From: an uncultured Candidatus Saccharibacteria bacterium | GTDB taxonomy: Bacteria; Patescibacteriota; Minisyncoccia; Phycocordibacterales; UBA12445 | Direction: 5' to 3' | Length of the DNA: 64,000 bases | Assembly: GCA_964649715.1 (NCBI GenBank) | Contig: CAZYTH010000005.1 | Location: forward strand, 1,765 to 65,764 | In this document: piece after piece, positions 1 to 64,000 of the stretch | Position numbering within the stretch: position 1 is the first letter of the stretch | Layout: each line of letters starts with the position of its first letter | Position numbers and translations under genes: made by a program | The notes under the pieces: model-generated | What the model was told of the DNA's origin: nothing | Database searches by the model: none | What the model saw: only the letters and a program-made list of their open reading frames with translations

Positions 1-80
1 CATTATACTTATTACCGTAAACAATCTTAAATAATATTCTTTTCTAATTCTTGTTCTCTCTTTTTGAGTTATCAAATTTA

Positions 81-1187
81 TCATTTCTTTGAAAATTTTT
101 TACAAAAAAAACGTTCGCACCTCTCTTCTTCCTTCAGAGCAAGACCGATGGCTGTTGAAAACTCAAGTGATTTATTTAATTGCATATCAGGAATTTCATC
201 TTTAAAAAGAAAAAGATTCACCCATGGATTTCCAATATCAACAGATATTCCCAAGCTTGAAGATAAATATTCTGAAATACCAGGAATTGATGCCTGAGAA
301 CCACAGAGCAATATCTTACTTATATCTTTTTCGTTACCAGGACTCTTGTGTGCATTCCAGTACCAATAATGTTTTATTATCTCATCACGAAGACTGGAAA
401 TAGAGGGCGCGAGACAAAAAAGGAGTTCTTGATTTTCTGGAGTTCTTAATAGTCCTTTCGAAAATTTTAACTTATTCGCATCGTCTTCACTCAAATTCAT
501 ATTATCCATTATTGCTCTGGTGAAAAAATCACCACCCATTTTCATTGTATATCCAAACCAAACAACTCCTCTGCTAACAATAGACAAAACTGATGTCGTC
601 CTTCCTACACGCACAATCATCATTGTCCCATCGTAGTCTTTTGGAACAAGCGATCTGGCCATTGATTCTGCTTCAACCTCAAAAGAAAGCGGGGTTATCC
701 CAGAGAGATCCATTATTCTCTCGTATGATTCAACTACGGTTTTTGGTAAGACAGCAACACTTATATCAATATACCCCCCAACCCCAGATACTTCGGATAT
801 TACAGAATAGTCAAAAACAAGCTCATCGGGAGAGTAAGGAATATGTTCCTCCAACTGAAGCTCGACGCTTTCTCTAATTTCACTTTTTCTCATATAAGGT
901 AGCCTGAATTTCAAAAAATAAGATTTTTCTTCTGGGAGCGAAATATGTGCCATTCTTATGTTATATTCTTTTTGAATATCTGTAAGGGTCTTTATCATCG
1001 CCTCGTCTTGTCCTTCATTCTCAAAAGGTTGAACACTTCTCTTAAAATGTCTACCCAAGCGAAGACCATCCCTTGTCGGAATAATTTCGACAAACCTAAC
1101 TGAATGGGAACAAATATCCAAGCCCATCGAGGGAAAATCTAAATACTTTGGTACAGGAAAAAATTCCAAAAAAGATTTCTTTACCAT
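81..1187 (-). CDS. pilM: Type IV pilus assembly protein PilM (actin-like ATPase fold)
   Basis: 368 aa ORF. N-terminal GLDIxSHSVRFVEI motif and overall length are typical of PilM/FtsA-like pilus assembly proteins. Confidence 0.75.
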   Translation of the reverse strand: MVKKSFLEFFPVPKYLDFPSMGLDICSHSVRFVEIIPTRDGLRLGRHFKRSVQPFENEGQDEAMIKTLTDIQKEYNIRMAHISLPEEKSYFLKFRLPYMRKSEIRESVELQLEEHIPYSPDELVFDYSVISEVSGVGGYIDISVAVLPKTVVESYERIMDLSGITPLSFEVEAESMARSLVPKDYDGTMMIVRVGRTTSVLSIVSRGVVWFGYTMKMGGDFFTRAIMDNMNLSEDDANKLKFSKGLLRTPENQELLFCLAPSISSLRDEIIKHYWYWNAHKSPGNEKDISKILLCGSQASIPGISEYLSSSLGISVDIGNPWVNLFLFKDEIPDMQLNKSLEFSTAIGLALKEEERCERFFCKKFSKK

Positions 1188-1314
1188 TTATTTAATTATA
1201 ACACGACAAAGAATAGGAACCAATCAAAAAATGATTTTAATTCGATTCATTTTTTATATAGCGACGGCAGACTTATCCGCCAAAACAACAAGACAATTTA
1301 AAATAAATCTATTT

Positions 1315-1704
1315 TCACAAACTAAACTTTTGTTTGTCTATAAAACTTTTCAATATAATGGCAGCGGCGGAAGCATCAAGCATCTCCCCTTTTCCTTGGA
1401 TCCTCTCTGCCTCAGCAGAACTCATAGACTCGTTTTCATAGACAACGTTTAAACCAGTTTCTTTTTCCAAAATATTTTTAAAAACAGCAACCATTCTCAT
1501 AATGCTATTATCTTTACCTTTGTAGTCCAACGATTCTCCTAAAATTATTTTAACCACTTTTTCTCTTTTGCAAATTTCTGTAATTTTTTTTATTAAATCT
1601 TTATTATTCTTTAAAACTGAATGAGGAAATGCAAAAACCCCCGTCTCATCAGACAAAGCAATACCTACTCTTTTTGTACCATAATCTATGCCAAGCAATC
1701 TCAT
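1315..1704 (-). CDS. ruvX: Putative Holliday junction resolvase / pre-16S rRNA nuclease RuvX (YqgF)
   Basis: MRLLGIDYGTKRVGIALSD N-terminal motif is diagnostic of YqgF/RuvX. About 130 aa. Confidence 0.85.
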   Translation of the reverse strand: MRLLGIDYGTKRVGIALSDETGVFAFPHSVLKNNKDLIKKITEICKREKVVKIILGESLDYKGKDNSIMRMVAVFKNILEKETGLNVVYENESMSSAEAERIQGKGEMLDASAAAIILKSFIDKQKFSL

Positions 1705-1766
1705 CCTTTTAATATATAACACAAAAAGAATAAAGGCGAGAAAAAATAATTTCTTTTAAAATCCTT

Positions 1767-2258
1767 TTGTGGTATACTGGATTAGTGTCCGAGTATAAAA
1801 GAAATCCAAATAGTATATGCTCCGTTTGCTCAAAACCAATCTACAAGAGACCCTCACAAATTAAAAAAAATAAAGGAAAAATTTACTGTAGCTCCGTGTG
1901 CTATGGCATGTCCCTGAGAAAAGAAAAACCTTGCATAATTTGTGGTAAATTAATTTTAGCTGGCCTAAACAAAAAAACTTGTAGTAGGAAATGTTCAAAT
2001 AAAAACAGGGCGGGTATAAGATACAAAATTGGAAGACCAAAGGATAAGGTAAGTTCACTGCGAATTATAAAAAGAAGATTAATGAACGACAGAGGAGAAA
2101 AGTGTGAAAAATGTGGTTATGATAAATATGAAATACTACAAATTCATCACAAAAACAGAAACAATAAAGATAATAATTACAAAAATTTAGAAATTATTTG
2201 TCCTAATTGTCATTATGAAGAACATTATTTAGAAAACAGTTGGTTGAGAAAATATTAG
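1767..2258 (+). CDS. HNH endonuclease with N-terminal Cys-rich zinc-ribbon repeats
   Basis: C-terminal ILQIHHKNRNNKDNNYKNLEIICPNCH is an HNH motif. Two CxxC...C motifs lie N-terminal. TTG start assumed from the ORF track. Confidence 0.65.
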   Translation: MWYTGLVSEYKRNPNSICSVCSKPIYKRPSQIKKNKGKIYCSSVCYGMSLRKEKPCIICGKLILAGLNKKTCSRKCSNKNRAGIRYKIGRPKDKVSSLRIIKRRLMNDRGEKCEKCGYDKYEILQIHHKNRNNKDNNYKNLEIICPNCHYEEHYLENSWLRKY

Positions 2259-2312
2259 TTAGATGTTGAAAAATATATAAAAATCAATACACTTATCTAA
2301 TATAATAAAAAA

Positions 2313-2397
2313 GGAGGGTTGCGCCGAATGGTAAGGCACTAGTCTTGAAAACTAGCGGGTGAAAGCCCTTAGAGGTTCGAGTCCTCTACCCTCCGTA
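2313..2397 (+). tRNA. tRNA-Ser (anticodon UGA), class II with long variable arm
   Basis: Folds by hand as a cloverleaf. Acceptor GGAGGGT/ACCCTCC. Anticodon stem CTAGT/ACTAG with loop CTTGAAA. T-arm AGAGG-TTCGAGT-CCTCT. Long variable arm CGGGTGAAAGCCC. Confidence 0.8.
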
Positions 2398-2522
2398 GCG
2401 AAGCGAAGGAGTTTAAAACAAATTTCTTTGCTTTAAAAGAGGACGAGAAGACCTTTTGAGGGTTTTTGTGTTCCGTCGTCTGACGGAGAAATAAAAAATC
2501 CAAAAGGTGTACTGAACATGTA

Positions 2523-2600
2523 ATGTTCGAGTCCCTACCTCTACCTATCGGTAAATAGGTAGAGGTAGACAGGCCTGCCTGTCTGGTAGGCAGGCTCTAC
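2523..2600. repeat. Composite palindromic (MITE-like) element: 14 bp perfect inverted repeat ctacctctacctat/ataggtagaggtag, then GC-rich palindrome gcctgcctg...caggcaggc
   Basis: Seen directly. A related shorter copy lies at 17651-17690. The GC-rich half recurs at 3530-3550, 12466-12502 and 50047-50061. Confidence 0.55.
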
Positions 2601-2701
2601 TTTTCGTAATCAAAAAACAAAACTCACCAAATAGTATATTTTTTGTTTATGTTTACAATGAATATGCTATAATTTGTTAATAGTAAATATCTAATTCAAA
2701 A

Positions 2702-3211
2702 ATGTACAACCAACCAGAAATCATTAATCCAATACCAAGAACGGCTGAAATATCATGGGAGGCCTATGAACACAAGCATCATCATGTGACCAATGACTGG
2801 TTTTGGACTGTTGCTCTTTTGGGTTTTGTAACTTCTCTAGTTTCTATATATTACAGCAATTATCTTCTTGCTATCTTTGCTATTGTCTCAAGTTTTACAA
2901 TAATAATGCTAAAAATTAAAGGGCCTCAGATACTTACAATAAGACTTACACCAAAGGGTATAATCGTTAAAGATTCCCTATACCCATACAACAGAATAGA
3001 ATCATTTTGCATCTATGAACAAGGATGCCATGGCATAAAAAGAACCAACGAACTCTCAATAAAATCAGACAGAACATTCATGCCACAGATAATACTACCA
3101 CTAGGTGAAATAGAGACAGATCTTGTCCGAAACTATCTATCAAGATATTTAATTGAAGAGCATCATGAAATACAGATTGCCGACGTTTTGTCGGAATTTC
3201 TAAAATTTTAA
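2702..3211 (+). CDS. Hypothetical membrane protein (two hydrophobic helices)
   Basis: 169 aa ORF with hydrophobic segments WFWTVALLGFVTSLVSIYY and LLAIFAIVSSFTIIML. No recognisable motif. Confidence 0.45.
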   Translation: MYNQPEIINPIPRTAEISWEAYEHKHHHVTNDWFWTVALLGFVTSLVSIYYSNYLLAIFAIVSSFTIIMLKIKGPQILTIRLTPKGIIVKDSLYPYNRIESFCIYEQGCHGIKRTNELSIKSDRTFMPQIILPLGEIETDLVRNYLSRYLIEEHHEIQIADVLSEFLKF

Positions 3212-3259
3212 TTATTACAAAAAAACGATTGACGGAATCCTCACTTTATTCGAATAATC

Positions 3260-3292
3260 GCCCCGATTATCATCGGGACTTTTTTGTTTTTA
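3260..3292 (+). terminator. Rho-independent terminator (cccgat-tatc-atcggg stem plus T-run)
   Basis: Hairpin followed by acttttttgttttt, immediately downstream of ORF 2702-3211. Confidence 0.5.
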
Positions 3293-3457
3293 TACCCCTC
3301 AGTAGGATATCTTCCTCTACGAGGACTGTATAGCTTTCCCATTCCGATTTCGTTAAAACTCATCGGAATAAGGGAGAAGCTTTTCGATTCCTAACACAAT
3401 GCAAGCAGTTGCATTGTTCTGAGGGCATAATTAACATATGTTAATTTTATTAATTTA

Positions 3458-3529
3458 TGCCCTCAGTAGGAATCGAACCTACGTCAGAAGCTCCGCAAGC
3501 TCCTATTCTATCCATTAAACTATGAGGGC
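3458..3529 (-). tRNA. tRNA-Arg (apparent anticodon GCG)
   Basis: The reverse complement folds as a 72 nt cloverleaf. Acceptor GCCCTCA/TGAGGGC. T-arm GTAGG-TTCGATT-CCTAC. Anticodon loop TTGCGGA. The acceptor 3' side also pairs with an upstream inverted repeat (3420-3430). Confidence 0.6.
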
Positions 3530-3550
3530 GTCAGGCAAGTCAGGCAGGTC
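3530..3550. repeat. GC-rich repeat gtcaggcaagtcaggcaggtc (member of the ggcaggcagg family) abutting the 5' end of tRNA-Arg
   Basis: Seen directly. Shares caggcaggtct with the copy inside fpg. Confidence 0.45.
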
Positions 3551-3658
3551 TAAGAAAAGACTAACTAAATTTACCTCATTAAATATAGGATAATATGCAA
3601 AATAAGTAAAACTGCATTAAGCGCTTTATAGAAGATTAAAAAGTTATCTTTTCTAAAC

Positions 3659-6600
3659 TTATTTATATTCTCTTAGCCAGAAATGTTCATCTTTTATTTT
3701 AATCAAAACTTTTGATGCCCCCTCTGGTCTTAAAAAAGAAAGTGATGAATTTGAACCACTCTGTTGTTTAACCAAAAAGAAACCAATTGCATCTCCTTTA
3801 GAAAAAAGCAAATCATTTATCTTTCCATCATTACGCATACTAAAAGATATTAAGGTATCTGATTTCTCCATGCCAGGGGTATATCTATGTATTTTTGGCA
3901 ATGATTCAAATGTGCCATCACCTTTATTTAAATAAATAATAAGATAACCACGATTACATAATAAGACAATGTCCTTTTTGCCATCATTATTATAATCAAT
4001 TGTAGCGGAACCCAAAATATCTAGAACTAAATCGTCTATATACCTCGTTCCATAATCTTTTCTTTCCTCAAATTCACCGTTGTTTTTTCCTAAGAAAATA
4101 CTAAAAACAGGAGATTGGTAGTCATAATAGACCCCGTTACTTAAACCAGCAGAATATGACGCTACAGCTAAATCAGAAATTCCATCATTGTTAAAATCGG
4201 CAATGATTGGTTTTCCTGGATAAGGTAGCGTGTAATATGTATTTTTCTTTTCTAATTCACCATCTTCATTTCCGAGCATTATTGCAATCGTACTTGTATT
4301 AAAATCAGAAGCAACAACATCACCAAATGTATCATTATTTATTTTGCCCGCTGTTAAGTATGCTTGTGCGACAGAATTGGTTGAGAATTGTTCGTCAAAA
4401 TTTGGATTTCCGTCATTTTTCAAACCGCCATTTTTCAAAACAGTAATTCCTGGAGTCCCCGCCACGATATCAATCTTTCCATCTCCATTTATATCAATAA
4501 TATCCAAATATTGGAAATAAGGAGAGTCTGTTCCAAAATAGATAGGCTGTTTAAATGTATTATCACCCTTGTTCATAACAACCGAAACATTTCTGTCATC
4601 ACCGACAGCAACTATATCAGCCTTTCCGTCACCGTCCAAATCCCCTATTTTTACTTTGCGTAGTCTCCATCCAACTGAAAATTCAGATACATTGTATTTA
4701 AAACCATCGATATTTTCAGTCCCATTTTGATTACTCAAAAAAACAGAAATTGAGGAAGCCTTCTTATTTGCTGTCACAAAATCAGGTATGCTGTCATTGT
4801 TGAAATCATAAATATCAATACCCCATGTTTCAACATCAGTACCATTGCTTCTAATTAATTGTTTAAGTTCTTTATAGTCTAAAGAGCTAGTCGTTTCGCT
4901 ATTTGCCTTAATCAAAGAGACACCATACATAACAACATTATTACCTTCTTTTTTTGTCATTCGAAGCGGAGATGTAAGGACACCCTTTGGATCAAAAGCT
5001 ATCTTTATTTCTTTATCATCATGCTTAACACGAAATCCGATATCAACAAAATCGACAAAAGGCAAACTACAATCTTTTGTTCCTGTCATTAGTTTTGTTT
5101 TTTCACAATTGCTCGTTTGGGTAAAAGTTTCTGTGGTGCATTTTGTTGCAGGATCAGGAGTCCATGTTGTATCAACACAATCCCCAACATTCACGGTCAC
5201 GCTCTTTGAATCACTTCCCCCGGGACCTTCACAAGACAGTGTGAAGGTTTTGCTTTCTCTTAAGCTTCCTGTGGACTGAGAAGAGTCAAGGGTTCCTAAT
5301 GTTCCAGGAGCTAAAGTACCCGACCAACCAGTACCACTTCTTGTACAAGATGTGGCGTTTTTGGCGGTGTATCTGATTGTTGTGGCTGTGTTGTAATCAA
5401 CAAAACCGTGACCAACCGTCAGAGTGACTTCTGGTGGTTTTATGCTTACAGTTTTTGAATCTTCTACTTTTGCACCATTTATTCCAATACATTCAACCTT
5501 GTATGTTTTTGAGGTGGTGAGGTTGCCAGTAGAGAAACTTGATAAACTTGTGTAGCTACTTGACCAATCCCCTGACCAATCCCCAAGTCTCCTACAAGAA
5601 ATAACGTTTGTTGTCGTGTATGTTAGTGTTGCTGGCGTATTATAATCAACGAGTTCTTTGTCGACTGTGAAGTTTAAAGTTGGTGAATCTAAAGGCAAAC
5701 TACAATCTTTTGTTCCACTAATACCTGTTCTAGTCGAACCACACTCTGTACCCGTTTGGGTGAAAGTTTCTGTAGTGCATCTTGTTGCAGGGTCAGGAGT
5801 CCATGTTGTATCAACACAAGCCCCGACATTCACGGTCACGCTCTTTGAATCACTTCCCCCGGGACCTTCACAAGACAGTGTGAAGGTTTTGCTTTCTCTT
5901 AAGCTTCCTGTGGACTGAGAAGAGTCAAGGGTTCCTAATGTTCCAGGAGCTAAAGTACCCGACCAACCAGTACCACTTCTTGTACAAGATGTGGCGTTTT
6001 TGGCGGTGTATCTGATTGTTGTGGCTGTGTTGTAATCAACAAAACCGTGACCAACCGTCAGAGTGACTTCTGGTGGTTTTATGCTTACAGTTTTTGAATC
6101 TTCTACTTTTGCACCATTTATTCCAATACATTCAACCTTGTATGTTTTTGAGGTAAAAAGATTACCAGTAGGGAAACCTGATGCACTTGTGTAACTACCT
6201 GACCAATCCCCAAGTCTCCTACAAGAAGTAACGTTTGTTGTCGTGTATGTTAATTTTGTTGATGTATTGTAATCGACTGAATCGTTCTCGACTATGAAAT
6301 TTAGAGTTGGGGCTCCTGGTTCTGCAACAGAAACAACTACCTCTTTTTCAACATCACTACCTCCTGGGCCAGAACAATTCAGTCTGTAGGTTTTGCTTTC
6401 TGTTAAGCTTCCTGTGTCCCAAGAAGAGCTAAGTGCCCCTGATGATGCATTAGGAGGTAACGAGCCACTCCAATCTCCGCTTTTTGTACAGGATGTTGCG
6501 TTTTTAGCTGTATATTTAAGATTGGTTTTTTCTCCATAATTAAGATTTTGTTTAGTAGCCTCTAATGTAACAACTGGAGGGTTTATACCTATTATTACGT

Positions 6601-8455
6601 CCTTCTGCTCTTTATTATCCTTAGAATCTAAACAGACTAATACAAATTTATATTCGGCCTTTAAATCGCCCGTATATTTAGAATTAGGTGAGGTATGAGA
6701 ACCATTCGATAACGTTAGATAACCATCATTACTACCGTTCTTTGTAAAGTAACAGCTTTTGGCATTTTTAACAGTATACCTAAGGTATGTGGCTTTATTA
6801 AAATCAACCTTTTCTGCGTCAGTTGTTAACGTAACCTCTGGGGCGTTTGAATACAGAGTTACTTCCTGCTTCACATCTCTCCCCCCGGGACCATCACAAG
6901 TTAGTGTAAATGTTGTTTGTTCTTTTATTGAACCAACATTTGTACTTAGGTTTACAAAAGAACCAGTTGTTGCTGAAGGATTTAAAGAGCCTTTCCAAGA
7001 ATCGTTTCCAGTTCTTGTACAAGAGGTGGCATTTTTAACACTGTATGTAAGGGTTACGGTATCTTTATAATCATAATTTATTTTATTGTCTTTAGCGCTT
7101 AACGAAACCTCTGGAGCGTTTATGCTTATGGTCACTTCCTTTTCTCCAGCGTCTCCTCCTGGTCCTGAACAGTTTAATTTAAATGTTGTACCAACCTTTA
7201 AGTTTCCTGTGGTTATGCTTCCAATTGCAATAGAGCTAAGAATAAGATTATTGTATGTACCACCGCTTAGTTTACAGGATGTGGCGTTTTTGGATGTATA
7301 TTTAAGAGTGGTGGCTTTACCATATTCAACGCTACTATCAACAACCGTCAGTGTGGATTCTGGAGCGTTTATACTTACGGTTTTTGTATCTTCTACTTTA
7401 TTACCATTAATTCCAGTACATTCAACCTTGTATGTTTTTGAGGTGGTGAGGTTGCCAGTAGTTACATTCGTGGCGCTTATCCCAGAGCCAGTCCATCCGT
7501 CGCTTCTCTTACAAGAAGCAGCATTTGTTGTCTTGTATGATAACGTTGTTGATGTATTGTAATCGACTGAATCTTCCTCGACTGTGAAGTTTAGAGTTGG
7601 ATCATTTATCGTTACCGTGGTTTCTGCACTAATATCCTGATTTAAACTATTTTTACAATTTATTTTGAAGGTTTTTTGTTCTTTTATCTCTGGAGAAGGC
7701 CTCGATAATACGGTTTGGTTTGTCCCTATGACTTCACTCCAATTGCTTGTACAACTCTTCGCATTTTTTGTTTCCCAACTAAGATTCACTTTTTCCCCTG
7801 AATTGACTTTATCCCTGTCAGATTTAATTGTAACAGTCACTGGGTTTTGTACAGGACCTTCAAAAGGAGGATTTTCCTCTACGGGAGTATTTGTCGTCGC
7901 ACCATAAACATTGATAAGGAAATCTGGAATAGTTCCACAATTTCTCCACGCACAATCAATATAAGCGGAAGTATTAGGATAACAATAAGCTACTCTGTAA
8001 GAATTTGCAGATATTTTTCGAGAACCATTAATATTCTCTACTGTCCAAGTTTTCGTGTAAGTATTGGACTGATTAGCACTTCTCCCAACCCCCTCTCTGT
8101 TTGATCCGTTTGAGCACAAACTGGTTCCAAATACATCATAAAAACCATAGAGGTCGCTTCTAATGCCCTGAACAGGCGTAGACATAGGTATTACTCCTGT
8201 GGCTGATTCTGTAATGGTGCAAGTAATCTTACTAAGAGCCTTAACACTAGCACCCGATCGAATCACATTTTCATTTGCATCTTTGCAGGTAATTGACGCT
8301 ACAAAACCGTCACCACATTTATTTGTTTCGCCCGCAGAAGGATGTTTCTGCCCAACCTCTCTGCATTCCGCTGCTTCCCCTGTTGCTGGAAAAAAAATAA
8401 ACAAAAAACAAATAAAAGAAAAAAATAAGATAAGTTTTTTTAGATTAATTTTCAT
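3659..8455 (-). CDS. Giant secreted surface protein (1598 aa): signal peptide, several Ig-like ~100 aa repeats with conserved Cys pairs, C-terminal FG-GAP/VCBS-like repeats
   Basis: N-terminal MKINLKKLILFFSFICFLFIFFPATGEA signal peptide. Repeated LNFTV..VDYN..T.L.Y..NA.SC...W.G...K.Y.L.C.GPGG modules. C-terminal DGDGKADIV, INGDGKIDIV and NNDGKKDIV motifs typical of FG-GAP beta-propeller repeats. Confidence 0.7.
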   Translation of the reverse strand: MKINLKKLILFFSFICFLFIFFPATGEAAECREVGQKHPSAGETNKCGDGFVASITCKDANENVIRSGASVKALSKITCTITESATGVIPMSTPVQGIRSDLYGFYDVFGTSLCSNGSNREGVGRSANQSNTYTKTWTVENINGSRKISANSYRVAYCYPNTSAYIDCAWRNCGTIPDFLINVYGATTNTPVEENPPFEGPVQNPVTVTIKSDRDKVNSGEKVNLSWETKNAKSCTSNWSEVIGTNQTVLSRPSPEIKEQKTFKINCKNSLNQDISAETTVTINDPTLNFTVEEDSVDYNTSTTLSYKTTNAASCKRSDGWTGSGISATNVTTGNLTTSKTYKVECTGINGNKVEDTKTVSINAPESTLTVVDSSVEYGKATTLKYTSKNATSCKLSGGTYNNLILSSIAIGSITTGNLKVGTTFKLNCSGPGGDAGEKEVTISINAPEVSLSAKDNKINYDYKDTVTLTYSVKNATSCTRTGNDSWKGSLNPSATTGSFVNLSTNVGSIKEQTTFTLTCDGPGGRDVKQEVTLYSNAPEVTLTTDAEKVDFNKATYLRYTVKNAKSCYFTKNGSNDGYLTLSNGSHTSPNSKYTGDLKAEYKFVLVCLDSKDNKEQKDVIIGINPPVVTLEATKQNLNYGEKTNLKYTAKNATSCTKSGDWSGSLPPNASSGALSSSWDTGSLTESKTYRLNCSGPGGSDVEKEVVVSVAEPGAPTLNFIVENDSVDYNTSTKLTYTTTNVTSCRRLGDWSGSYTSASGFPTGNLFTSKTYKVECIGINGAKVEDSKTVSIKPPEVTLTVGHGFVDYNTATTIRYTAKNATSCTRSGTGWSGTLAPGTLGTLDSSQSTGSLRESKTFTLSCEGPGGSDSKSVTVNVGACVDTTWTPDPATRCTTETFTQTGTECGSTRTGISGTKDCSLPLDSPTLNFTVDKELVDYNTPATLTYTTTNVISCRRLGDWSGDWSSSYTSLSSFSTGNLTTSKTYKVECIGINGAKVEDSKTVSIKPPEVTLTVGHGFVDYNTATTIRYTAKNATSCTRSGTGWSGTLAPGTLGTLDSSQSTGSLRESKTFTLSCEGPGGSDSKSVTVNVGDCVDTTWTPDPATKCTTETFTQTSNCEKTKLMTGTKDCSLPFVDFVDIGFRVKHDDKEIKIAFDPKGVLTSPLRMTKKEGNNVVMYGVSLIKANSETTSSLDYKELKQLIRSNGTDVETWGIDIYDFNNDSIPDFVTANKKASSISVFLSNQNGTENIDGFKYNVSEFSVGWRLRKVKIGDLDGDGKADIVAVGDDRNVSVVMNKGDNTFKQPIYFGTDSPYFQYLDIIDINGDGKIDIVAGTPGITVLKNGGLKNDGNPNFDEQFSTNSVAQAYLTAGKINNDTFGDVVASDFNTSTIAIMLGNEDGELEKKNTYYTLPYPGKPIIADFNNDGISDLAVASYSAGLSNGVYYDYQSPVFSIFLGKNNGEFEERKDYGTRYIDDLVLDILGSATIDYNNDGKKDIVLLCNRGYLIIYLNKGDGTFESLPKIHRYTPGMEKSDTLISFSMRNDGKINDLLFSKGDAIGFFLVKQQSGSNSSLSFLRPEGASKVLIKIKDEHFWLREYK
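5061..6369. repeat. Intragenic tandem duplication (two units of about 640-655 bp) inside the giant surface protein gene. The core 5152-5515 and 5791-6154 is near-identical (364 bp, 2-3 mismatches).
   Basis: Direct comparison of the two stretches. A more divergent third copy of the repeat end lies near 7391-7462. Confidence 0.8.
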
Positions 8456-8505
8456 TTTTTATATGTTTTATTAAGGTTTGCAGAGAACGCATTGAGAACA
8501 CAAAA

Positions 8506-9327
8506 TTATAAATCAGTTACTAACCACAACCTTCCCTCCTCCATTGTCGGAAGATCAGCTTGTGTTTGTGCTTTTGTTTTTTTCTCTATTATTAATCCAC
8601 CTCGAGTATTGGTAACACCCAAAACATTAGCTGTCTTATTGACCAAAAGAGAACCTGCTTCTAAAATTTCTTTTATCAAAACGTTGCCTCCTGGATTTTT
8701 ATTTTCTATGTACTCGTAAACAACGCCGTTTGATAAAGTCTTTTCTTCCGATTCCCAAAAACCAGTTTCAGAACTACTGCATACCCAGCTTCCCGCTGTA
8801 CTGCCTGCAGGTTTCTGATACTTCAAGACTTGACCGTCTGAACAAGCAGCTTGAGGGAAACTCAATATTTTTTTTATTTCAACAGCCCAATTATTAACAG
8901 TGTCTCCTACTCCTGGTGTTATACTTATACAACTGTCCCCCAAACAAAAACCTTCTGCCTTAACCTTGCCACCGACTGTAAGTTTTTCAAACAAATTCTT
9001 CCAGTTATTTTTTGCTTTTGCTTCGTTTATAAACACATTACCTGTATTTTCATTTTTTATATTTGGTGTTGTGCTTATTTTTGACCAAAAACTAGATCCA
9101 CCTGGCGTAAAACTCTGAGTACAACTTACTTCAGCTCCAGCACTATCGTATATACAAAACTTAGTGGCACCTATCATAGCTTTCTTGATTTGGTCGCTTG
9201 TCCCCACATTTATTGGGGGCTCTGTGTTGCCTCCAGGAGGGACTTCTGTCGGTTGAGACCATGCAGCAAAGGATGTCCCTGAGAAGAACATCAGGGCTAA
9301 AATGATTAGAGTTTTTATTTTATTCAT
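8506..9327 (-). CDS. Hypothetical secreted protein (signal peptide)
   Basis: 273 aa. N-terminal MNKIKTLIILALMFFSGTSFA signal-peptide-like sequence. No recognisable domain. Confidence 0.45.
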   Translation of the reverse strand: MNKIKTLIILALMFFSGTSFAAWSQPTEVPPGGNTEPPINVGTSDQIKKAMIGATKFCIYDSAGAEVSCTQSFTPGGSSFWSKISTTPNIKNENTGNVFINEAKAKNNWKNLFEKLTVGGKVKAEGFCLGDSCISITPGVGDTVNNWAVEIKKILSFPQAACSDGQVLKYQKPAGSTAGSWVCSSSETGFWESEEKTLSNGVVYEYIENKNPGGNVLIKEILEAGSLLVNKTANVLGVTNTRGGLIIEKKTKAQTQADLPTMEEGRLWLVTDL

Positions 9328-9361
9328 TTTGATTATTCTACTAATTTAATAAATTTTTTAA

Positions 9362-9679
9362 TTATTGTAAGAGTGACTCTAGTATCTTTGCCCTTTCTTC
9401 CTCCTGGGCCTTCTTGTCTATATTGCTCACTGGGGTGTCTTCTTTGAGAAGCTCTTGGACAATATCGTTTCTTTCCTCTTCGGTTAATATTTGTGATGGA
9501 ACTCCTTCGTCTTTCAAGAGTTCTTCTATCAGAGCATCTCTTTCTTTCTCCTTTTGGAGTAGAGCGTCTTCTTCAGAAATCTTTGTGCTTTGTATGAAGT
9601 AAAAGAAAATGAATAATAGGGAGAGAGTTAACAGTAAAGCTAAAAATACCCACAATATTTTTTTGTTGTTTTCTTGCAT
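9362..9679 (-). CDS. Small membrane-anchored acidic coiled-coil protein
   Basis: 105 aa. One N-terminal TM segment (ILWVFLALLLTLSLLFIFFYF), then a Glu/Lys-rich tail. Confidence 0.4.
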   Translation of the reverse strand: MQENNKKILWVFLALLLTLSLLFIFFYFIQSTKISEEDALLQKEKERDALIEELLKDEGVPSQILTEEERNDIVQELLKEDTPVSNIDKKAQEEERAKILESLLQ

Positions 9680-9837
9680 ATGCGTTTATTGTACCACCCC
9701 CCCCCTCTATTGGCAAAGCAAGTTATCCACAGATTGGGGTTGATTATTTTTAGTTTAAAACATAGGAAAATATATCTGACGTAATGCAAAATCCCCCACA
9801 CCAATCTTTAGTGCGGGGGATTTTAAAGTTTCTTTAA

Positions 9838-10107
9838 TTACTTTGTAGAAACCCTTTTTATCATTTTTACAAGTTTGGATTTCTTTCGATTCGCGTTATT
9901 TTTCTTGATGACTCCCCTCTTGGCAGCTTTATCAATGGCCTTATAAGCTCCAGACAAAAGATTTCTAGCACCCTCGGCATCTTTCTTTGCTACAAGTTTC
10001 TTTATCTCTTTTATGGAATCTTTCATCACCCCAGTTCTCCTTAAATTAAAAACTCTCTTCTTAGAAGATGACTTAATCGCTTTCTTTGCTGACTTTGTTA
10101 TTGCCAT
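9838..10107 (-). CDS. rpsT: 30S ribosomal protein S20
   Basis: 89 aa Lys/Ala-rich protein. MAITKSAKKAIKSS...KAIDKAAKRGVIKKNNANRKKSKL matches the S20 pattern. Confidence 0.8.
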   Translation of the reverse strand: MAITKSAKKAIKSSSKKRVFNLRRTGVMKDSIKEIKKLVAKKDAEGARNLLSGAYKAIDKAAKRGVIKKNNANRKKSKLVKMIKRVSTK

Positions 10108-10268
10108 TTTTTTATGTTTTATGATTTAGGATTTATAATTTATGAACAAAAAACGCAAATCCAAACGTTTTTTAAGATATTATAATACATTTACGCAAAA
10201 AGCAAGGGTTTGTCTATCGGTGAAATAAATAAGTGCAAAAAAAGAAAAAATATGCGAAACTTAAAATT

Positions 10269-10841
10269 ATGATAAAACAGATTAGCGGTAAAATTTCCCA
10301 TATTGGCGATAAATTCATTGTAATAGATGTTTTGGGTATCGGATTTAAGGTTTTTGTCAGTTCAGACACTCTTTTTGAGATGGAAAACAAAACAGAACAA
10401 GAAATAAAACTTTGGACTTATTTATCTGTAAAAGAAGACTCTCTTGACCTATACGGATTCCTAAAGCAAGATGACCTCGATTTTTTTGAAAAAATAATAT
10501 CTGTGTCAGGGATTGGACCCAAAAAAGGAATTGCCATAATGGGAGTAGCTCCTGCAAAAACTCTCAAAAAGGCAATAGCGGAAAAAGATTTATCTTATTT
10601 AACTCAGGTTTCTGGCATAGGAAGGAAAAATGCCGAAAAAATAGTACTCGAACTAAGAGACAAAATTGGCGATATTTCTGAAGAGGGTACTTCCCTAAAA
10701 GACAGTAGCGATGTGATGCTTGCAATAAAATCTCTCGGATATGGATCTTCTGAAACAAGGGAGGCGATGAAAAATATTCCGACAAATATAAAAGGGGTTT
10801 CGGAAAAAATAAAATGGGTATTAAAGGAATTAGGAAAGTGA
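10269..10841 (+). CDS. ruvA: Holliday junction DNA helicase RuvA
   Basis: MIKQISGKISHIGDKFIVIDVLGIGFKVFVS N-terminal OB domain. Two HhH motifs (VSGIGPKKGIAIMG, VSGIGRKNAEKIVLELRDK). Start taken at the internal ATG at 10269. Confidence 0.8.
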   Translation: MIKQISGKISHIGDKFIVIDVLGIGFKVFVSSDTLFEMENKTEQEIKLWTYLSVKEDSLDLYGFLKQDDLDFFEKIISVSGIGPKKGIAIMGVAPAKTLKKAIAEKDLSYLTQVSGIGRKNAEKIVLELRDKIGDISEEGTSLKDSSDVMLAIKSLGYGSSETREAMKNIPTNIKGVSEKIKWVLKELGK

Positions 10842-10920
10842 GTTTAAAAGTTATAATTTTTAAACTTTCAAATTTAAAAACTTTATAACATTATAACTTT
10901 CAACTTTATAACCAAATATC

Positions 10921-12250
10921 ATGGATAAAATACTTTCTAAAATAAAAAATAAAATTCCGAAGAGCTTTCTTGAAAAAATTAGACCAGCTTATCATTACTC
11001 TCTAGCTCTACTGGGCAACACAATATACAACTCCCCCTCAAAAGAAATATTTGTGATCGGGATAACGGGAACAAAAGGAAAATCCACCACAGTTGAGATC
11101 TTGAGTGCGATATTAGAGGAAGCAGGTTACAAAACAGCGGTTGCTTCCACCGTCAGGTTCAAGATAGACAAAGACAGCAAGTCCAACCTCCTAAAAATGA
11201 CAATGCCTGGAAGATTTTTTATTCAAAAATTTTTAAGAGAAGCCGTTGTCGCTGGTTGTGAATACGCAATAATAGAAATGACCTCTGAGGGTGCGAAGAA
11301 CTTCAGACATAAATTTGTTGAACTTAATTCTCTGATATTTACAAATATATCACCCGAACACATTGAGTCTCACGGATCATATGAAAAATATCTTGGGGCA
11401 AAACTATCCATCGCCAAACAGCTAGAATCTTCTGGAAAACCAAGTCGCTCTATTATCGCAAACGGCGACGACGAGGAATCTGATAAATTCTTTAAAATAA
11501 ATGTTCCCAACAAAATAGCGTTTTCTCTTGCGGAAGCAAAACCATTTACCCTAGAAAAAGAATATTCTGATATAAACATCTTCGGAGAAAGAGTTATCAC
11601 AAAATTACCAGGAGAATTCAATGTGATGAACATACTTGCGGCATCCACCTTCGCAAGAAGCCAGGGAATATCGCCGACTATAATAAAAAATGCGATAGAA
11701 AAAATAAAAAATATTCCGGGAAGAGTTGAAAAAATTGAAATAAATTCTAAAGATAAAAGATGAAAGTGGCAAAGAAATTGGAATTGGAACATTTCCTGAT
11801 TTTAGCGTAATCGTTGATTATGCACACACGGCTGATTCATTAGAAAAACTTTATAAAGTTTTTAAGCGAGAAAAAAGAATCTGTGTCCTTGGGAGTTGTG
11901 GAGGAGGACGAGACAAATGGAAAAGACCTAAAATGGGATCCGTTGCAGAAAATTATTGTGATGAAATAATCTTAACCGACGAAGATCCTTACGACGAAGA
12001 TCCGGAGGAAATAATTAGAGAAGTTGCGAAAGGAATCAAAAACAAAAAACCAAAAATTATTTTAGATAGAAGAGAGGCAATCAGAGAAGCACTCTCATGT
12101 GCGAAAAAAGGTGATGTTGTTCTTATAACAGGTAAGGGAACCGATCCATGTATAATGAAAAAAAATGGAGAAAAAATTTCATGGAGCGACAAGGAAGTGA
12201 CAGAGGAAGAATTAGTTAAGCTGGCAATTGAGAGAACGGTGAACAAATAA
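10921..12250 (+). CDS. Mur ligase family protein (MurE-like UDP-N-acetylmuramoyl-tripeptide ligase), apparent frameshift near 11745-11765
   Basis: GITGTKGKSTT P-loop. Mur-ligase core ...FTNISPEHIESHGSYEKYLGAKLSIAKQ...IPGRVEKIEI. The conserved VIVDYAHTADSLEKL motif is only in the +1 frame (11765 onward), which continues into ORF 11933-12250 (C-terminal Mur ligase domain). The frame switch is at an A-rich tract aaagataaaagatgaaag. Confidence 0.65.
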
Positions 12251-12263
12251 ATTAAAAATTATC

Positions 12264-12280
12264 AATTACGAATTACGAAT
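12264..12280. repeat. Copy of dispersed AT-rich repeat caattacgaattacgaat
   Basis: Seen directly. Same motif at 43142-43160, 43510-43528 (inverted), 49474-49505, 49544-49555 (inverted), 49990-50023 and 58538-58556 (inverted, inside uvrD). Confidence 0.6.
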
Positions 12281-12379
12281 TTTTCAAAAAGAGAATAATG
12301 ATTGTGAGGAAATTATAAAAATAATAGGAAAAATTCGAACAACTGTCAGAGATAATTCTTAATTTTTAATTAAACTAAA

Positions 12380-13333
12380 TTGCCTGAACTTCCCGAAGTT
12401 ACAACAATAGTCTCCGGACTAAATAAAAGAGTAAAAGGTCTTATCATAAAAGACGTCTGGACTGACCTGCCTAAACGGCAGGCAGGTCTGCCTGCCGGCA
12501 GGAAAGTTGGGCTACGCAAGCAAGATCTTCTGACAATAAAAAATCCTGAATATTACAAAAATTTCAAAAAAGAAGTCGCAGGAAAAAAAATAATCGTTTG
12601 TGAAAGGATAGGAAAAAATATTTTAATGCACTTGTCCGGTAACACGACTATTCTCTTCCACATGAAAATGACAGGGCACTTGCTTTGCGGAAAATGGATT
12701 TCCGTCAAAGGTGAAAAAAATGCGTGGAAGCCAGAGAACAAAAACTCCCCTCTTTGTGATCCGTACAATAGATTTATTCATATAATTTTCTATCTAGATA
12801 ACGGCAAAATGCTCGCGCTTTCTGATATGAGAAAATTTGCTAAAGTGACATTGCTTAAAAAAGAAAATGAAAAAGAGTTTTCAGAAATAAAAAAAATTGG
12901 TCCTGACCCTTTAAAAATAAATTTAAAAAAATTTAGGGAACTTATAAGGAAAAAACCAACGGGAAAAATAAAACAGGTTTTAATGGATCAAGAATTAATT
13001 TCAGGCATAGGAAATATTTATTCAGACGAAATACTTTGGGCAACTGGAATACATCCGTTGGAGAAAATAAAAAAAATTACAGATGAAAAAATAAAAATGA
13101 TGTATGAAACAACTAAAAAAATTTTAACAGAATCAATAAATTATGGAGGAGATTCTATGTCTGATTTTAGAAACATTGACGGAGAAAAAGGAAATTACCA
13201 GAAACACCACAAGGCATACAGACAGACAGGAAAACCTTGTCCCAAAAGAGACGGGGGGAAAATTGTGAAAACAAAAGTTGGGGGAAGAAGCGCGCACTAT
13301 TGTAATGTGCACCAATCACTTCAGCATAAATAA
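12380..13333 (+). CDS. mutM: Formamidopyrimidine-DNA glycosylase (Fpg/MutM), TTG start, carrying an in-frame palindromic-repeat insertion
   Basis: N-terminal (M)PELPEVTTIV. C-terminal zinc finger CPKRDGGKIVKTKVGGRSAHYCNVHQ. H2TH region present. Residues ...DLPKRQAGLPAGRKVGLRK... are encoded by the GC-rich palindromic repeat at 12466-12502. Confidence 0.85.
   Translation: MPELPEVTTIVSGLNKRVKGLIIKDVWTDLPKRQAGLPAGRKVGLRKQDLLTIKNPEYYKNFKKEVAGKKIIVCERIGKNILMHLSGNTTILFHMKMTGHLLCGKWISVKGEKNAWKPENKNSPLCDPYNRFIHIIFYLDNGKMLALSDMRKFAKVTLLKKENEKEFSEIKKIGPDPLKINLKKFRELIRKKPTGKIKQVLMDQELISGIGNIYSDEILWATGIHPLEKIKKITDEKIKMMYETTKKILTESINYGGDSMSDFRNIDGEKGNYQKHHKAYRQTGKPCPKRDGGKIVKTKVGGRSAHYCNVHQSLQHK
12466..12502. 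repeat. GC-rich palindromic repeat (cctgcc-taaac-ggcagg, then cctgccggcagg) inserted in frame within fpg
   Basis: Seen directly. Member of the cctgcctgcc/ggcaggcagg family. Confidence 0.6.
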
Positions 13334-13421
13334 AATAACTGTGTAACATAAAAATTTGTGCTAATAATTTAAAAAAAGTTTTACATTTTTATCTATATTT
13401 TTTATCTTTGATATTTAATTT

Positions 13422-13946
13422 TTAAATTTTTAAAATTCTGAATAACGCCACTGCTGTAGCGACAGCCACATTAAGAGATTCTTTTTTGCCACTCATTGGT
13501 ATCTCTATTTTTTCATCAGAGATTTTTAATATTTTTTTTGAAACACCGTCCACCTCATTCCCTACAATAAGGGCAAGGGGGTATTTTGGTTTAAATTTTT
13601 TATAATCAATAGAATCCTCCGACTGTTCTAGTGAAACTATTTTTATTCCTTGTTTCTTCATTTTGGTAAGAAGGCGAGAAACTGAAAAAACTTTTTCCCA
13701 CAGGAGAAACTCATCTCCCCCCAAAGATACCTTTTTCAGTTCTTTATTCTCTCTCCCAAATTTATCAAGTGGAGCAGGTGTGTAACCGCACAGAAAAACT
13801 TTTGAAACACCGGCGCAGTCGGCTATGCGAAACAAAGAACCAACATTAAAATTGCTTCTTATGTTATCTAATATCAAATAGACCTCTCTTTTCCTTTTTT
13901 CCTTTTGCAATGAAGGCAAAAAACTTCTTTTGTTTTTGTTTGTCAT
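13422..13946 (-). CDS. SpoU/TrmH-family RNA 2'-O-methyltransferase
   Basis: C-terminal motifs LIVGNEVDGVS and ESLNVAVATAVALFRI are typical of SPOUT methyltransferases. Confidence 0.7.
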   Translation of the reverse strand: MTNKNKRSFLPSLQKEKRKREVYLILDNIRSNFNVGSLFRIADCAGVSKVFLCGYTPAPLDKFGRENKELKKVSLGGDEFLLWEKVFSVSRLLTKMKKQGIKIVSLEQSEDSIDYKKFKPKYPLALIVGNEVDGVSKKILKISDEKIEIPMSGKKESLNVAVATAVALFRILKI

Positions 13947-13996
13947 AATGGTAAAATGAAATTATAAATATATAAATATTAGATAATAAATAAAAC

Positions 13997-14395
13997 ATGC
14001 CAGAGATATTTTCACAAGTGTTAGGATATAAAAAAATTTTTAGTATCTTTCCCGAATTATATAACTATAAAGAATTCTCCCCTCTCCTTCTTAGGGTCAC
14101 CCTCGCTACCACACTAATTGTTGTCGGCTGGAAATTTTTTTCAAAAAAAACTGGTTGGCGTGGAGTTAACGTTGTTATAGGAATAGTTGAGATAGGAACA
14201 GGGGTCTTGCTCGTACTAGCAGCGTACACTCAACTCGCCGCTTTACTCTCTGTAATAATATCCATTATGAGCATAATCGCTGGCATAAGAAAGGGGGAAG
14301 GATATTTTTTTTGGCAACATCTACTAACGCTGGCAATTTCTATATCTCTGCTTCTTACCGGACCCGGGATTATGTCTCTGGACTTACCCCTTTAA
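13997..14395 (+). CDS. Small multi-pass membrane protein (DoxX-like)
   Basis: 132 aa, four hydrophobic helices. Assignment to DoxX is by topology only. Confidence 0.4.
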   Translation: MPEIFSQVLGYKKIFSIFPELYNYKEFSPLLLRVTLATTLIVVGWKFFSKKTGWRGVNVVIGIVEIGTGVLLVLAAYTQLAALLSVIISIMSIIAGIRKGEGYFFWQHLLTLAISISLLLTGPGIMSLDLPL

Positions 14396-14441
14396 CAATC
14401 TCCAAAATTCCACCAACATATGGTGGAATTTTTTTACCTGT

Positions 14442-15848
14442 TTGACACTCGCCACCAGCAAAGATAGGATAAAAAGAAATAGTTATTTGAAAATACTGAC
14501 AAACATCGAAAAGGAGGTTTTTGTGGATAACTGGTTAGAATTGGATTACAAAAGTCCAAGCGCTGAGGAAATCTTTTGCATAAAATTTTTTGACAGATTT
14601 ATTATTGGTCAACAAAGAGCGAAAGAAAAAATCGCTTCAAATTTAGCCACATGGAAACATGGACTTTCAGACAAAGACAAACCTGCTTCAATTCTCCTTC
14701 TTCCAGGACCTTCTGGCGTCGGAAAAACATATCTTGTCCGTGTCTTTGCAAAACTTCTTATCGGAGATATGAACGCCTTCACCAGAATAGACTGCTCAAA
14801 TCTTCAAGAAAGTCACACCATCTCTCGTCTCCTTGGTTCCCCTCCCGGATATGTTGGATACAGTGAGGAATCCGAGATTTCTCAAGAGAAACTTGACCGC
14901 CACTATGAAGACAGGCATCCACAAAAACCAACAGCGGAAGAAAAAAGAAAACTAGAAGAATTAAACGACAAACTTTTTGAGCTTGCTCAAGAAGTTGACG
15001 ATCTTCAGTTTAAACTCTCCGAAGAAAAAGATGTAATAAAAAAAAATGAGCTTTCCAAGCGGATAAAGGCTAAACAGAGAGAATTCTTAGATATTCACAA
15101 AAAGCAAGAAGAATTTATCAAAAGATCCGAAAAAAACAAAGCAAGATGTCCTTCTATCCTTCTATTCGACGAGATTGAAAAGATTCATCCAGCGATCACA
15201 AGAGCCCTGCTTCCTATCTTTGATACAGGTGAAACAAAACTTGCGAATGGGAAAATAGTTAACTTTAGGAATTGTTTCATCTTTATGACCTCCAATATCG
15301 GAGCAAGAAAACTTGCCGACATGCAAAGGGGCAAAGGAAAGATAGGAATCTTCACAGAAACAACTCAAAAAGAAAAAGAAGAAGATAAAAACATCTACCA
15401 AACGGTAATCGAAGAAATTACTCACTCCGAACACTTCCCGACAGAGCTTATTGGACGAATTGGCAAAGAGAATATTGTGATATTCCATTCTCTAAAAGAA
15501 TCTGGAATCAGAAATATCATTGAGCTTCAGATAAAAGAGATGGAGAGAAAAATTCAAATTGCCTCTCCCGGAACAAAGCTAATTTTTTCTCAACCATTAA
15601 AAGATTTTCTTTTTACAGAAACACAAGATCCCGTGAACAAAGCCCTCGGAGCCAGACCTATTGAAAATGTGATTAAGTCAAAGATACTAAATCCTCTAAT
15701 GAATCTGATTATTAAAGGTGAAGAAGGCGGAATCATTCCCGGAGACATAATAAAAATTGATATAAAAGAATTCACGAAAAACGGAGCAAAAAAGAGTAAG
15801 GTCGTTATTGAAAAAGTAAAAGATCAAAATAGAATTGACATCATTTGA
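14442..15848 (+). CDS. Stand-alone AAA+ ATPase related to the ClpA/ClpB second nucleotide-binding domain (D2), with an inserted coiled coil of about 85 aa
   Basis: IIGQQRAKEKIASNLATWKHGLSDKDKPASILLLPGPSGVGKTYL and LLGSPPGYVGYSEE match Clp D2. Walker B ILLFDEIEK lies about 100 residues later, versus about 17 in ClpB. Sensor region FMTSNIGA and C-terminal IGRIGKENIVIFHSL are conserved. TTG start per ORF track. Confidence 0.7.
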   Translation: MTLATSKDRIKRNSYLKILTNIEKEVFVDNWLELDYKSPSAEEIFCIKFFDRFIIGQQRAKEKIASNLATWKHGLSDKDKPASILLLPGPSGVGKTYLVRVFAKLLIGDMNAFTRIDCSNLQESHTISRLLGSPPGYVGYSEESEISQEKLDRHYEDRHPQKPTAEEKRKLEELNDKLFELAQEVDDLQFKLSEEKDVIKKNELSKRIKAKQREFLDIHKKQEEFIKRSEKNKARCPSILLFDEIEKIHPAITRALLPIFDTGETKLANGKIVNFRNCFIFMTSNIGARKLADMQRGKGKIGIFTETTQKEKEEDKNIYQTVIEEITHSEHFPTELIGRIGKENIVIFHSLKESGIRNIIELQIKEMERKIQIASPGTKLIFSQPLKDFLFTETQDPVNKALGARPIENVIKSKILNPLMNLIIKGEEGGIIPGDIIKIDIKEFTKNGAKKSKVVIEKVKDQNRIDII

Positions 15849-15851
15849 TGG

Positions 15852-15882
15852 CAAAAAGGAGACCAAAAGGTCTCCTTTTTTT
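15852..15882 (+). terminator. Rho-independent terminator (ggagacc-aaaa-ggtctcc plus T7)
   Basis: Perfect 7 bp stem and T-run directly after the AAA+ gene stop. Confidence 0.7.
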
Positions 15883-15966
15883 AATGCGTCCACCATCAAA
15901 GTCATTAGGTAAACTCAATCCAATTAAATAATCAAATCTTAAACCAAGAAGTAAATTTGGATATTT

Positions 15967-17490
15967 TTATTCTGTATATCTTATTCTTTTTTTGAGCTTC
16001 TCAAATAGCACATTTATTTTGACCTGAAAATATCTTTTTTCTTTTTCATAATCTGGATTGGTCTTCCTGTTTTCGTCTAGAATAAGATTATCCCCTAAAA
16101 TTTTTTCTATTTCAGACAATCTCCACAATAGTCTATAAATATTATCAATCTTTTTATTTAATTCCCTTTTTTTATTAATAGAAATTTCAGATAAATCGCT
16201 GTCCTTCAATTCCGCTTTCTGTGCTTTTAATTCTTCTAATGAATTACTTAGTCGTTCCCTTGGGTTTAGTGAATTAACCTCTTGCGCAATCTGTTCTATT
16301 GATAAATAATTCTGTTCTATCGATCCATTTTCCAAGGACTCTTGAATCCTTCTTTCTGTTTCCATGGTAATTTTATCCTTTTTGGTGGCGACGTCCTCTT
16401 GTTTGGGTGTTTCTTTCTTGTTTAGTTTTTTGCAATATTCTTCAATTTTTTCCGATGAGATGAGTTCTCTTAATACCCCTCTTATTATTCTTTTTTTCAT
16501 GTCAAAATTATCTGCTTCCGGACCTCCTGGAGGCATTCCCGCATTGACCCAATCTTTATATCTAGCCATCAAGTGACGCAGAGGTATTATGACCAAAACA
16601 AGATCGTCCACTTTTTTCTCTAAAGTAAGCGACATTTTCTGTTTGGACATTTCTGTTTGTTTGCCCTTTTTCTCCCCTACATCTTTGTTGGTATTTATCG
16701 TAAATTGTATACCTGTGCTTTTGGAATCAGATTCGACGTCAACTCCTCTTAGCCTATTTTTTGTTTCTACAATAAAATCTATTTTATATTCAACATCCTC
16801 AAAAAAATCTACATCTTTTACATCAAATTCCGCTTCATGATCGATTTCCAACTTCTTTAAAATTGTTTTAACAAGTTTTTCGGCTACAAATCCGCCTCTC
16901 TCTAGACTTTCTTTTTTATTTTCAGGTAGCCTTGTTCCGTATGCTTGCTTTTTTCCTTCATCAGTAAATCCGCTGCTGTGTTCGTTTATCGCTATTTGTT
17001 CGTCCAATAATTCTCCGATTAGAGACGAAGTTCTTTCTACGATATATCTCTTTCTTACATCGCGTGGAACAGTAAGAGGATCGAGATTATAATCATTGCC
17101 CCAATCATAATCTGTAAAAATTGTACCCAGAGTTACTCTTATGTCACCCACAAAATAAAAGTCTCCTTCTTTTTTAACATTTCGAACGTTTCTGCCCTCA
17201 ACCTCTTCTATTTCTACCAACTCATTGTTGTCTATTTTTCTAAGATTTTCCCTGAGACCTTTCATTATCTCTAATTTTTTTTCTTGAATCTCATATATTT
17301 CTGTCTGTTTTTCCGGGGTATTCAAAAAATACTCAGATCTGCTTTCGATGAGTTTAATTTTGTCTCTCAGTATCTCCGGGTCTTTCTCTCTAAATTCACC
17401 TTTTATATTTTTGCCATAATCTCTTAGAGCTATTTTTTCAAAAAATTCTCTCATATTTTTTATTAAATTTTTATTGTTATACTTTAGCAA
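15967..17490 (-). CDS. Hypothetical coiled-coil protein (507 aa)
   Basis: Long ORF with coherent, charged, Lys/Glu-rich composition and heptad-like segments. No recognisable catalytic motif. Confidence 0.45.
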   Translation of the reverse strand: MLKYNNKNLIKNMREFFEKIALRDYGKNIKGEFREKDPEILRDKIKLIESRSEYFLNTPEKQTEIYEIQEKKLEIMKGLRENLRKIDNNELVEIEEVEGRNVRNVKKEGDFYFVGDIRVTLGTIFTDYDWGNDYNLDPLTVPRDVRKRYIVERTSSLIGELLDEQIAINEHSSGFTDEGKKQAYGTRLPENKKESLERGGFVAEKLVKTILKKLEIDHEAEFDVKDVDFFEDVEYKIDFIVETKNRLRGVDVESDSKSTGIQFTINTNKDVGEKKGKQTEMSKQKMSLTLEKKVDDLVLVIIPLRHLMARYKDWVNAGMPPGGPEADNFDMKKRIIRGVLRELISSEKIEEYCKKLNKKETPKQEDVATKKDKITMETERRIQESLENGSIEQNYLSIEQIAQEVNSLNPRERLSNSLEELKAQKAELKDSDLSEISINKKRELNKKIDNIYRLLWRLSEIEKILGDNLILDENRKTNPDYEKEKRYFQVKINVLFEKLKKRIRYTE

Positions 17491-17650
17491 AAATAACTAA
17501 ATTTATAAATAAATTTAAAAAACACCCACAATTAAAATTTCAATATTATCTCCTGCGAGAAAGAATTTTTAAGCCCAGCAGAATTATTCCAATATATGGA
17601 CAGTCCAATCGTCGGATCCACCTTGGGTGGATACTCAGTCTGGTTTCGAA

Positions 17651-17690
17651 CTGCCTCTACCTATTGGTAGACAGGTTCCGGCAGGCAGGC
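17651..17690. repeat. Shorter copy of the composite palindromic element (ctgcctctacctattggtagacagg ... ggcaggcaggc)
   Basis: Aligns with 2535-2595. Preceded by a tRNA T-arm-like ggtttcgaact segment. Confidence 0.5.
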
Positions 17691-17727
17691 TAACGAAAGC
17701 TATGGGTAATGGCTTTCTCTGGGCAGA

Positions 17728-17752
17728 CAAAAATCCGCTCATCGCGGATTGT
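17728..17752 (-). terminator. Hairpin aatccgc-tcatc-gcggatt directly downstream of the tRNA-Lys 3' end
   Basis: 7 bp stem followed by a short T-run on the minus strand. Probable tRNA transcript terminator or processing hairpin. Confidence 0.35.
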
Positions 17753-17755
17753 TTG

Positions 17756-17828
17756 TGCGCCCAGCAGGATTCGAACCTGCGACCATTTGCTTAAAAGGCA
17801 ACTGCTCTACCAACTGAGCTATGGGCGC
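17756..17828 (-). tRNA. tRNA-Lys (anticodon UUU)
   Basis: Reverse complement GCGCCCATAGCTCAGTTGGTAGAGCAGTTGCCTTTTAAGCAAATGGTCGCAGGTTCGAATCCTGCTGGGCGCA is near-identical in architecture to E. coli tRNA-Lys. Anticodon loop CTTTTAA. Confidence 0.85.
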
Positions 17829-17891
17829 ATTTAATAACTAATGTGTAAAAAACAATAACAAAATTATCGCTACCTGTCCAATGACAACACG

Positions 17892-17916
17892 ATGAGCGAG
17901 GTTGAACCTCACTCAT
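17892..17916. repeat. REP-like 25 bp imperfect palindrome atgagcgaggttgaacctcactcat overlapping the RAYT stop codon
   Basis: Seen directly. Related copies at 18395-18419 (reverse complement) and 18627-18651 (direct). Confidence 0.7.
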
Positions 17917-18622
17917 CATTTTGTTCCATAATTAAATCTATGTCTCCATCATTCTTATTGTCCCTAATCCAATCTTCCATTTCTTTTTTATACTTCGCTT
18001 CCCCGCCAAGATAACCACTCATCCATTCTCGCGATGTAACAGATGGAAAATTTTTTATTCCTATATAATCTAAATAGCTACTCCATCTATAGTGATTCAA
18101 TTGTTCTATTTTTTCGGATGGCAATCCCTTGGATTTCTTTATGGGGTTATTGTGTATATAAAAAGGCAACCAACCAAAATGAGCTTCTTTTTTTATGTGG
18201 ACCGCCTTAAATCTTCCCTGAAACAAACCCCCCACTCTCTCATATTTTTGATTAAAATACATAGTATATCCAGTCCCCAGTTTCTGCATAAATTTTACGA
18301 TTCCATTCTCTTGTCTTTGTTTCAAAACCAAATGAAAATGATTGGGCATCAATGTAAAAATAATAACATCAACCAACCTTTTTCTATTCTTCACAAATGA
18401 GTGAGGTTCAACCTCGCTCATTGATCTATTATGTTCAATGTCACGACCTAAATTCTGAACTGGGGAATTATTATTAAATTCATAAAGACAGTGAATAAAT
18501 CTAAGATGGTCCTGCTTATCTAAAAAGATGTTTCTTTTTTCTACACCCCTATTATAAATGTGATAGAATTCATCTTCTATAAATTCCGGTTTTTTCTTTG
18601 CCATAAACAAGAATACTATCAT
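17909..18622 (-). mobile_element. REP-associated tyrosine transposase (RAYT; IS200-like Y1 HUH transposase)
   Basis: EFYHIYNRGVEKRNIFLD N-terminal motif. HUH motif MPNHFHLVL. Catalytic Tyr region GYTMYFNQKYERVGGLFQGRFK. Bracketed by REP palindromes in the RAYT arrangement. Confidence 0.75.
18395..18419. repeat. REP-like palindrome copy inside the RAYT coding sequence (encodes MSEVEPHS in frame)
   Basis: Exact reverse complement of the 17892-17916 copy. Confidence 0.7.
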
Positions 18623-18626
18623 CCTT

Positions 18627-18651
18627 ATGAGCGAGGTTCAACCTCACTCAT
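18627..18651. repeat. REP-like palindrome copy 5 bp upstream of the RAYT start codon
   Basis: Differs from the 17892-17916 copy only at the central base. Confidence 0.7.
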
Positions 18652-18730
18652 AAAATAGGAAAAGAAAAAAGGCGTTCGGTTTAAAACCGAAACGCCCTGT
18701 GTAGGCTTTCGCCCGATGTGTGTGTGAAGA

Positions 18731-19198
18731 CTACTTCTTCTTCTTGCCGCCCTTACCCTTGTTCTTCTTGTTCTTGCCCCCATCGGAGGAGCCGCCCTTC
18801 CCTTTCTTCTGCTTCGGGGGCTTCACCTTGGGATGCCAAGTGCCGTTGGCCTTCCCCGCTTCGATGCCGGCCCAACGAGCCGGCTTGGCCTTGGACTTTT
18901 TCTTCGACCCAACGCGGGAACGATTCAGGATTGACGGTCGATACTCCTCCTGAATCAAACCCTTGATGTAGGCCGAGTGGATTCGACGAACCTGAAAAGC
19001 CTCCCTTTCCTCGGCGTCGAAAATCGCGCCGTTCTGGACTTCGATGATGTTGCCGAGCGTGAAGTCCTTGTTGACGGTCTGAACCTTCCAGTCTCCTTCA
19101 TTGTCGGGAAGATTGGAGAGATTCTCGAGAATAATCCCGAGACCCTCAAACACCGAGAGGAAAAACTTGATTACCTCACCGACACGGAAGTTCACCAT
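18731..19198 (-). CDS. Hypothetical protein (155 aa) with GC3-rich codon usage and a Lys/Gly-rich C-terminal tail (KKKSKAKPA...KGKGGKKKK)
   Basis: Coherent ORF in a GC-rich segment. Consensus sigma70 promoter and AAAAGGAGGG ribosome-binding site upstream. Basic tail suggests nucleic-acid binding. No family recognised. Confidence 0.55.
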   Translation of the reverse strand: MVNFRVGEVIKFFLSVFEGLGIILENLSNLPDNEGDWKVQTVNKDFTLGNIIEVQNGAIFDAEEREAFQVRRIHSAYIKGLIQEEYRPSILNRSRVGSKKKSKAKPARWAGIEAGKANGTWHPKVKPPKQKKGKGGSSDGGKNKKNKGKGGKKKK

Positions 19199-19245
19199 AA
19201 AAATAGCCCTCCTTTTAAAATTTTGATGTTCTTAATTCTCTTTTA

Positions 19246-19274
19246 ATTATATACCTTTATTATGAATCTGTCAA
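19246..19274 (-). promoter_or_regulatory. Consensus sigma70 promoter TTGACA-17-TATAAT for the 155 aa gene
   Basis: Minus strand reads ggtggtgTTGACAgattcataataaaggtaTATAATtaaaag, about 45 nt upstream of ribosome-binding site AAAAGGAGGG and the ATG at 19198. Confidence 0.6.
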
Positions 19275-19435
19275 CACCACCAAATAAAATTGTCTAAAAT
19301 ACAGATAATCAACGACTATCATCCCTTTTGTCATTCCCGACTTGATCGGGAATCCAGAAATTGTCTTTGAAACTGGATCCCCGTTTTCACGGGGATGACA
19401 ACTAAAACCGAGTCGCACTAAGAAAAAACATGCAA

Positions 19436-19492
19436 CCCTGATTGGATAAAAATATATTCATCTAAAATGAATATATTTTTATCCAATCAGGG
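19436..19492 (-). terminator. 26 bp perfect inverted repeat with 5 nt loop, followed on the minus strand by ttgcatgtttttt
   Basis: ccctgattggataaaaatatattcat-ctaaa-atgaatatatttttatccaatcaggg. Unusually long stem. Could also be a protein-binding palindrome. Confidence 0.5.
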
Positions 19493-19502
19493 TAAAGAAA
19501 AA

Positions 19503-19529
19503 GGCGCTGAAGCTTGAGAGCTTAGCGCC
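19503..19529 (-). terminator. Rho-independent terminator (ggcgctaagctc-tcaa-gcttcagcgcc plus TTTTTCTTT) after the 292 aa gene
   Basis: Hairpin plus T-run on the minus strand, 50 nt after the stop at 19581. A smaller hairpin ggagatg-gac-atctcc (19540-19560) precedes it. Confidence 0.55.
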
Positions 19530-19580
19530 TGAAATGGACATTTTGTTGATGGAGATGTCCATCTCCGATTCTGCACTAGG

Positions 19581-20459
19581 TTACTTCTTGTTGGTCGGGC
19601 GGAGTTTGGATAGAAGGTTGGCAACCACCGGAACCTTCTCGATCTGTGCCCTGAATCCCTCATCCATCCACTTGAAGTGAGCGAACAGGAATCCGCCGTT
19701 ACCGTTCTGATTCTTGCGCCGTTCCAAGATCGGAACATCGCGCTCGAGACCGAGCTCCACCTTGCCTTCAACGAGCTGAAGAGTCCGGACCTTGGCCCAG
19801 ATCTCCCCATCGAAGCCTGACTTGGTGGAGATTACCGCACAGGGGCCCGCCGACCCGTGGATGTGGAGTTCTCCCCGAATGACACGAGGCCAGTCGAAGA
19901 TTTCCTTTCCGTCGGCGAGTTTCTTCTTCTTGGTGAAGCCACGGGAACCCCATTGCCAGCGAGCCTCGGAGATGGGCAGGGTGATCAGGATCTCGGAGAT
20001 CCGCTTGGCCAACTTCAGCTTAAGCTGGTCAGCGACGGCCTTGGGCAGGATCCGGAATTCGCTACGGGAAAGACTGACCGGAACGCCCTCGGAGGTCTCG
20101 GCCTCCATCTGACCATCGGCCTTGACCGAGATCAAGACCAGGTGACCGCACTTGACCGCAGCACCGACATAGCCGGACCGCGGATCGATGGGGGGCAGCT
20201 CCTTCAGAGTGCCGTCTTCCATCTTCTTCTGGCGGCGGATGTTGGCCATGCCGTAGAGACCGTTGAGCTCGAACTGCTCGATCGGGCGAAGGGAGGTCTT
20301 CTGGACCGCCTCCATGACCTGGTCGGTGCCGGCGATCTGAAGATCGACGAGATCTTCGGTTTCCTTGAGGATGAACATGGGCTTGGCGGATGGATCGTCC
20401 TTGAAGGCGACCCATTCCAACACGAACCGTGGTCTGCTGTTCTGATTCTTGTTCTCCAT
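19581..20459 (-). CDS. Hypothetical protein (292 aa) with GC3-rich codon usage
   Basis: Long ORF with protein-like composition. Opposite-strand ORFs are Asp/Gly/Leu-rich antisense artefacts. Ribosome-binding site AAAGGAGGG lies 8 nt before the ATG. No family recognised. Confidence 0.55.
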   Translation of the reverse strand: MENKNQNSRPRFVLEWVAFKDDPSAKPMFILKETEDLVDLQIAGTDQVMEAVQKTSLRPIEQFELNGLYGMANIRRQKKMEDGTLKELPPIDPRSGYVGAAVKCGHLVLISVKADGQMEAETSEGVPVSLSRSEFRILPKAVADQLKLKLAKRISEILITLPISEARWQWGSRGFTKKKKLADGKEIFDWPRVIRGELHIHGSAGPCAVISTKSGFDGEIWAKVRTLQLVEGKVELGLERDVPILERRKNQNGNGGFLFAHFKWMDEGFRAQIEKVPVVANLLSKLRPTNKK

Positions 20460-20763
20460 AACAATTGCCCTCCTTTGGGCTTCGAAATTCAGAATGTACC
20501 CTTTCGCTAAACTACCTCTTCCTCCAAAGAAGATTTGATTAAGCGAAGGACACGCGCACGGCCGGGTGAAATTCCACGGCCAATTTTTAGAACAGTTTCC
20601 CTTCCTCCTTTTTCATTTAACATAGAATTGACATCGCTTTCCTTGTGACGGAATTTCTCCCGCCCAAGATGGCAGTGCCGAGTCCGGATGTTGTTGTTGA
20701 CTTAATCCACCTCCTTCTTTTTGAAATAACCTTTATTGCAATGAACAAACTTGATTTTGGTTT

Positions 20764-20792
20764 ATAATACACAAAACTATATTTTTGTCAAG
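20764..20792 (-). promoter_or_regulatory. Near-consensus sigma70 promoter TTGACA-17-TATTAT that would give a ~300 nt GC-rich 5' leader for the 292 aa gene
   Basis: Minus strand reads gtcTTGACAaaaatatagttttgtgTATTATaaacc. Confidence 0.45.
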
Positions 20793-20840
20793 ACAAATTT
20801 GCGATAATCTAAAATAACGGCTTAAAATAAAAATTTTTAG

Positions 20841-20918
20841 GAAACCGGGTTAATTAAGGTTATAAATATAGAATTCTTTAGCCAAAAAAATTAGCAGTGG
20901 TAATTCATTAACCCGGTT
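20841..20918. repeat. 14 bp perfect inverted repeat gaaaccgggttaat ... attaacccggtttc separated by about 50 bp, abutting the holA stop
   Basis: Seen directly at 20841-20854 and 20905-20918. Confidence 0.5.
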
Positions 20919-20928
20919 TCTTCTTGTT

Positions 20929-21666
20929 TTACAGATTTAGGATAAAACCCTCAAGGGCGTTATCAAATTCAGCCACCCCTCTTCTTGAGTCGTGATACAA
21001 AGATACAAGGTCACCATATAATTTTTTTAATTCTTCTTCACTAAAATTTTTGGAGTATTTTTTGGCCTTCATCAAAACAAAAGGGGCTATCTTTAGTTTT
21101 TCCACCGCCCTATCGCCTTTGTCTTCAGCAATCTTTGCCAAAAGCATATTTTTCACCTGCCAAACAAACTTCCAAAAAACTTCCTCGGGAGCGATGTCTT
21201 CTCTAATGGCTTTCTGATACAAAACCCATATTTTCTTTTTATCTTTTTCTCCGAAAGCGTCTGATATAGAAAAAATATTAAAACCCCTATCTTCCTTTTC
21301 TAGCCCGATTGGCAAATCAAAAGTAAAAATTTTCTCCGCACCCTTGGCTAGTTTAATGAAATCACCCTTTTTTATATTATCTTCAACAAAAATAAAAATG
21401 TTCGGAGAAGATCTAATCTCGTCTAATCTATCCAAAACAACTTCCTTCGCTTCATCATTTTTAAAAATATCCTCACAAATAATGAGAAATTTATCGGAAA
21501 AAAGACTTTGGCTACCTAAATGACCCAAAAAAGAACCTTTATCAAAAACATCCTCTGTGAATCTAAAAATATTTGAGTGAGGATTTTTCTTAAAAAAAGA
21601 TTCAACCGTCGTCTTTAATTTGGCGTGACTTTTTATTGTATCTTTGCCGTGAAATAAATACAGCAT
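20929..21666 (-). CDS. holA: DNA polymerase III delta subunit (HolA)
   Basis: MLYLFHGKDTIKSHAKL N-terminus and 245 aa size. Sits upstream of polA in a replication gene context. Moderate similarity pattern to HolA. Confidence 0.6.
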   Translation of the reverse strand: MLYLFHGKDTIKSHAKLKTTVESFFKKNPHSNIFRFTEDVFDKGSFLGHLGSQSLFSDKFLIICEDIFKNDEAKEVVLDRLDEIRSSPNIFIFVEDNIKKGDFIKLAKGAEKIFTFDLPIGLEKEDRGFNIFSISDAFGEKDKKKIWVLYQKAIREDIAPEEVFWKFVWQVKNMLLAKIAEDKGDRAVEKLKIAPFVLMKAKKYSKNFSEEELKKLYGDLVSLYHDSRRGVAEFDNALEGFILNL

Positions 21667-21745
21667 GTTTATAATGTTATCAAGTTATCAAGTTCATAAA
21701 GTTGTCGAGTTCACCGAAGGCGAAACTTTATAACATTATAACTTT

Positions 21746-24181
21746 TTAGCTTTCAACTTCTTTTAAATCTCCCCAGTTGTCCCCTACCGAAGCATCCACA
21801 AGTAACGGTAAATTAATTGAAACAGCATTTTCCATTGCGTGCTTTATCAAAGCAACGTTGTTGTTCAAGTGCTCGTCATCCTTAACCTCAAAAAGGAGCT
21901 CATCATGGACCTGAAGCAATAAGTGAACGCTGTCTTTTAACTTTTTCTCCTCAAGTTTTTTGTCCACATGAGAGATGGCGAGCTTGATTATATCACCCGT
22001 CGCACTCCCCTGAATAGGTGCATTCATAGCCATTCTCTCCGCCTCGCTTCTGATATATGGCAAGTGCGAATTAATCTCGGGAAAATATCTTCGCCTCCCA
22101 AAGTAGGTGGTTGTATAACCCCGACTTCTTGCCTCCGATTTAATTCTTTCAAAATATTCACGAACTCTTGGAAATTTATTGAAATATTCGTTGTAAAATT
22201 TCTCAGCCTCCTCTGTGGTGGTTCCAAGATTTTTCTTTAATGCCCTAACACCCATCCCGTATATAATACCAAAATTTATAACTTTGGCCTGCCTCCTCAT
22301 TTCTTTTGTGACGTCGCCCTCCGCAACACCAAATACTTTCGAAGCCACGCTTGCATGAATGTCTTTTCCATCCCTGAACGTCTGAATAAGCACCTCGTCC
22401 TCAGTGAGCCAGGCAAGAACCCTCATCTCTATTTGAGAATAGTCAAAAGCGCATATTTTATAACCTTTGGACGAGATAAATGCACGTCTCACCTCAGAAC
22501 CAAACTCTCCTCTCGCCGGAATGTTTTGCAAATTCGGATCGGTTGAAGACATTCTTCCTGTGGTTGTTCCCGTCTGATTTAAATGTGTATGAAGACGGCC
22601 ATTCTCGTCGACTTTTTCGGGGAGATTGTCTACATAAGTTGAAAGCAATTTTTGAAGGCCCCTATATTCAAGGATATCGGCAATTATCGGATGAACATCT
22701 TTTAGTTTTTCAAGCTCTGACTCTCTCGTCGATATCGAACCGCCTGCCGTTTTTTTTATTCCCTTTTTTGACAAAGCCATCTTTACAAAAAGTATTTCCC
22801 CTAACTGTTTTGGTGAATTTATGTTAAATTCCACACCTGCGTGCTTCCATATCTTAGCTTCGTAATCTGAAAGTCTCTTGTGATAGTCAACCGAAATATC
22901 TTTCAAATATTTTGTATCAAGAAGTATCCCTCTGTTTTCCGCATCTTCAATTATTTTTATTAAAGGTAACTCTATTTCATCATAAACCCTCCCAAGTCCA
23001 TCCTCTTTCATCCTTTCCAACAGTTTCTTTTCAACAACGTCAAAATCCTTACTGTCGGCAAATACATAGAGGTCTTCTGTCTTCGGATCGGTCTTGCTTG
23101 AGTCTATGAGCCAAAGAGCAATAAAGGCTTTTTTGAGACGAATGGGGTTTATTTCTATTTCATTTATATCTGAATTCACAGTTTCTGTGTTAGAACTCTC
23201 ACTTGGACTCCCGGAGTCCAAGTGATCAAACTTGCCAAGAAGCTCGTCCAAACGGCCAGGCAAAGTGCGGAACTCAAGATCAGTAAATATCTGTTTTGCA
23301 CTAGATACAACGAGAGACTCTTTCCATGTTTTTTGGGGTATTTCAAAATCTAAAGGCACGTCTCTTTTTATGGTCGCAAGTTTTTTTGAAAAAAATGCTT
23401 CTTCTTCACCATTTTTTAAGAGTTCTATCATTCGGGTCTTTATTCCAGCCTGCTCAAATTTTTTCTCACCATCTTTTTTGTTCAGAATCTCATAAATATT
23501 TTCAATAGTTCCAAAACTTTTTATAAGATTCTCAGCAGTTTTTTCTCCTATTCCCTTTATGCCGATAATATTATCCGACGGATCACCACGAAGACCCTTG
23601 AAATCACTCATGTATTTCGGAGAAAAACCGTACCTCTCCTCTATTCCCTTTTCGTCGTAAATAATTGTATCTTTTATTCCTTTATGAAGTGTATAGACAA
23701 CAACTTCATCATCTTCAATAAGTTGAGTGGTATCCAAGTCTCCGGAAGCGATAACAATCTGCACCTTACCACCATCAACCTTCATGTCTTTTACGTTCTC
23801 AGCAATCGTACCAATAAGATCGTCTGCCTCAAAACCCTCTTTCTCGTAATAAGGAATATTAAAAGCTTTAAATACTTCTCTTGATCTAATTATTTGCTCT
23901 ATAAGTGCGTCATCGGTCTTTTTTCTTCCAGCTTTATATCCATCGTACATTTCTTTTCTAAATGTAGGCTTGGGAAGATCGTAACAAGCTATAATATAAT
24001 CCGGTTTAAGATCACCGATAATCTTTATAATCATTAAAGACAACCCATAAAGCGCACCAGTGGGTTCACCTTTTGAAGTCGTAAAATCAGGAAGAGCGTG
24101 GTATGCACGATGAAGTATGGCATGAACATCCAACAACACCAGACGTTTCTTGTATTGTTTTTTAATTACCTTATGTTCCAT
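21746..24181 (-). CDS. polA: DNA polymerase I
   Basis: N-terminal 5'-3' exonuclease motifs (LLDVHAILHRAYHAL, GIKGIGEKTA). Polymerase motifs RRQAKVINFGIIYGMG and LLQVHDELLFEV. Confidence 0.9.
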   Translation of the reverse strand: MEHKVIKKQYKKRLVLLDVHAILHRAYHALPDFTTSKGEPTGALYGLSLMIIKIIGDLKPDYIIACYDLPKPTFRKEMYDGYKAGRKKTDDALIEQIIRSREVFKAFNIPYYEKEGFEADDLIGTIAENVKDMKVDGGKVQIVIASGDLDTTQLIEDDEVVVYTLHKGIKDTIIYDEKGIEERYGFSPKYMSDFKGLRGDPSDNIIGIKGIGEKTAENLIKSFGTIENIYEILNKKDGEKKFEQAGIKTRMIELLKNGEEEAFFSKKLATIKRDVPLDFEIPQKTWKESLVVSSAKQIFTDLEFRTLPGRLDELLGKFDHLDSGSPSESSNTETVNSDINEIEINPIRLKKAFIALWLIDSSKTDPKTEDLYVFADSKDFDVVEKKLLERMKEDGLGRVYDEIELPLIKIIEDAENRGILLDTKYLKDISVDYHKRLSDYEAKIWKHAGVEFNINSPKQLGEILFVKMALSKKGIKKTAGGSISTRESELEKLKDVHPIIADILEYRGLQKLLSTYVDNLPEKVDENGRLHTHLNQTGTTTGRMSSTDPNLQNIPARGEFGSEVRRAFISSKGYKICAFDYSQIEMRVLAWLTEDEVLIQTFRDGKDIHASVASKVFGVAEGDVTKEMRRQAKVINFGIIYGMGVRALKKNLGTTTEEAEKFYNEYFNKFPRVREYFERIKSEARSRGYTTTYFGRRRYFPEINSHLPYIRSEAERMAMNAPIQGSATGDIIKLAISHVDKKLEEKKLKDSVHLLLQVHDELLFEVKDDEHLNNNVALIKHAMENAVSINLPLLVDASVGDNWGDLKEVES

Positions 24182-24243
24182 AGAAATAAATCAAAATTTA
24201 AAATTATTTTTCCCTTTAATATTTTTATTTGTCATTTTGATTT

Positions 24244-24699
24244 TTAGATGACTTCCAGTCTTCTTGTCTCCGAGTCCACAAATTCAAACAGTATCTTTCT
24301 ATGTCCCTTTGGCATATGACCGCCAATCTTCTCCGGCCACTCAATAAAAATTATATTTTTTCTATCTGAAATAATATTTTTCCAGTCCAAAGGAATTATC
24401 TCATCGGGAGTTTCAAGACGATAAGCGTCGATGTGTATCATATTTTTAAAGTGAAAGTGGTCTTTCAGGGGATATCTTTTTTGTAAGACAAAAGTTGGAC
24501 TTATTATATTATCCTTAACCCCAAAAGTCTTTGCTATCCCTTGAACAAAAGATGTTTTTCCTGATCCCAAATCCCCATGAAGACCAATTACCGTAGCTCC
24601 TGAAGGCATTTGTCCATTTTTCAAAAGCGCATTCAAAGAAAAAACGAATTCCTCCGCAACCTTTTGTGTTTCTCCAAGATTTTTTGTGGTTATCTTCAT
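24244..24699 (-). CDS. tsaE: tRNA threonylcarbamoyladenosine biosynthesis protein TsaE
   Basis: LHGDLGSGKTSFVQGIAKTFGV ... ISPTFVL ... HIDAYRL matches the TsaE/YjeE signature. Confidence 0.8.
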   Translation of the reverse strand: MKITTKNLGETQKVAEEFVFSLNALLKNGQMPSGATVIGLHGDLGSGKTSFVQGIAKTFGVKDNIISPTFVLQKRYPLKDHFHFKNMIHIDAYRLETPDEIIPLDWKNIISDRKNIIFIEWPEKIGGHMPKGHRKILFEFVDSETRRLEVI

Positions 24700-24887
24700 T
24701 AAAATTAATACTATCATTTTTTAAACAAATTCAAAGCAGAAAATAATTGTGAAATTTTTAAACAAAAGTGATAAAATAGTAACTGTCAAGACTTTACATT
24801 ATTTTTTGTTTTTGTCCTGTTAGTAAAAAATTTGTTAATTAAGATAAAATGAGTAGGATGTAATTAAGAGTAAGAAAAAAAATAAAA

Positions 24888-26585
24888 ATGAGTGATTTTG
24901 ACGACATACAAGGACAAAAGAAATTAGAGGATATAAAAATTCGGGAAGCCGAAGAGTTGGCTCAAATTCTATCAGGAAGATATAGCATCCCTTATGTTGA
25001 CCTAAGCTCTATCTCAATAAACACTGATGCTCTCAGAATAATAGAAGAACCCATTGCCAGAGACTCAAAAATAGCTGGATTTCAAATGACCGGCAAAAAG
25101 ATAAGTCTAGCTGTACTATCCCCCGCAAATCCAAAAGTTGATACTGTTTTAAACAATGTTCGAGAAAGAGGTTTTGAACCCGTGCTTTTTATAAGCTCAG
25201 AAAAAAGCCTTGAAAGAGCGTGGGAAAGATATAGCGAGATATCAAAAGCGGCTGAAACAAAAGCTGGACTTATTGATGTCTCAAAAGAATTGCTTACCGA
25301 AATACTTGAAAAAACAAAAGGGGTTGAGGACATAAAGAAACAAATAGAAGAACTAACTAAAGACAATAAAACCCAAGGAGTATCTAGAATACTTGAAATC
25401 ATCATTGCTGGTGCTCTCGCAACAAAAGCCTCAGATATTCACATGGAACCCCAAGAAGAATCAGTGAGATTAAGATATCGACTGGACGGTATTCTTCATG
25501 ATATAGATTTTTTCAGTCATCATGTATATAAACTTATCGTTTCAAGAATAAAATTAATTTCTGCACTCAAGCTTAATGTTAAAAAAAGCTCTCAAGATGG
25601 AAGGTTTACGATAGGAACACAAAACAAAGACATTGAAGTAAGAACATCCGTTCTTCCCGGGGTCTATGGCGAGACCATTGTTATGAGACTTCTTGATCCA
25701 GACTCTATATCAATAGATCTTGAAATGATGGGAATTGAAGAAAAACTTCTTCGAATATTCAACGACGAAATAAAAAAACCAAACGGTCTTATTCTAACAA
25801 CAGGACCAACCGGTTCCGGAAAAACCACGACTCTTTATGCTTTTTTAAGAAAGGTCAATGATCCAGGTAATAAAATAATCACAATCGAAGATCCTGTGGA
25901 ATATCACATGAAAGGAGTTTCTCAGACTCAAGTCAGTGAAGATGGCGGATACACTTTCCTTGAAGGTCTTCGAGCGGCTCTTCGTCAAGATCCCGATATC
26001 ATTATGGTAGGAGAAATAAGGGACTCAGAAACGGCAAAAATCGCCATAAACTCAGCTTTAACAGGACATCTGGTATTCTCTACCCTTCACACAAATGACG
26101 CAGCTGGAGCGATTCCAAGACTAGTGGACCTTGGAATAAATTCAAAAATCATTGGCTCGGCCCTTACTCTTGCAATAGCACAAAGACTTGTAAGAAAACT
26201 TTGCGCTAACTGTAAAAAAGCAGTTCCACCAAATCCCGAAGAAAGTAAAATAATCAACATTGTATCCAAATTGATAAAAGAAAAAAGACCAGAGATTGAA
26301 GTTCCAGAAGGGAAAGAAATATGGGTCGCAGGAGATGGATGTGAAATATGCAATGGGGTCGGATATAAGGGCAGGACTGGTGTCTTTGAGGCAATAATGG
26401 TTGATCCTGATGTCACAAGAGTTATTACAGATAAAGTTAACGACAGAGAAATTAAAGATGCTTCAAAAAAACAGGGAATCTTGGATATGAGGGAACACGG
26501 AATACTAAAAGTATTGCAAGGAATAACATCAATAGAAGAATTAGAAAGAGTCGTCCAGTTAAAGTTAGCAGAAGAAAGTTATTAG
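24888..26585 (+). CDS. pilB: Type IV pilus / type II secretion ATPase (PilB/GspE family)
   Basis: Walker A LILTTGPTGSGKTTTLYAF. Motif GEIRDSETAKIAINSALTGHLVFSTLHTNDAAGAIPRL. C-terminal CxxC...CxxC zinc motif. Confidence 0.85.
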   Translation: MSDFDDIQGQKKLEDIKIREAEELAQILSGRYSIPYVDLSSISINTDALRIIEEPIARDSKIAGFQMTGKKISLAVLSPANPKVDTVLNNVRERGFEPVLFISSEKSLERAWERYSEISKAAETKAGLIDVSKELLTEILEKTKGVEDIKKQIEELTKDNKTQGVSRILEIIIAGALATKASDIHMEPQEESVRLRYRLDGILHDIDFFSHHVYKLIVSRIKLISALKLNVKKSSQDGRFTIGTQNKDIEVRTSVLPGVYGETIVMRLLDPDSISIDLEMMGIEEKLLRIFNDEIKKPNGLILTTGPTGSGKTTTLYAFLRKVNDPGNKIITIEDPVEYHMKGVSQTQVSEDGGYTFLEGLRAALRQDPDIIMVGEIRDSETAKIAINSALTGHLVFSTLHTNDAAGAIPRLVDLGINSKIIGSALTLAIAQRLVRKLCANCKKAVPPNPEESKIINIVSKLIKEKRPEIEVPEGKEIWVAGDGCEICNGVGYKGRTGVFEAIMVDPDVTRVITDKVNDREIKDASKKQGILDMREHGILKVLQGITSIEELERVVQLKLAEESY

Positions 26586-26932
26586 TTTTTTTACAAAATT
26601 AATAAAACCCGCCGAGTGGCAGGTTTTATTACACAGAATTTATAGAGAATTTGATTCTCTAAGCAATTCTTTTAATATAGAATTAAAAGTTAGATAATTT
26701 TTGAAGGATGGTCTCAGTAATTTCACTCAAAAGGTGAGTACCAAGGCGTCCTCCTCAAAAAATCATTTAAACCTGGAGGTTTTATTGCTTAGAGAATCAA
26801 GGTCTCTATTTGTAAAATATCAAAATTTTGCAAATTACAGGAATTACAGGCAAGATATGTTAATAACAGATAAAAGTATTTTTGTAAACCTTTATCCAAC
26901 CTGTTCGGGAATCCTATCATAATAAAATAAAA

Positions 26933-27994
26933 ATGTCAAGTAAATCATCAAAATCTGGCCCAAATAAAGATTATTTTGATGGAGAAGAAAAAGATAAAGT
27001 TGTGTCCTCTGATTTTAAAAATGAGGTCTTTTTAGACAGCACCCTAAGACCTGAAAAATGGGATGAATACATAGGACAAAACCCTATAAAAGAAAATCTA
27101 AAAATACTTCTCGATGCTGCAAAAGCCAGAAAACACCCTCCCGAGCACCTACTCTTCTATGGTCCTCCTGGTCTTGGAAAAACAACCTTGGCTCACCTAA
27201 TCTCAAAAGAAAACAATTCTCAACTAAAAATAACGTCAGGACCTGCAATAGAAAAAGTAGGAGACCTGGCCTCCTTGCTTACAAATCTTTCTGCAGGAGA
27301 CATACTATTTGTCGACGAGATACACAGATTAAATAAAATGATAGAAGAAGTTCTTTATCCTGCAATGGAATCTGGGGTTTTGAATATAATAATTGGTAAG
27401 GGTCCTTCTGCCAGAACAATACAACTTGAGCTACCTCCTTTCACACTGGTGGCTGCCACAACAAAAATAGCGCTACTGTCCTCCCCTCTACGATCACGAT
27501 TCTCTGGAGGAACTTTTAGACTTGAATTCTACACCAACGAAGAAGTAGAGAAGATAATCACAAGATCTGCTAATATCCTTGAGGTAGAAATAGAAAAAGA
27601 AGCTACCGAGGAGATAGCAAAAAGAAGCAGGTTTACGCCACGCATAGCGAATCATTTGCTTAAGAGGTGTCGTGATTTTGCACAAGTCAAAGGAACTATT
27701 TTGAATAAAAATACCGTAAAAGAAGCACTTTCTCTTTTGGGAATCGATCATGCGGGATTGAATACAACCGATAAAAAAATACTTGAAACGATTATAAATA
27801 AATTTGCAGGTGGCCCCGTTGGGCTTAGTACTATTGGAGCAGCCATATCCGAAGAAACTGATACAATAGAAGAAGTTAATGAACCATATCTTATACAATT
27901 GGGATTTATCGAAAGAACACCAAGAGGTCGTTCCGCGACAAGAAAAGCATACGAACACATAGGAGCTGATTTCCCCAAAAATAAACTGTTTTAA
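26933..27994 (+). CDS. ruvB: Holliday junction branch-migration helicase RuvB
   Basis: LLFYGPPGLGKTTLAHLIS Walker A. DEIHRL Walker B. RuvB C-terminal winged-helix region. Confidence 0.9.
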   Translation: MSSKSSKSGPNKDYFDGEEKDKVVSSDFKNEVFLDSTLRPEKWDEYIGQNPIKENLKILLDAAKARKHPPEHLLFYGPPGLGKTTLAHLISKENNSQLKITSGPAIEKVGDLASLLTNLSAGDILFVDEIHRLNKMIEEVLYPAMESGVLNIIIGKGPSARTIQLELPPFTLVAATTKIALLSSPLRSRFSGGTFRLEFYTNEEVEKIITRSANILEVEIEKEATEEIAKRSRFTPRIANHLLKRCRDFAQVKGTILNKNTVKEALSLLGIDHAGLNTTDKKILETIINKFAGGPVGLSTIGAAISEETDTIEEVNEPYLIQLGFIERTPRGRSATRKAYEHIGADFPKNKLF

Positions 27995-28229
27995 ACAATT
28001 TATTCGATTTATGATTTATGAAAAATCCCTCACGATTATTCGCAAGGGATAATTTTCCGCTCGTGGCGGAAAAGAATTAAAGAAAAAAGGTAAAAGGATT
28101 AGTAGGAAACTGCTTGCCCTCTCACCAACCTCTCCACTGAGAGTTTTTAGTGAATGCGGGAAGCCGTAGGCGAGTTCGGATACCTAACTCGGCCAATCAT
28201 GAACTCTAATCGAGATTGGTGACTGGGGA

Positions 28230-29021
28230 TTAGGAAACTACTGCACGAGCCCGCAAGCGCGAGAACGAATCGCTGGTGCGGCACCAATCCACGTAGAACT
28301 TGCCAGCGCTCCAGCCCGCGCCCGGGACGCTGCCATCGGAATAGCGGGAGCCGCTACAGAGGGTAGTGCTGTTGATGTCCAAGTGGTGTTTGGTAAGCCG
28401 GAAGTAGAAGAGCTCGAGAAGACGGCGCTCGAGGAGGGTCATGGTCTGGATCTTTTGTTTCTCGATATCGAGAGCCGAAAGATTCTTGAGATCTTTGGGC
28501 ACTTCGATGGAGTCTTTGATCCAGATGGCATAGGACTTCGTGATGTTTCTCTCTTCCTTGCCCTGGTCCATGTCCTTGTCGAGATCGTCGCCGTACTTCC
28601 AGGTGGACATACCGAGCTTCTTCTCGCCGTCAGAGATCATTTTGTGTGTCAGTGACTTGGTGATGAACATCAGGAAGTCGAAACCTTGTTTGTAGTCCGG
28701 GATATCCTCCCTTTCTTTCAGGTCCAAGCCGAGAACTTCCTTATAGAATTTCTTCCAGATCCACTGGAATTCGTCAGGAACATTGACCATCTGTCCACCA
28801 AGGATGGCAGACATCTTGGGTGTGAAAGTGGCCAGCACTTTCTTGCCGAGAATCGCCTCTCGAAGTCGGGCAATCCTTTCGGGTTGTTTCATACCAATGA
28901 AGGCTTGCAGTTCTTCGGGTGTGACCTCATTGTAGACAACCGAGAGAGCTTTTAGAACTGCGCAGTCAACTTCTCGCGCGAGTCCTCCTTGCTTTTGGAC
29001 ATTCCCGTTTTGCTTGGGCAT
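28230..29021 (-). CDS. Unknown-family protein P1 (263 aa), paralog of the two downstream genes, with foreign GC3-rich codon usage
   Basis: Shares W.KFY.K.LG.D, acidic cluster ... K.YAIW(I/V)(K/R)D, TLLE and TLC.GS.Y motifs with ORFs 29315-30142 and 30139-31035. The coding sequence is about 55% GC while its flanks are AT-rich. Confidence 0.6.
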   Translation of the reverse strand: MPKQNGNVQKQGGLAREVDCAVLKALSVVYNEVTPEELQAFIGMKQPERIARLREAILGKKVLATFTPKMSAILGGQMVNVPDEFQWIWKKFYKEVLGLDLKEREDIPDYKQGFDFLMFITKSLTHKMISDGEKKLGMSTWKYGDDLDKDMDQGKEERNITKSYAIWIKDSIEVPKDLKNLSALDIEKQKIQTMTLLERRLLELFYFRLTKHHLDINSTTLCSGSRYSDGSVPGAGWSAGKFYVDWCRTSDSFSRLRARAVVS

Positions 29022-29096
29022 TTCCTTTCTCCTTTTTAAAAGAACTTACTTGGGTCTCGCCAAGTCAATCGCGAAAAACACTTTCGCTTTATCGGA

Positions 29097-29125
29097 AGAT
29101 TACAGTAGATTGGTCGGTCTGTCAA
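29097..29125 (-). promoter_or_regulatory. Sigma70-like promoter TTGACA-17-TAATCT for P1
   Basis: Minus strand reads aaggTTGACAgaccgaccaatctactgTAATCTtccg, about 75 nt upstream of the ATG at 29021. Confidence 0.5.
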
Positions 29126-29146
29126 CCTTTGTCCTCCACTCATACT

Positions 29147-29162
29147 TAATGTAGTATAGAAA
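29147..29162. promoter_or_regulatory. Candidate operator: palindrome tacta-atg-tagta within shared 16-mer taatgtagtatagaaa upstream of P1
   Basis: Identical 16-mer at 31124-31139 upstream of the P3-P2 operon. 5 bp inverted repeat with 3 nt spacer. Confidence 0.45.
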
Positions 29163-29276
29163 AGTAGTCGTTAGTTTTTAGTTGATAGTTTTTAGAAAAA
29201 CAGACAATTTTTTACTGTCGCAATACCACTGAGGTTTTTTAAAATACGCACATTCATAAATATAGGTTTAATATAG

Positions 29277-29302
29277 AAAACCCCGCAATTAATGCGGGGT
29301 TT
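29277..29302 (-). terminator. Terminator hairpin aaaccccgc-aattaat-gcggggttt after the P3-P2 operon
   Basis: Perfect 9 bp stem. T-rich tract follows on the minus strand. Confidence 0.6.
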
Positions 29303-29314
29303 CAGACCTAAAAA

Positions 29315-30142
29315 TCACTTAGAAACAACTTCTCGTATCCTAAGACGGTGATCTTTTGTGTCTAGTTTAAAAGGATGAATAACAAGTAGATTAGTTCTTG
29401 TGAGCATCATTGGACAAAATTCTTGATAACTCACAGTAGGAACAAATTCTCTCTTTGTCTCTTTGTCGTAGTAAACACTACCAACACAAAAAGTTTGTGA
29501 ATCAACATCTAAATGTTCCCCTGTTTCTTCAAAATACTTAAGATGGAAAATAAGTCTTTCCAAAAGATTGATGCTGTTTATTCCAAGACTCAGCGACATT
29601 TCAGGGCTTAGTTGACGATGTGCACTATCAGACCATTCACAATCCCTAACCCAAATTGCATAAGCTGATGTTGGTTTTCTTACACTAACGCAATCAATAT
29701 CAACTTCAGCAGGAATTCTATTTTCATAACTAAACAGGCTGATATTTTTAAACAACCCAACATTGTTTCCTCTAAAAACTCGAAAAACATGTTCAAGAAT
29801 TAAATCCTTTGGAATGATAATAAGCCTATCAAATCCCTTTCTTAGTTCAGGTATGTTCTCTTTTAAAAAAACAAGATCAATTCCAAAATATTTCCTATAA
29901 AACCTTTTCCAATCTTCAATCAAAATTTCTATTTCATCGAGTATTTTTGTTCCGACGCAACAAGTAATGAGAAATTCTCTAAAACTTTTACGAAAAGACT
30001 CCGGGTTATTTCTTGCTCTTGTTAAAACTTTTTCAATAATATCCTCTTCTTTTGGTAGAGATTTCAATATTGTGATATCAAAATCTCTAAAATTTTTGAT
30101 ACACTTAGACACAAAGGCACCAATATTTTCACTTACCTTCAT
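29315..30142 (-). CDS. Unknown-family protein P2 (275 aa), tandem paralog
   Basis: Motifs EDWKRFYRKYFGIDL, VDIDCVSVRKPTSAYAIWVRD, NLLERLIF, TFCVGSVYYD. Its start overlaps the P3 stop by 4 bp (operon). Confidence 0.6.
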   Translation of the reverse strand: MKVSENIGAFVSKCIKNFRDFDITILKSLPKEEDIIEKVLTRARNNPESFRKSFREFLITCCVGTKILDEIEILIEDWKRFYRKYFGIDLVFLKENIPELRKGFDRLIIIPKDLILEHVFRVFRGNNVGLFKNISLFSYENRIPAEVDIDCVSVRKPTSAYAIWVRDCEWSDSAHRQLSPEMSLSLGINSINLLERLIFHLKYFEETGEHLDVDSQTFCVGSVYYDKETKREFVPTVSYQEFCPMMLTRTNLLVIHPFKLDTKDHRLRIREVVSK

Positions 30143-31035
30143 TTGTCAATCTCCTTAAATTCAATTACAGAGCGTGCTCGTATCTTTATTTGATATGCCT
30201 CATCAAGAGAAATAATTATACTTTGATTAGACTCGTCAAACTGTTTGTATTGAACTCCTTTTATAGTGAGACGGGTTCCATTCATATATACGATAGGAAC
30301 AAAAACATTCCACAAAGGAATATTTGAAACATTTTCTATATCCTTCTTGTAAACGGTACCCAAACACAATGTGGCTCCATTGCAATCAAGAATATTTTTT
30401 TTATTCTCGTCTAAACATTTCGCAAACAAAACAAAGTATTCCAAAAGAGTTATTCCATTTATTCCTATCCGACTTAGCAAATCTGGATAACCCTGAAGAC
30501 TGTTTTCTGCATCTAACTCATCTTTAACCCAAACAGCATAACCTTTTTGCTTGGAATTTCTAACATTTTCTGTGATTTCATCAAAATCATCTGTCTTTGT
30601 ACTCATACTCCACCTAAAACAAGGGATAAACTCCACCAAAAAAGAATACATTCTTTCTGTTGTCATCCCCTTGGGAATCATCAGAAGCCTACTGTAGCCA
30701 GGATTTTTTTTTGGAATAAGAATATCGGAAAGAAATTCTGGTCTTATACCAAAATATTTTTGATAAAACATCTTCCAATCCAATACGATATACTCTATGT
30801 CACGTTCCGTAAAAGGAATAAAGGTTTTTTGGATAATAGAAATTATTTCTATTATCCTAGAAACTTCACCTGGAGAAATCTTTTGATTACAATTTATCTC
30901 TTTCTTCAAAACAATCAAGGATTCCTTTATTATTAGTAAGGTGGTGTCTGAAACCTGAATTTTCTCGTTCATTTGTACATCCTTATTTTCAAGGTTCTTT
31001 TTTATAACAAAAGCAAAAATAAGACTTTTAAGCAA
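30139..31035 (-). CDS. Unknown-family protein P3 (298 aa), tandem paralog
   Basis: Motifs LDWKMFYQKYFGIRP, DDFDEITENVRNSKQKGYAVWVKDE, TLLEYFVLF, TLCLGTVYKKD. Confidence 0.6.
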   Translation of the reverse strand: MLKSLIFAFVIKKNLENKDVQMNEKIQVSDTTLLIIKESLIVLKKEINCNQKISPGEVSRIIEIISIIQKTFIPFTERDIEYIVLDWKMFYQKYFGIRPEFLSDILIPKKNPGYSRLLMIPKGMTTERMYSFLVEFIPCFRWSMSTKTDDFDEITENVRNSKQKGYAVWVKDELDAENSLQGYPDLLSRIGINGITLLEYFVLFAKCLDENKKNILDCNGATLCLGTVYKKDIENVSNIPLWNVFVPIVYMNGTRLTIKGVQYKQFDESNQSIIISLDEAYQIKIRARSVIEFKEIDK

Positions 31036-31123
31036 GGGAAAAGAATAATATCTAAATTATCGGTAATTAAAAGTTAATGTATATAAAATTAAATAATTTA
31101 ATACTTGATTAGCCTTACCGTAC

Positions 31124-31139
31124 TAATGTAGTATAGAAA
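31124..31139. promoter_or_regulatory. Second copy of the operator-like 16-mer taatgtagtatagaaa, between divergent P3 and yebC
   Basis: Identical to 29147-29162. Lies about 90 nt upstream of the P3 start. Confidence 0.45.
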
Positions 31140-31169
31140 GACAGTCAAATTAAAAGCTTAAAAAATTTT

Positions 31170-31709
31170 ATGAGTGGTCATAACAAATTTTCAAAAATAA
31201 AACACAAAAAAGGTGCAGAAGATGCAAAAAAAAGCAAAGCTTTCGCAATGATGTCCAAGAAGATAACAGTTGAGTCTCGTATTGCTAAGGGCGATAAAAA
31301 CTCTCCAGGTCTTAGAAAGGTGATCGAGAATGCACGCAAAATTAACATGCCGAACGACAAAATTGATACTGCCATAGCCAAGGGAATTGGCGCAGGTGGA
31401 GCAGAAATGCAAAATGTAATGTATGAAGCCTATGGGCCAGGAGGATCTGCTATAATAATTACGGGCATAACCGACAACAAAAACAGAATGACTCCAGAAA
31501 TTAAGCACTTACTTTCTGCAAACGGGGGAACATTGGGAGGAGAAGGATCGGTTATCTGGGCATTTCAAAAGAAAGAAGATGAGTGGGAATCAACGATGCC
31601 ATTAGAATTACCCGAGAAAGACAGAGGGTCCTTAATTAATTTGTTAGAAATAATTGACGAACACGAAGACGTAGAAAGTATATATACAAACATCTCCAAT
31701 TTAGAATAA
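31170..31709 (+). CDS. yebC: YebC/PmpR-family probable transcriptional regulator (short form, 179 aa)
   Basis: MSGHNKFSKIKHKKGAEDAKKSKAF ... MYEAYGPGGSAIIITGITDNKNRMTPEIKHLLSANGGTLGGEGSV matches the YebC N-terminal and middle domains. Gene order yebC-ruvC as in many bacteria. Confidence 0.75.
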   Translation: MSGHNKFSKIKHKKGAEDAKKSKAFAMMSKKITVESRIAKGDKNSPGLRKVIENARKINMPNDKIDTAIAKGIGAGGAEMQNVMYEAYGPGGSAIIITGITDNKNRMTPEIKHLLSANGGTLGGEGSVIWAFQKKEDEWESTMPLELPEKDRGSLINLLEIIDEHEDVESIYTNISNLE

Positions 31710-31820
31710 ATTGGAGATGGATTTATGGTTCATGGTTAAAGATTTATGAAAAAAATCCCAAGTAAACAATGCGTAATTCTCGCGGAGGCGGAGATAACAG
31801 AAAAATTAGTTTAATGTTTT

Positions 31821-32309
31821 ATGAAAATTATTGGTGTTGATCCTGGCTATGATAAATTTGGAGTGGCTATTATAGAAAAAAAAACGGGAAAAGAATTTCT
31901 TATTTATTCTAATTGTATAAGAACATCACCCAAACTACCTTTAAACGACCGTATCTATGAAATAGGAAAACAATTTAACGAACTAATCAAAAAATATAGC
32001 CCGGATGTACTTGCAATAGAAAAGCTATTTTTCACTACCAATCAAAAAACAGCCATGGGAGTATCAGAAGCCAAGGGTGTTGCTACTTATATAGCGAAAA
32101 ACAACGGTTTAGAAGTCTTTGAGTTCACTCCCCTTCAAATAAAAATCGCAGTAGTCGGATATGGAAAAGCGGAAAAGAACCAAGTTTCAAAAATGATCCC
32201 ATTTCTAATAAAAAATTGGACTGATATAAACAAAAAGAAAATTGAGGATGATGAATATGATGCGATAGCAGTCGCACTTACGTGTTCGGCAACAAACAGA
32301 CAAACTTGA
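31821..32309 (+). CDS. ruvC: Crossover junction endodeoxyribonuclease RuvC
   Basis: MKIIGVDPGYDKFGVAIIE N-terminal catalytic Asp motif. 162 aa. Located after yebC. Confidence 0.8.
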   Translation: MKIIGVDPGYDKFGVAIIEKKTGKEFLIYSNCIRTSPKLPLNDRIYEIGKQFNELIKKYSPDVLAIEKLFFTTNQKTAMGVSEAKGVATYIAKNNGLEVFEFTPLQIKIAVVGYGKAEKNQVSKMIPFLIKNWTDINKKKIEDDEYDAIAVALTCSATNRQT

Positions 32310-32443
32310 CATAATCGTTTATTTTTAATTTTATCTTGTTTTTCTATGTTTTACTTTTTGACTTTTTTTAAAAAAAATTATTATTATGTAGTGAAGAAGA
32401 TAAATTTTAATTTAGAAAATTATTTTTGGTCATTAAAATAACC

Positions 32444-32662
32444 ATGCCAAAATCAAATAACAAAAAAAAAGACGATGGGGACGAGGAGAAAAAACAAACA
32501 ACAGAAGAAGAAGTTGACGAATATGAAGGAAGTAATGATCCAGAATTAGTAGAAGCAGTGTTAGACGAAGTGTTTCCCGAAGAAGACTTAGGATTAGGAT
32601 GTGATCTCGATAGGCTAGGATTAGGCCTCGATAACGGGATCAAAGAAAGTGATTATATTTAA
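32444..32662 (+). CDS. Small acidic hypothetical protein
   Basis: ORF with MPKSNNKKK start, Asp/Glu-rich, followed by a strong terminator. Coding status uncertain. Confidence 0.3.
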   Translation: MPKSNNKKKDDGDEEKKQTTEEEVDEYEGSNDPELVEAVLDEVFPEEDLGLGCDLDRLGLGLDNGIKESDYI

Positions 32663-32672
32663 AATCAAAAAA

Positions 32673-32702
32673 ATACCCGCAAAAAAGCGGGTATTTTTTA
32701 TT
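32673..32702. terminator. Bidirectional terminator atacccgc-aaaaaa-gcgggtat flanked by A-run and T-run
   Basis: Perfect 8 bp stem between convergent ORFs 32444-32662 (+) and 32710-33294 (-). Confidence 0.65.
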
Positions 32703-32709
32703 TCTAAAA

Positions 32710-33294
32710 TTATATATAAACTTTAACTTTTTTAAATCTATCGTCGCTATTTAAAACATCGCGTATCGCATCAGCAATATCTTTTAACTTCTTTTCATAA
32801 TCTTTTTCGGAAGGATCTGGGGCGCCCTCTTTCATAACAATTAAAACATTGGCTTTTTGAAATTCTTTGTCCTTCATTGAAACATCTATTGTTATCAAAA
32901 AACTATCCCCCTCTTTCCTTTTTATTTCAAAAAAAGCATCGACTCCATGTTTTAAATCAAGAGGAGTTTTAACAGAAGAATAAAAATAAACATCTTCACT
33001 GTCCTCTATATCTAATTCTTCCATCAAAGTTGCGTGGAGGTCATTTGCAAATCTTTCTTTGGGATTTGTCGGACCAACCTCCTCATCTTCCGGATATTCT
33101 TTTTGAACTTTCTTTGCAAAATTAACCGAATCATGATAATTCAAATATCCGCTCTCCTCATATTCGTAGATTTCCTCTTGGGTCAGCTTAAGGCCACTAA
33201 GAGCCTCTTTTATTCTACCCGCTTCTATCTCCCCAAAAACCTCAGACTCAAGAAGTCCTCCTGTATATCCACTAATTTTATTTGGATCAAACAT
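32710..33294 (-). CDS. Hypothetical acidic protein (194 aa)
   Basis: Coherent ORF. No recognisable motifs. Confidence 0.4.
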   Translation of the reverse strand: MFDPNKISGYTGGLLESEVFGEIEAGRIKEALSGLKLTQEEIYEYEESGYLNYHDSVNFAKKVQKEYPEDEEVGPTNPKERFANDLHATLMEELDIEDSEDVYFYSSVKTPLDLKHGVDAFFEIKRKEGDSFLITIDVSMKDKEFQKANVLIVMKEGAPDPSEKDYEKKLKDIADAIRDVLNSDDRFKKVKVYI

Positions 33295-33398
33295 TTTTTA
33301 TTACAATCTAGTATAATAATCCATTATAAACAAAGAACATAAATAATTCTAACAATATAAATTTAGACAACCCTCCACAAAACACGACAAAAAAGGAA

Positions 33399-33818
33399 GT
33401 GGTAAAAACAGCTGAAAAAATTAAGCCTCTTTATACGGCACTGTTTGTAAATGATATTTCATCCCTGCTCAATAAATATCCTCCAAAACACGGAAAAAAA
33501 TTCGGCCACCACTCCACGATTGCTTTCAAACCCGGCTCTCTCGATGGCATAAGCGTAGGCGAAAAATTAACAATGAAAATAATAGGACGTGTTTCCGATG
33601 AGAAAGGAGATGCTCTCTTGGTTGAAAATCCAAAATCAACGAATAATCATCCACACATAACACTATCATGCGCCGAAGGTGTCTCCCCTGTGTACTCAAA
33701 TGAATTAATTGAAAAAGCGATCACATCAAATACAGTAGAATATTTTGATAACCCTGAAGAAATTGACGTAACGGAAGGTTATTTTGACGGCAAAAAAGAT
33801 GTTTTGGAGACCAAATAA
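33399..33818 (+). CDS. Putative 2H phosphoesterase superfamily protein (LigT-like minimal fold)
   Basis: Two H-x-[ST]-x motifs (GHHSTIAF and HPHITLS) about 57 residues apart. Small size leaves the assignment tentative. Confidence 0.4.
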   Translation: MVKTAEKIKPLYTALFVNDISSLLNKYPPKHGKKFGHHSTIAFKPGSLDGISVGEKLTMKIIGRVSDEKGDALLVENPKSTNNHPHITLSCAEGVSPVYSNELIEKAITSNTVEYFDNPEEIDVTEGYFDGKKDVLETK

Positions 33819-33893
33819 AGGTGATTACTAACAGATTATCTTGTGCCATAAAGCACAACAATCCAGACCTCTCCTTTTCTACTCTGTTTTCAT

Positions 33894-34496
33894 TTATTTT
33901 ATTATCTCAATAATTTTATGACCAACATGATAAGGACCGAATCCTTTAATTAAAACAGCGTCAGCTTCTTCTTTAATAAGTAACTTGTCCGGCCATTCAT
34001 GGACAAAGTTCATCTCAAAAGGGGTGTTTCCAATAGTATATTCCGCTTTTTTTAAAACAACTTCTCCTTCTGTGGCTCCTTCAAGGAGGTGCTCTTTCGT
34101 GATTCTATAAACATCATCGTCTTTTATCATTATTACATTACCCATAACAGGCTGCGGTTTTATTTCAAAATAATCTGAACCAATCTTTTGCCTCTTAAAT
34201 CTTAAACACTCTCCCGTCTTAAGAATGAAATAAGTGGAACCGTTTTCCGTTTTAAAAATCCTCGACAGAGACTCTTTCGATTCCATTAGTTTTTCAATAA
34301 ACTCAGCCAAGACTTGTTCTTTTTTATTTTGTAACAGACTAAAGTCTATTTTTTTATTAAAATAGTCTTCCTCTACCTGTTCCATATCAGTCTCATACTG
34401 TTCATAAAGACTATTTACATCGTCTAAAGAGAGGGGTTTCTTTTCCTCTTCAGTCTTTCTTGTTTCTGTTTTTTGAAAATTCTCTTCTTTTCTCAT
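33894..34496 (-). CDS. Hypothetical protein (200 aa)
   Basis: Coherent ORF. No recognisable motifs. Confidence 0.4.
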   Translation of the reverse strand: MRKEENFQKTETRKTEEEKKPLSLDDVNSLYEQYETDMEQVEEDYFNKKIDFSLLQNKKEQVLAEFIEKLMESKESLSRIFKTENGSTYFILKTGECLRFKRQKIGSDYFEIKPQPVMGNVIMIKDDDVYRITKEHLLEGATEGEVVLKKAEYTIGNTPFEMNFVHEWPDKLLIKEEADAVLIKGFGPYHVGHKIIEIIK

Positions 34497-34498
34497 TT

Positions 34499-35671
34499 TT
34501 ACACAATTCGCACAAACTTCTTTTTGCCAACTTTAACGATTATCGGTAATTTTTCAATCTTCATATTAAAGTCTGTGATTTTTTGGCCGTCTATTGAGAT
34601 TGCCCCCTCCCCCACAAGCCTTCTAAAGTCTGATTTTGAAGAAACAAGGCTCTTCAGAAGCAACATTTCCGACAAAAGGTCCCCCATCTCACCTTTTATC
34701 TCATCCATCTCGTCGGGAGTCTCTTTCTTTTGAAAAGTTTTCACGAATTCTTTTTCCGCCCTTTTTGCTTTTTTGTCACCATAATAAACTTTTACTATTT
34801 CATATGCCAACCTCATTTTTATATCTCTCGGATTCTTTCCTTCATTTATTTCTTTTCTCATTATTCCTACTTCATCTAAAGAAATATCTGTGCAAAGCTC
34901 AAAACCATTCCACATCATACTGTCCTCCCAACTCATTATTTTTCCATACATCATACTCGGCTCATCCATAAGGGTTATCATATTCCCCTCTGTTTTTCCC
35001 ATTTTTTTACCTGAATTGTCCGTCAAAAGCTTCATTGTTAACACAAACTTTTCCTTGTTTTTAATTTCTTTAAGCAAATTTCTGCCAACAAGCATATTAA
35101 ATGTTTGATCGTTTCCGCCTATCTCTCCATCTACTTCCATAAAAACACTGTCATAACCCTGCATAAGAGGATAAAGAAATTCATGCAAAAATATCGGCTT
35201 TCCTTCTCTCATCCTCGTCTCAAACATATCTCTTTCAAGCATCTGACTAACCGTCATTTTTGAAGCTAAAGAAAGAACCTCCTCAAAATTCATTTTAGAA
35301 AGCCATTTTGAATTAAATTTTAATTCCGCGGGATTTTCTCCTTTAAAATTCAAGAAAACTGATGCTTGTTTTTTGTATCTTTTGCAATTTTGAAGAACCT
35401 CTCCTCTTGTGAGCTGATGTCTCACGGCAGATTTATCAGTAGGGTCTCCTATCATCGCTGTAAAATCACCAATGAGAAGAATTACCTTGTGTCCTAAATC
35501 CTGAAATTGTTTTAGTTTCTTAAGAGCAATCGCATGACCCATGTGTAAAGTAGGGCCTGTAGGGTCTATTCCCAGATAAACAGTCAATCTTTCTCTCCCA
35601 CTGAGCCTTGATTTCAAAAAATCTTCCGATGGAAAGATTGCCTCAACTCCTCTTTTTAATAAATTATCCAT
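34499..35671 (-). CDS. tyrS: Tyrosyl-tRNA synthetase
   Basis: HIGH motif (PTGPTLHMGHAIAL). KMSKS motif (KMGKTEGN). C-terminal S4-like domain. Confidence 0.9.
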   Translation of the reverse strand: MDNLLKRGVEAIFPSEDFLKSRLSGRERLTVYLGIDPTGPTLHMGHAIALKKLKQFQDLGHKVILLIGDFTAMIGDPTDKSAVRHQLTRGEVLQNCKRYKKQASVFLNFKGENPAELKFNSKWLSKMNFEEVLSLASKMTVSQMLERDMFETRMREGKPIFLHEFLYPLMQGYDSVFMEVDGEIGGNDQTFNMLVGRNLLKEIKNKEKFVLTMKLLTDNSGKKMGKTEGNMITLMDEPSMMYGKIMSWEDSMMWNGFELCTDISLDEVGIMRKEINEGKNPRDIKMRLAYEIVKVYYGDKKAKRAEKEFVKTFQKKETPDEMDEIKGEMGDLLSEMLLLKSLVSSKSDFRRLVGEGAISIDGQKITDFNMKIEKLPIIVKVGKKKFVRIV

Positions 35672-35866
35672 AATTTTATTATTTTTATATATATTTAACT
35701 ATCTAAATTTAACATAAATTAAAACCGTTCGCATTTTGTCATAATGAAATAAATGTGTTATTGTTACCCAAATCTTATTTAAGTTATCATTTAAAAACAA
35801 TCTCAAAAAGGCTGTGTATAACTTTTTAAAAATAATAAACAAAAAGTGCTAGAATATTAAGAAAAC

Positions 35867-38413
35867 ATGAACAAAAGAAAAAAATATTCAATCTATATTA
35901 AAAAACTTTTCAAAGAGCTTCTAAAAAAATCAATAATTGTTGGAGCTATTATGTTTTTTACCTTTTCAGGAGGGGTAATAATATGGATAGCTAATTTAAA
36001 AATACCTGATTTTAATGCTTTTGAGAGTAGAAAAATTTCGCAATCCACAAAAATATACGACAAAACGGGAAAAATACTCCTCTATGATATTCACCAAAAC
36101 ATAAAAAGAACCATTGTGTCGTACGAGAACATTTCAAAGGATATAAAAAATGCCACCGTGGCAATAGAAGACTCTGATTTTTATAACCATAAAGGAATAA
36201 AAATTAATGCGATTTTAAGGGCGGTTTATGTAAACCTAACATCAGGTTCCGCAAAGCAAGGCGGTTCTACAATTACTCAACAAGTTGTTAAAAATACTCT
36301 TTTAACAACCGAAAAAAGCATAACAAGAAAAATAAAAGAATGGTTCCTTGCGTTAAAACTAGAGAAAGTGATGAACAAAGAACAAATACTCTCTTTGTAT
36401 TTAAATGAATCACCTTACGGAGGAACAATATATGGAGTTGAAGAGGCAACAATGAGGTTTTTCAACAAAAAATCGAATGAAGTTACTTTGGCTGAATCTG
36501 CTTACATAGCGGCTTTGCCTCAAGCTCCTACCTATTACTCCCCCTATGGATCAAACAAAAAAGATCTAGACAAAAGAAAGGATCTTGTTTTAGACAGAAT
36601 GGCAGAACTTGGTTTTATAACAAAAAAAGAAGGAGAAGAAGCAAAAAAAGAAGAAGTAAAATTTATACCAAAAGAAGATCAAGGAACAATAAAAGCACCA
36701 CATTTCGTTGAATATGTAAGAGCTTATCTTGAAAAAAAATATGGAAAAGAAGAGCTAGAAACTGCTGGATTAAATATAGTCACAACTCTTGATTGGGAAC
36801 TTCAAAAACAAGCTGAGGAAATTTTGGTTAAATATGGAAAAGAAAATGAAGAAAAATTCAACGCAAAAAATGCAGGAATGGTGGCAATGGATCCAAAAAC
36901 AGGGCAAATTTTAGTTATGATTGGTTCAAGAGATTACTTTGATACCGAAAACGACGGAAATTTTAATGTTGCGCTCGGACACAGACAACCTGGTTCTTCT
37001 TTTAAACCTTTTGTTTATGCAACCGCCTTCAAAAAAGGCTATACACCAGAAACAGTTTTATTTGACCTTGAAACTGAATTCCAAACAACCTGTTCCCCTG
37101 AAGGAGAACCGCTTTATCCCAGTGTTAAACAAGAAGATTGCTATATGCCAAAAAACTATGACGATACTTTCAGAGGACCAATTTCTTTAAAAAACGCACT
37201 CGCACAATCAATAAATATTCCCGCAATAAAACTTTTGTACCTCGCGGGAATAAATGATTCAATAAAAACAGCAAGAGATATGGGTATAACAGGATTAACA
37301 GATGCAAGACAGTATGGACTAACACTGGTTTTGGGGGGAGGAGAAGTAACTTTACTTGATATGACTGGAGCATATTCTGTTTTTGCAAATGACGGCATTA
37401 AAAATCCAACAACACCAATATTAAAAATAACTAATTCAGCAGGAAAAGTAATAGAAGAATACACAGATAATGGAAGAAGGGTTATAGATGCAAACGTTGC
37501 AAGAAATATATCAGATATTCTTTCTGATGTAGAGGCAAAAATACCAGCATACAGTGAAAGCTCCCCTGTTATATTTAAAGACCGCCAGGTGGCCGTAAAG
37601 ACGGGTACAACGAACGATACCAGGGATGCTTGGGTCATGGGCTATACCCCAAACTTTGTTTTAGGTGTATGGGTTGGAAACAACGACAACTCACCAATGG
37701 TTAAAAAAGTAGCAGGTATGATAACAGCTCCAATGTGGAGAGCTTTTTTTGATAAAGCAACAGAAAAATTACCAGAAGAAAAATTCCAAAAAGCTGAATC
37801 TGTTGATGAAACAAAATTAAAACCTGTTTTAAAGGGTATTTGGAAAGGGGGAATAGAATACACCATAGACAAAGCATCTCAAAAAATAGCCACGGAATTC
37901 ACTCCGGAAGAATTAAAAGAAAAAAAAGTAATGACTGATGTTCATTCTATACTTTACTGGGTTAACAAAAACGATCCCTTAGGAGAAAAACCATCTGATC
38001 CAAAACAAGATCCTCAATTTACTCTCTGGGAAACACCAATAACAAGATGGGCTTCTATGCAAGGTATTTTAAATGAAACATCTTTCATTATTCCCCAAGA
38101 GGTTGACGACATGCATGGACCTGATTTTGCACCAAAAAGTTTCATTATTTCGCCCAACACAAACATTGAATACAGTATTGACCAACCCTTAAACATCTAT
38201 TTTCAAACCACTCAAGGAAAATTTCCTGTGGCACAAGCAGATTTTTTTATAAATAATACTTACATTGGATCTTCAAATAGCCAACCATTCAACCTACTGA
38301 TTCTTCCTTCAGAAATACCTAACATTAAAGAGAATAATGAACTAAAAATAACCATTTATGATAGCGTAAGGAACTCCAACGAAATCTCTCTTATCTTTAA
38401 AGTAGCTATTTAA
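35867..38413 (+). CDS. Class A penicillin-binding protein (transglycosylase + transpeptidase, PBP1A-type)
   Basis: N-terminal TM. Glycosyltransferase motifs EDSDFYNHKGI and QGGSTITQQVVKN. Transpeptidase SxxK region (GSSFKPFVY), SxN and KTG(T) motifs. Confidence 0.85.
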   Translation: MNKRKKYSIYIKKLFKELLKKSIIVGAIMFFTFSGGVIIWIANLKIPDFNAFESRKISQSTKIYDKTGKILLYDIHQNIKRTIVSYENISKDIKNATVAIEDSDFYNHKGIKINAILRAVYVNLTSGSAKQGGSTITQQVVKNTLLTTEKSITRKIKEWFLALKLEKVMNKEQILSLYLNESPYGGTIYGVEEATMRFFNKKSNEVTLAESAYIAALPQAPTYYSPYGSNKKDLDKRKDLVLDRMAELGFITKKEGEEAKKEEVKFIPKEDQGTIKAPHFVEYVRAYLEKKYGKEELETAGLNIVTTLDWELQKQAEEILVKYGKENEEKFNAKNAGMVAMDPKTGQILVMIGSRDYFDTENDGNFNVALGHRQPGSSFKPFVYATAFKKGYTPETVLFDLETEFQTTCSPEGEPLYPSVKQEDCYMPKNYDDTFRGPISLKNALAQSINIPAIKLLYLAGINDSIKTARDMGITGLTDARQYGLTLVLGGGEVTLLDMTGAYSVFANDGIKNPTTPILKITNSAGKVIEEYTDNGRRVIDANVARNISDILSDVEAKIPAYSESSPVIFKDRQVAVKTGTTNDTRDAWVMGYTPNFVLGVWVGNNDNSPMVKKVAGMITAPMWRAFFDKATEKLPEEKFQKAESVDETKLKPVLKGIWKGGIEYTIDKASQKIATEFTPEELKEKKVMTDVHSILYWVNKNDPLGEKPSDPKQDPQFTLWETPITRWASMQGILNETSFIIPQEVDDMHGPDFAPKSFIISPNTNIEYSIDQPLNIYFQTTQGKFPVAQADFFINNTYIGSSNSQPFNLLILPSEIPNIKENNELKITIYDSVRNSNEISLIFKVAI

Positions 38414-38672
38414 AACGAATATCTTTTATCGTTTTGTCTTTTGAAATATTTATTATTTTATCTATTATTCTGTCTCTTTTTATAAATATTTCACTCTTAA
38501 CGACTGGGGGTGGATTTTTAAGATAAACAATCCCGTTTTTTATTGAAATATCTTTTGGTGTTATTTCAAAACCTATATATTCTTTTATAACAGAGGAGGA
38601 TGCTTCTCTTGTTGCGATATCCGGTCTACCAAATCTTTGAAATTTTTTAAGAAAAGATGATATTTGCAACAT
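38406..38672 (-). CDS. Small DUF721-like protein downstream of dnaN
   Basis: 88 aa basic protein at the usual position of DUF721/DciA-like genes in dnaA-dnaN loci. Motif-level match is weak. Confidence 0.4.
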   Translation of the reverse strand: MLQISSFLKKFQRFGRPDIATREASSSVIKEYIGFEITPKDISIKNGIVYLKNPPPVVKSEIFIKRDRIIDKIINISKDKTIKDIRFK

Positions 38673-38702
38673 TTTTTATAAATTAATTACCGTTTTATAT
38701 CT

Positions 38703-39803
38703 TTACTTTATCATTGGCATCAAAAGGTACATAAAAGAATCATTGCCTACTGGTTTTATTATTACAGGCCTCTGGTGTCCATTGAAAGTAATAACAACAC
38801 TATCTTCCTTAATACTACTGAGACATTCCAATATAAATTTGGCGTTGAAACTCATATCTATCTCTTCACCCTCTAAAGTAGCATCAACCCTTGTAACGCT
38901 TTCTCCTTTGTCTTGATTCTTTGAACTAACTTCAAACAGAGAATCAGATGGTATTATTTTAAAATTAACTTGGTTGAATTTATCGGAAAAAATGTTTGAT
39001 ATTTTTATAGAATCTATCAGTTCTTCTTTCAAAATAACTACTTCTGTTTTCTTTCCTTTTGGGATTATTTGTCTATAATCAGGAAAAATACCCCCGACAA
39101 CCCTTGATGTAAAATAAAGGCCTGAGGAGACAACCGACATTTGATTTTTGTTAAAAATAAGTTCTATATCCTCATTGTGGTTTTCTAAAATTCTAACCAA
39201 CTCATTTGCATTTTTTATAGGTATTATTGAAGATGAAAAACCTGTAGTATTACCTATATCTATTCTTTTTTCAGCTAACCTTGAAGAATCTGTTGATACA
39301 AAATAAAGGTAACCACCGTCAAAATAAATATAAACACTTGATATTTCAGGTTTTATGTCTGAAACCAGTGCTGAATAAGAAACCGATTTTATTCCCTCTA
39401 TTAGCTTGAAAGGACTTAATTTTAAAGATTCTTCTTTTTCTATCCTAGGAATAAGAGGAAATTCATCTGAAGGAAAACTCTTTATTAAGGTTGAATTTCT
39501 TTTTGTTGATACAGATAAATTATTGTTTAGAGATTCCATCTTAACAGTATCGTCACCATCCAACATCTGCAAAAATCCGCTCAATAAGTAAGCTGGAACA
39601 GCAACACTTCCTGGTTTTTCCACTCTTGAAGAAATATTAACCTCAAGACCAATATCAAGATTGGTTGCTTTAAGTGTAAGTGTTTTTTCTTTTGCTTCCA
39701 GAAGTATTGATTCTAGTATAGGTAAAGAGAGATTTTTACCAGAAATCTTTCCTACTTGAAAAACAGCTTCTTTTAATTTTTCTTTTGAACAATCAATTTT
39801 CAT
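38703..39803 (-). CDS. dnaN: DNA polymerase III beta subunit (sliding clamp)
   Basis: MKIDCSKEKLKEAVFQVGKISGKNLSLPILESILLEA matches the DnaN N-terminus. 366 aa. Immediately downstream of dnaA. Confidence 0.85.
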   Translation of the reverse strand: MKIDCSKEKLKEAVFQVGKISGKNLSLPILESILLEAKEKTLTLKATNLDIGLEVNISSRVEKPGSVAVPAYLLSGFLQMLDGDDTVKMESLNNNLSVSTKRNSTLIKSFPSDEFPLIPRIEKEESLKLSPFKLIEGIKSVSYSALVSDIKPEISSVYIYFDGGYLYFVSTDSSRLAEKRIDIGNTTGFSSSIIPIKNANELVRILENHNEDIELIFNKNQMSVVSSGLYFTSRVVGGIFPDYRQIIPKGKKTEVVILKEELIDSIKISNIFSDKFNQVNFKIIPSDSLFEVSSKNQDKGESVTRVDATLEGEEIDMSFNAKFILECLSSIKEDSVVITFNGHQRPVIIKPVGNDSFMYLLMPMIK

Positions 39804-40178
39804 TTTTTATAGATAGTAATGTGTTTATAATTCATCAAGCACTTTCTACTAATTTATATTAAATTATTTATTATATATAAAACTACTATTATTATTAGAA
39901 CTGTTGATATGTTGATAAATCGATTAAGTTATTACTGCTAAACGTTTTTTTTGAAGAACAACTGTGGAATAACAGGGCAAAAGGTTACATATAAAAAGTG
40001 GAGAAGAAAAAGATAAAATATTTGTTAAAAGTTTTAAACAACTTTTCCACTCTTTTGTCGTCAGGTAATACATACAAAATTCACATCTTTTTCCACAAAG
40101 TTATCAACAGAAAGAATACAGTTTGATAAAGAACAACGAACCCAAACGTTTACATATCCACTATTTGTTTTTGGTATT
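39804..40178. promoter_or_regulatory. Candidate oriC: AT-rich dnaA-dnaN intergenic region with degenerate DnaA boxes and an AT-rich unwinding tract
   Basis: Box-like 9-mers ttatcaaca (40101), tgttgataa (39910), atatccact (40154), tgtggaata (39963). Very AT-rich tract 39860-39900. Position between dnaA and dnaN. Confidence 0.5.
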
Positions 40179-41615
40179 TTAAATAGAGGCGGATAAAGAC
40201 ATCTTATTATCTGAACCAAAAAGAAGAGTCTTTATTTGTTCTATTTCTCCCAAAAGCGTATCGTTGTTTTTTATCTCTTCTTTTATTTTTTCACATGCGT
40301 GGATAACAGTTGTATGATCTCTACCCCCCATTTTTTGTCCTATATGAGGGTAAGAATAATTCATATCCTCCCTTAAAATATACATTCCAATTTGTCTTGG
40401 TTTAACAACCTCCCTTCTTCTTGTTTTTTCGTATAAGAATTTTTCTTCGATATTGTAAAACTCAGAGATTGCTTTCATAATTTCGCTAATAGAAACGGTT
40501 TTTTGTCTTTTGACGTTGTTTTTTATGAGACCCCTTACGTCGCTTATTGTTAATTCTTTATTTTTTAATTGAGACTGACAAATAACAGTATTTAAAACAC
40601 CCTCAAGCTCTCTTATACTTTCTTGTATATTGACGGCAATAAAATCTATCAGATCGTTTGATAGCGATTTGTTCATTTGTTTTAGTTTTGTTTTTAGGAT
40701 AGCAACCCTTGATTCATATTCGGGTTTAGAGATATCAACAGTCATTCCACCCTCAAATCTTGATTTCAGTCTTTCCTCTAGATTTTGTATTAATTTTGGC
40801 GGTTTATCGGAAGAGTATATTATTTGTTTGTTGCTGTTATAGAAATCATTAAAAAGATGAAAAACTTCTTCTTGTGTTTTATCTTTTCCACCAAAAAATT
40901 GAACATCGTCTATTATTAATGCGTCGTATTTTCTGTATTTTTCCTTGAATTGGTTTATGGTGTTGTTTTGCATTGCGCTAACAAGTTCTACGGTGTACCT
41001 TTCTGATGTCATATAAAAAACGGTTTTCCCATCTTTTTTTAAGGAATTACCGACAGCTTGTATGAGATGAGTCTTACCTAGTCCTGTTCCACCATAAATA
41101 TAGAGAGGGTTGTAGTCCATTCCCGGTCTTTTTATTACTGTTTGGGCGGCAGCAAAAGCTAGTTCGTTGAAAGGTCCTATTATAAAGTTATCAAAGATGT
41201 ATTTTGGGTTCAGATTGTCTTCTCTGTTTACATAAGGTTCATTTAGCTTTAATTGAGGGACATCTTTTTTTTGAGATTCCTCGGGGGTTTCTCTTTGGTT
41301 GGTTTTTATTGTTTCGTCTTTGCTTATTATGTACTCCACCCCTCTTGTATGTGGAGAAACATCCCTCAATGCTTTTACTATAAATTTATGATATTTGTTT
41401 GATAACCAATCTTTTACAAAAGCATTTGGGACGGCGAGGAAAATGGTTCCATCTTCCTGTTTTATTATATAGGTGTTTTTAAACCAAGTACTAAAATTGG
41501 CTTTAGATACTATTGTCTCTATCTCAACAAGAGCATCATTCCAGATTTTCTTGTTCTCGTCCTCACAGACAATATTATTGGTTTCATTCATAAGGTAAAT
41601 TATATTCTTGCCCAC
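40179..41615 (-). CDS. dnaA: Chromosomal replication initiator protein DnaA
   Basis: Walker A NPLYIYGGTGLGKTHLIQAVGN. AAA+ and C-terminal DNA-binding domain (...DHTTVIHACEKI...). Confidence 0.9.
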   Translation of the reverse strand: MGKNIIYLMNETNNIVCEDENKKIWNDALVEIETIVSKANFSTWFKNTYIIKQEDGTIFLAVPNAFVKDWLSNKYHKFIVKALRDVSPHTRGVEYIISKDETIKTNQRETPEESQKKDVPQLKLNEPYVNREDNLNPKYIFDNFIIGPFNELAFAAAQTVIKRPGMDYNPLYIYGGTGLGKTHLIQAVGNSLKKDGKTVFYMTSERYTVELVSAMQNNTINQFKEKYRKYDALIIDDVQFFGGKDKTQEEVFHLFNDFYNSNKQIIYSSDKPPKLIQNLEERLKSRFEGGMTVDISKPEYESRVAILKTKLKQMNKSLSNDLIDFIAVNIQESIRELEGVLNTVICQSQLKNKELTISDVRGLIKNNVKRQKTVSISEIMKAISEFYNIEEKFLYEKTRRREVVKPRQIGMYILREDMNYSYPHIGQKMGGRDHTTVIHACEKIKEEIKNNDTLLGEIEQIKTLLFGSDNKMSLSASI

Positions 41616-41648
41616 AAAAAAAGAAACTAGACTTTTCTGTTAATAGCA

Positions 41649-41668
41649 TGTGGATTATGTGTGGATAA
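41649..41668. promoter_or_regulatory. Two adjacent DnaA boxes upstream of dnaA (tgtggatta and consensus tgtggataa)
   Basis: Seen directly. atgtggattatgtgtggataac lies about 35 bp upstream of the dnaA start. Confidence 0.6.
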
Positions 41669-41793
41669 CCCTCAAGAACTGTTGATATCTATCCCATTGC
41701 TTTTTTTCTGTTTTTCTGCTAACTCAGAAAAAACAGAAAAATATCATTATTTAGAGGGTCCTTAAAAAATATTTTTTTTGTTATTTTTTAACA

Positions 41794-41822
41794 TTGATTA
41801 TTTTAAATTTTTGTTTTATACT
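41794..41822 (+). promoter_or_regulatory. Sigma70-like promoter TTGATT-17-TATACT upstream of rpmH
   Basis: acaTTGATTattttaaatttttgtttTATACTacaaccc ATG. Confidence 0.45.
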
Positions 41823-41829
41823 ACAACCC

Positions 41830-41964
41830 ATGTCAAAAACATACAATCCAAAGAAACTTAAGAGGAGTAAAACCCACGGTTTTTTAAAGAGAAAAAGTTC
41901 TGTTGGGGGGAAGAAGACTCTTTTGAGGAGAAGAAGAAAAGGCAGAAGTAAGATTGCGCTTTAA
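41830..41964 (+). CDS. rpmH: 50S ribosomal protein L34
   Basis: 44 aa MSKTYNPKKLKRSKTHGFLKRKSSVGGKKTLLRRRRKGRSKIAL matches L34. Below the ORF-track length cutoff, so found by hand. Confidence 0.85.
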   Translation: MSKTYNPKKLKRSKTHGFLKRKSSVGGKKTLLRRRRKGRSKIAL

Positions 41965-42048
41965 TTTGTCTTACCTAAGAATCAAGTGAAAATTACGAGC
42001 CAAATGGTTCGTAGTTTTGTTTTTTGATATAATTAAGCAACCAATAAT

Positions 42049-42372
42049 ATGGATTTTAAAACAAACAAAGAACTTTTTGATTATGTTTTCAAAAAAGGCG
42101 GTGGTGTCTACTCCCCTTTTTTATCCTTAAAGTTTTTTAACTCAACTGTTTCTAAGAAAAATAAATTTTTTTTTGTGGTATCTTCAAAAATTTCTAAGAA
42201 AGCGACTGTAAGAAATCTGTTTAAGAGAAGGGGTCGGAATATCATTGCTAAAAACATAAAAGGAGGTGTTTCTGGTATATTTTTTGCAAAGAAAGGTATT
42301 TCAGAGCTTACTTTTTCTCAACTTGAGAGCGAAATGATCTCTTTATTAAAAAGAGCGAAAGTGTTAGGATAA
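42049..42372 (+). CDS. rnpA: Ribonuclease P protein component
   Basis: Basic 107 aa protein with ...FFVVSSKISKKATVRNLFKRRGRNI... (RNR motif region) between rpmH and yidC. Confidence 0.75.
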   Translation: MDFKTNKELFDYVFKKGGGVYSPFLSLKFFNSTVSKKNKFFFVVSSKISKKATVRNLFKRRGRNIIAKNIKGGVSGIFFAKKGISELTFSQLESEMISLLKRAKVLG

Positions 42373-42410
42373 GCAAATCGTTATTTTTTTTATTAAAATA
42401 ATACTTTTAA

Positions 42411-43130
42411 ATGCTTGATTTTATATTTAATATCTTTTATTACCCTCTTTATAATGGACTCATATTTCTTACCGCTATTGTTCCTGGAAATGACATTGGT
42501 ATTGCTATTATATTTTTAACGATATTCACGAAGGTTGCTATACTCCCTCTTTCTCATAGTTCCATAAAAACGCAGAAAAAAATGAAAGAAATAGAGCCTC
42601 ATATAAAAAAGATAAAAGAAGAACACAAAGATGACCAAGAAAAGCAAGCTTTAAAAATAATGAATCTATACAAAGAACATGGAGTGAATCCTTTCTCAAG
42701 TATTTTGATGCTTTTTATACAGCTCCCGATGTTCATTGCTCTTTATTATACCTTTAGCCATGACATAGACATCGCATCTCCCGTAATTTTTTCTTTTAAT
42801 CTTGTTCCACCAGCGATAAACACACTTTTTCTTGGTTTTTTAGAATTATCTAAAAGCAATCTCCTTCTAGCTTTGTTTGTTGGTATTACTCAGTTTATTC
42901 AAACACAACTTTCTGTTCCTAAAATACCAAAAAGCCAAGAAAAAAACCCATCTTTTGCTGATGATTTTGCAAAAAGTATGAATTGGCAGGTTAAATACTT
43001 TCTTCCCTTTTTTATAACTTATATTGCTAGTAAACTAAACGCAGGTGTTTCCTTGTTTTGGATAACGAGTAATCTTTTTGGAATAGCGCACGAGCTGTTT
43101 GTGAAGAAAAAAGCGGAAGATCTAAAATAA
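42411..43130 (+). CDS. yidC: Membrane protein insertase YidC (short form)
   Basis: Multi-TM 239 aa protein with the conserved YidC core (...VNPFSSILMLFIQLPMFIALYYTF...). Canonical rpmH-rnpA-yidC order. Confidence 0.8.
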   Translation: MLDFIFNIFYYPLYNGLIFLTAIVPGNDIGIAIIFLTIFTKVAILPLSHSSIKTQKKMKEIEPHIKKIKEEHKDDQEKQALKIMNLYKEHGVNPFSSILMLFIQLPMFIALYYTFSHDIDIASPVIFSFNLVPPAINTLFLGFLELSKSNLLLALFVGITQFIQTQLSVPKIPKSQEKNPSFADDFAKSMNWQVKYFLPFFITYIASKLNAGVSLFWITSNLFGIAHELFVKKKAEDLK

Positions 43131-43141
43131 ATTAGAAATTG

Positions 43142-43160
43142 CCAATTACGAATTACGAAT
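43142..43160. repeat. Left arm of perfect 19 bp inverted repeat ccaattacgaattacgaat flanking the four-helix-bundle gene
   Basis: Reverse complement is found at 43510-43528. Confidence 0.75.
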
Positions 43161-43518
43161 GAAGGAAAATATTATTCAAAAGAAGAGTTACGATTTTGCA
43201 TTAAAAATAGTCGGTATATATCAAAATTTAGTAAAAAACAACAAAGAATTTGTTCTTTCGAAGCAATTACTGAGAAGCGGAACCTCAATCGGTGCTAATA
43301 TTGAAGAGGCAATCGGAGCTCAATCTAGAAAAGATTTTTATTCAAAGCTCAGTATAGCCTATAAAGAAGCAAGGGAAACCAAATATTGGGTAAGAATACT
43401 TTGTGATAGCGACATGTTGTCTACCAATGAGGCTGGTTTGTTGTTGAATGATCTCGAAGAGATACTAAAAATCATAGGAAAAATTCAAAAAACCGTTAAA
43501 GATGGTTTTAATTCGTAA
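43159..43518 (+). CDS. Four-helix-bundle protein (23S rRNA intervening-sequence protein / DGR Avd-like family)
   Basis: 119 aa. KKSYDFALKIVGIY ... SGTSIGANIEEA ... KDFYSKLSIAYKEARETKYWV matches the TIGR02436-type four-helix-bundle family. Confidence 0.7.
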   Translation: MKENIIQKKSYDFALKIVGIYQNLVKNNKEFVLSKQLLRSGTSIGANIEEAIGAQSRKDFYSKLSIAYKEARETKYWVRILCDSDMLSTNEAGLLLNDLEEILKIIGKIQKTVKDGFNS

Positions 43519-43528
43519 TTCGTAATTG
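43510..43528. repeat. Right arm (attcgtaattcgtaattgg) of the 19 bp inverted repeat
   Basis: Perfect reverse complement of 43142-43160. Confidence 0.75.
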
Positions 43529-43540
43529 GTAATTTCTAAT

Positions 43541-44830
43541 TTATTTCAGCTTCACGACCCAAGCAGTGCCGTCTTTTTTGTTTATGAATGCAAAAAAGTC
43601 TTCGTTTTCGCTTAAAATTGGTTCTATAATATCTATCTCTACTCCCCCTAGCTTCTCTTTGTCTATAATTATCCTAGCGGTAGCACTGCTGGTGTCTATT
43701 TGCCAAATTGTATCTGAGAAAGATGAGATTCCCTGATACCATGATTCGGGATATTTTGAACCTAATACTACATTAGGAACTCCACAATAAATTATATTTT
43801 CATCACCTTTACTAAAGACGCATTTTTCAGGAAGAGTTTTTAAAGGGAAAGAATTGGTTGCACCATCCACTTGATTAAAAAAGTATGTCATAAAACCTGT
43901 CCCTACGGTTTCGGAATAGATAACGTTATTATTTTTTGGGCTTATTTTTGTAGTAAGGCCAGAAATATCCCCGATAACCTTTTGGAAATTATTTGTTCCG
44001 TTCACAGATAAAGAATAAAGTTGCCCTAAGGCAGAAGAAGAAGGTTTTGTCGCCAAGGAAATTATTTTGTCTGATTCCCAAGACACACTCCACTCTTTAA
44101 GAGGAGAACTCCATATTTGAGTTTTCGGACTAGAAAGTGGGTCTGAATTAAATTCTCCTATAGTACCAACCACAGAGCCTCCATTGTTTATTAAGTAAAA
44201 TACTTTGTCTTTGTCTGGAGAAACAGCGAAACCAAGTGTATTTGAAGGAAGAATGGTTCCGTTTAGTTTGCCTACACCTGACTCAACAGTTACCTCTGTT
44301 TCAGAAGATGGTTCTATTGTGCCATATATCGTTTGAAGGATGTTGTTTATTCCCTCAAGTCTTCTTAATATTAAATTCTGGCCGTTTTTCCCCCACGAAG
44401 TATCTACTATCCCCGTGATAGTTGTGTTTGTTATTTTTGTTGGAATATTTTCACTAAAAGACATATCTTTTATGTGTCCTGTTCCTTTCTCTATAAAACG
44501 AAGCGAAGGCTCTCCTTCGTTTTTGTTCACAAAAGTTATTCCTGCCACAGAGACACTTGTCATTTTTTTAATACTGCCAGGAATTCTTGTTTCATAGTCG
44601 TCTATTGTTTGATCGTTCTGATTTATAAAATCTGAACTTTCATTTTTTGTTGTATTTCCGTTTATTTTTCCGCTACTTGGAAAATAGTTCGTGTCTTCAT
44701 TTGTCGGCGGTTGAGGTTCTCCTGAAGAAGGAAATTGTTCCCCTCTTTGAAGATACCAAACAGTCCCTCCTACAGAGGCAACTATTAAAAGAGAAATTAT
44801 TACCACAAAGATAGTTGTCCTTTTGTTCAT
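43541..44830 (-). CDS. Membrane-anchored extracytoplasmic hypothetical protein
   Basis: Likely start MNKRTTIFVVIISLLIVASVGG (one TM), then a Ser/Thr/Gly/Asn-rich beta-rich domain. The upstream His/Gln-rich extension in the ORF track is probably non-coding. Confidence 0.45.
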   Translation of the reverse strand: MNKRTTIFVVIISLLIVASVGGTVWYLQRGEQFPSSGEPQPPTNEDTNYFPSSGKINGNTTKNESSDFINQNDQTIDDYETRIPGSIKKMTSVSVAGITFVNKNEGEPSLRFIEKGTGHIKDMSFSENIPTKITNTTITGIVDTSWGKNGQNLILRRLEGINNILQTIYGTIEPSSETEVTVESGVGKLNGTILPSNTLGFAVSPDKDKVFYLINNGGSVVGTIGEFNSDPLSSPKTQIWSSPLKEWSVSWESDKIISLATKPSSSALGQLYSLSVNGTNNFQKVIGDISGLTTKISPKNNNVIYSETVGTGFMTYFFNQVDGATNSFPLKTLPEKCVFSKGDENIIYCGVPNVVLGSKYPESWYQGISSFSDTIWQIDTSSATARIIIDKEKLGGVEIDIIEPILSENEDFFAFINKKDGTAWVVKLK

Positions 44831-44849
44831 CTTTTTAAATTTTAATTTA

Positions 44850-45305
44850 TTAAAAAGCACCAGTACTCCCTCCACCTGCAGGTGCTCCTGGTGTTGGTTG
44901 TGGATTTGATGTTCCTGGTGTTGTGGCTGTTTCACAATTAGCATCTGACGCACTTAAATCCATCTTAACCAAATTAGGATTTACTGTATTTAAGATAAGA
45001 TAGCCTGTAAGAGCTATAACAAGCCCTATTATTGCGTTGGTGATTCTTTCTTTTGCCTTGCCTTTATTACTATCACTTGCCCACGATGTAGTGTACTCAA
45101 CTCCTCCTATGACTATCATTAGTATTGCAGACAAAACAGCAAAGCCAAGAGCATACCAATAGATAGCTTGTATGTATTTACCTGGGTTTGTGACTGTCTC
45201 CCCTGTAAACCCTTTTATCGGTTCCAGAAGCTTATATGATGATTGAGCAAGAGAAAAAGATGTCGGTATTGTCATTAGGATTGAAAATAAAAAAAGTTTT
45301 GTCAT
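44850..45305 (-). CDS. Putative type IV secretion pilin-like protein (VirB2/TrbC-like topology)
   Basis: 151 aa. Signal peptide plus two hydrophobic helices (YWYALGFAVLSAILMIVIGG and AIIGLVIALTGYLILN). Gly/Pro-rich tail. Located in the type IV secretion-like cluster. Confidence 0.4.
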   Translation of the reverse strand: MTKLFLFSILMTIPTSFSLAQSSYKLLEPIKGFTGETVTNPGKYIQAIYWYALGFAVLSAILMIVIGGVEYTTSWASDSNKGKAKERITNAIIGLVIALTGYLILNTVNPNLVKMDLSASDANCETATTPGTSNPQPTPGAPAGGGSTGAF

Positions 45306-45315
45306 TTTTTTGACA

Positions 45316-46320
45316 TTAAAATTTAAATAAATTCGGTGACGATTTTACCATAAGGGAATTGTTCGTCGACTGGAACAACCTTTTTATGTTTTTTATTGAA
45401 ACGTTTATTAAGGATGTTGTTTCCTCTGAAGACTCGCTTCTTAGTGTTATTATTTTTGGTGTTCCTTCGTTTGGGGTTATGCCTTTTTCATTCATTGTCC
45501 AAGTGAACTCAAGATTTTTGTCGGTCGGTGTGTCGGGGTAAGAGAAGAAATAAGGTTCAGCTCTTATGTTAATCTCTCTTTCAGATAAATTTGTTTGTAG
45601 GTTTAAGGCATTTAGATAGTTTGTCCCATCGGCTGGCTTGTCTTCGTAAAAAATTATTAAAGGTTCTTCTGGCTTTATTTTTATTTCTTTTTCCGCCACA
45701 ATATCTCCTTTGGAATTTGTTGCAATAACAGAGACTTTGGTATCACCAAAAGGACTTCCCATTGTAATCTTTTCGCTAGTTTTTCCATATCCCTTGCTTA
45801 TTCTTGATGAGTTTGCAAACCATTCATAGGTAAGATCATCAGGTGAAATCCTTGTGCCTTTTTCCGATAGGAAAAAAGGGACAGCAACAACTTTTACAGT
45901 GCTTTTTGGGGATGCGCCAGCCTTTCCCTTGTAAAGTGGTGGAACATAGGTATCTGCTTCCCACACAATATCAACATCAGCAGGATTTACAGACATTGTT
46001 TTTTCGATTTCTTTTCCATCTCCTTTAAAAACCCCACGGACGACAGTGTTTGAGCCGTTTTTTCCCGTTTGAAAAGAAAATTCTTTTCTGCCAACCCCCT
46101 CTTTCTCAAGTGAGCCGTTAATGTACCAATAAATATGAGCGTTATTGAGGTCCATTTCGTAACTTATGGCACTTACTTTTACATTCGTGAAACTTCCCGG
46201 ATTTTTTGGAGTAATGTTAAAGCCCACTTCACCTCCAATACTCCTGTTTACAACTAAGGCGTTTGAAAAGAATGGAACGAGGGCAAATATTATTGATGCT
46301 ATTTTTATATATTTTTTCAT
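45316..46320 (-). CDS. Secreted hypothetical protein (signal peptide, 334 aa)
   Basis: MKKYIKIASIIFALVPFFSNA signal peptide. Beta-rich composition. Confidence 0.45.
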   Translation of the reverse strand: MKKYIKIASIIFALVPFFSNALVVNRSIGGEVGFNITPKNPGSFTNVKVSAISYEMDLNNAHIYWYINGSLEKEGVGRKEFSFQTGKNGSNTVVRGVFKGDGKEIEKTMSVNPADVDIVWEADTYVPPLYKGKAGASPKSTVKVVAVPFFLSEKGTRISPDDLTYEWFANSSRISKGYGKTSEKITMGSPFGDTKVSVIATNSKGDIVAEKEIKIKPEEPLIIFYEDKPADGTNYLNALNLQTNLSEREINIRAEPYFFSYPDTPTDKNLEFTWTMNEKGITPNEGTPKIITLRSESSEETTSLINVSIKNIKRLFQSTNNSLMVKSSPNLFKF

Positions 46321-46371
46321 ATACCCTCTTAAATTTTAATAATAAAACTTTTAAATTATCTGTTTCAAAGA

Positions 46372-46965
46372 TTAAGCTGTTTCTGTTTGAAGGTTTGTTT
46401 CTGGGATTTCGTTTGTTTGCGTTTGTGGAACTCGTGAAAGTGAATTTTCGTATTGAGGATAACCACTTACGGCCCCAAGTGCCCTGTTTGCCCACATTTT
46501 TTGATTTACGCTTAGATTTGAACCTGCTATTTTTCCGCCTAGTTTACCTGAGATCGCCCCTGTTAAACTACTACCTCTTTCATAATTTAATTTTGCCCGA
46601 TATATCATAAATGTCCATGTGGGGAGAATACTTCCAACTATTGGTATCGTCTCTACAAACCAGCTTATCATCAGTGTGACAAAAAACTTAGCTCCAAGTC
46701 CTTTGTTTGACCAAATAATTGCCCACATAACGAAAGTTAACCCTGCAAATATATTTAAGGTAATTGTAGCCCCCCCAAGAAGAAAGAAATCAACGATCAA
46801 ACAAAGAAAACCGCAAAAATCAAAAAAATAGGATGCCAGGAAAAGAAGAACCCAATCTCCTTTATTCATTTTGCCTTTTGATTCGTTCATTATCCCTAAT
46901 TTATTAACTTTTTGGTTCTCATTCCCACCCCCGATTAAGATGACATCCACAAATTTATAAACCAA
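46372..46965 (-). CDS. Multi-pass membrane protein, type IV secretion-associated by context
   Basis: Four or more hydrophobic helices. Gly-rich C-terminal region. Function unknown. Confidence 0.4.
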   Translation of the reverse strand: MVYKFVDVILIGGGNENQKVNKLGIMNESKGKMNKGDWVLLFLASYFFDFCGFLCLIVDFFLLGGATITLNIFAGLTFVMWAIIWSNKGLGAKFFVTLMISWFVETIPIVGSILPTWTFMIYRAKLNYERGSSLTGAISGKLGGKIAGSNLSVNQKMWANRALGAVSGYPQYENSLSRVPQTQTNEIPETNLQTETA

Positions 46966-46980
46966 ACTTGATAACTCGTC

Positions 46981-48780
46981 TTACTCACTTGCCTTCAACT
47001 CCGCTTTTGCCTTCTTTATCGCCAGAAGTTGTGATGGATCGGATGTAATGATTTGATCCTCTGTATAAGAAGAAATGACTTTAATCGCCACGTGTTTAAG
47101 ACCAGCAAAGAATATCCCCTCCCCGACATTTGATTCAAGCAAGAGATATTTTTCTTCATCTGTTAGGTTGAAAGTTTTTTTGACTATATCTATTGAAGCT
47201 GGTGATTGTTTGAAAAGTATTTGCATTGAAGAGTTGGTAATAATAGGGACTCCGTATGGAGATTCAAGAAAATCTTTCACGTCCTGGGTTATTGTGGTAA
47301 GACCAAGGAAATATTTTCTTCCTCTTTTTGCAAGACTGAAAAGGAAAGATGCTGTGTCGGGGGATTTCATCATCCACCACGCCTCATCTATAATAAGCAT
47401 TCTTTTTCTAAGTTCTCTTCTTACTGATCCCCAGATATTATTCATGACAATATGCATTGCTACCGGTTTTAGTTCATCTTCCATATCCCTAACTGAAAAA
47501 ACGACAAATTTTTTGTTTATATCAACGTTTGTTGGTCTGTTTAAAAATCCTGCCCATGTTCCTTGTGTGAATTTTAGAAGTCTTTGTGCAAGAGAAGCTC
47601 CTCCTTCCATTCCAGCCAATACCAGCTCTAAGTCGGAAAGAAGCGGAGGTGTGGTGCCTGAAAAATCACTGTCGGCTGTTATGTCTTTGAGCGCGTATGT
47701 TTCCCTTATCGCATTATCCATTATCGCATCTTCTTCGGGCGTCATACCAGAAAGCATTATTCGAAAGAGACCGACAAGGTTTATGATATGGGAACGTAGT
47801 ACATCGGAAGATGATTCGTCTTCTCTCACAAATGGCAGGTCAAAAGGATTTATGTGGTGTTCTGATGTTAAAGAAATATTGAAATATCTTCCACCCACCG
47901 CTTCTGCCAGGAATTCATACTCCCTCTCAGGGTCAATAACAATAACATCAACATCAAACATAAGCGATCTAAGTATTTCAAGTTTTGTGAAATAAGATTT
48001 TCCTGATCCTGACTTTGCAAAAATTACGGAATTGTAGTTTTCCAGAGAGAATCTATCAAAAAGTATTAAACCTGAATTGTGTCTGTTTATTCCATAAAGG
48101 ATTCCTTTGTTTGATGTGAGGTCAAAAGAAATAAATGGAAAAACGCTAGATAATGGAGAGGAGTTTAGTTTCGTGTTTACTTGAAGCCTGTCTGACGCTA
48201 TCGGAATTACACTATTGAATCCTTCTTCTTGCTGAAAAAGAGCGGGTTTTATATAAACAAGACGAGATTCCATCATTGTTTTCACTTCTGCTTCTACTTT
48301 ATTCAATTCCTCTTCGTTACTTGCGTATAGCGTTATATAAAGCCCGACATCAAATATTTTTTCTCTTGCTTGTTGGAGTAGGTCTCGGAGAGTTTCAATA
48401 TCTTGAAAAGCTGTATCTAAGATAGGGTCTCTTACCATACCCTTTGCCTCGTTTGCGTGTATTTGGCTCTGTACTTCAGCCAGTTTTTTCTGGAGTTGTC
48501 TCAAAACAAGAGAGGTATCTATCGGATGAATGATTACAGAAACATCAAATATTTTGTCTAAATTTATTATCGGAGAGAACCAATTTTCGGAAAGAAAACG
48601 AGGATAAGAAATAACATAAAATGTTCTAGCCACTTTCTCCCCTATTTTTATGTTGTTTGATCCAACCTCAAGAGCAGATGGAGAGATGACATCCCTTAAC
48701 TCTAAAACTCCGCTTGAATAAATATCTTGTGGTAAGATGGCTTCTATTTTATTATCTTTATTTTTTCCAAAAAAATCCAT
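46981..48780 (-). CDS. Type IV secretion ATPase VirB4/TrbE/TraE family, ATPase part (599 aa)
   Basis: Walker A IFAKSGSGKSYFTK. Walker B MLIIDEAWWMM. Conserved VirB4 middle region (...ILPQDIYSSGVLELRD...FYVISYPRF...). Confidence 0.8.
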   Translation of the reverse strand: MDFFGKNKDNKIEAILPQDIYSSGVLELRDVISPSALEVGSNNIKIGEKVARTFYVISYPRFLSENWFSPIINLDKIFDVSVIIHPIDTSLVLRQLQKKLAEVQSQIHANEAKGMVRDPILDTAFQDIETLRDLLQQAREKIFDVGLYITLYASNEEELNKVEAEVKTMMESRLVYIKPALFQQEEGFNSVIPIASDRLQVNTKLNSSPLSSVFPFISFDLTSNKGILYGINRHNSGLILFDRFSLENYNSVIFAKSGSGKSYFTKLEILRSLMFDVDVIVIDPEREYEFLAEAVGGRYFNISLTSEHHINPFDLPFVREDESSSDVLRSHIINLVGLFRIMLSGMTPEEDAIMDNAIRETYALKDITADSDFSGTTPPLLSDLELVLAGMEGGASLAQRLLKFTQGTWAGFLNRPTNVDINKKFVVFSVRDMEDELKPVAMHIVMNNIWGSVRRELRKRMLIIDEAWWMMKSPDTASFLFSLAKRGRKYFLGLTTITQDVKDFLESPYGVPIITNSSMQILFKQSPASIDIVKKTFNLTDEEKYLLLESNVGEGIFFAGLKHVAIKVISSYTEDQIITSDPSQLLAIKKAKAELKASE

Positions 48781-48819
48781 GTTTCAAAATTAAAATTTAA
48801 AAATCAAAAGGTTATAAAA

Positions 48820-49467
48820 TTATACCTTGGGAACACCGCCTTGTTCATCGGGATTGAATATTTTGTAAAATAGTTCTATCAACTCCTCTGTTCCTAAAGG
48901 GACCGATCTTACACCGCTTCTACTTAATCCTTGTGTAACAACGCTAACTCTTTGCTCTATCTGTGTCCTGTTTTCTTCGAAAGTAAGTAATTCTTGCCTT
49001 TTTTCTTCTCTTGAATCTTTTCCTCCACCAAAGATGCTGAAGATTTTAGAAGAAGCTCCGCTTGCAGATTGCATCACAGGTGGTGAATATGGAACGACAA
49101 CATAGAAAGATTTTTCCATTATGTTTACTCCTTCTGTAAAACCCCTGATGAAATTTATATATTCTCTTAATTGTATTTTGAGAAGCTCGCTTGGTTGAGA
49201 GCTCATTTTTTCTGACATTGAAGATAGATATGGTCTTATGTCCAATCTTCTTGATTGGATTAGTATTTGAACGGTAAAATCAAGTGAGTTAAGGAAGTTT
49301 TGGTATTGCATTATTATCGCTTGTTGTTCGTCGGATGATTTGAGAGCGAAGTTCAGTGAAGAGCACATAAATATCATAAGCATAGTTCCATCTTTCAGGA
49401 CGACTATCCCATCTCTTATTTCTTTTATTGGAACGAAATCTTGTGTGCTTTTATTATTATCGGCCAT
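48820..49467 (-). CDS. Separate ORF encoding a VirB4-type N-terminal domain (215 aa)
   Basis: IPIKEIRDGIVVLKDGTMLMIFMCSSLNFALKSSDEQQAIIMQYQNFLNSLDF matches the N-terminal domain of Gram-positive-type VirB4/TraE proteins. Lies 39 nt upstream of the ATPase ORF on the same strand. Confidence 0.6.
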   Translation of the reverse strand: MADNNKSTQDFVPIKEIRDGIVVLKDGTMLMIFMCSSLNFALKSSDEQQAIIMQYQNFLNSLDFTVQILIQSRRLDIRPYLSSMSEKMSSQPSELLKIQLREYINFIRGFTEGVNIMEKSFYVVVPYSPPVMQSASGASSKIFSIFGGGKDSREEKRQELLTFEENRTQIEQRVSVVTQGLSRSGVRSVPLGTEELIELFYKIFNPDEQGGVPKV

Positions 49468-49473
49468 ATATTC

Positions 49474-49555
49474 AATTACGAATTTTTAATTACTAATTAC
49501 GAATTAAACTTTTTCTTTTCTTTATTTTATCATCAATCATTATTAATTCGTAATT
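49474..49555. repeat. Cluster of aattacgaat-family repeats (two direct, one inverted) in the spacer between the VirB4 N-domain ORF and the PrgI-like gene
   Basis: caattacgaat 49474-49484, ctaattacgaatt 49493-49505, aattcgtaatta 49544-49555. Confidence 0.6.
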
Positions 49556-49982
49556 ATTTTATTTTCTCCTGTATATCTAAACTCCATGCGATGTCTTTAA
49601 GTTTGCCTGATGTAAGTTTTGGCGTTGCGGTCTTTGGTGATGACGCTTTCCCTATAAGTTGATCAAGGTCGTCAGCTTCTTTTTTTATAACCGTTGCTTC
49701 TTTTTTCCAGAGGTATCTCTTTCCCGAAAGGGTGAAGCTAAACCACGCTTGGACTATGTCTATAAACGGTCTATCGTTCACTTTATAGTAAGCCAGAGCA
49801 ACAGCAAATGCGATAAAAGGAAGAACGATTATATATGATATAGATCCAATATACGGTTCAAGTATTCTGTACAGCCCATAACCACCACCAAAACCACCCA
49901 AAAGATAAAGGAATTGTTTGAAGGTGAAAGGTCCTACGACCTTATCCTCTACTTCTATGAATTGTGGGACTTGGAACTGCAT
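49554..49982 (-). CDS. PrgI-family protein (VirB3-like type IV secretion component)
   Basis: MQFQVPQFIEVEDKVVGPFTFKQFLYLLGG N-terminus typical of the PrgI family, followed by two TM helices. Confidence 0.6.
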   Translation of the reverse strand: MQFQVPQFIEVEDKVVGPFTFKQFLYLLGGFGGGYGLYRILEPYIGSISYIIVLPFIAFAVALAYYKVNDRPFIDIVQAWFSFTLSGKRYLWKKEATVIKKEADDLDQLIGKASSPKTATPKLTSGKLKDIAWSLDIQEKIK

Positions 49983-49989
49983 ATATAAT

Positions 49990-50061
49990 CAATTATGAAT
50001 TAATAATTACGAATTACGAATTTTCTTGTACCATTGCTTTATATTTCCTGCCTGCCGGCAG
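49990..50061. repeat. Spacer containing both repeat families: aattatgaattaataattacgaattacgaat (49990-50023) and cctgcctgccggcag (50047-50061)
   Basis: Seen directly. Confidence 0.6.
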
Positions 50062-50084
50062 TTCGTTTTTTTTGTTCTACGCTT

Positions 50085-50762
50085 TTACATCATTTCCCTA
50101 TAGGGATCTGGTGCAATTCCTCCTCCTCCCACCCTTACATCTGTCTCTGTTTTTGGTATTTCTGTCGGTTCGTTTATCTTCTTCTCTAAAATATCCATTC
50201 CGCTAGTTGCTTGAAATCCGAGAATGCTCGTGTCTTGTTTTTTTGTTTCGGTTATTTTGCCTTCTAAGATATCCATCGTTTTTCTGGGCACATTTAAACT
50301 CTCTCTTTCTACTTTTTTCATAATGTTTGATTGTGTCTCTGTCTTCTCTCCTACTGTAAAAACTTTTTGTCCTGCGTGTATGGCTCGCAAAGATTCCTTA
50401 ACTTTGGCGAATATTTTTTCGTTTATTTCCATAACGATATTGCTTGCTTTATTTTTGTCTATACCGAGTCTGGCTACTATACTGCCAACAAATTCCATTG
50501 GGTCGGATACTCCGAGAAGGACAAGTCCTGTCTCCTGCCCTAAAATTGCTGTTTGGTCGACGTGGAGATTGTATTTCTTGCTTGTTTCAAATATCGCTTC
50601 GGCTGAATCAACAGAAGCTATGGCGTCTTTCAGATCTTCGGGCAAGTTATCAAAAATATCGTTCAGCTTATTCCTGTCGTGATTTAAAACAGGCCCACCT
50701 TTATTTAAGGCGATAGTCGGTCCTGATTTGTAAATATTTAATTCATCGTTTTTGAGAATCAT
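50085..50762 (-). CDS. Hypothetical protein (225 aa), type IV secretion locus
   Basis: Coherent ORF. No motifs recognised. Confidence 0.4.
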   Translation of the reverse strand: MILKNDELNIYKSGPTIALNKGGPVLNHDRNKLNDIFDNLPEDLKDAIASVDSAEAIFETSKKYNLHVDQTAILGQETGLVLLGVSDPMEFVGSIVARLGIDKNKASNIVMEINEKIFAKVKESLRAIHAGQKVFTVGEKTETQSNIMKKVERESLNVPRKTMDILEGKITETKKQDTSILGFQATSGMDILEKKINEPTEIPKTETDVRVGGGGIAPDPYREMM

Positions 50763-53291
50763 TTATGGATTGTTTATTATTGATTCTAATTCTGCCACCT
50801 TTGTTCTTAATTCATCCCTTTTTGAAATAAGAGATGGATCTGATCCGCCAGCGACAATAAGATCAGATTCGGCTTTGGTAAGCTGTCTTTTTGTGTCTGG
50901 AAGATTTTTTCTCGCCTCTATTTTATCTGCCATCTTTTTCCTACCTACTTCTTTAAGTTTTTTCAAATCATCCTTGTCAAATGCTTCTGCAGCCTCATCT
51001 GTATCTAGTATCGAGTCCTCTAATTCGGCAGCATTCTTAGCACTCATGGATTTTAGGGCTTTAATTTTCTTATCTTTCGTGTCATAAGAATTCCAATTTC
51101 CTTGAACAACATCCAACTCTACGTGTTTTCTCCCTCTGTAGTTTCTTTCGTTTGAATGAACTGTATTCTTAAGTGCAATTAACTGATCTGGTTTAAGATT
51201 GCCTTTTTCTTCTAAAGCCTTGATTTGGGCCTCGTCAAGCCACTGTGCTATTTTCCCGTTGTTTTCCATCAGTTTCTTTATACCAAGATCAAGTATTTTG
51301 TCACCCCTGAACAGTGAAAGACCTTCTCTGATTTCTTTTTCTATTCCCTTTTTTGCATTATCCAAATTTCCGTTATGCTTTTCGTCAGCATATTCTTTAA
51401 ATTCTTTTCTTGCTTTTTCCTCGGCTTTGACTAATCCCAGATTATTATCTCTTGCATAATTATCTTTTTGTTCTTGCGTCATATTATCCCAGTCGACCAA
51501 ACTAGAAACTCTTTGCATTTCTTTTTTCTTTTGTTCTATTTCCTGTTTCGCTTTATACGCTTTTTCGGCTTTTTCTCCTGCTTCTCTTTCACCTTTTGTT
51601 TCCATAATTTCAAAACCTGTTCCGGTTTTTACTAGTTCGGAAATTGTTGAACCAGGAGAAGTGACTTTTTCTTTGATTGATTCTCCAAGCATTCCAGCTT
51701 TCGTGCTTATTTTTTCAGCAACGGGTTTGCCTATATTTTTACTCCAATCATTTTGGATATTTGCCCAAGCACCTGATGTGACTCTGCCTTCTTTATCTTT
51801 TACCTCTTCATCTCTATCTCTTATGCCCCTATAAACACTTCTTGCCGAACCTGCACCCACCATAGCCGCACCAGTTGCAAGACCAATAGTCGCGCCTGTG
51901 GCCCATTTGCCGAATTTTTCAGCACCTGACGCGCCAGTGGCTCCCATCTTTTTTGCCATTATGATTGAGGAGAATAGGAAGCCCAAGATTATTATGTGGG
52001 AAAAAATAGTATCAACAGAACCACCCAAGATAGGTATTTTCCAACCTTTATTTATTGATGATATTAAATCACCACAGACAATAAGTTTCATTGTTATGTA
52101 TATTCCAAGCATAAAGGCTGGAGCGAAAAACGCCTGATTGATGAGATTTTCCCAATAACCGCTACTTATTTTTCCTGAAATAGACTTGGGGGCGACCATT
52201 GCTATCCACGGAAGCGGAGACAGTATAAGTGCAATAATTAGACTTATAATTCTCACAATAAAAAGTGCAGAGGCAAAAAACAACACAAAAAGGAAAACAA
52301 TCATAAAGACGGTGGTCATTAGTGCATTTATAGAGATGGCTCCAACAGAGGGAACATCTTTTAACTCAGAGTCTCCTTTTTCCGCAGCAGCCTGACCTGA
52401 TGCAAGTTGTTGTTTTAAGCTTAGTCTCTCTATAAATACGCTAGTAAGATTGCCATTTGGTCCACCTCGTGCTTTGTCGTAGAAATACACAGCAAAAACG
52501 TTTGAAACATCTATTATGATGCCTGTTATTGCCATGCTAAAATTTATCATAACAACAGCGAATATTAGTGTGCTGATCATTTTTTTCCAATTTACACTGT
52601 CAAGACTTAAAATTGTTCCAATCGCAATATACATCATAATCATGAGGGCAAACATATTTACGAGGTCCCTCAACACTTTCCATGCAGATATAACCACATC
52701 CTTTTGTGCAAAACTAGCCATTTCGTTTATTGAGACCTCGACCACAAAGGTGAAAATTTCTGATACAACCCACGTTACCCCAGAAAGTATGTAGAGGAAA
52801 AAGCCCAAGATTCTGGCAAAAGCTTCTCGAAGACAAGCCATTGAAAACGACCCTTCTCCAAACCAGCCTGGTTCGCAGGTGTCTGGCAATTTACCCCCAG
52901 AAGAGACTATTGCCTTTTTTGCTTTCAGTAATTCATCTATTTCAGCTATTCTTTCGTCAATACCTCCACGAGCTCTAACTTTTAAATCCAAGTCAACTCT
53001 TTCTTCTTTTAATTTATCAATCTCTTTTTGAATAGTAGCCTTCTGTAATTTCTCTGTAATTTCTTGTTGCTTCTTTTTTATTTCATCCTTTTCTTTTATT
53101 AATTCATCTCTCTTTTTTTCATTGGATGTTATCTGACTCTTTGCTGTTACAACCTCTTCTCCAGCACTTGTATCTATATAAACATCTGCGCTTACAAAAT
53201 TTGAGCTTAAAGAGAGCAAAAGCAATAAAAACAAAACAGCAAAAGACGTTGATGCTATTTTCTTTATTTTATTGTTTCCGAAAAAGTTCAT
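50763..53291 (-). CDS. VirB6-like polytopic membrane protein with N- and C-terminal coiled-coil extensions (842 aa)
   Basis: Signal/TM at the N-terminus. At least six hydrophobic helices centrally (for example VFMIVFLFVLFFASALFIVRIISLIIALILSPLPWIAMVAP). Long charged coiled-coil regions. Position next to PrgI and VirB4. Confidence 0.55.
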   Translation of the reverse strand: MNFFGNNKIKKIASTSFAVLFLLLLLSLSSNFVSADVYIDTSAGEEVVTAKSQITSNEKKRDELIKEKDEIKKKQQEITEKLQKATIQKEIDKLKEERVDLDLKVRARGGIDERIAEIDELLKAKKAIVSSGGKLPDTCEPGWFGEGSFSMACLREAFARILGFFLYILSGVTWVVSEIFTFVVEVSINEMASFAQKDVVISAWKVLRDLVNMFALMIMMYIAIGTILSLDSVNWKKMISTLIFAVVMINFSMAITGIIIDVSNVFAVYFYDKARGGPNGNLTSVFIERLSLKQQLASGQAAAEKGDSELKDVPSVGAISINALMTTVFMIVFLFVLFFASALFIVRIISLIIALILSPLPWIAMVAPKSISGKISSGYWENLINQAFFAPAFMLGIYITMKLIVCGDLISSINKGWKIPILGGSVDTIFSHIIILGFLFSSIIMAKKMGATGASGAEKFGKWATGATIGLATGAAMVGAGSARSVYRGIRDRDEEVKDKEGRVTSGAWANIQNDWSKNIGKPVAEKISTKAGMLGESIKEKVTSPGSTISELVKTGTGFEIMETKGEREAGEKAEKAYKAKQEIEQKKKEMQRVSSLVDWDNMTQEQKDNYARDNNLGLVKAEEKARKEFKEYADEKHNGNLDNAKKGIEKEIREGLSLFRGDKILDLGIKKLMENNGKIAQWLDEAQIKALEEKGNLKPDQLIALKNTVHSNERNYRGRKHVELDVVQGNWNSYDTKDKKIKALKSMSAKNAAELEDSILDTDEAAEAFDKDDLKKLKEVGRKKMADKIEARKNLPDTKRQLTKAESDLIVAGGSDPSLISKRDELRTKVAELESIINNP

Positions 53292-53294
53292 TTT

Positions 53295-55964
53295 TTATGG
53301 CAAAAGATTTATTGTTGTAAACTTTGAGATTTGTTCTCCCGCTTCGTTTATGCAACTCATTCTATATGTATAGTTTCTGTCAAAGGTGCCCGTTGTTCTT
53401 TTTATGGTTAAGGTGTCGCCAGATGAACTCACTGTATATTTTTTAAATTCTTCTTTTTTGATGTGGTCGGTCTCACTGGTGATAGCCACCCAGAGTCTGT
53501 TTACAATATCTGATCCATCGGGTGTTTCGTCGGTTAAGTTCGCTTGGATATTTAAACTATAACCATTAAGAGTTAGAAATATTGAGTCGTTTGCACTAAG
53601 TCCAGTGATATTTGGTTTGTAGGTGAGGGTCTGTGTTAAGGTGTTCTGACCTATTGTAAATGTATTAGTAGGGATTTGCACTATTGTTCCACCTTCACCA
53701 CTTGCACTTATTTCATATGTAAATATTGAAGGGTGATAGATATCAAAGGTGCCAATTATATTGCTTTCAAAATCCTCATCTTTTTGTATGAGTATTGTTT
53801 TTGTGGTGGAGGCGATATGTTTTCCATTTTCTAAGGTGCTCCATGTCGGCCAGTCCGTCTTGGTCATGCAAGAAATACTGTTTTCGGCCTCATAAAATAT
53901 TTCCGTCTTTTTTATTCCGTTTTTTAGGTCTTCGGTATTGCTTTCAATTTTTAACGTTGGTGCTTCTGGTTCATAATATATTTCTTCGTCACCATAAGAT
54001 TGATCTGGCTCGTCATTGTCAGCACCCGAAAGTCCTGAAAAAAGTTGACTTAAGTAGGAGAGCCAATCTGTGCCACCACTTGTGCCACCAGCACTTCCAC
54101 CACCTCCAGAGGTAGCACCCCCTCCTCCGCCAGATGTTTGTCCGCCACTTGTTTCCATTGTTACTCCCGAGACAGATGAACCACCGCTTCCACTAGATAA
54201 TGGAGAGACACCATCCTTTCTTTTGTCTTCTTCGCTCTCATCAGTGTTTAGAGTTACGTGTATTGGTGCGTCATTCAGAAGAGACGCTCTGTCGGCGACT
54301 AGTTTTGCGGCAATCAATATGGATTCATCGGTGCAGTGTTTTTTGCCATCATATTCAAAAGAATTTATGCATTCAGTCACCGCTGTTATCCCCCCAAATG
54401 GAGCCCAAGTTTGTTCCGCTCGACTCTTATATTCTTCTTCAAATTTATTCTTTATGTCTAAATTAATAAAGAATTGTCCTGGTCCATTGTTTCTGGAATC
54501 AGCTATTTCAAATAAATTACTAAAATTTTGAGATGGGTCTTGGGGAGGATTTTGGATAGAAGCTTTTGTGTCGATGGTAGGTTTTGTTGAGGCCAGATAG
54601 AAAGCTTCTTCATCTTTTTTTATTTCCACCTGTTCCCCAATGGCTTGGGCAATGAGTGTTTTATTTCCTTCGGGTATTTGGGATTTATTTGAATCTAGGA
54701 GATATAATAAAAGGTTGTTGGCAACTTCTTTTGACTCTTGAACCCATTCTTTTAGGGTCACAACCATATTTTTTGTTGGCCCTTGACCTATATCGTTTGA
54801 AGGAGTTCTTCCCTCTTTCATGAATTTTTGATAGTCATCTCTTTCTTTTTTTATGGCCTCCCTTGCCTCTTTAGCTGCTTCTGGATCGTCCTCCCTCTCC
54901 TTCTTTAGAAGGTCTTTTTGTATCGCTAAGATTTTTTCTGTATCCTCGCATATTTTTTGGGTAATGTGTCTGGTTTGTGTGGTCATATTTGCGAGTTGTT
55001 TGGTATAACCAAGAAGAGCTCCTGCTTGCTCTATTACGGGAACACCGTTACTCCCGCTGTCTCCTTGCGAATTTTGTGAGTTATTGCAGACGTTTTGTCC
55101 TGTTTCTTGTCCGTCTTTGATAATATTGTTGTTTTCACTCATTTGTTCAGAAGCACTGTTTACTGTTTCAACGGACTTAACCCCTTGTCCGCCTGCTCCT
55201 ACAACTTCTGCCATCATTCCGCTAGCTCCAGCGCTTGCTCCTGTAATTTGGGATGGAACTCTGTTGCTGTTTGCAAAACCTCCAAGTACGCCCTGAAGAG
55301 AGGAGGCTGAATTCATTATTCCGTTTCCCATCCCAGAAATCATCCCAATTCCCTGTTTGAATTCTGAGGGAATTGTAAAGCCAACCAAACTACCCACTCT
55401 TTCTAGCGTTTGTATTATTTGGGCAGGATTTGCATCTCCCTTACCAAGATTTTTGATGTCGTCAATTAACCCCAAAACAGCTGGAATTTTTCCCACTGTA
55501 TTCATTAAACCGTACACACTTTCAGCTTTATTTATTTGGCCTAAAGTATTATCGATTTTTTCAAATGTTTGTTTTTCTGCTGTGCTAAGCTGGTCGAGTG
55601 CTTCTCGCGCTTTTCTTTTTTTGTCTGCTATTCCTGGTATGTCATAATCAAATAATTTATCAGGACCGTTTATTATTGTTTCGAGCCCTGTCTTTGTAAC
55701 TTCAAATCCTTGTTTTGCAGTAACTCTAACGTTTTTATCTAAATACTCTTTTATTTTTGTTGTGGAGCTTAAATCAATACCAGCATTTTTCCCAGCATTT
55801 AAATAACCTTCTATCGTGCTTGTGTCATAGCCGAAGCTTTTTGCTGCGGATAATATTGAATTGGTATTGTAAGCAAATGTAAAAAGTGGGAAAAGAAAAG
55901 ATATGAACAATATCAGAACAACTGTGAGTCTTATTTTTCTAATTTTTAAAATTCCCCTTTTCAT
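53295..55964 (-). CDS. Large secreted protein (889 aa) with Gly-rich linker, type IV secretion-associated
   Basis: N-terminal TM/signal. Helical N-terminal half. SGGGGGATSGGGGSAGGTSGG linker. Beta-rich C-terminal domain. Candidate surface or adhesin component. Confidence 0.45.
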   Translation of the reverse strand: MKRGILKIRKIRLTVVLILFISFLFPLFTFAYNTNSILSAAKSFGYDTSTIEGYLNAGKNAGIDLSSTTKIKEYLDKNVRVTAKQGFEVTKTGLETIINGPDKLFDYDIPGIADKKRKAREALDQLSTAEKQTFEKIDNTLGQINKAESVYGLMNTVGKIPAVLGLIDDIKNLGKGDANPAQIIQTLERVGSLVGFTIPSEFKQGIGMISGMGNGIMNSASSLQGVLGGFANSNRVPSQITGASAGASGMMAEVVGAGGQGVKSVETVNSASEQMSENNNIIKDGQETGQNVCNNSQNSQGDSGSNGVPVIEQAGALLGYTKQLANMTTQTRHITQKICEDTEKILAIQKDLLKKEREDDPEAAKEAREAIKKERDDYQKFMKEGRTPSNDIGQGPTKNMVVTLKEWVQESKEVANNLLLYLLDSNKSQIPEGNKTLIAQAIGEQVEIKKDEEAFYLASTKPTIDTKASIQNPPQDPSQNFSNLFEIADSRNNGPGQFFINLDIKNKFEEEYKSRAEQTWAPFGGITAVTECINSFEYDGKKHCTDESILIAAKLVADRASLLNDAPIHVTLNTDESEEDKRKDGVSPLSSGSGGSSVSGVTMETSGGQTSGGGGGATSGGGGSAGGTSGGTDWLSYLSQLFSGLSGADNDEPDQSYGDEEIYYEPEAPTLKIESNTEDLKNGIKKTEIFYEAENSISCMTKTDWPTWSTLENGKHIASTTKTILIQKDEDFESNIIGTFDIYHPSIFTYEISASGEGGTIVQIPTNTFTIGQNTLTQTLTYKPNITGLSANDSIFLTLNGYSLNIQANLTDETPDGSDIVNRLWVAITSETDHIKKEEFKKYTVSSSGDTLTIKRTTGTFDRNYTYRMSCINEAGEQISKFTTINLLP

Positions 55965-56792
55965 TTATTTTATCAAATTTATATACAAATTGATTTGTTC
56001 TTCCGGGCCGAATTCTATCTTTTTTTCAGAAAAGAATTTGTTGATCTGGTTTATATTTAAAACAAGTTCATCCGTTTCCCTCTTGAAGTCGTTTACGGTT
56101 GCGATTACGGTATCTGGACTTTCGAGTGCAAGGGATAACAATAGGTCTATATATGATATTTTTGCGCAATTATTCACCAGTTTTAAATGTTGTGATGATA
56201 TTTCGTTTGGAACTTGCATTCCCAAGAGGGTTTCTGCAACGACTTTATGAAGCTCGCTCATAATTCTTATTTTTTCAAAGTCTTGAGAGTTGCCTGTTTG
56301 TATAGCCTGCATCACGAGATAACCTTCGTTTGGGAGGTTTGTTAGGGAGTAGGGTTTTAATGCTGTAACAAGGTCTTTTGCATACTTTTTGTAAACAGCA
56401 TCGTTTTTATCGTAAACGATGTTAAGATTAGAGAATTTATAGGAAATAAAACCCTTTTTGGTGACTGAGTTTGATATTGAAGCAGTATTATCTGACGTTT
56501 GCCTTGTGTAGGTTGGCTCGCTTTTTTTTGTTGTTTCTTCTTCTTCCTCTTCTATCCAATGCCATTTATTTGTCGTTTCTTGATCGTTTTCTTTAGATAA
56601 TGATGTATTTTCCCTTGAGAAAACAAGTACATTTCCCCTTTTTTCAATTTTTTCTATCGCGTCCACCTCTTTATCTATTGCTATGTTTTTGTCTGCAGTT
56701 CCATTTTCAGAAAAGACAAACCACGCTCCAAACAAAAGGAGAATTATTCCTGCTCTCTTCGCAAATTTGTTACTTGGTAGATATTCCATCAA
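55965..56792 (-). CDS. Membrane-anchored hypothetical protein (275 aa)
   Basis: One N-terminal TM (AGIILLLFGAWFVF), then an acidic stretch EEEEEE. Confidence 0.4.
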   Translation of the reverse strand: MMEYLPSNKFAKRAGIILLLFGAWFVFSENGTADKNIAIDKEVDAIEKIEKRGNVLVFSRENTSLSKENDQETTNKWHWIEEEEEETTKKSEPTYTRQTSDNTASISNSVTKKGFISYKFSNLNIVYDKNDAVYKKYAKDLVTALKPYSLTNLPNEGYLVMQAIQTGNSQDFEKIRIMSELHKVVAETLLGMQVPNEISSQHLKLVNNCAKISYIDLLLSLALESPDTVIATVNDFKRETDELVLNINQINKFFSEKKIEFGPEEQINLYINLIK

Positions 56793-56969
56793 AATTGGGA
56801 ACAGTTAGAAACATCCCCAATTTATTATACCACCTTCTCTGAATGAATAGTATAGTCTTTTTTTAAAAAACTGTGGATAAGTCTGTAATTGAAGATAGAC
56901 GGTTTAAATTTAAACTTGGACTCCGGGTTTCCAAGTATTTTGCTTGGAAACCCGGAGTCCAAGTACCCG

Positions 56970-57776
56970 CTACTGAGAAGACAAACAGAGCCAGTCTTCT
57001 AGTTTCATATCCTCGGCTCTTTTTTTTGGATCTATGTTGCAATTTTTGAGTGCATTTTCGGCTTCCCCCCTACTTTCAAAAACATTTTCTAGGTTTCCTA
57101 ATATCATTTTTCTTTTTTGGCCGAATCCTGCATGTAATATTTTAAAAAATCTAGCCTCTGTTTCTCCTTCAATCTTAGGATCTAAATTTTTTTGCGAAAG
57201 GTCAATTAAGAGTATGGCGGAATCTACATTTGGAGATGGAAAAAAAGAACCTCTTTTAACGGTTTCTATTAATTTTGGATTACCATAGGCTTTTACACTT
57301 ATAGAAAGGATGCTTTCTTTATTATTTCTGGCCACAATCCTCTCAGCTACTTCTTTTTGGACAAGAAGTATCATTTTTTGAGGTTTATTTTTGGTTGTAA
57401 GAAATTTTTTGATGAAATGTCCTGTAATATAGTATGGAATGTTGGCAACTATTTTATACCCATTTTTAAGTTCAACATGGTTTTCTGGAGAAAAATAAAG
57501 AATGTCGCCATTTATTATTTCTAGTTGTCTCGTTTCTAGATTTTTTGAGAAATTTTCATTCAAAAAATCCACAAGGGTGGAATCTTTTTCTATCGCTATT
57601 ATTTTCTTAGGGTTTTTCTTTAAAAGGAATCTTGTTAAGGCGCCTTTTCCTGGTCCAACCTCAAGAACAATGTCCTCTGTATTTATTTCTGCTGTTTCGG
57701 TAATCTTCTGTAGGGCGCTCTCTGAAGTGAGAAAATTCTGCCCTAGCGACTTTTTTGGTCTTATTTTTTCTTCCAT
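56970..57776 (-). CDS. rsmA: 16S rRNA (adenine1518-N6/adenine1519-N6)-dimethyltransferase RsmA/KsgA
   Basis: SLGQNFL motif. SAM-binding VLEVGPGKGALT. Confidence 0.85.
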   Translation of the reverse strand: MEEKIRPKKSLGQNFLTSESALQKITETAEINTEDIVLEVGPGKGALTRFLLKKNPKKIIAIEKDSTLVDFLNENFSKNLETRQLEIINGDILYFSPENHVELKNGYKIVANIPYYITGHFIKKFLTTKNKPQKMILLVQKEVAERIVARNNKESILSISVKAYGNPKLIETVKRGSFFPSPNVDSAILLIDLSQKNLDPKIEGETEARFFKILHAGFGQKRKMILGNLENVFESRGEAENALKNCNIDPKKRAEDMKLEDWLCLSSQ

Positions 57777-57840
57777 ATTTGGTATTTTAGCATTTATTTA
57801 CAGTGATATAAAATTAGAATAAAAATTCCCACTTTGGTTT

Positions 57841-59862
57841 TTATTTTAAGCAGTCCCAAATTATGTCATCTTCTGAAGTATTTTTATAGATATTTCCTCC
57901 ATAATTTCTAGAGTCAAAACATTTTTCATTTTTTTCTACAGAAACAATAGAGTCGTCTAGATCAGGCAAAAATTCAGAGGGCAGGTTCATTTGTCTGGTT
58001 CCAAATATCATTCGTGACGAGGAATAAGACAAGAAAAGTTTTTCCTTTGCCCTTGTAACAGCAACGTAAAAAAGTCGTCTTTCTTCTTCTGGGTCGCTTG
58101 AATCATCATCTCCAAAGCTTCTGTGCGGAAAAAGGTTGTCTTCGAGACCAACGATAAAAACATTTTTGAATTCAAGCCCCTTTGATGCATGAACAGTCAT
58201 TAATCGTACTCCCTCTTTCTTTTTTTTGTCCATAATGGCATCTTGGTCAGACATAAGAGATGTATCGGTTAAGAATTTATCAAGTGCTTCTTCAATTGGA
58301 AGATTGTCATATTTTGTGGCAATGTTTGCCAACTCCAAGATGTTTCCTAAACGGTCTATTCCCTCTTCTTTGCCATCTTCTTTAAGCATCACATCCATTC
58401 CTGTTTCTTTTACAATAAATTTTATCGCTTGAGGCAGTTTTTCTTTTAATATTGTTTCGCGAATTTTTTCCATTTTTCTAGCAAAATCAATCACTTTCTC
58501 TCTCATTTTTTCCGGAAGAGAGGCCTCATTCTTTAATAATTCGTAATTCGTAATTGATAATTGATAATTCAACCCGAGAATTTTTTCGAGGGATGTTTTC
58601 CCTATACCTCGTGGAGGAACATTTATGATTCTCCCAAACGATTCTTTGTCTTTTGGATTTAGAGAAAACTTTATAAAAGCAATTATATCTTTTACTTCTT
58701 TTCTTTCATAAAATCGCGTGCCAAGAATTTGATAAGGAGTCCCTGTTTTTAAAAAATTTTCTTCAAGAATGCGAGACTGGAAGTTCGCTCTATAAAGGAC
58801 GGCTATTTCTTCCGGTTTCACGTTGCCTTTTGAGATTATCTCTTTGCATTTTTTTACAACGAAACCTGCTTCATCGTATTCGTCTATGGCTTCAAATAAA
58901 GTTATTTTCTCACCATCTTCGTTTCTCGTGAATAAATTCTTTTCTTTGCGTAACTTGTTTCTTTGAATAACACGATTTGCTAGATCGAGTATTGTCTTGG
59001 TTGAGCGGTAATTCTCTTCCAAAAGGACGGTTTTAGCTCCCGGGAAATTATTTTCAAAATCAAGAATATTTTTGAAGTCGGCATATCTCCAGCTGTATAT
59101 CGCTTGATCACTATCACCCACAACACAAATATTCCCGTGTTTCTCGGCAAGCAGTCGCGAGAGTTCATATTGTGAGGTGTTGGTATCTTGATATTCATCT
59201 ATATGGATATATTTCCAGAGGTCTTGATAACGATCTAATATTTCTTTTTTATTTTTTAGAAGAAGGACACTTTTTTGTATTAGGTCATCAAAATCGTAAG
59301 ATTCATTTTCGGTAAGCATATCCTCGTATTTTCTCCATATTTTTGCGACCATGTCTTTGAAATAACCACTTTTTGATTCGTTTTGGTAGTTTTCAATGCT
59401 TTGCATTTTGTTTTTGCCTCTGGAAATTGCATTGCGAATTGATTTTATATTGATTTCTTTTGGATCAAAACCAAGATCTTTTGCGGATCTCTTGAGAAAA
59501 GAGATTGTTCCATCGTCGTCTAAAATTGAAAAATACCTACTCCTCCCGATTGTGGATGCGTTCTCTTTTAATATTCGGACACCTAAAGAGTGGAAAGTAC
59601 TTATAAAAGGAATATTGCTAAAACCTGTGTTCATTGGAAGGAGTATTCTTACGCGGTCGGACATTTCTTTTGCTGCTTTGTTTGTGAAAGTTACTGCAAG
59701 AATATTTTTCGGTTCCACTCCCGAATTTATTAGATTTGCTATTCTGTGAACTATTGTTTTTGTTTTCCCTGCTCCTGCCCCTGCGACAATAAGAAGAGGA
59801 CCGTTTTTGTGTAAAACGGCTTCTTTTTGTCTCTCGTTTAGATTATTTGAGTGTTCCTGCAT
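57841..59862 (-). CDS. uvrD: ATP-dependent DNA helicase UvrD/PcrA, containing an in-frame aattacgaat-repeat insertion
   Basis: LNERQKEAVLHKNGPLLIVAGAGAGKTKTIVHRIANL (motifs Q and I). Helicase motifs through to VTRAKEKLFLSY. Residues ...LGLNYQLSITNYELLKNE... are encoded by the repeat at 58538-58556. Confidence 0.85.
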   Translation of the reverse strand: MQEHSNNLNERQKEAVLHKNGPLLIVAGAGAGKTKTIVHRIANLINSGVEPKNILAVTFTNKAAKEMSDRVRILLPMNTGFSNIPFISTFHSLGVRILKENASTIGRSRYFSILDDDGTISFLKRSAKDLGFDPKEINIKSIRNAISRGKNKMQSIENYQNESKSGYFKDMVAKIWRKYEDMLTENESYDFDDLIQKSVLLLKNKKEILDRYQDLWKYIHIDEYQDTNTSQYELSRLLAEKHGNICVVGDSDQAIYSWRYADFKNILDFENNFPGAKTVLLEENYRSTKTILDLANRVIQRNKLRKEKNLFTRNEDGEKITLFEAIDEYDEAGFVVKKCKEIISKGNVKPEEIAVLYRANFQSRILEENFLKTGTPYQILGTRFYERKEVKDIIAFIKFSLNPKDKESFGRIINVPPRGIGKTSLEKILGLNYQLSITNYELLKNEASLPEKMREKVIDFARKMEKIRETILKEKLPQAIKFIVKETGMDVMLKEDGKEEGIDRLGNILELANIATKYDNLPIEEALDKFLTDTSLMSDQDAIMDKKKKEGVRLMTVHASKGLEFKNVFIVGLEDNLFPHRSFGDDDSSDPEEERRLFYVAVTRAKEKLFLSYSSSRMIFGTRQMNLPSEFLPDLDDSIVSVEKNEKCFDSRNYGGNIYKNTSEDDIIWDCLK
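58538..58556. repeat. aattcgtaattcgtaattg repeat copy inside the uvrD coding sequence
   Basis: Translates in frame as SITNYEL on the minus strand. Confidence 0.6.
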
Positions 59863-59864
59863 TT

Positions 59865-60089
59865 TTAATTGGCCTCAGAATTTTTTTTTGATTCTATCTC
59901 TTGTTCAACACTCTCTAATTCGCTCTTTTTATTCTCTATCTCTTTATTTATTTCCTCAAGTTTTGTTTTTGAGTTTTCGCTTGCCTCACTTATTGTTTCG
60001 AAGTCTCTTATTAGTTCTTCTATTTTTGGCAACAATTCTTTTGTCTGTCTTATTGTTTCTTTCATTTTATATATTATGTCTGCGTTCAT
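59865..60089 (-). CDS. Small coiled-coil hypothetical protein (74 aa)
   Basis: Glu/Lys-rich heptad pattern. Its stop abuts the uvrD start. Coding status uncertain. Confidence 0.3.
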   Translation of the reverse strand: MNADIIYKMKETIRQTKELLPKIEELIRDFETISEASENSKTKLEEINKEIENKKSELESVEQEIESKKNSEAN

Positions 60090-60221
60090 ATTTTATATAT
60101 TTTATCCTATTAATTTGTTTTGATGTTATCACACAAATCATTTCCAGAGAAATTTTTACAATGTTGTGGTATTTTTCTAAAAAAGATATTATTTAGGTAT
60201 AAAAATATTAATGAATTTTAA

Positions 60222-61907
60222 ATGAAAAATCCCGAAGAATTTATTCGAAAAACAAGAGAGGAGAAAAGTTTCAAAGGCTCTACTAAAGATGATTTTTTGA
60301 ATGGACTACTGGTTCGGGCGAAGGGCGCGGAAGGTGCAGACAGAAAAGAAGTTGAAAAAAAGCAAAAAAACGTACATTTTTCAAATGATCCAAAGGATAT
60401 GGAAGCGGTGTTTGAAGGAGTAGAGCCTGCATTAGATGATTCTGGTGGTGGAGATGGCGTCTCTAAAGTGGCAGAAACTGAAAAAGATGATAATTTGACG
60501 AAAAACAAGGAATTAGAAGATTTTGATGCCGATAAAGTAGCGGATAGACTCTTTGAGATACAAAAGATATTGAAAGATCAGGAAGGTTTGGTCGCCTGGG
60601 CTCCAGAAGATAGAAAAAAAATGATCGGTTTTTTTGAAAAGAATAAATTGATAAAAGAAGAAAAAGAATTAAAAGATAAGATTGATATGCTTGCTGGATT
60701 GATTCCAAATGTTCCAGTTGATCGTTCTGAGCCTCCTGCTCCCTTGAGAAAAAGAGGTCGGCCAAAAAAACCAAATCTCACTGATAAGGAAAAAGAGGAA
60801 ATAGCACAGAAATGGGATTCACAGGACAAAAAGGAGGCAGAGATACTTGAGTATAGAAAAAAAATTGATGAAAAGATTAAAAAGAAATTAAATCTAACAG
60901 AAGAACAAATAAAAATACTTGAAGATGGAGGGAGCGTCACTGTTGAAAATGAAGATAATTTTTCTGAGAATGAGGAAGAAACGAATGATATAAATAACGA
61001 AAGAATTGAATCAGGAATAAGGAGTAAAAAAGGGAAAAAACAAGAAAATAATAAAAGAGTTAAAGAAACTGCTACTCAAAAGATTGAAACAGGCAAGGAA
61101 AATGTTTCTCAAAAAATAGAAGAAATAAAAGGTGTTATTAATAAAGAGTTTGGAGGGGAACCAAAAGAGCCAAAAACGCGAAAAGAACAAATAGAAGTAA
61201 AGGAGAAAGAGTTGATTGAATTGAACAGCACAGAACAGGAGTTGGGTGGCGAGATAAGTTCTAGAAAAGATAAATATAAAGAATTGTTTGAGAGCGACAA
61301 TGTTTGGCGAAATCTTATTAATGGTTGGTGGTTTGAGACTGATACCAAAGAGCAATTAGAAAATGAGATATCTGTTTTAGAAAACGAAAAGAAGGTAATT
61401 AAAGAGGTTATTTCTAGTTTGAAGTCTGAAATAAAGGATTTAAAAAAAGATTATATTGATTCAAGATTGAAAGATATTAAAAATAACGAAAAAGACAGAG
61501 GAGATTCTGGGTACGTTGAACAGGTTTCTGGTGGATATGAGGCAAAAACAGAAGAACTTAGTGGTGTAAATCGTGAGATAGCTTCTTCTGCGGAAGGAAT
61601 TTTTTCTTCAGTTAATGAAAAAAAAGATTTTTTAAATAAGCTAAAAGATAAAAAGAGCAAAATTGAGGAAGAAATTATTATATATGAGATAGAAAATTCT
61701 GATAGTAAAGAAATTTTAGAAAAGATAGAAAAAAAAGAGGATGAGACGTTGAATGAAATTGATGGTTTGAAAATGAATAAAGGCAAAATAAAGAGTGGAG
61801 ATATAGAGCATTCCGAATATGAAAAAAGCATCAAGAGACTTGAGGATAGAATGAAGAAATTGGGTGAGTTAAAGGGTAAAATTTATAAGGAAGCAGGAAT
61901 TATTTAA
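60222..61907 (+). CDS. Coiled-coil protein with AT-hook-like RKRGRPKKP motif (561 aa)
   Basis: Highly charged Glu/Lys-rich sequence with long heptad stretches. GRP-containing basic motif. Possibly DNA-binding. Confidence 0.45.
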   Translation: MKNPEEFIRKTREEKSFKGSTKDDFLNGLLVRAKGAEGADRKEVEKKQKNVHFSNDPKDMEAVFEGVEPALDDSGGGDGVSKVAETEKDDNLTKNKELEDFDADKVADRLFEIQKILKDQEGLVAWAPEDRKKMIGFFEKNKLIKEEKELKDKIDMLAGLIPNVPVDRSEPPAPLRKRGRPKKPNLTDKEKEEIAQKWDSQDKKEAEILEYRKKIDEKIKKKLNLTEEQIKILEDGGSVTVENEDNFSENEEETNDINNERIESGIRSKKGKKQENNKRVKETATQKIETGKENVSQKIEEIKGVINKEFGGEPKEPKTRKEQIEVKEKELIELNSTEQELGGEISSRKDKYKELFESDNVWRNLINGWWFETDTKEQLENEISVLENEKKVIKEVISSLKSEIKDLKKDYIDSRLKDIKNNEKDRGDSGYVEQVSGGYEAKTEELSGVNREIASSAEGIFSSVNEKKDFLNKLKDKKSKIEEEIIIYEIENSDSKEILEKIEKKEDETLNEIDGLKMNKGKIKSGDIEHSEYEKSIKRLEDRMKKLGELKGKIYKEAGII

Positions 61908-61917
61908 TAATAAAAAG

Positions 61918-62133
61918 ATGGGAAGTAATGAAAATGCACTAAGGGGCAAAGTTTTTAATCAAGAACATCGATTGAAACAAATAGATGTAGCTCTTAGGGA
62001 AATCAATAATGAAATAAAGAAGAATGAGGAATCTGCGAGGGAAAATTTGACAGATGCTCTCATCGCCAAAAATGCTCATTTAAATTCTTTAAAAAGAAAA
62101 TTGATTTCAGAAAGGAGCGAAATTCCAAAATAA
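61918..62133 (+). CDS. Small coiled-coil hypothetical protein
   Basis: 71 aa ORF immediately after the previous gene. Coding status uncertain. Confidence 0.3.
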   Translation: MGSNENALRGKVFNQEHRLKQIDVALREINNEIKKNEESARENLTDALIAKNAHLNSLKRKLISERSEIPK

Positions 62134-62242
62134 TTTTTAAAAACCATTCTTTTAATTTAAAGAGTGGTTTTTTTATTGACTATCTTTTTAGTTCAAAGAT
62201 ATGTTATTATTTATGCATTAGTATATTTAAGGAAATTATAAA

Positions 62243-62641
62243 ATGGAGGGAGACCCACAAAATAAAATAGAATCGGAGATTGCGGAACTAACAAAACAGA
62301 TTGAAGAAAAAAGAAGGATTTTGGAATCTAATAAAGGGATAATCGAAGAGAAAGAGATCGTGAGACAAGCCATAGGAGAGAAGATAGCAGAATCTACATC
62401 GGCACCACGTTCTTCTTCTGTAAAACCGATAACTCTTAGCGGTACATCTAGTTATCTTGATAGTGTTGATAAGGAAACTGAGGAGAAAGTTAACTCTCTT
62501 TTGCAGATTTTTACCAAAAAAGGTCTAAAAGCAGCCATAAAAGAACTTGAAGGAGCTGATTTTTTTGTTGTTGATGCTTTCCACGATGCTCTTACCGACA
62601 AAATGTATGAACAACTAAAAGAAAAAGGCTTAGTCGCATAA
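62243..62641 (+). CDS. Hypothetical protein (132 aa)
   Basis: Coherent ORF upstream of the coupling-protein gene. Confidence 0.35.
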   Translation: MEGDPQNKIESEIAELTKQIEEKRRILESNKGIIEEKEIVRQAIGEKIAESTSAPRSSSVKPITLSGTSSYLDSVDKETEEKVNSLLQIFTKKGLKAAIKELEGADFFVVDAFHDALTDKMYEQLKEKGLVA

Positions 62642-62651
62642 TTTTATAATA

Positions 62652-64000
62652 ATGTTTAATTTTTACTATATTTTAATTGCATTGGTCGCGGTTATTGTTG
62701 TTTATCTTCTTTTGAAAAAGAGAACAACTTTTAATTCTTTAAATTTAGTTCTTCTTTCTGTTCGGTTGCCGAGGAATAAAGATGCGGAAGGAAAAGAAGA
62801 TAAGAATTTTTTGAGTCAGATAAACCTTTCTGAACAGCTTTTTTCTGCTCTTGCATCAATATCGGAACCTTTTGTTTTTGAAGCTTCCGTAAAAAATGCC
62901 GAACAACAGATATATTTTTATGTTGCAGTTCCTAAGAGGTCTGTTGATTTTGCCTCAAGACAGATACAAGGGCTTTTCCCTGAGGCGAAAGTAGAAAAGG
63001 TGCCCGATTATTCCATATTTGGTCCTAATTGTTCTGTTGTTGGTGGTGAATTACAACTTCGTGATAGCTATATCTTGCCACTAAGAACATATAAAGAGGC
63101 CGAAGTAGATACTTTCTCCCCTATCATAAGCACGTTGTCTAAACTTGATGAGGTTGGGCAAGGGGCGTCCATACAACTTGTTTTCAGACCGGCAGAAAGG
63201 GGAATAAAAGAAAATATTGTGAGTGCTCTAAAAGAAATAAAGAACGGAAAGACAATTGATAAAATATTGAGAGAGAGGTCCGCAACTTTTGTAGATGACA
63301 TAAAAGTAGGTTTTAAGGAACTGATATTTGGGAAACCGTCAAAGAGTGAAGATGAACAATCCAAACCAAAGACGATAGATGAAGAAGCTTTAAAGGCTGT
63401 TCAATCAAAAACGAACAAGCAACTTTATCGCTTAAACATAAGATTATTGGCTTCTGCGAACTCCAATGACTCTGCTGAGGATATTTTGCTTTCTATGGCC
63501 GGATCTTTTTCGCAATTTTCTGCACCAAACAGGAACGAATTAAGGCTTTTAAAAGCCTCTACCAAGGGTCTTAGGAAGTTGGTTTATAAATACACTTTTC
63601 GTGAATTTGATATTGGTAGTTCAGTCATATTGAATACAGAGGAGATCGCAAGTATTTTACACTTACCGACATCATCTACAGATGTCCCGAGGATCTGGTG
63701 GCTTAGATCAAAGGAGGCTCCTCCGCCGGAAAACTTACCGACAGAAGGTGTCGTGCTTGGGGAAAGTGTTTTTAGGGGTGATATCCGTCAGGTGAGGATG
63801 ACGGACGATGACAGAAGAAGGCACCTATATGTAATAGGACAAACAGGAACAGGTAAGTCTGTATTTCAACAAAATCTTATTGTCCAGGACATGAAGGCAG
63901 GAAAAGGTCTCTGTGCTATAGATCCACACGGGACACTAATCGCCGATATACTAGAAAGAGTTCCAAAGGAGAGGATAAACGATGTGATTGTCTTTGACCC
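62652..64000 (+). CDS. Type IV secretion coupling protein (VirD4/TraG/TraD family), 3' end outside the window
   Basis: ORF found by hand, open to the window end. N-terminal TM (YYILIALVAVIVVYLLL). Walker A HLYVIGQTGTGKSVF. Motif CAIDPHGTL, typical of TraG/VirD4 coupling ATPases. Confidence 0.65.
   Translation, partial: MFNFYYILIALVAVIVVYLLLKKRTTFNSLNLVLLSVRLPRNKDAEGKEDKNFLSQINLSEQLFSALASISEPFVFEASVKNAEQQIYFYVAVPKRSVDFASRQIQGLFPEAKVEKVPDYSIFGPNCSVVGGELQLRDSYILPLRTYKEAEVDTFSPIISTLSKLDEVGQGASIQLVFRPAERGIKENIVSALKEIKNGKTIDKILRERSATFVDDIKVGFKELIFGKPSKSEDEQSKPKTIDEEALKAVQSKTNKQLYRLNIRLLASANSNDSAEDILLSMAGSFSQFSAPNRNELRLLKASTKGLRKLVYKYTFREFDIGSSVILNTEEIASILHLPTSSTDVPRIWWLRSKEAPPPENLPTEGVVLGESVFRGDIRQVRMTDDDRRRHLYVIGQTGTGKSVFQQNLIVQDMKAGKGLCAIDPHGTLIADILERVPKERINDVIVFD

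Follow-up and report, generated by a model that had tools for sequence, protein, structure and literature searches.

The gene and its predicted protein

At positions 3659–8455 of the window (the whole 64,000-nucleotide stretch of DNA analysed here) lies a single intact open reading frame encoding 1598 amino acids. The sequence-only reading had described a protein of this size at this place; the gene's location on the minus strand is a correction to that reading. Neighbouring genes encode tRNA-Arg, a 273-aa secreted protein, a 105-aa membrane protein and S20. From N- to C-terminus, the predicted protein consists of a signal peptide, an 8-Cys domain, ten Ig-like domains with two 4-Cys linkers, and an FG-GAP/VCBS propeller. 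The features are as follows.

3659..8455, minus strand: whole coding sequence, 1598 aa plus stop (ORF list and translation)
8375..8455, minus strand: signal peptide, aa 1–27, with a putative cleavage site at the MKINLKKLILFFSFICFLFIFFPATGEA/AE junction (sequence inspection)
7844..8374, minus strand: N-terminal orphan domain, aa 28–204, 8 Cys (no relative found)
5822..7843, minus strand: Ig-like domains Ig1–Ig8, aa 205–878, 80–91 aa each, two conserved Cys (repeat alignment; HMM i-E 1e-27 to 1e-36)
5681..5821, minus strand: linker L1, aa 879–925, 4 Cys, CVDTTWTPDPATxCTTETFTQT...GTKDC (AF2 pLDDT 57–61, no secondary structure)
5183..5680, minus strand: Ig-like domains Ig9–Ig10, aa 926–1091 (repeat alignment and HMM)
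5057..5182, minus strand: linker L2, aa 1092–1133, 4 Cys, paralogue of L1 (AF2 pLDDT ~33)
4856..5056, minus strand: segment preceding the propeller, aa 1134–1200 (AF2 pLDDT <50)
3728..4855, minus strand: predicted seven-bladed FG-GAP/VCBS beta-propeller, ~aa 1201–1576 (Pfam; AF2 pLDDT mostly 84–97; Foldseek)
3662..3727, minus strand: C-terminal tail, aa 1577–1598, without anchor motif (AF2 pLDDT <50)

Secretion is supported by the N-terminal signal peptide, recognizable by inspection and coinciding with the sole Kyte–Doolittle hydrophobic stretch of the protein (residues 1–29), so that the earlier assignment of a signal peptide is probably correct. Inspection of the N-terminus showed neither a pilin-type G/FxxxE motif nor a lipobox. 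Cysteines number eight in the N-terminal domain, two in each Ig-like repeat, four in each linker and one in the propeller region, a distribution typical of an extracytoplasmic protein. The composition is rich in Thr (12.3%) and Ser (10.6%). Searches against Pfam and NCBIfam detected no catalytic family across the 1598 residues. Promoter- and terminator-like sites around the gene occur at background frequency in a motif scan, and terminator-like matches within the repeats sit on the non-coding strand.

The C-terminal propeller

The FG-GAP repeats announced by the sequence-only reading are readily recognized. PF13517 is matched in five stretches with E=1.3e-29 (103 bits versus a cut-off of 26.9) and PF01839 with E=1.3e-9 (38.2 bits versus a cut-off of 22.1). 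Structure prediction, which that reading had proposed for both this region and the Ig-like unit, yields here a propeller that Foldseek aligns with those of integrin alpha-V and alpha-IIb (E ~1e-9, probability 1.00; TM ~0.5 on the query and up to 0.58 on the target, at 11–13% identity). Further matches are the ITFG2 propeller and the lectin UmbA4, the latter solved with a cell-wall polymer. Closure into seven blades is supported by the confident AF2 model and by the matches to seven-bladed integrin alpha and ITFG2. Putative Ca2+-binding hairpin loops are carried by the blades: a regular-expression scan located strict DxD/NxD/NGxxD motifs at aa 1272, 1321, 1420 and 1487 and degenerate ones at aa 1217 and 1371, and a seventh, SMRNDGKIND, was found by eye.

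The N-terminal propeller of integrin alpha likewise has seven FG-GAP blades, several of them with DxDxDGxxD-type Ca2+ loops. Unlike integrin alpha, the present protein has no beta-subunit partner, no thigh and calf legs and no membrane anchor, and its propeller is C-terminal in a secreted bacterial protein.

The Ig-like stalk

All ten repeats belong to one family according to repeat alignment and HMM. Outside one identical pair (Ig10 and Ig8, with 100% protein identity), the other eight domains are 26–57% identical in protein. No named Pfam Big, PKD or FnIII family was matched at E <= 10 by single repeats or by the whole protein, NCBIfam was negative, and the repeat profile found nothing at E <= 10 among PDB sequences; the Ig-like assignment is therefore made by fold comparison. 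The AF2 model of Ig7+Ig8 is all-beta, with a mean pLDDT of 86 and mostly >90 in the Ig parts, and matches tandem Ig/FnIII/PKD modules, including those of SiiE, RbmA, GhpA and invasin, which are bacterial adhesin or stalk proteins. The array thus consists of tandem beta-sandwich domains of ~80–100 residues, as in bacterial Ig-like (E-set) stalks. The Ig-like repeats proposed from sequence inspection are in this way borne out structurally, by ten repeats with two conserved Cys each and a confident all-beta model.

The repeats are members of a widespread, unnamed Ig-like family with the signature TLxWsSxNAtSCxaSGxWsG...YtLtCtGpGG (P0002–P0046). Its HMM recovered 289 repeats in 39 proteins, and a whole-protein search reached members with E down to 4.7e-158. 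In several homologues the most similar repeats are those at positions i and i+2; a two-domain duplication unit is therefore a property of the whole family. Elsewhere, this family is fused to glycosidase-like, peptidase, subtilase, delta-60 or NHL modules, in contrast to the FG-GAP propeller found here.

The ends and the linkers

The N-terminal domain stands alone: an exhaustive HMMER search of 1.84 billion (1.84e9) representative proteins returned only itself, and neither a PDB sequence nor a Pfam family was matched. It is proposed to be the distal functional or ligand-binding domain. The two linkers are clearly related to each other (phmmer E ~1e-14). Among the homologue sets fetched, their sequence is confined to the present protein, and L1 has no Pfam match. 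Residues 1134–1200 match no family except where the first FG-GAP repeat begins.

A search for an anchor gave no LPXTG-like motif (regular expression), no hydrophobic window past residue 29 and no sorting-signal or anchor family. As no anchor of known type was found, the protein may simply be released. A sortase-anchored adhesin of MSCRAMM type was rejected for lack of a C-terminal LPXTG-type sorting signal or hydrophobic segment.

Near-identical units within the stalk

The C-proximal part of the stalk is built of two tandem units, each made of two Ig-like domains and a linker. Their limits were phased on domain boundaries.

5681..6307, minus strand: tandem unit U1 (Ig7+Ig8+L1), 627 nt, aa 717–925 (codon alignment)
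5057..5680, minus strand: tandem unit U2 (Ig9+Ig10+L2), 624 nt, aa 926–1133 (codon alignment)
5826..6154, minus strand: identical tract, U1 copy, 329 nt, end of Ig7 and whole Ig8 (ungapped comparison at offset 639)
5187..5515, minus strand: identical tract, U2 copy, 329 nt, end of Ig9 and whole Ig10 (ungapped comparison at offset 639)
7109..7597, minus strand: older two-domain copy Ig2+Ig3, without linker (nucleotide identity to U1 and U2)

The stretches 5187–5515 and 5826–6154 are exactly identical over 329 nt. Extended to 5154–5515, the tract covers 362 nt with two mismatches, and at its widest it reaches 406 nt at 98% identity. The near-identical core of 364 bp noticed earlier corresponds to the 362-nt tract. 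The tandem pair had been placed at 5061–5714 and 5715–6369; the pair itself stands, and its limits and lengths of 654 and 655 nt are replaced by units of 627 and 624 nt. Between U1 and U2 the register offset amounts to 639 nt within the core; upstream of a 12-nt indel it is 627 nt. No other repeats of >=60 nt occur in the 64-kb window. Older and more diverged copies further along the gene, also proposed earlier, are indeed found: Ig2–Ig3 is 75.5% identical to U1 over 339 nt and 73.5% identical to U2 (dS ~0.7).

Codon alignment of U1 and U2 reveals 52 differences in 612 aligned nucleotides, none of them within the 329-nt run, and this clustering is significant (permutation p < 5e-5). The core has no synonymous difference in 80.7 synonymous sites (dS = 0 over 109 codons), as against 13/36.5 and 7.5/30.3 in the two flanks (dS 0.48 and 0.30; dN/dS 0.3–0.6). 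At the flank rate, our own arithmetic from these synonymous counts puts the probability of a core without differences at ~1e-13. Ig2 and Ig7 differ at dS 0.47, a value comparable to those of the U1/U2 flanks. Mismatches are chiefly transitions (20/24).

History of the repeats

The pattern is best explained by an old U1/U2 duplication that gene conversion or unequal exchange has homogenized, and not by a young duplication of the whole unit, since synonymous divergence amounts to 0.3–0.5 in the flanks and to zero over the ~81 sites of the core. As read from the sequence, the stalk grew through duplication of a two-domain unit (an A-type plus a B-type Ig domain), with the 4-Cys linker added later. 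The C-proximal U1 and U2 are old duplicates, as their flank dS indicates, and on this explanation intragenic gene conversion or unequal exchange has recently replaced a tract of 329–406 nt in them. The replacement leaves Ig8 equal to Ig10 and offers a target for renewed recombination, by which the 208/209-residue unit could be gained or lost.

An artefact of assembly could mimic part of this picture. The true number of units may differ through collapse or expansion, or bubble-popping during short-read metagenome assembly may have merged slightly different cores into one consensus. The exact 329-nt repeat is longer than common short reads, and the gene is known from one contig of one assembly: two scans of genome contigs and two of metagenome contigs, among them a protein scan of the latter and an exact-DNA scan with the core, found no second copy, and the public protein collection contains the exact protein once (P0001), alone in its own cluster. 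Moreover, among 36 homologous repeat proteins, mostly metagenomic, none other has repeats that are >82% identical, as would fit a bias against assembling such repeats. Against this, the reading frame is intact over 4.8 kb. At least two copies of the unit should exist, because the core is bordered on both sides by distinct, in-frame and domain-respecting flanks, and the two cores must truly be very similar, because an assembler would not merge sequences differing at the flank rate (10–20%). A misleading assembly is an unlikely, though not negligible, source of the pattern as a whole, and short-read assembly may have had some part in the perfect identity of the core and in the copy number.

That the entire 627-nt unit was duplicated in tandem only recently, its ends then diverging through fast or diversifying evolution and without conversion, is improbable. 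U1 and U2 are adjacent, in frame and of the same three-module layout, as this scenario expects, but their differences are significantly clustered and the flank dS is as high as that between Ig2 and Ig7, against none in the core. Positive selection fails to explain the contrast between core and flanks, because flank dN/dS is not above 1. The sequence-only reading had left the choice between recent duplication and ongoing gene conversion; the synonymous counts and the clustering favour conversion and speak against recent duplication.

Diversity-generating retroelements are frequent in Patescibacteria. That the two near-identical stretches are the template/variable pair of such an element, or serve another form of programmed hypervariation, deserves next to no credence and is effectively refuted: both copies are coding, lie in one open reading frame and share 329 identical nucleotides, the mismatches, chiefly transitions of every kind, are not adenine-specific, no reverse transcriptase is encoded in the scanned part of the window's ORFs, and there is no C-type-lectin target domain.

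Lineage and relatives

The lineage is supported as Patescibacteria close to Saccharibacteria by the PolA encoded in the window, which is 53–54% identical to those of two Saccharibacteria MAGs. PilM, PilB and a TraG/VirB4-like ATPase are also encoded in the window, and together with the Saccharibacteria-like PolA they make an epibiotic lifestyle plausible. The earlier suggestion of an episymbiont is thus plausible.

No orthologue was found. The whole-protein search gave only the protein itself, all other matches being <=34% identical, and a chimeric query composed of the N-terminal domain and the C-terminal region gave only FG-GAP proteins of a generic sort, without a match to the N-terminal domain or the linkers. 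The secreted 273-aa protein encoded upstream was considered as a conserved partner and rejected, as only six relatives of it were found and the downstream gene is unrelated in the single readable locus. By contrast, the combination of FG-GAP/VCBS with Ig-like domains is common: 744 matches at E <= 1e-3 were obtained among scored candidates, many of them from MAGs of Acidobacteria, Myxococcales and Planctomycetes type. Environmental proteins such as P0019 (an ‘FG-GAP-like repeat-containing protein’ of Bryobacteraceae), P0016 and P0038 have this same combination, with propellers 25–34% identical to the present one. They differ in that their Ig-like domains are mostly Pfam Big_3_5 and related families, and in having neither the orphan N-terminal domain nor the 4-Cys linkers. 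A literature search retrieved nothing on FG-GAP in Saccharibacteria.

Function

Overall, the best explanation (probability about 0.6) is a Sec-exported, disulfide-rich, rod-shaped and adhesin-like surface protein of a Saccharibacteria-related patescibacterium, with a converted repeat tract. Ten Ig-like domains would form a stalk separating two end modules, the lineage-unique 8-Cys N-terminal domain and the C-terminal propeller with its Ca2+ loops. At least one end would bind a glycan or a protein on another cell, with the host bacterium as the likeliest target, and the other end, or a partner protein, would keep the molecule on the envelope of its producer. The adhesin proposed by the sequence-only reading stands as far as fibrillar-adhesin anatomy is concerned (signal peptide, Ig-like rod and propeller); adhesion and its ligand we infer from this architecture, which resembles that of fibrillar adhesins and Periscope Proteins.

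Fibrillar adhesins (Monzon et al., PMC9210967) are likewise long and Thr/Ser-rich, with a rod-like stalk of beta-sandwich domains and non-stalk domains at the ends. Unlike them, the present protein has no known adhesive Pfam domain, no anchor domain and no sortase motif, and its stalk family has no Pfam model; only about half of the known fibrillar adhesins have a recognizable anchor (PMC9210967). Of the same lineage at phylum level are SEML1_0891 and SEML1_0890 of Southlakia epibionticum (PMC10633639), Saccharibacteria-like and extracytoplasmic proteins with VCBS/FG-GAP and beta-sandwich domains, likened here by their description. They carry VCBS and FnIII domains on separate proteins, whereas both domain types are on one protein here. 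In Southlakia, epibiotic growth depends on envelope proteins bearing a lectin-like VCBS domain and an FnIII domain, which Tn-seq found to be essential for it, and the authors propose host-glycan binding by these proteins, leaving open ‘adhesion or degradative purposes’ (PMC10633639). Given that essentiality, host-glycan binding is the best guess for the present protein.

That the protein is not a host adhesin is unlikely but deserves serious weight. In that case it could have a structural role, secreted or in the envelope (S-layer-like or matrix), or be a factor that binds or processes glycans; its propeller would anchor it to the producer's own wall and the N-terminal domain would hold the activity. 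Neither a known adhesive domain nor an anchor was found, architectures joining FG-GAP/VCBS with Ig-like domains abound in free-living bacteria of soil and water, the same Ig-like repeat is fused elsewhere to glycosidase-like, peptidase and subtilase domains, and the degradative option named for Southlakia (PMC10633639) points in the same direction. On the other hand, no catalytic family is present, and the stalk with its terminal modules, the Thr/Ser content and the length fit the descriptors of fibrillar adhesins (PMC9210967).

Within the adhesin reading, it is tempting to go further and propose a Periscope-type host-attachment protein of variable length, which would be the first described from Patescibacteria. 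The N-terminal domain would be a host-specific tip, the propeller a lectin on a glycopolymer of the producer or host cell wall, and through ongoing conversion or unequal exchange the length of the stalk would be matched to how thick the host envelope or capsule is. This extension is speculative and rather unlikely. Periscope Proteins (SasG/Aap, Rib/alpha-C, Sgo_0707 SHIRT and CdrA; PMC8201768) are likewise secreted, with a stalk of tandem folded, mostly Ig-like (E-set) domains. The long high-identity DNA between their repeats, able to drive intragenic recombination and length change, has a partial counterpart here in one pair of units, and to their N-terminal functional domain the non-repeat N-terminal domain would correspond. 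There are also differences. High identity is found here in two units only, over about half of each, as against many units in classical variable-length adhesins; the C-terminus is a large propeller and not a wall anchor; and the organism is a patescibacterium, not a Firmicute or a Pseudomonad.

It is very improbable that the protein is a PilY1/PilX2-like adhesin at the tip of a type IV pilus, with the propeller carried on the pilus, and this reading was rejected. PilX2 of TM7x, a candidate adhesin, has a heptabladed propeller (10.1101/2024.11.25.624915), as is predicted at the C-terminus here, and the window encodes PilM and PilB. However, the N-terminus is an ordinary Sec signal peptide with no pilin-like G|F..E motif, and its cleavage would leave no hydrophobic alpha-1 helix. 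The propeller belongs to the FG-GAP type and not to RCC1 or PQQ, and no pilin gene is adjacent.

Significance

How ultrasmall epibiotic bacteria recognize and hold their hosts is largely unexplained. In the two cultured model Saccharibacteria, a part in this has been ascribed to type IV pili and to a few envelope proteins, one of which has a VCBS domain (PMC10633639; 10.1101/2024.11.25.624915). The present gene is a clean candidate for a ‘close-contact’ class of adhesins in an uncultured relative, and an N-terminal domain without relatives is what would be expected of a host-specific, fast-evolving binding module. Large Ig-like and FG-GAP surface proteins and concerted evolution of repeats are commonplace, so that the gene adds an example and not a principle; the protein is of an ordinary kind and the history of its repeats is tidy and unsurprising. 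The mosaic repeat carries a practical warning, as such a place is a likely spot of misassembly in MAGs.

Architecture of the adhesin-like protein

Positions 3659-8455 of the minus strand hold one uninterrupted ORF of 1598 codons; the span and the length agree with the sequence-only reading. The exact protein occurs once in the public protein collection, as sole member of its 90% cluster, and no second copy of the gene was found in the searched protein collections, genome contigs or metagenome contigs. The product is exported, rich in disulfides and rod-shaped, and its two ends carry different modules:

aa 1-27: Sec-type signal peptide, the sole hydrophobic stretch in the whole protein
aa 28-204: N-terminal 8-Cys domain, orphan
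aa 205-1091: ten Ig-like repeats (Ig1-Ig10) of 80-91 aa, each with two conserved Cys
aa 879-925 and 1092-1133: two four-Cys linkers (L1, L2) of 42-47 aa, after repeats 8 and 10
C-terminal 465 residues: FG-GAP/VCBS repeats (Pfam PF13517, E=1.3e-29; PF01839, E=1.3e-9)

The signal peptide and FG-GAP repeats called earlier are both borne out. Homopolymer runs (A7, T7, T6, T8) in the signal-peptide codons (8389-8440, minus strand, 5′ end of the CDS) are possible slipped-strand sites, of a kind expected at 36% GC, and no sign of phase variation accompanies them. The N-terminal domain has no relative but itself among 1.84 billion representative proteins, no PDB sequence relative and no Pfam match. 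The linkers are paralogues of each other and occur in none of the other fetched proteins. An anchor search of the whole protein gave no LPXTG-like motif, C-terminal hydrophobic segment or sorting-signal family.

The C-terminal region, with four strict and two degenerate DxD/NxD/NGxxD loops, is a full member of the FG-GAP/VCBS propeller family. Its AlphaFold2 model, confident over about aa 1201-1576 and without confident structure at 1092-1200 and in the last 21 residues, matches the seven-bladed propellers of integrin alpha-V/alpha-IIb and ITFG2, as well as UmbA4, a lectin whose structure was solved with a bound cell-wall polymer.

The Ig-like repeats (signature ‘NAxSC ... WsG ... tGxL ... TYxLxCxGpGG’) match no named Pfam family and have no solved (PDB) relative by sequence. 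They belong to a widespread unnamed family: an HMM made from the ten finds 289 repeats in 39 proteins, from Pseudomonadota, Patescibacteria and further lineages, and the end modules to which these repeats are fused vary widely. For the first tandem unit, AlphaFold2 was given 70 segments of two repeats each, taken from the window and from homologues, and predicts two all-beta domains with confidence (pLDDT mostly >90), followed by a linker that is unstructured and of low confidence. ‘Ig-like’, as proposed, is therefore correct as a fold term. The closest repeats within a protein are usually i and i+2 in homologues P0003, P0004, P0010, P0024 and P0025, which indicates that duplication of a two-domain unit is a trait of the family as a whole.

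An old duplication with a homogenised tract

Two tandem units, phased on protein-domain boundaries, lie within the gene:

5681-6307, minus: unit 1 (Ig7, Ig8, L1), 627 nt, aa 717-925
5057-5680, minus: unit 2 (Ig9, Ig10, L2), 624 nt, aa 926-1133

The units of 654/655 nt given earlier overshoot these lengths slightly and do not follow the same phase. The near-identical direct repeats themselves are real. Shifted by 639 nt against each other, they agree at every position over 329 nt (5187-5515 = 5826-6154), with two mismatches over 362 nt and 98% identity over 406 nt. This pair constitutes the sole repeats of at least 60 nt in the 64-kb window, where no long inverted repeats occur. The two-domain part also has an older copy, as anticipated, at 7109-7597 (75.5% identity over 339 nt). 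At least two copies of the unit must exist, since the in-frame flanks of one core differ from those of the other; the exact unit number and the perfect core identity depend on the assembly.

In the codon alignment, the units differ at 52 of 612 aligned nucleotides, none inside the 329-nt run (permutation p < 5e-5).

Divergence between units 1 and 2 (Nei-Gojobori counts)
Segment; codons; synonymous differences/sites; dS; dN
5′ flank; 51; 13/36.5; 0.48; 0.15
Core; 109; 0/80.7; 0; 0
3′ flank; 44; 7.5/30.3; 0.30; 0.17

Had the core diverged like the pooled flanks (about 0.31 per synonymous site), it would be free of synonymous differences with a probability of about 1e-13 by our arithmetic. Diverged flanks around a core with zero differences mark an old duplication and a recently homogenised tract, covering the end of each unit's first (A-type) Ig domain and all of its second (B-type). 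The flank divergence is at the level of Ig2 versus Ig7 (dS 0.47). Intragenic gene conversion or unequal exchange best explains the homogenisation. Of the two origins suggested beforehand, gene conversion agrees with the core dS of 0, and recent duplication is disfavoured by the flank dS values of 0.48 and 0.30. The earlier interpretation as a whole is reasonable and demonstrable only in part. Diversifying selection on the unit ends fails to explain the contrast, because flank dN/dS is 0.3-0.6. A DGR-type mechanism is excluded, since the mismatch spectrum is ordinary (20/24 transitions) and both copies are coding.

Relation to known classes and putative function

FG-GAP/VCBS plus Ig-like surface proteins and concerted evolution of stalk repeats are already known kinds. 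As a concept, the Periscope Proteins come closest to the repeat: in this class, long, highly identical DNA repeats encode folded stalk domains and recombine, so that stalk length varies (PMC8201768). The adhesin-like protein shares the folded Ig-like stalk; its high-identity DNA repeat corresponds only in part, with just two such units, and the C-terminal anchor is lacking. It is therefore described as Periscope-like in mechanism and not as a member. Other sampled members of the unnamed Ig-like repeat family contain no repeats >82% identical, which is weak evidence because assembly of metagenomes from short reads disfavours such repeats.

The protein is proposed to mediate attachment, because of its fibrillar-adhesin descriptors, FG-GAP ligand binding and a genetic precedent in Saccharibacteria. 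The FG-GAP propellers of integrins bind ligands, and UmbA4 provides a second ligand-binding FG-GAP propeller. The adhesin-like protein matches the descriptors of fibrillar adhesins (PMC9210967) in its length, its richness in Thr/Ser, its stalk of beta-sandwich domains and the non-stalk modules at its ends. Epibiotic growth of Southlakia epibionticum requires envelope proteins with a lectin-like VCBS domain and an FnIII domain, and host glycans are their proposed targets (PMC10633639). In TM7x, close-range surface adhesins are proposed to act after pilus-mediated capture (10.1101/2024.11.25.624915). The weak points are that no anchor and no known adhesive domain were found, and that either end of the rod may be the distal one. 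The main interest lies in the protein as a candidate for host attachment in an uncultured relative of Saccharibacteria, together with a wholly orphan N-terminal domain.

Genomic neighbourhood

The gene lies among neighbours described as housekeeping, in the order PilM, RuvX, HNH ORF, tRNA-Ser, tRNA-Arg, adhesin-like gene, 273-aa secreted protein, 105-aa membrane protein, S20, RuvA, Mur ligase and Fpg; PolA, PilB, a class A PBP, a TraG/VirB4-like ATPase and UvrD follow farther along. GC content is 32-40%. PolA is 53-54% identical to that of two uncultured Candidatus Saccharibacteria MAGs, and the next matches (41-43%) are in MAGs labelled Clostridia and Proteobacteria. Thus, a patescibacterial organism is a reasonable reading, and we infer a probably epibiotic lifestyle. 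Further features are:

81-1187, minus: type IV pilus assembly PilM, unlinked to the adhesin-like gene
1767-2258, plus: small Cys-rich HNH endonuclease ORF, TTG start, inserted between ruvX and tRNA-Ser
8506-9327, minus: 273-aa secreted protein, 50 nt upstream of the adhesin-like gene on the same strand
9362-9679, minus: 105-aa protein encoded between S20 and the 273-aa protein; single transmembrane helix at the N-terminus, tail rich in Glu and Lys
15967-17490, minus: large ORF, 507 aa, no Pfam match at E <= 1e-5
24888-26585, plus: PilB-type T2SSE ATPase (type IV pilus assembly), unlinked to the adhesin-like gene
46981-48780, minus: TraG/VirB4-like P-loop ATPase
50763-53291, minus: large ORF, 842 aa, no Pfam match
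53295-55964, minus: large ORF, 889 aa, no Pfam match, two weak matches to the Ig-repeat HMM (E 4.9e-7)
60222-61907, plus: large ORF, 561 aa, no Pfam match at E <= 1e-5

The best promoter-like site on the minus strand (TTGCCA-17-TACAAT with TG, 9716-9688) lies just upstream of the 105-aa gene and suggests that the 105-, 273- and 1598-aa genes may form one transcription unit; such sites, however, occur at background frequency. The 273-aa protein, with the N-terminal motif ‘AWSQPTEVPPGGNTEPPINVG’, has no Pfam match, and among 5.8 billion proteins it has just 6 relatives, of which one is labelled Candidatus Paceibacterota; at the one readable locus of a relative, the downstream gene bears no relation to the adhesin-like protein. 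The stretch 46981-55964 (minus) probably represents a patescibacterial type IV secretion cluster, and the HNH ORF may be left over from a homing or mobile element.

Follow-up and report, generated by a model that had tools for sequence, protein, structure and literature searches.

The 64,000-nt stretch of DNA analysed here (hereafter the window; GC content about 35%) appears to carry three unrelated short-repeat systems, and the copies that lie in frame within genes are probably survivors, that is, copies that contain no stop codon in the direction of translation, measure a multiple of three nucleotides and landed or expanded in a disordered surface loop; we put the probability of this reading at roughly 60%. 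The first-pass annotation had told a single story of palindromic elements colonising genes. All the repeats that it listed are present at their positions, the GC-rich and AT-rich motifs occur far above chance, and fpg, uvrD and the RAYT-like gene are read through them; in-frame repeats in genes thus stand, but the single story splits into three systems that have nothing to do with each other. The positions and reading frames of the repeats, their absence from orthologs, their location in loops and their co-variation were observed directly, and all copy numbers given are counts within 64 kb. The window belongs to a genome of the Patescibacteria (Parcubacteria/Paceibacterota), and the relatives of its Fpg and UvrD proteins are nearly all found in metagenome-assembled genomes of Parcubacteria/Paceibacterota. 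The closest syntenic relative is GW2011_GWF2_38_76, which shares the gene order RuvA, Mur ligase, fpg, SpoU, a 132-aa gene and a ClpB-like gene.

The fpg gene (12380-13333, + strand) starts with TTG and encodes a formamidopyrimidine-DNA glycosylase of 317 aa (Pfam Fapy_DNA_glyco and H2TH), for which 120 orthologs were compared. Its GC-rich, self-complementary in-frame segment of (GGCA)n/(TGCC)n runs at 12466-12502 (+ strand) stands out by its fold, its codons and a low-pLDDT loop; it has the sequence CCTGCCTAAACGGCAGGCAGGTCTGCCTGCCGGCAGG and the in-frame translation LPKRQAGLPAGR. Residues 30-42, LPKRQAGLPAGRK, are encoded at 12467-12505 within the 317-aa open reading frame, in agreement with the earlier statement that a palindrome inside fpg adds about 13 residues while the frame is kept. 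As DNA, the segment folds with -16.8 kcal/mol (z = -4.06). Its codons include ones that are rare in this genome, where CTG accounts for 5% of Leu codons and CGG and CGC for 2% and 3% of Arg codons, respectively, and its GC3 is 0.56 compared with 0.30 for the window's genes. Besides, neither (GGCA)n nor its complement is interrupted by a stop, whichever of the six frames is read. In the AlphaFold model of Fpg (mean pLDDT 89.8), residues 33-41 fall below 50 and lie between the strand 22-28 and the helix 56-66.

The stretch formed by residues 24-66 counts 43 residues in the window, the longest among the 120 orthologs (mode 31, range 23-43), compared with 23 in the nearest sequence group and 36 in the syntenic relative; with the frame kept, the loop therefore exceeds the mode by 12 residues and that of the syntenic relative by 7. 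The fpg gene of GW2011_GWF2_38_76 carries CTGCCTACCGGCAGACAGACTGGTCTGCGT at the same codons, which is also GC-rich and self-complementary, while the two proteins are 64% identical and the third codon positions of the two genes 47% identical. Since a related hairpin occupies the same codons in both, the GC-rich hairpin is older than the split of the two lineages. The proposal that the fpg insertion is lineage-specific therefore holds only in part: an in-frame, GC-rich, self-complementary lengthening of a variable loop with rare codons is evident, but it is not recent. In comparison with the syntenic ortholog (L002, 3088-3126), the window has 21 additional nucleotides (12473-12493, + strand, encoding KRQAGLP), a probable tandem duplication of the adjoining 21-nt unit. 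Each of the window's 21-nt units, CTGCCTAAACGGCAGGCAGGT and CTGCCTGCCGGCAGGAAAGTT, can be aligned to the one unit that the relative possesses; by this alignment a tandem duplication is the most likely origin of the extra 21 nt, with a deletion in the relative graded as equally possible.

In a more distant class of Fpg orthologs, the peptide DLPRKKVTLPHF is encoded by ordinary AT-rich, non-palindromic DNA, and part of the Fpg loop may for this reason be ordinary ancestral sequence. The first-pass annotation had considered that the same peptide encoded by non-palindromic DNA in orthologs would speak against an insertion; the peptide of these distant orthologs is only loosely similar. Two further orthologs carry palindromes elsewhere in the protein, with GTCATTCCCGCC...GGCGGGAATCC in frame within a second loop in L005 and a long in-frame hairpin (-52.9 kcal/mol over 144 nt) in the same second loop in L006, and these support the general idea of in-frame repeats. 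A repeat of the L005 Fpg type is also present in an intergenic region of the window, near 19325-19400.

Outside fpg, the GC-rich motif recurs at four intergenic sites. With up to one mismatch, the 10-mer GGCAGGCAGG has 7 matches in the window compared with 0.72 expected, a number reached in none of 100 shuffles, and the 8-mer CAGGCAGG matches exactly at five sites, those listed by the first-pass annotation, where 0.6 were expected. The copy at 2535-2596 (+ strand) consists of two adjacent hairpins (z = -6.7) located 140-200 nt downstream of tRNA-Ser, with a terminator-like score at 2572-2596; that at 17641-17690 (+ strand) lies 65 nt from tRNA-Lys and is conserved in the near-identical contig L009. 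These two have about 45 nt in common, and each follows a fragment resembling a tRNA 3' end. The copy at 3530-3550 (+ strand) is a direct repeat, (GTCAGGCA)2, which abuts the 5' end of tRNA-Arg and does not fold, and the copy at 50047-50061 (+ strand) carries CTGCCTGCCGGCAG, also found in the fpg copy, with which it shares 14 nt. The orientation of the copies in the window is mixed. What had been described as a GC family is accordingly a motif that exceeds chance at five sites, yet one that amounts to a core of only 10-14 nt within heterogeneous structures. The window contains three tRNA genes, each with a GC copy within 180 nt (chance probability about 8e-5), which corroborates the earlier observation that three of the five GC copies are near tRNA genes. 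Rfam searches at the gathering threshold over the whole window, and with E up to 1 over 17400-17900, returned nothing beyond the three tRNAs, indicating that the GC copies are not part of a known RNA, and ARAGORN detected no extra tRNA or tmRNA near them. The idea that the GC copies are terminators was rejected, as only 2572-2596 fits and the terminator-like total is not above that of shuffles.

The ancestral fpg stretch may have arrived as a mobile motif, in view of its foreign composition and the 12-14-nt core that it shares with the four intergenic sites. A GC-rich, hairpin-forming stretch was present in this loop, the one that varies most in length in Fpg, when the lineage separated from GW2011_GWF2_38_76, and the window lineage probably gained its 21 nt afterwards by tandem duplication between CTGCCT repeats. 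It is conceivable, though rather unlikely in our judgement, that the fpg segment was instead made wholly in place by slippage or duplication, and that the four intergenic CAGGCAGG sites have nothing in common with it, being low-complexity hairpins of the kind formed by terminators or by debris beside tRNA genes. The resemblance of the extra 21 nt to a local duplication, the variation of the loop from 23 to 43 residues over the orthologs and the heterogeneity of the GC copies would all be accommodated by such an origin, as would the terminator-like score of the 2572-2596 copy and the lack of any other GC copy in 29 kb of the syntenic relative. It is opposed by the fivefold occurrence of CAGGCAGG where 0.6 were expected, by the 14-mer common to the fpg and 50047 copies, by strongly atypical codons that have been retained in two lineages with third positions only 47% identical, and by the clear in-frame palindromic repeats in other Fpg orthologs.

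The second system includes a repeat in the uvrD/pcrA helicase gene (57841-59862, - strand; 673 aa; Pfam UvrD-helicase and UvrD_C). The gene contains a 39-nt in-frame insert of five and a half heptamers at 58534-58572 (- strand), which encodes LNYQLSITNYELL and agrees at 36 of 41 nt with the terminal repeat at 12250-12290. An AT-rich repeat had been noted in uvrD at 58538-58556 as encoding SITNYEL; it is in frame, as claimed, but the full insert is longer and comprises the 39 nt given above. The corresponding 13 aa, located directly after GIGKTSLEKILG, have no counterpart in 30 of the 32 orthologs. The only carriers are the window protein and its closest homolog (75% identical), which reads LNYELQVTNYGLL, while the orthologs at 74% identity and below are without the insert. 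Both carrier genomes use heptamers to encode it, and the suggestion that this segment is lineage-specific is borne out by the alignment. A conclusion of "no uvrD insertion", based on a length equal to that of E. coli UvrD and on the lack of a gap in the Pfam match, was overturned by the alignment with close orthologs. By itself, the uvrD insert is not a palindrome. In the UvrD model, residues 434-445 have pLDDT values below 50 and form a coil between the helices 422-429 and 451-473, and the insert site comes just after a conserved GIG segment, which corresponds to PcrA 421-433 in the alignment. Mapping onto structures, which the first-pass annotation had proposed for surface loops, therefore places both the Fpg and the UvrD insert in low-confidence loop or coil of the predicted models. 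The uvrD insert is probably a terminal repeat standing alone, derived from a small selfish element of which a full copy is found at 43122-43549.

The AT motif AATTACGAATTACGAAT (17-mer, up to two mismatches) has 12 matches in the window compared with 0.04 expected. The two most informative copies, 43137-43160 and 43511-43534, were absent from the first-pass annotation, and this pair explains the AT family. They belong to a complete element of 428 nt (43122-43549, + strand), bounded by 42-nt terminal inverted repeats of AATTACG-type heptamers whose arms are 93% complementary. The PF05635 gene inside (43159-43518, + strand) encodes an S23p/four-helix-bundle protein of 119 aa, with a Pfam 23S_rRNA_IVP match of E = 3e-28 and a TIGR02436 score of 107.7 bits against a cut-off of 24. 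The terminal repeats contain both its start codon and its stop codon, and the heptamers AATTGCC/AATTACG/AATTACG stand before the ATG. In turn, the outer part of the repeats holds the stop codons of neighbouring genes, namely of both genes flanking 43122-43549 and of the Mur ligase gene at the 12245-12371 copy. The AT "palindrome" of the first-pass annotation thus turned out to be tandem heptamers that serve as terminal inverted repeats. No target-site duplication is visible at 43122/43549, and, to the best of our knowledge, PF05635 is not a known transposase family.

Four further forms of the element occur in the window. Between the Mur ligase gene and fpg, an internally deleted copy of 127 nt (12245-12371, + strand) consists of the left repeat, the last 56 nt of the open reading frame and the right repeat, and aligns to 43122-43549 with 31/34, 43/56 and 16/19 identities. 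Inverted-repeat analysis identified a minimal copy of 82 nt at 49474-49555, with two inverted terminal repeats and 12 nt between them, and a motif and direct-repeat match revealed a solo terminal repeat at 49986-50022 (+ strand). Together with the full element and the uvrD copy, these constitute a decay series of full, internally deleted, repeat-loop-repeat, solo and uvrD forms, in which the element would decay to internally deleted copies, repeat-loop-repeat hairpins and solo arrays. Besides, in L005 an intact PF05635 gene occupies the spacer that separates the Mur ligase gene from fpg, the very site of the 127-nt remnant in the window, while the same spacer in L002 holds a different palindrome; as far as these sequences go, this is presence/absence evidence at one orthologous site. 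Finding an S23p cassette outside rRNA, with a decay series and an orthologous site at which one genome keeps the intact gene and another a remnant, provides a testable picture of a mobile element.

An exact search for AATTNNNAATTACGAATTACGAAT in metagenome contigs retrieved at least 120 contigs, and the array-bearing contigs span 27-67% GC among the matches listed. Among the same listed matches, 21 of 95 arrays (the window's own counted) have an inverted partner within 80 nt, 48 of the 95 are solo, and 5 of the 95 have a partner at 301-500 nt. The last group comprises three new complete elements and the window's element on both strands; in the new ones (L097, L122 and L139, again among the matches listed), the partners are 399-446 nt apart and the encoded proteins are 44-61% identical to the window's S23p. 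A detectable PF05635 gene was located near the array at only 5-6 of 80 metagenome loci among the matches listed, and the arrays may spread or arise independently of this gene.

Eleven of 90 metagenome arrays, among the matches listed, lie within reading frames that extend for 60 codons or more to either side without a stop. Pfam analysis of the array-bearing frames, likewise among the matches listed, identified LeuRS (one gene with two arrays), TsaD, enolase, a GMC oxidoreductase and a number of membrane proteins of the glycosyltransferase type. S23p terminal arrays are also encountered inside housekeeping genes of unrelated bacteria. The sequence (AATTACG)n is translated as NYELRIT in each of its three sense frames, and each antisense frame runs into TAA. 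Because all antisense frames are closed in this way, arrays inside genes are always sense-oriented, and only sense-oriented arrays would be able to persist there.

The third system is associated with a RAYT-like Y1 (HUH) transposase gene (17909-18622, - strand; HFH at residues 95-97 and YIHNNP at 155). Its product scores 30.8 bits with Pfam Y1_Tnp, above the cut-off of 23, and 36.8 bits with the NCBIfam model REP_Tyr_transpos (NF047646), below the cut-off of 80. The 25-nt palindrome ATGAGYGAGGTTSAACCTCRCTCAT is present in three copies in the 64 kb, all of them at this gene. The internal hairpin (25 nt, 18397-18421) encodes MSEVEPHS, and a repeat search located the upstream copy at 18627-18651 and the downstream copy, which includes the stop codon, at 17892-17916. 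Protein alignment revealed counterparts of the hairpin-encoded SEVEPH in homologs that are only 55-62% identical. A profile search of solved structures with the transposase family gave no match.

For comparison, 80 loci from reference genomes were collected, of which 77 were assessable. In 29 loci, a palindrome 130-210 nt into the open reading frame recurs 36-75 nt ahead of the start codon, at the stop codon or at both (at most one mismatch in 15-17 nt). A palindrome-independent test with 13-mers (at most one mismatch; about 0.08 chance matches expected per locus) detected a repeat common to the upstream and stop regions in 71 of the 77 loci, which also lies inside the open reading frame in 46 of the 77, at fixed positions, and several loci use a second site within the gene, at about 440-500 nt of the open reading frame. 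The hairpin cores differ from genome to genome while being the same within each locus. Although all 12 stem pairs are changed on both sides (12/12; 96 cells versus 35.8 in shuffles), the alignment had been selected as palindromic and this count is biased; the independent evidence for the hairpin is the agreement of the internal with the flanking copies. The REP copy reported inside the RAYT gene is consequently real and its hairpin is in frame, but it does not represent colonisation, as the layout is conserved and co-varies with the flanks in the 46 of 77 loci. The hairpins are most likely putative recognition sites of the encoded Y1 enzyme, and the identity of the copies points, at the level of sequence, to enzyme recognition, gene conversion or both. 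The upstream, internal and stop-codon hairpins evolve in concert. For REP/RAYT systems, a hairpin that is retained within the transposase gene and co-evolves with its flanks is an unexpected layout, suggestive of self-recognition by the enzyme.

One could go further and suppose that none of the in-frame repeats is passive debris. The Y1 transposases of Patescibacteria would then keep one or two translated recognition hairpins for self-regulation or self-rearrangement, (AATTACG)n would represent the ends of mobile S23p/IVS elements that enter essential genes of many phyla and are open in every sense frame, and the GC core CCGGCAGGCAGG would be a recognised signal tied to tRNA and repair genes. 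We consider this speculative and doubtful. A related and quite improbable explanation holds that the repeats are retained as functional recognition sequences, with the GC core as a genome-wide signal (uptake or recombination) or an agent of tRNA-linked processing, and the transposase hairpin as a self-regulation site. While the GC copy within 180 nt of all three tRNA genes (P about 8e-5) would be expected from it, an uptake-type signal would be expected at a higher density than five copies in 64 kb; that a distant relative has kept the GC-rich hairpin at these codons of fpg also speaks for retention, yet the orientation of the GC copies is mixed, none occurs in 29 kb of that relative, and no Rfam family matches the GC regions. 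The internal and flanking hairpins that co-vary at fixed positions in 46 of 77 transposase loci are likewise on its side. An origin of the in-frame repeats as artefacts of assembly or binning, the genome being metagenome-assembled, deserves next to no credence: one probable sequence error is present in the window (a +1 frameshift in the Mur ligase gene), but the related fpg hairpin occurs in independent ENA, NCBI and JGI assemblies, the uvrD insert in an independent contig with diverged sequence, the hairpin layout in 79 other genomes and a GC copy again in L009, and every open reading frame stays open.

We thus favour the reading of in-frame copies as survivors, for which the modes of insertion, and any function of the repeats, are inferred from the patterns described above. 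Short repeats would enter or expand all over the genome; within genes, selection would spare only those copies that are stop-free, a multiple of three in length and placed in loops tolerant of extra residues; and in-frame copies, once fixed, would be inherited and drift, as may have been the case for the uvrD copy and for the fpg hairpin, each of which is present in two lineages.

Similarities to several known systems are apparent. Rickettsia palindromic elements (RPEs) measure about 100-150 bp, occur in tens of copies per genome, and form defined families with a conserved encoded peptide (Ogata et al. 2000, as summarised in PMC10969869). On that description, the window resembles them in having dispersed repeats in frame in unrelated housekeeping genes of a small AT-rich genome, with a peptide added and the protein spared. 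It differs in the size of the inserts (37-60 nt in fpg, 39 nt in uvrD), in an fpg family that shares only a short core, and in a uvrD insert that is a tandem-heptamer array from the end of a gene-carrying element. A dispersed, many-copy family of palindromes of about 100 bp or more was not found, the five GC sites sharing 10-14 nt as counted within 64 kb. The in-frame insertion of small repeats is itself a well-known event elsewhere. The in-frame repeat variants of the window appear to be undescribed, and literature searches on palindromic or REP repeats in CPR/Patescibacteria, as well as on the heptamer array and its peptide, yielded no relevant description. The earlier remark that RPE-type colonisation is not generally described in low-GC streamlined genomes is in line with this outcome for Patescibacteria.

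The heptamer element is reminiscent of the S23p-bearing intervening sequences (IVSs) of 23S rRNA, whose origin and mobility have been in question since the 1990s (PMC4990558). The Coxiella 23S rRNA IVS measures 428 nt and comprises an S23p open reading frame, a terminal stem of 28 bp and, directly ahead of the ATG, heptamers in tandem (PMC4990558). The window element agrees with the IVSs of Coxiella and Leptospira in its 428 nt, the PF05635 open reading frame filling the interior, the long terminal inverted repeats, the heptamers before the ATG and the deletion-prone copies (PMC4990558). In contrast, the heptamer is AATTACG in the window and GACAGAT in the Coxiella IVS (PMC4990558), and the window copies are intergenic and overlap the stop codons of flanking genes, with one array in frame in uvrD. 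Rfam detected no rRNA in the window, and the copies lie between protein genes, unlike IVSs, which sit in a helix of 23S rRNA and are excised from it by RNase III.

The transposase gene shares with REP/RAYT (REPIN) and IS200/IS605 systems a Y1 HUH gene flanked by short GC-containing hairpins that are specific to each genome. It differs in the extra translated copy (sometimes two) inside the open reading frame at fixed positions, and in that the hairpin of the window has only three copies in 64 kb and is not dispersed at high copy. About 70 residues separate the first strand from the HUH motif in the window protein, compared with about 40 in E. coli RayT, and E. coli rayT has neither an internal palindrome nor an 11-mer common to its flanks.

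MITEs inside genes have been reported for ERIC, BOX and cyanobacterial MITEs (PMC10969869). The window copies at 12245-12371, 49474-49555 and 49986-50022 are similar in being small non-autonomous derivatives with inverted termini, with occasional in-frame fusions, whereas no target-site duplications were seen for the window element, nor at any other repeat copy. Cyanobacterial STRR heptamer repeats are tandem heptanucleotide arrays that form hairpins when paired. In contrast to MITEs and STRRs, the window array is stop-free in three sense frames and was found in contigs of 27-67% GC among the matches listed.

With regard to annotation, odd low-complexity loops in conserved Patescibacteria proteins (NYELRIT, RQAG/LPAG or HSRESGNP-like) can be repeat-derived, and such loops should not be taken for functional motifs or assembly errors. 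As a side observation, the protein sequences of the window's Fpg and UvrD recur with 100% identity on an NCBI contig.

The hairpin flanking the Y1 transposase ORFs of Patescibacteria was also found inside them, at two preferred places, in a sample of 80 genome loci (L009-L088) together with the window locus at 17892-18651. The first of these places lies at ~134-230 nt of the ORF, immediately 5' of the HUH codons, and the second at ~440-500 nt, past the Tyr motif; in some loci both are occupied. An intergenic spacer of the window (19325-19400) carries the nested palindrome TGTCATTCCCGA..TCGGGAATCCAG ... CTGGATCCCCG..CGGGGATGACA, a motif of the same type being present in frame in the Fpg gene of contig L005, and a perfect inverted repeat of 27 nt with a 5-nt spacer is located at 19435-19493. 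Two islands at 18731-20600 and 28230-29021 have a GC content of 44-60%, compared with 35% for the window, and their ORFs gave no match in Pfam or NCBIfam, so that they may represent foreign DNA next to the transposase.

Fragments that look like the 3' end of a tRNA (T-loop and acceptor strand) were observed close to tRNA genes at 2525-2545, 17641-17660, and 3297-3312, two of the three being followed directly on the 3' side by copies of the short GC-rich repeat family. These fragments are possibly relics of integration sites.

Three genes have their stop codons within the outer AAATAAATTAG portion of terminal repeats of the S23p element (a PF05635 gene inside heptamer inverted repeats), namely yidC (43128-43130), the convergent ORF 43541-44953 (43541-43543), and the Mur ligase gene (12248-12250). 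One copy of the heptamer terminal repeat also lies on each side of a PrgI-family, type IV secretion-like ORF (49554-49982). A +1 frameshift near 11763-11790 interrupts the Mur ligase gene (10921-12250), reflecting either a sequencing error or a pseudogene; the counterpart of this gene in the syntenic relative GW2011_GWF2_38_76 is unbroken and encodes 443 aa. In this relative (contig L002), the Mur ligase-fpg spacer holds a palindrome with an 18-bp stem (GTCATTGCGAGGTCGACG..., 2905-2965), different from the repeat at that place in the window, and a heptamer-repeat hairpin of 155 nt is situated between the S20 and ruvA genes (772-925).

Among the metagenome loci listed (L090-L169), (AATTACG)n arrays comprise up to ~14 units, reside on contigs of 27-67% GC, and often neighbour other heptamer arrays, such as AATCACG, CATTTCA, and AATCCGC. 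Tandem repetition was furthermore seen within a window ORF of 1598 aa (3659-8455, reverse strand), whose internal repeats of 639 nt are 97-100% identical.

What the first reader, a model, noticed from the sequence alone, without database searches (positions are those of the whole stretch)
14442..15848. Single-domain ClpB-D2-like AAA+ protein with a coiled-coil insertion between the PGYVGY region and Walker B
The protein begins directly with the ClpA/ClpB D2 signature (IIGQ..A...GLSDKDKP.ASILLLGPSGVGKT) and lacks D1 and the N-domain. Between the conserved LLGSPPGYVGYSEE motif and Walker B (ILLFDEIEK) it carries about 85 extra residues of Glu/Lys-rich heptad sequence. In ClpB the coiled-coil middle domain is inserted in D1, not D2. 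A stand-alone D2 with its own coiled-coil insert is not an architecture I can place.
Basis: partly seen in the sequence, partly recalled or inferred. Interest (0 to 1): 0.5.

Follow-up and report, generated by a model that had tools for sequence, protein, structure and literature searches.

The report
Single-ring Clp unfoldase with coiled-coil insert
This gene from an ultrasmall (CPR/Patescibacteria-type) bacterium encodes a one-ring protein-unfolding motor of the Clp family with a helical "antenna" inserted where only HslU has one, plus the loop that normally docks onto the ClpP protease. It belongs to a large unnamed family that may be the ClpP partner in bacteria lacking ClpX and Lon.

Summary
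The ORF at 14442-15848 encodes a single ClpA/B/C-D2-type AAA+ module. About 82 extra residues lie between the GYVG pore loop and Walker B. The true start is probably GTG 14523, giving 441 aa.

AlphaFold models the insert as a confident antiparallel helical hairpin. It is not a frame artefact. More than 100 clusters (at 50% identity) of 400-520 aa homologs, mostly from Parcubacteria/CPR MAGs, carry an insert at the same point. The insert varies in length and has almost no sequence conservation.

- The insertion point is the one used by the HslU I-domain.
- The family keeps an invariant-Gly hydrophobic-Gly-hydrophobic loop (IGI here, IGF in most). It aligns with ClpX IGF and ClpA IGL, the ClpP-docking tripeptide that ClpB lacks.

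Some relatives also carry an N-terminal Lon substrate-binding domain.

I could not find the family named or described in any library or paper I searched. My best reading is a single-ring, ClpP-coupled unfoldase whose coiled coil sits on the substrate-entry face. Published Paceibacteria single-cell genomes show ClpP but no ClpX or Lon. I could not test ClpP co-occurrence in the same genomes.

The convergent 507-aa ORF is not a conserved partner. I class this as a new variant of a known kind, of moderate interest.

The parts
14442..14470 (+). Sigma-70-like promoter candidate, TTGACA-17-TAGGAT. Its TTG is the codon that the ORF listing took as the start.
   Evidence: 10 of 12 matches. This is a consensus match only. 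The region as a whole is not enriched for such sites over shuffles.
14511..14517 (+). Shine-Dalgarno AAGGAGG, 5 nt upstream of GTG 14523.
   Evidence: Sequence read.
14523..15848 (+). Most likely CDS (441 aa) of the single-module Clp-D2-type AAA+ ATPase. The longest ORF starts at 14442.
   Evidence: Homologs P0001 and P0003 (441 aa, 76-78% identical) start at the aligned position.
14706..14729 (+). Walker A, GPSGVGKT (ORF residues 89-96).
   Evidence: Nearly invariant G89, P90, G92, V93, G94, K95 and T96 in A1.
14847..14858 (+). Pore-1 loop, GYVG (residues 136-139).
   Evidence: G136 and G139 are invariant and Y137 nearly invariant.
14883..15137 (+). Helical-hairpin (coiled-coil) insertion, residues 148-232. 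It begins with the family-specific SQxxLD and then forms two long antiparallel helices.
   Evidence: AF2 helices 148-158, 165-194 and 198-232 with pLDDT of about 90. It is unmatched by Pfam and PDB D2 models. The heptad pattern is shown. Its length varies from 54 to 116 aa, and its identity is far below that of the core.
15159..15182 (+). Walker B, LLFDEIEK (residues 240-247).
   Evidence: D243, E244 and E246 are invariant.
15288..15296 (+). Sensor-1, TSN (residues 283-285).
   Evidence: T283 and N285 are invariant. The motif aligns with ClpA TTN and ClpB TSN.
15336..15359 (+). Flexible loop carrying the hydrophobic-Gly-hydrophobic tripeptide IGI (residues 301-303). This is the candidate ClpP-docking loop.
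   Evidence: G302 is invariant in 30 sequences. The tripeptide aligns with ClpA IGL617 and ClpX IGF268, and ClpB has nothing there. pLDDT is below 50 for residues 299-306. The motif is present in 39 of 41 family members sampled.
15456..15458 (+). Arginine finger, R339, in the family motif GRIGKEN.
   Evidence: Invariant. It aligns with the Arg of ClpB/ClpA 'NRID'.
15492..15722 (+). D2-small (lid) domain with sensor-2 GAR (R405).
   Evidence: Pfam ClpB_D2-small, 1.1e-10, residues 351-427. R405 is invariant.
15852..15882 (.). A-run/hairpin/T-run shared by the two convergent genes. It is probably a bidirectional intrinsic terminator.
   Evidence: RNA fold of -19.1 kcal/mol, z = -4.4 against shuffles. 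The simple terminator scan missed it.

Best explanation
The gene encodes a class-2 (single-ring) Clp/Hsp100 unfoldase. It is built from a ClpC/ClpA-D2-like AAA+ module.

Shown:
- One AAA+ module has every catalytic and translocation motif intact: Walker A/B, sensor-1, Arg finger, sensor-2 and the GYVG pore loop.
- A helical hairpin of about 80 aa is inserted between the pore-1 loop and Walker B. This is the same topological site as the HslU I-domain.
- A flexible loop with an invariant Gly in a hydrophobic-Gly-hydrophobic tripeptide sits at the position of the ClpX IGF, ClpA IGL and ClpC LGF loops.

Inferred:
- The protein forms a hexamer.
- The tripeptide loops on the C-terminal face dock into the hydrophobic clefts of ClpP.
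- The six coiled-coil hairpins project from the opposite, substrate-entry face, as HslU I-domains do. There they stand in for the missing N-domain and D1, acting as a site for substrate or adaptor capture or as a gate.
- ATP-driven pore-loop strokes then thread substrates into ClpP.

In Paceibacteria-type CPR bacteria, which appear to have ClpP but no ClpX or Lon, this family would be a main cytosolic ClpP activator. Relatives with an added N-terminal Lon substrate-binding domain fit a protein-quality-control role.
For: Fold and motifs:
- Pfam, NCBIfam and PDB matches are given.
- The top Foldseek hits are ClpC1 chains from ClpC1:ClpP1P2 complexes.
- Invariant residues are K95 (nearly invariant), D243/E244, N285, R339 and R405.

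Insertion site:
- In a MAFFT alignment with E. coli ClpA-D2, ClpB-D2, ClpX and HslU, the insert falls where the HslU I-domain lies.
- GYVG-to-Walker-B spacings are 104 (query), 163 (HslU), 22 (ClpA and ClpB) and 29 (ClpX).
- AF2 gives a hairpin in the query and in the 31%-identical P0052.

Docking loop:
- G302 is invariant although it lies in a loop with pLDDT below 50.
- The tripeptide aligns to ClpA IGL and ClpX IGF.
- It is present in 39 of 41 sampled members and in most of the 50%-identity representatives.
- All 41 two-ring proteins among the best hits carry an LGF-type motif, so they are ClpC-like rather than ClpB-like.
- PMC10149685 states that LGF loops dock ClpC on ClpP and that their presence or absence discriminates ClpC from ClpB.

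Context and distribution:
- The gene sits among housekeeping genes (S20, ruvA, a Mur ligase, fpg, a SpoU methylase, holA, polA). The order is syntenic with a Parcubacteria MAG.
- LonN-fused relatives exist.
- PMC12361377 estimates ClpP at about 1.2 copies per Patescibacteria genome.
- In the 49 visible SAG columns of its source table, K01358 (ClpP) is present in 20 of 49, K03544 (ClpX) in 0 of 49 and K01338 (Lon) in 0 of 49. I checked six of those SAG names against the taxonomy tables, and all six are Paceibacteria.
Against: - No clpP lies within +-10 kb of any of the ~130 fetched loci, or in the 64-kb window.
- I could not show that ClpP is present in the very genomes that carry this family.
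- The query's tripeptide is IGI, not the canonical IGF/IGL/LGF. A few members deviate further (PGF, or EGF in P0077).
- Overall sequence and fold similarity to the ClpP-independent ClpB-D2 and Skd3 is as high as to ClpC and ClpA.
- The orientation of the insert relative to the ring faces is inferred from HslU topology. It was not measured on a hexamer model.
- The ClpX and Lon absence rests on KO annotation of SAGs that average about 34% complete. Only 49 of about 200 columns were visible, and the ClpA/B/C rows were cut off.
Confidence: 0.5

Rival explanations
1. The protein is a protease-independent unfoldase or disaggregase, a bacterial analogue of Skd3/CLPB or of an isolated ClpB NBD2 ring. 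On this reading the inserted coiled coil acts like the ClpB M-domain, giving autoinhibition or coupling to DnaK, and the hydrophobic-Gly-hydrophobic loop has another role.
Against: ClpB and Skd3 lack the tripeptide loop, whereas this family keeps an invariant Gly in a disordered loop at exactly that site. The insert is in a different module position from the M-domain and has no conserved residues that would suggest a fixed DnaK-binding surface. The nearest two-ring relatives are all LGF-bearing ClpC types.
Confidence: 0.27
2. The protein is a component of a mobile-element, defence or secretion system, for example Dodola DolB-like or ClpV-like, rather than a housekeeping proteostasis factor.
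For: There is a weak partial PADLOC hit to DolB (66.6 bits, residues 8-105 only) and to PDC-M37B. The downstream region of the window is variable and contains a transposase-like ORF and a 52% GC segment.
Against: The PADLOC hits cover only the generic P-loop region. No neighbour hits PADLOC or PHROGs. The gene keeps its place in a conserved housekeeping block (fpg, SpoU methylase, 132-aa membrane protein, this AAA gene) in relatives down to 46% identity. In those relatives the downstream variable genes differ. Other members lie next to the L10/L12 ribosomal protein genes.
Confidence: 0.06
3. The insert is an artefact: a misassembly, a frameshifted join, or a decaying pseudogene of a two-ring Clp gene.
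For: The same window contains one clearly frameshifted gene, the Mur ligase. The listed ORF start is probably wrong.
Against: The reading frame is continuous. A 97.7%-identical independent contig covers the 3' part of the gene. Homologs of 76-78% identity and 437-441 aa are colinear end to end, including the insert. More than 100 50%-identity clusters share the architecture. Both AF2 models are confident.
Confidence: 0.01

Closest known systems
HslU (ClpY) and its I-domain
   Same: It is a single AAA+ ring of the HslU/ClpX, ClpAB-D2, Lon and RuvB group. A large, poorly conserved, partly helical domain is inserted between the GYVG pore-1 loop and Walker B (E. coli HslU: GYVG at 90, Walker B at 253). 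In HslU that domain projects from the face distal to the protease (established knowledge).
ClpX
   Same: It has one AAA+ ring, a GYVG pore loop, and an IGF-type loop after sensor-1. The P0001 loop 'GKGRIGFGTKT' resembles ClpX 'TGSGIGFGATV'.
   Different: There is no N-terminal zinc-binding domain. The NCBIfam ClpX score is 32.6 bits against a cutoff of 359. The module is D2-type, with a ClpB_D2-small lid. ClpX has no insert (spacing 29).
D2 ring of ClpC / ClpA / ClpE
   Same: These give the best sequence and Foldseek matches. The motifs are the same, including the LGF/IGL-type ClpP-docking loop.
   Different: ClpC, ClpA and ClpE are two-ring proteins with an N-domain, and ClpC has its M-domain in D1. 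Here D1 and the N-domain are absent and the coiled coil is inside the D2-type module. NCBIfam ClpA scores 158 bits against a cutoff of 993.
ClpB NBD2 / human CLPB (Skd3)
   Different: ClpB and Skd3 lack the ClpP-docking tripeptide and the insert. Skd3 has ankyrin repeats. The ClpB coiled coil is in NBD1.
LonB / LonC insertions
   Same: These related AAA+ modules also carry an extra domain embedded in the module. For LonB it is a membrane anchor (PMC9569914). For LonC it is a helical insertion domain (my own knowledge).
   Different: Those are Lon-type modules covalently fused to a Lon protease domain. This family has no protease domain. Some members carry the Lon N-domain instead.
ClpI (Actinomycetota; PMC10149685)
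   Same: It is a precedent for a new Clp unfoldase class recognised bioinformatically. Presence or absence of the LGF loop was used there to infer ClpP coupling.
   Different: ClpI is a two-ring, ClpC-like protein of Actinomycetota. This family is single-ring, carries the insert, and is centred on CPR.

Membership tests
Clp/Hsp100 D2-type AAA+ module (Pfam AAA_2 + ClpB_D2-small) | Walker A, Walker B, sensor-1 Asn, Arg finger, sensor-2 GAR, and the aromatic pore loop GYVG | tested here: met
   GPSGVGKT, LLFDEIEK, TSN285, R339, GAR405 and GYVG136 are invariant or nearly invariant in 30 homologs.
Clp/Hsp100 D2-type AAA+ module (Pfam AAA_2 + ClpB_D2-small) | Profile matches above the curated thresholds | tested here: met
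   AAA_2 scores 129 bits (cutoff 27). ClpB_D2-small scores 41.8 bits (cutoff 21.9).
ClpB (TIGR03346) | N-domain plus two AAA+ modules with the M-domain in D1, and an equivalog score of at least 1232 bits | tested here: not met
   The score is 186 bits, and only profile positions ~565-850 are matched. There is a single Walker A.
ClpB (TIGR03346) | Absence of a ClpP-docking tripeptide loop | tested here: not met
   The query has IGI301-303 with invariant G302. E. coli ClpB has no such motif.
ClpA / ClpC | Two AAA+ rings plus the Clp_N domain | tested here: not met
   There is a single module. ClpA TIGR02639 scores 158 bits against a cutoff of 993. There is no Clp_N hit.
ClpA / ClpC | [LIV]-G-[FL] loop after sensor-1 in D2 | tested here: inconclusive
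   The aligned motif is IGI here and IGF, VGF, LGF or MGF in most relatives. Its function was not tested.
ClpX | N-terminal C4 zinc-binding domain, and the ClpX equivalog score | tested here: not met
   The score is 32.6 bits against a cutoff of 359. The N-terminus is ~25 residues with no Cys cluster.
HslU | Domain inserted between the pore-1 loop and Walker B | tested here: met
   Spacing is 104 against 163 in HslU and 22-29 in ClpA, ClpB and ClpX.
HslU | HslU-type sequence, and a conserved C-terminal tail that activates HslV | tested here: not met
   phmmer to HslU gives E 8.5e-4 against 1e-41 to ClpB/ClpC D2. The family C-termini are not conserved.
ClpP-dependent unfoldases (functional class) | ClpP encoded in the same genome, and physical docking with activation | not testable with these tools
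   There is no clpP in the window or in any +-10 kb flank. The only evidence is phylum-level literature.
Dodola DolB (PADLOC) | Full-length DolB match with an adjacent DolA | tested here: not met
   The hit is partial (residues 8-105, 66.6 bits). None of the five neighbouring ORFs tested hits PADLOC.

The most novel reading that the evidence does not exclude
This would be the founding example of an undescribed class of Clp unfoldase. It is a single ClpC-D2-derived ring that independently acquired an HslU-like distal insertion domain. It would serve as the main, perhaps only, cytosolic ClpP activator in Paceibacteria/CPR lineages that have lost ClpX and Lon. The Lon-N-fused variants would then rebuild Lon-style substrate recognition on a Clp protease.
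Probability: 0.33. Interest if true: 0.75.

Novelty: new variant of a known kind. Interest (0 to 1): 0.55.

Why it matters
CPR/Patescibacteria make up a large share of bacterial diversity, and their minimal proteostasis machinery is essentially uncharacterised. If this family is the ClpP partner where ClpX and Lon are missing, it would explain how regulated proteolysis and the clearance of damaged proteins work in these ultrasmall cells.

It would also show that the site between the pore-1 loop and Walker B is a recurrent evolutionary "socket" for substrate-handling domains, as in HslU, LonB and LonC, and here in a Clp D2 module. It would offer a compact, single-ring, D2-type unfoldase for mechanistic study.

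If the protein turns out to be ClpP-independent, it would be a bacterial counterpart of Skd3 with its own built-in coiled-coil regulator.

Tried and rejected
- **Misjoined frame or pseudogene.** Rejected by end-to-end colinearity with homologs and by the size of the family.
- **The 507-aa convergent ORF as a partner.** It has no Pfam, NCBIfam, PADLOC or PHROG hit. It has no homolog in any of ~130 related loci. It appears only in the 97.7%-identical contig L013. Relatives at 46-78% identity have other genes there.
- **clpP, clpX or hslU linkage.** tblastn of the E. coli proteins against 1.7 Mb of flanks and against the window found no ClpP, ClpX or HslU orthologue. The only hits, from ClpX, HslU, ClpA and ClpB, were weak generic AAA+ matches on the family gene itself.
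- **Identifying the source genome.** An exact-protein look-up of the 441-aa protein and of PolA found nothing on record.
- **AFDB50 fold search.** The library was unavailable.
- **Literature.** Searches for a description of this family in CPR found none. They returned only the ClpI precedent and the Antarctic SAG KO table.
- **Direct ClpP co-occurrence in the same genomes.** I could not test this.
- **Defence-system reading (DolB).** Considered and rejected on context.
Full report
**Observation.** The + strand ORF 14442..15848 (468 codons) is real.

- Pfam AAA_2 (E 2.3e-37) matches it in two pieces, and ClpB_D2-small matches residues 351-427.
- NCBIfam gives only partial, far sub-threshold matches to the D2 end of ClpB (186 bits against a cutoff of 1232), ClpV and ClpA.
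- phmmer against PDB aligns residues 52-150 and 230-441 to the D2 of ClpC and ClpB. Residues ~150-230 are unmatched.
- The distance from GYVG to the Walker B strand is 104 residues. It is 22 in E. coli ClpA-D2 and ClpB-D2, 29 in ClpX and 163 in HslU.
- The insert is 49% charged. Its first long helix has a clear heptad pattern, with 87.5% hydrophobic residues at a/d positions against 18% elsewhere.

**Gene model.**

- The TTG at 14442 is the -35 hexamer of a promoter-like site, TTGACA-17-TAGGAT.
- An AAGGAGG at 14511-14517 lies 5 nt before GTG 14523.
- The closest homologs (P0001 and P0003, 441 aa, 76-78% identical) begin at the aligned position.
- The product is therefore most likely 441 aa.
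- The 27 extra N-terminal residues of the long ORF are modelled with pLDDT of about 50.
- A strong A-run/hairpin/T-run at 15852-15882 (-19.1 kcal/mol, z -4.4) separates the gene from the convergent 507-aa ORF.

**Structure.**

- AlphaFold2 with the family alignment gives pLDDT 84.9 and pTM 0.74. The model is a canonical alpha/beta AAA+ large domain and a D2-small lid.
- The insert forms helices 148-158, 165-194 and 198-232. This is an antiparallel hairpin with pLDDT of about 90.
- Foldseek puts ClpC1 chains from ClpC1:ClpP1P2 complexes first.
- No solved structure covers the insert (TM-score normalised to query length about 0.6).
- A second model, of the 31%-identical P0052 with a longer insert, also gives a long helical hairpin at pLDDT 85-89. 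The hairpin is therefore a family trait.

**Family.**

- The word-indexed search found a set of 400-490 aa single-module proteins covering about 90% of the query, insert included. Where a source names an organism, they come from Parcubacteria-group, Harrisonbacteria and related CPR MAGs.
- In the alignment of 30 members (A1), the invariant or nearly invariant positions are the P-loop, GYVG, a family-specific SQxxLD just after the pore loop, Walker B, sensor-1, the Arg finger, sensor-2, and one glycine (G302) discussed below.
- A profile search of 1.84 billion 50%-identity representatives returned more than 100 single-stretch, full-length matches of 400-520 aa among the best 150. By motif spacing these carry inserts giving GYVG-to-Walker-B distances of about 67-192.
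- Scans of GTDB genomes and JGI metagenomes gave the same split. Every protein scoring above 140 bits to the query for which both motifs could be located has a single Walker A and a spacing of 79-141. ClpC-type two-ring proteins have 22. A separate insert-less single-module group from Acidobacteria, Deltaproteobacteria and Klebsiella has 29.
- The insert evolves far faster than the core. Identity is 51-56% against 82-85% among the closest relatives, and 7-23% against 33-56% in the rest. Its length ranges from 54 to 116 aa.
- The insert is thus always kept but has no conserved surface. This is the behaviour of a structural coiled-coil arm.

*Insertion point.* Aligned with E. coli ClpA-D2, ClpB-D2, ClpX and HslU, the insert occupies exactly the place of the HslU I-domain, after the helix that follows GYVG and before the Walker B strand. 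Related Lon modules also carry embedded domains (LonB membrane anchor, PMC9569914). The architecture therefore has a precedent in this group of AAA+ modules. I found no precedent within a Clp D2-type module in the solved structures or papers I searched.

*Docking loop.* About 16 residues after sensor-1 there is a loop with pLDDT below 50 (residues 299-306) that contains the invariant G302 flanked by hydrophobic residues.

- The tripeptide is IGI in the query, IGF in most members, and also VGF, LGF, MGF or IGY. It is present in 39 of 41 sampled members.
- It aligns with ClpA IGL617 and ClpX IGF268. ClpB has no counterpart.
- In the PDB alignment it matches the 'NLGF' of the Streptomyces ClpC1 chain.
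- All 41 two-ring proteins among the best database hits carry an LGF-type motif.
- PMC10149685 states that these loops dock ClpC on ClpP and that their presence or absence discriminates ClpC from ClpB.
- An invariant glycine inside a disordered loop argues for a docking motif under selection.

**Context.**

- The gene lies in a housekeeping block: S20, ruvA, a Mur ligase, fpg, a SpoU methylase, a 132-aa membrane protein, this gene, then holA, polA and a type IV pilus ATPase.
- The block is colinear with Parcubacteria GW2011_GWF2_38_76, whose AAA protein is 46% identical, and with contigs of the 76-78% relatives.
- The 132-aa membrane protein stays upstream in relatives down to 41% identity. 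It is absent in more distant members, which sit next to the L10/L12 genes or other genes.
- The convergent 507-aa ORF has no family hit in any library and no homolog in any other locus. It recurs only in a 97.7%-identical 4-kb contig. It is not a partner.
- No clpP, clpX or hslV gene is found in the window or in 1.7 Mb of flanks.

**Variants.** Longer representatives (700-950 aa) have the same module, with its insert, at the C-terminus. Most of those tested also have a Lon substrate-binding N-domain (PF02190) at the N-terminus and no Lon protease domain. Most keep the tripeptide. This points to protein quality control.

**Is there a ClpP to dock on?** I could not test the carrier genomes directly.

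- PMC12361377 reports ClpP (K01358) at an incompleteness-corrected 120.8% among Patescibacteria single-cell genomes.
- In the 49 visible columns of its KO table, ClpP is present in 20, ClpX (K03544) in 0 and Lon (K01338) in 0. I checked six of those SAG names against the taxonomy tables, and all six are Paceibacteria.
- The ClpA, ClpB and ClpC rows were cut off.
- JGI's automatic names for family members are 'ClpA' or 'ClpC'.
- This makes the family a plausible ClpP partner in such genomes, but it is an inference.

**Mechanism proposed.**

- *Shown:* an intact translocase module; a distal-type insertion site; a conserved ClpP-type docking tripeptide on a flexible loop.
- *Inferred:* hexamer formation; tripeptide loops binding ClpP clefts on one face; six coiled-coil hairpins on the opposite entry face, acting as a substrate or adaptor platform or as a gate that replaces the N-domain and D1; ATP-driven threading into ClpP.
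- I put this at about 0.5.
- The main rival, at about 0.27, is a ClpP-independent Skd3/ClpB-NBD2-like unfoldase whose hairpin acts as a built-in M-domain-like regulator. Overall similarity cannot separate the two readings.
- The defence or mobile-element reading and the artefact reading are unlikely.

**Novelty.**

- No curated model names the family.
- Six literature searches found no description of it.
- The nearest precedent is the bioinformatic definition of two-ring ClpI in Actinomycetota.
- I class it as a new variant of a known kind: a class-2 Clp unfoldase that combines a ClpC-type D2, a ClpX/ClpA-type docking loop and an HslU-type insertion.

Noticed in passing
window 10921-12250: The Mur ligase gene is split by a frameshift. 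The intact 443-aa homolog from L001 matches 10921-11745 in frame 1 and 11759-12199 in frame 2. This is either a pseudogene or a sequencing or assembly error.
   Followed up: partly
window 17755-20520: tRNA-Lys(ttt) at 17755-17828 is followed by a Y1/IS200-like transposase-like ORF at 17909-18622 (Pfam Y1_Tnp, 3.4e-7). Next comes a segment of 51.9% GC against a background of about 35% (18700-20520). That segment has two minus-strand ORFs, of 155 aa with a Lys/Gly-rich tail and of 292 aa, with no hit in any library. It looks like foreign DNA in a variable gap between the AAA gene and holA. The syntenic Parcubacteria locus L001 has different small ORFs there.
   Followed up: partly
It has no homolog in ~130 related loci. 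It recurs only in the near-identical contig L013. It appears to be an orphan, lineage-specific gene.
   Followed up: partly
L013 (JAQUYY010000195.1): This 4-kb contig is 97.7% identical to window 15231-19251 but is deposited in a 'Candidatus Gastranaerophilales' MAG. Given the CPR-like gene content and synteny of the window, the contig is probably mis-binned.
   Followed up: no
L007 10001-12259 (P0043); also P0155, P0184, P0188, P0200, P0210, P0237: These family members are fused to an N-terminal Lon substrate-binding domain (PF02190) and have no Lon protease domain. This 'Lon-N + Clp-D2-with-insert' hybrid architecture was new to me.
   Followed up: partly
L018, L019, L026, L032, L034, L035, L037 (Klebsiella MAG) and others: This is a separate group of insert-less single-module D2-like ATPases of 350-450 aa, with a GYVG-to-Walker-B spacing of 29. 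They come from Acidobacteriota, Deltaproteobacteria and Enterobacteria, and some have xGF loops. They may be related to the PADLOC DolB model that weakly hits the query.
   Followed up: no
window 13997-14395 (+): A 132-aa multi-pass membrane protein with no Pfam hit lies directly upstream and co-oriented. It is kept in that position in relatives whose AAA protein is only 41% identical (L017, L068), but not in more distant members. This may be plain synteny or a weak functional link.
   Followed up: partly
window 38703-41615 and 46981-48780: dnaN and dnaA lie next to each other, so the window probably spans the chromosomal origin region. A TraG/VirD4-like P-loop protein and large ORFs of 842 and 889 aa without Pfam hits lie further on.
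   Followed up: no
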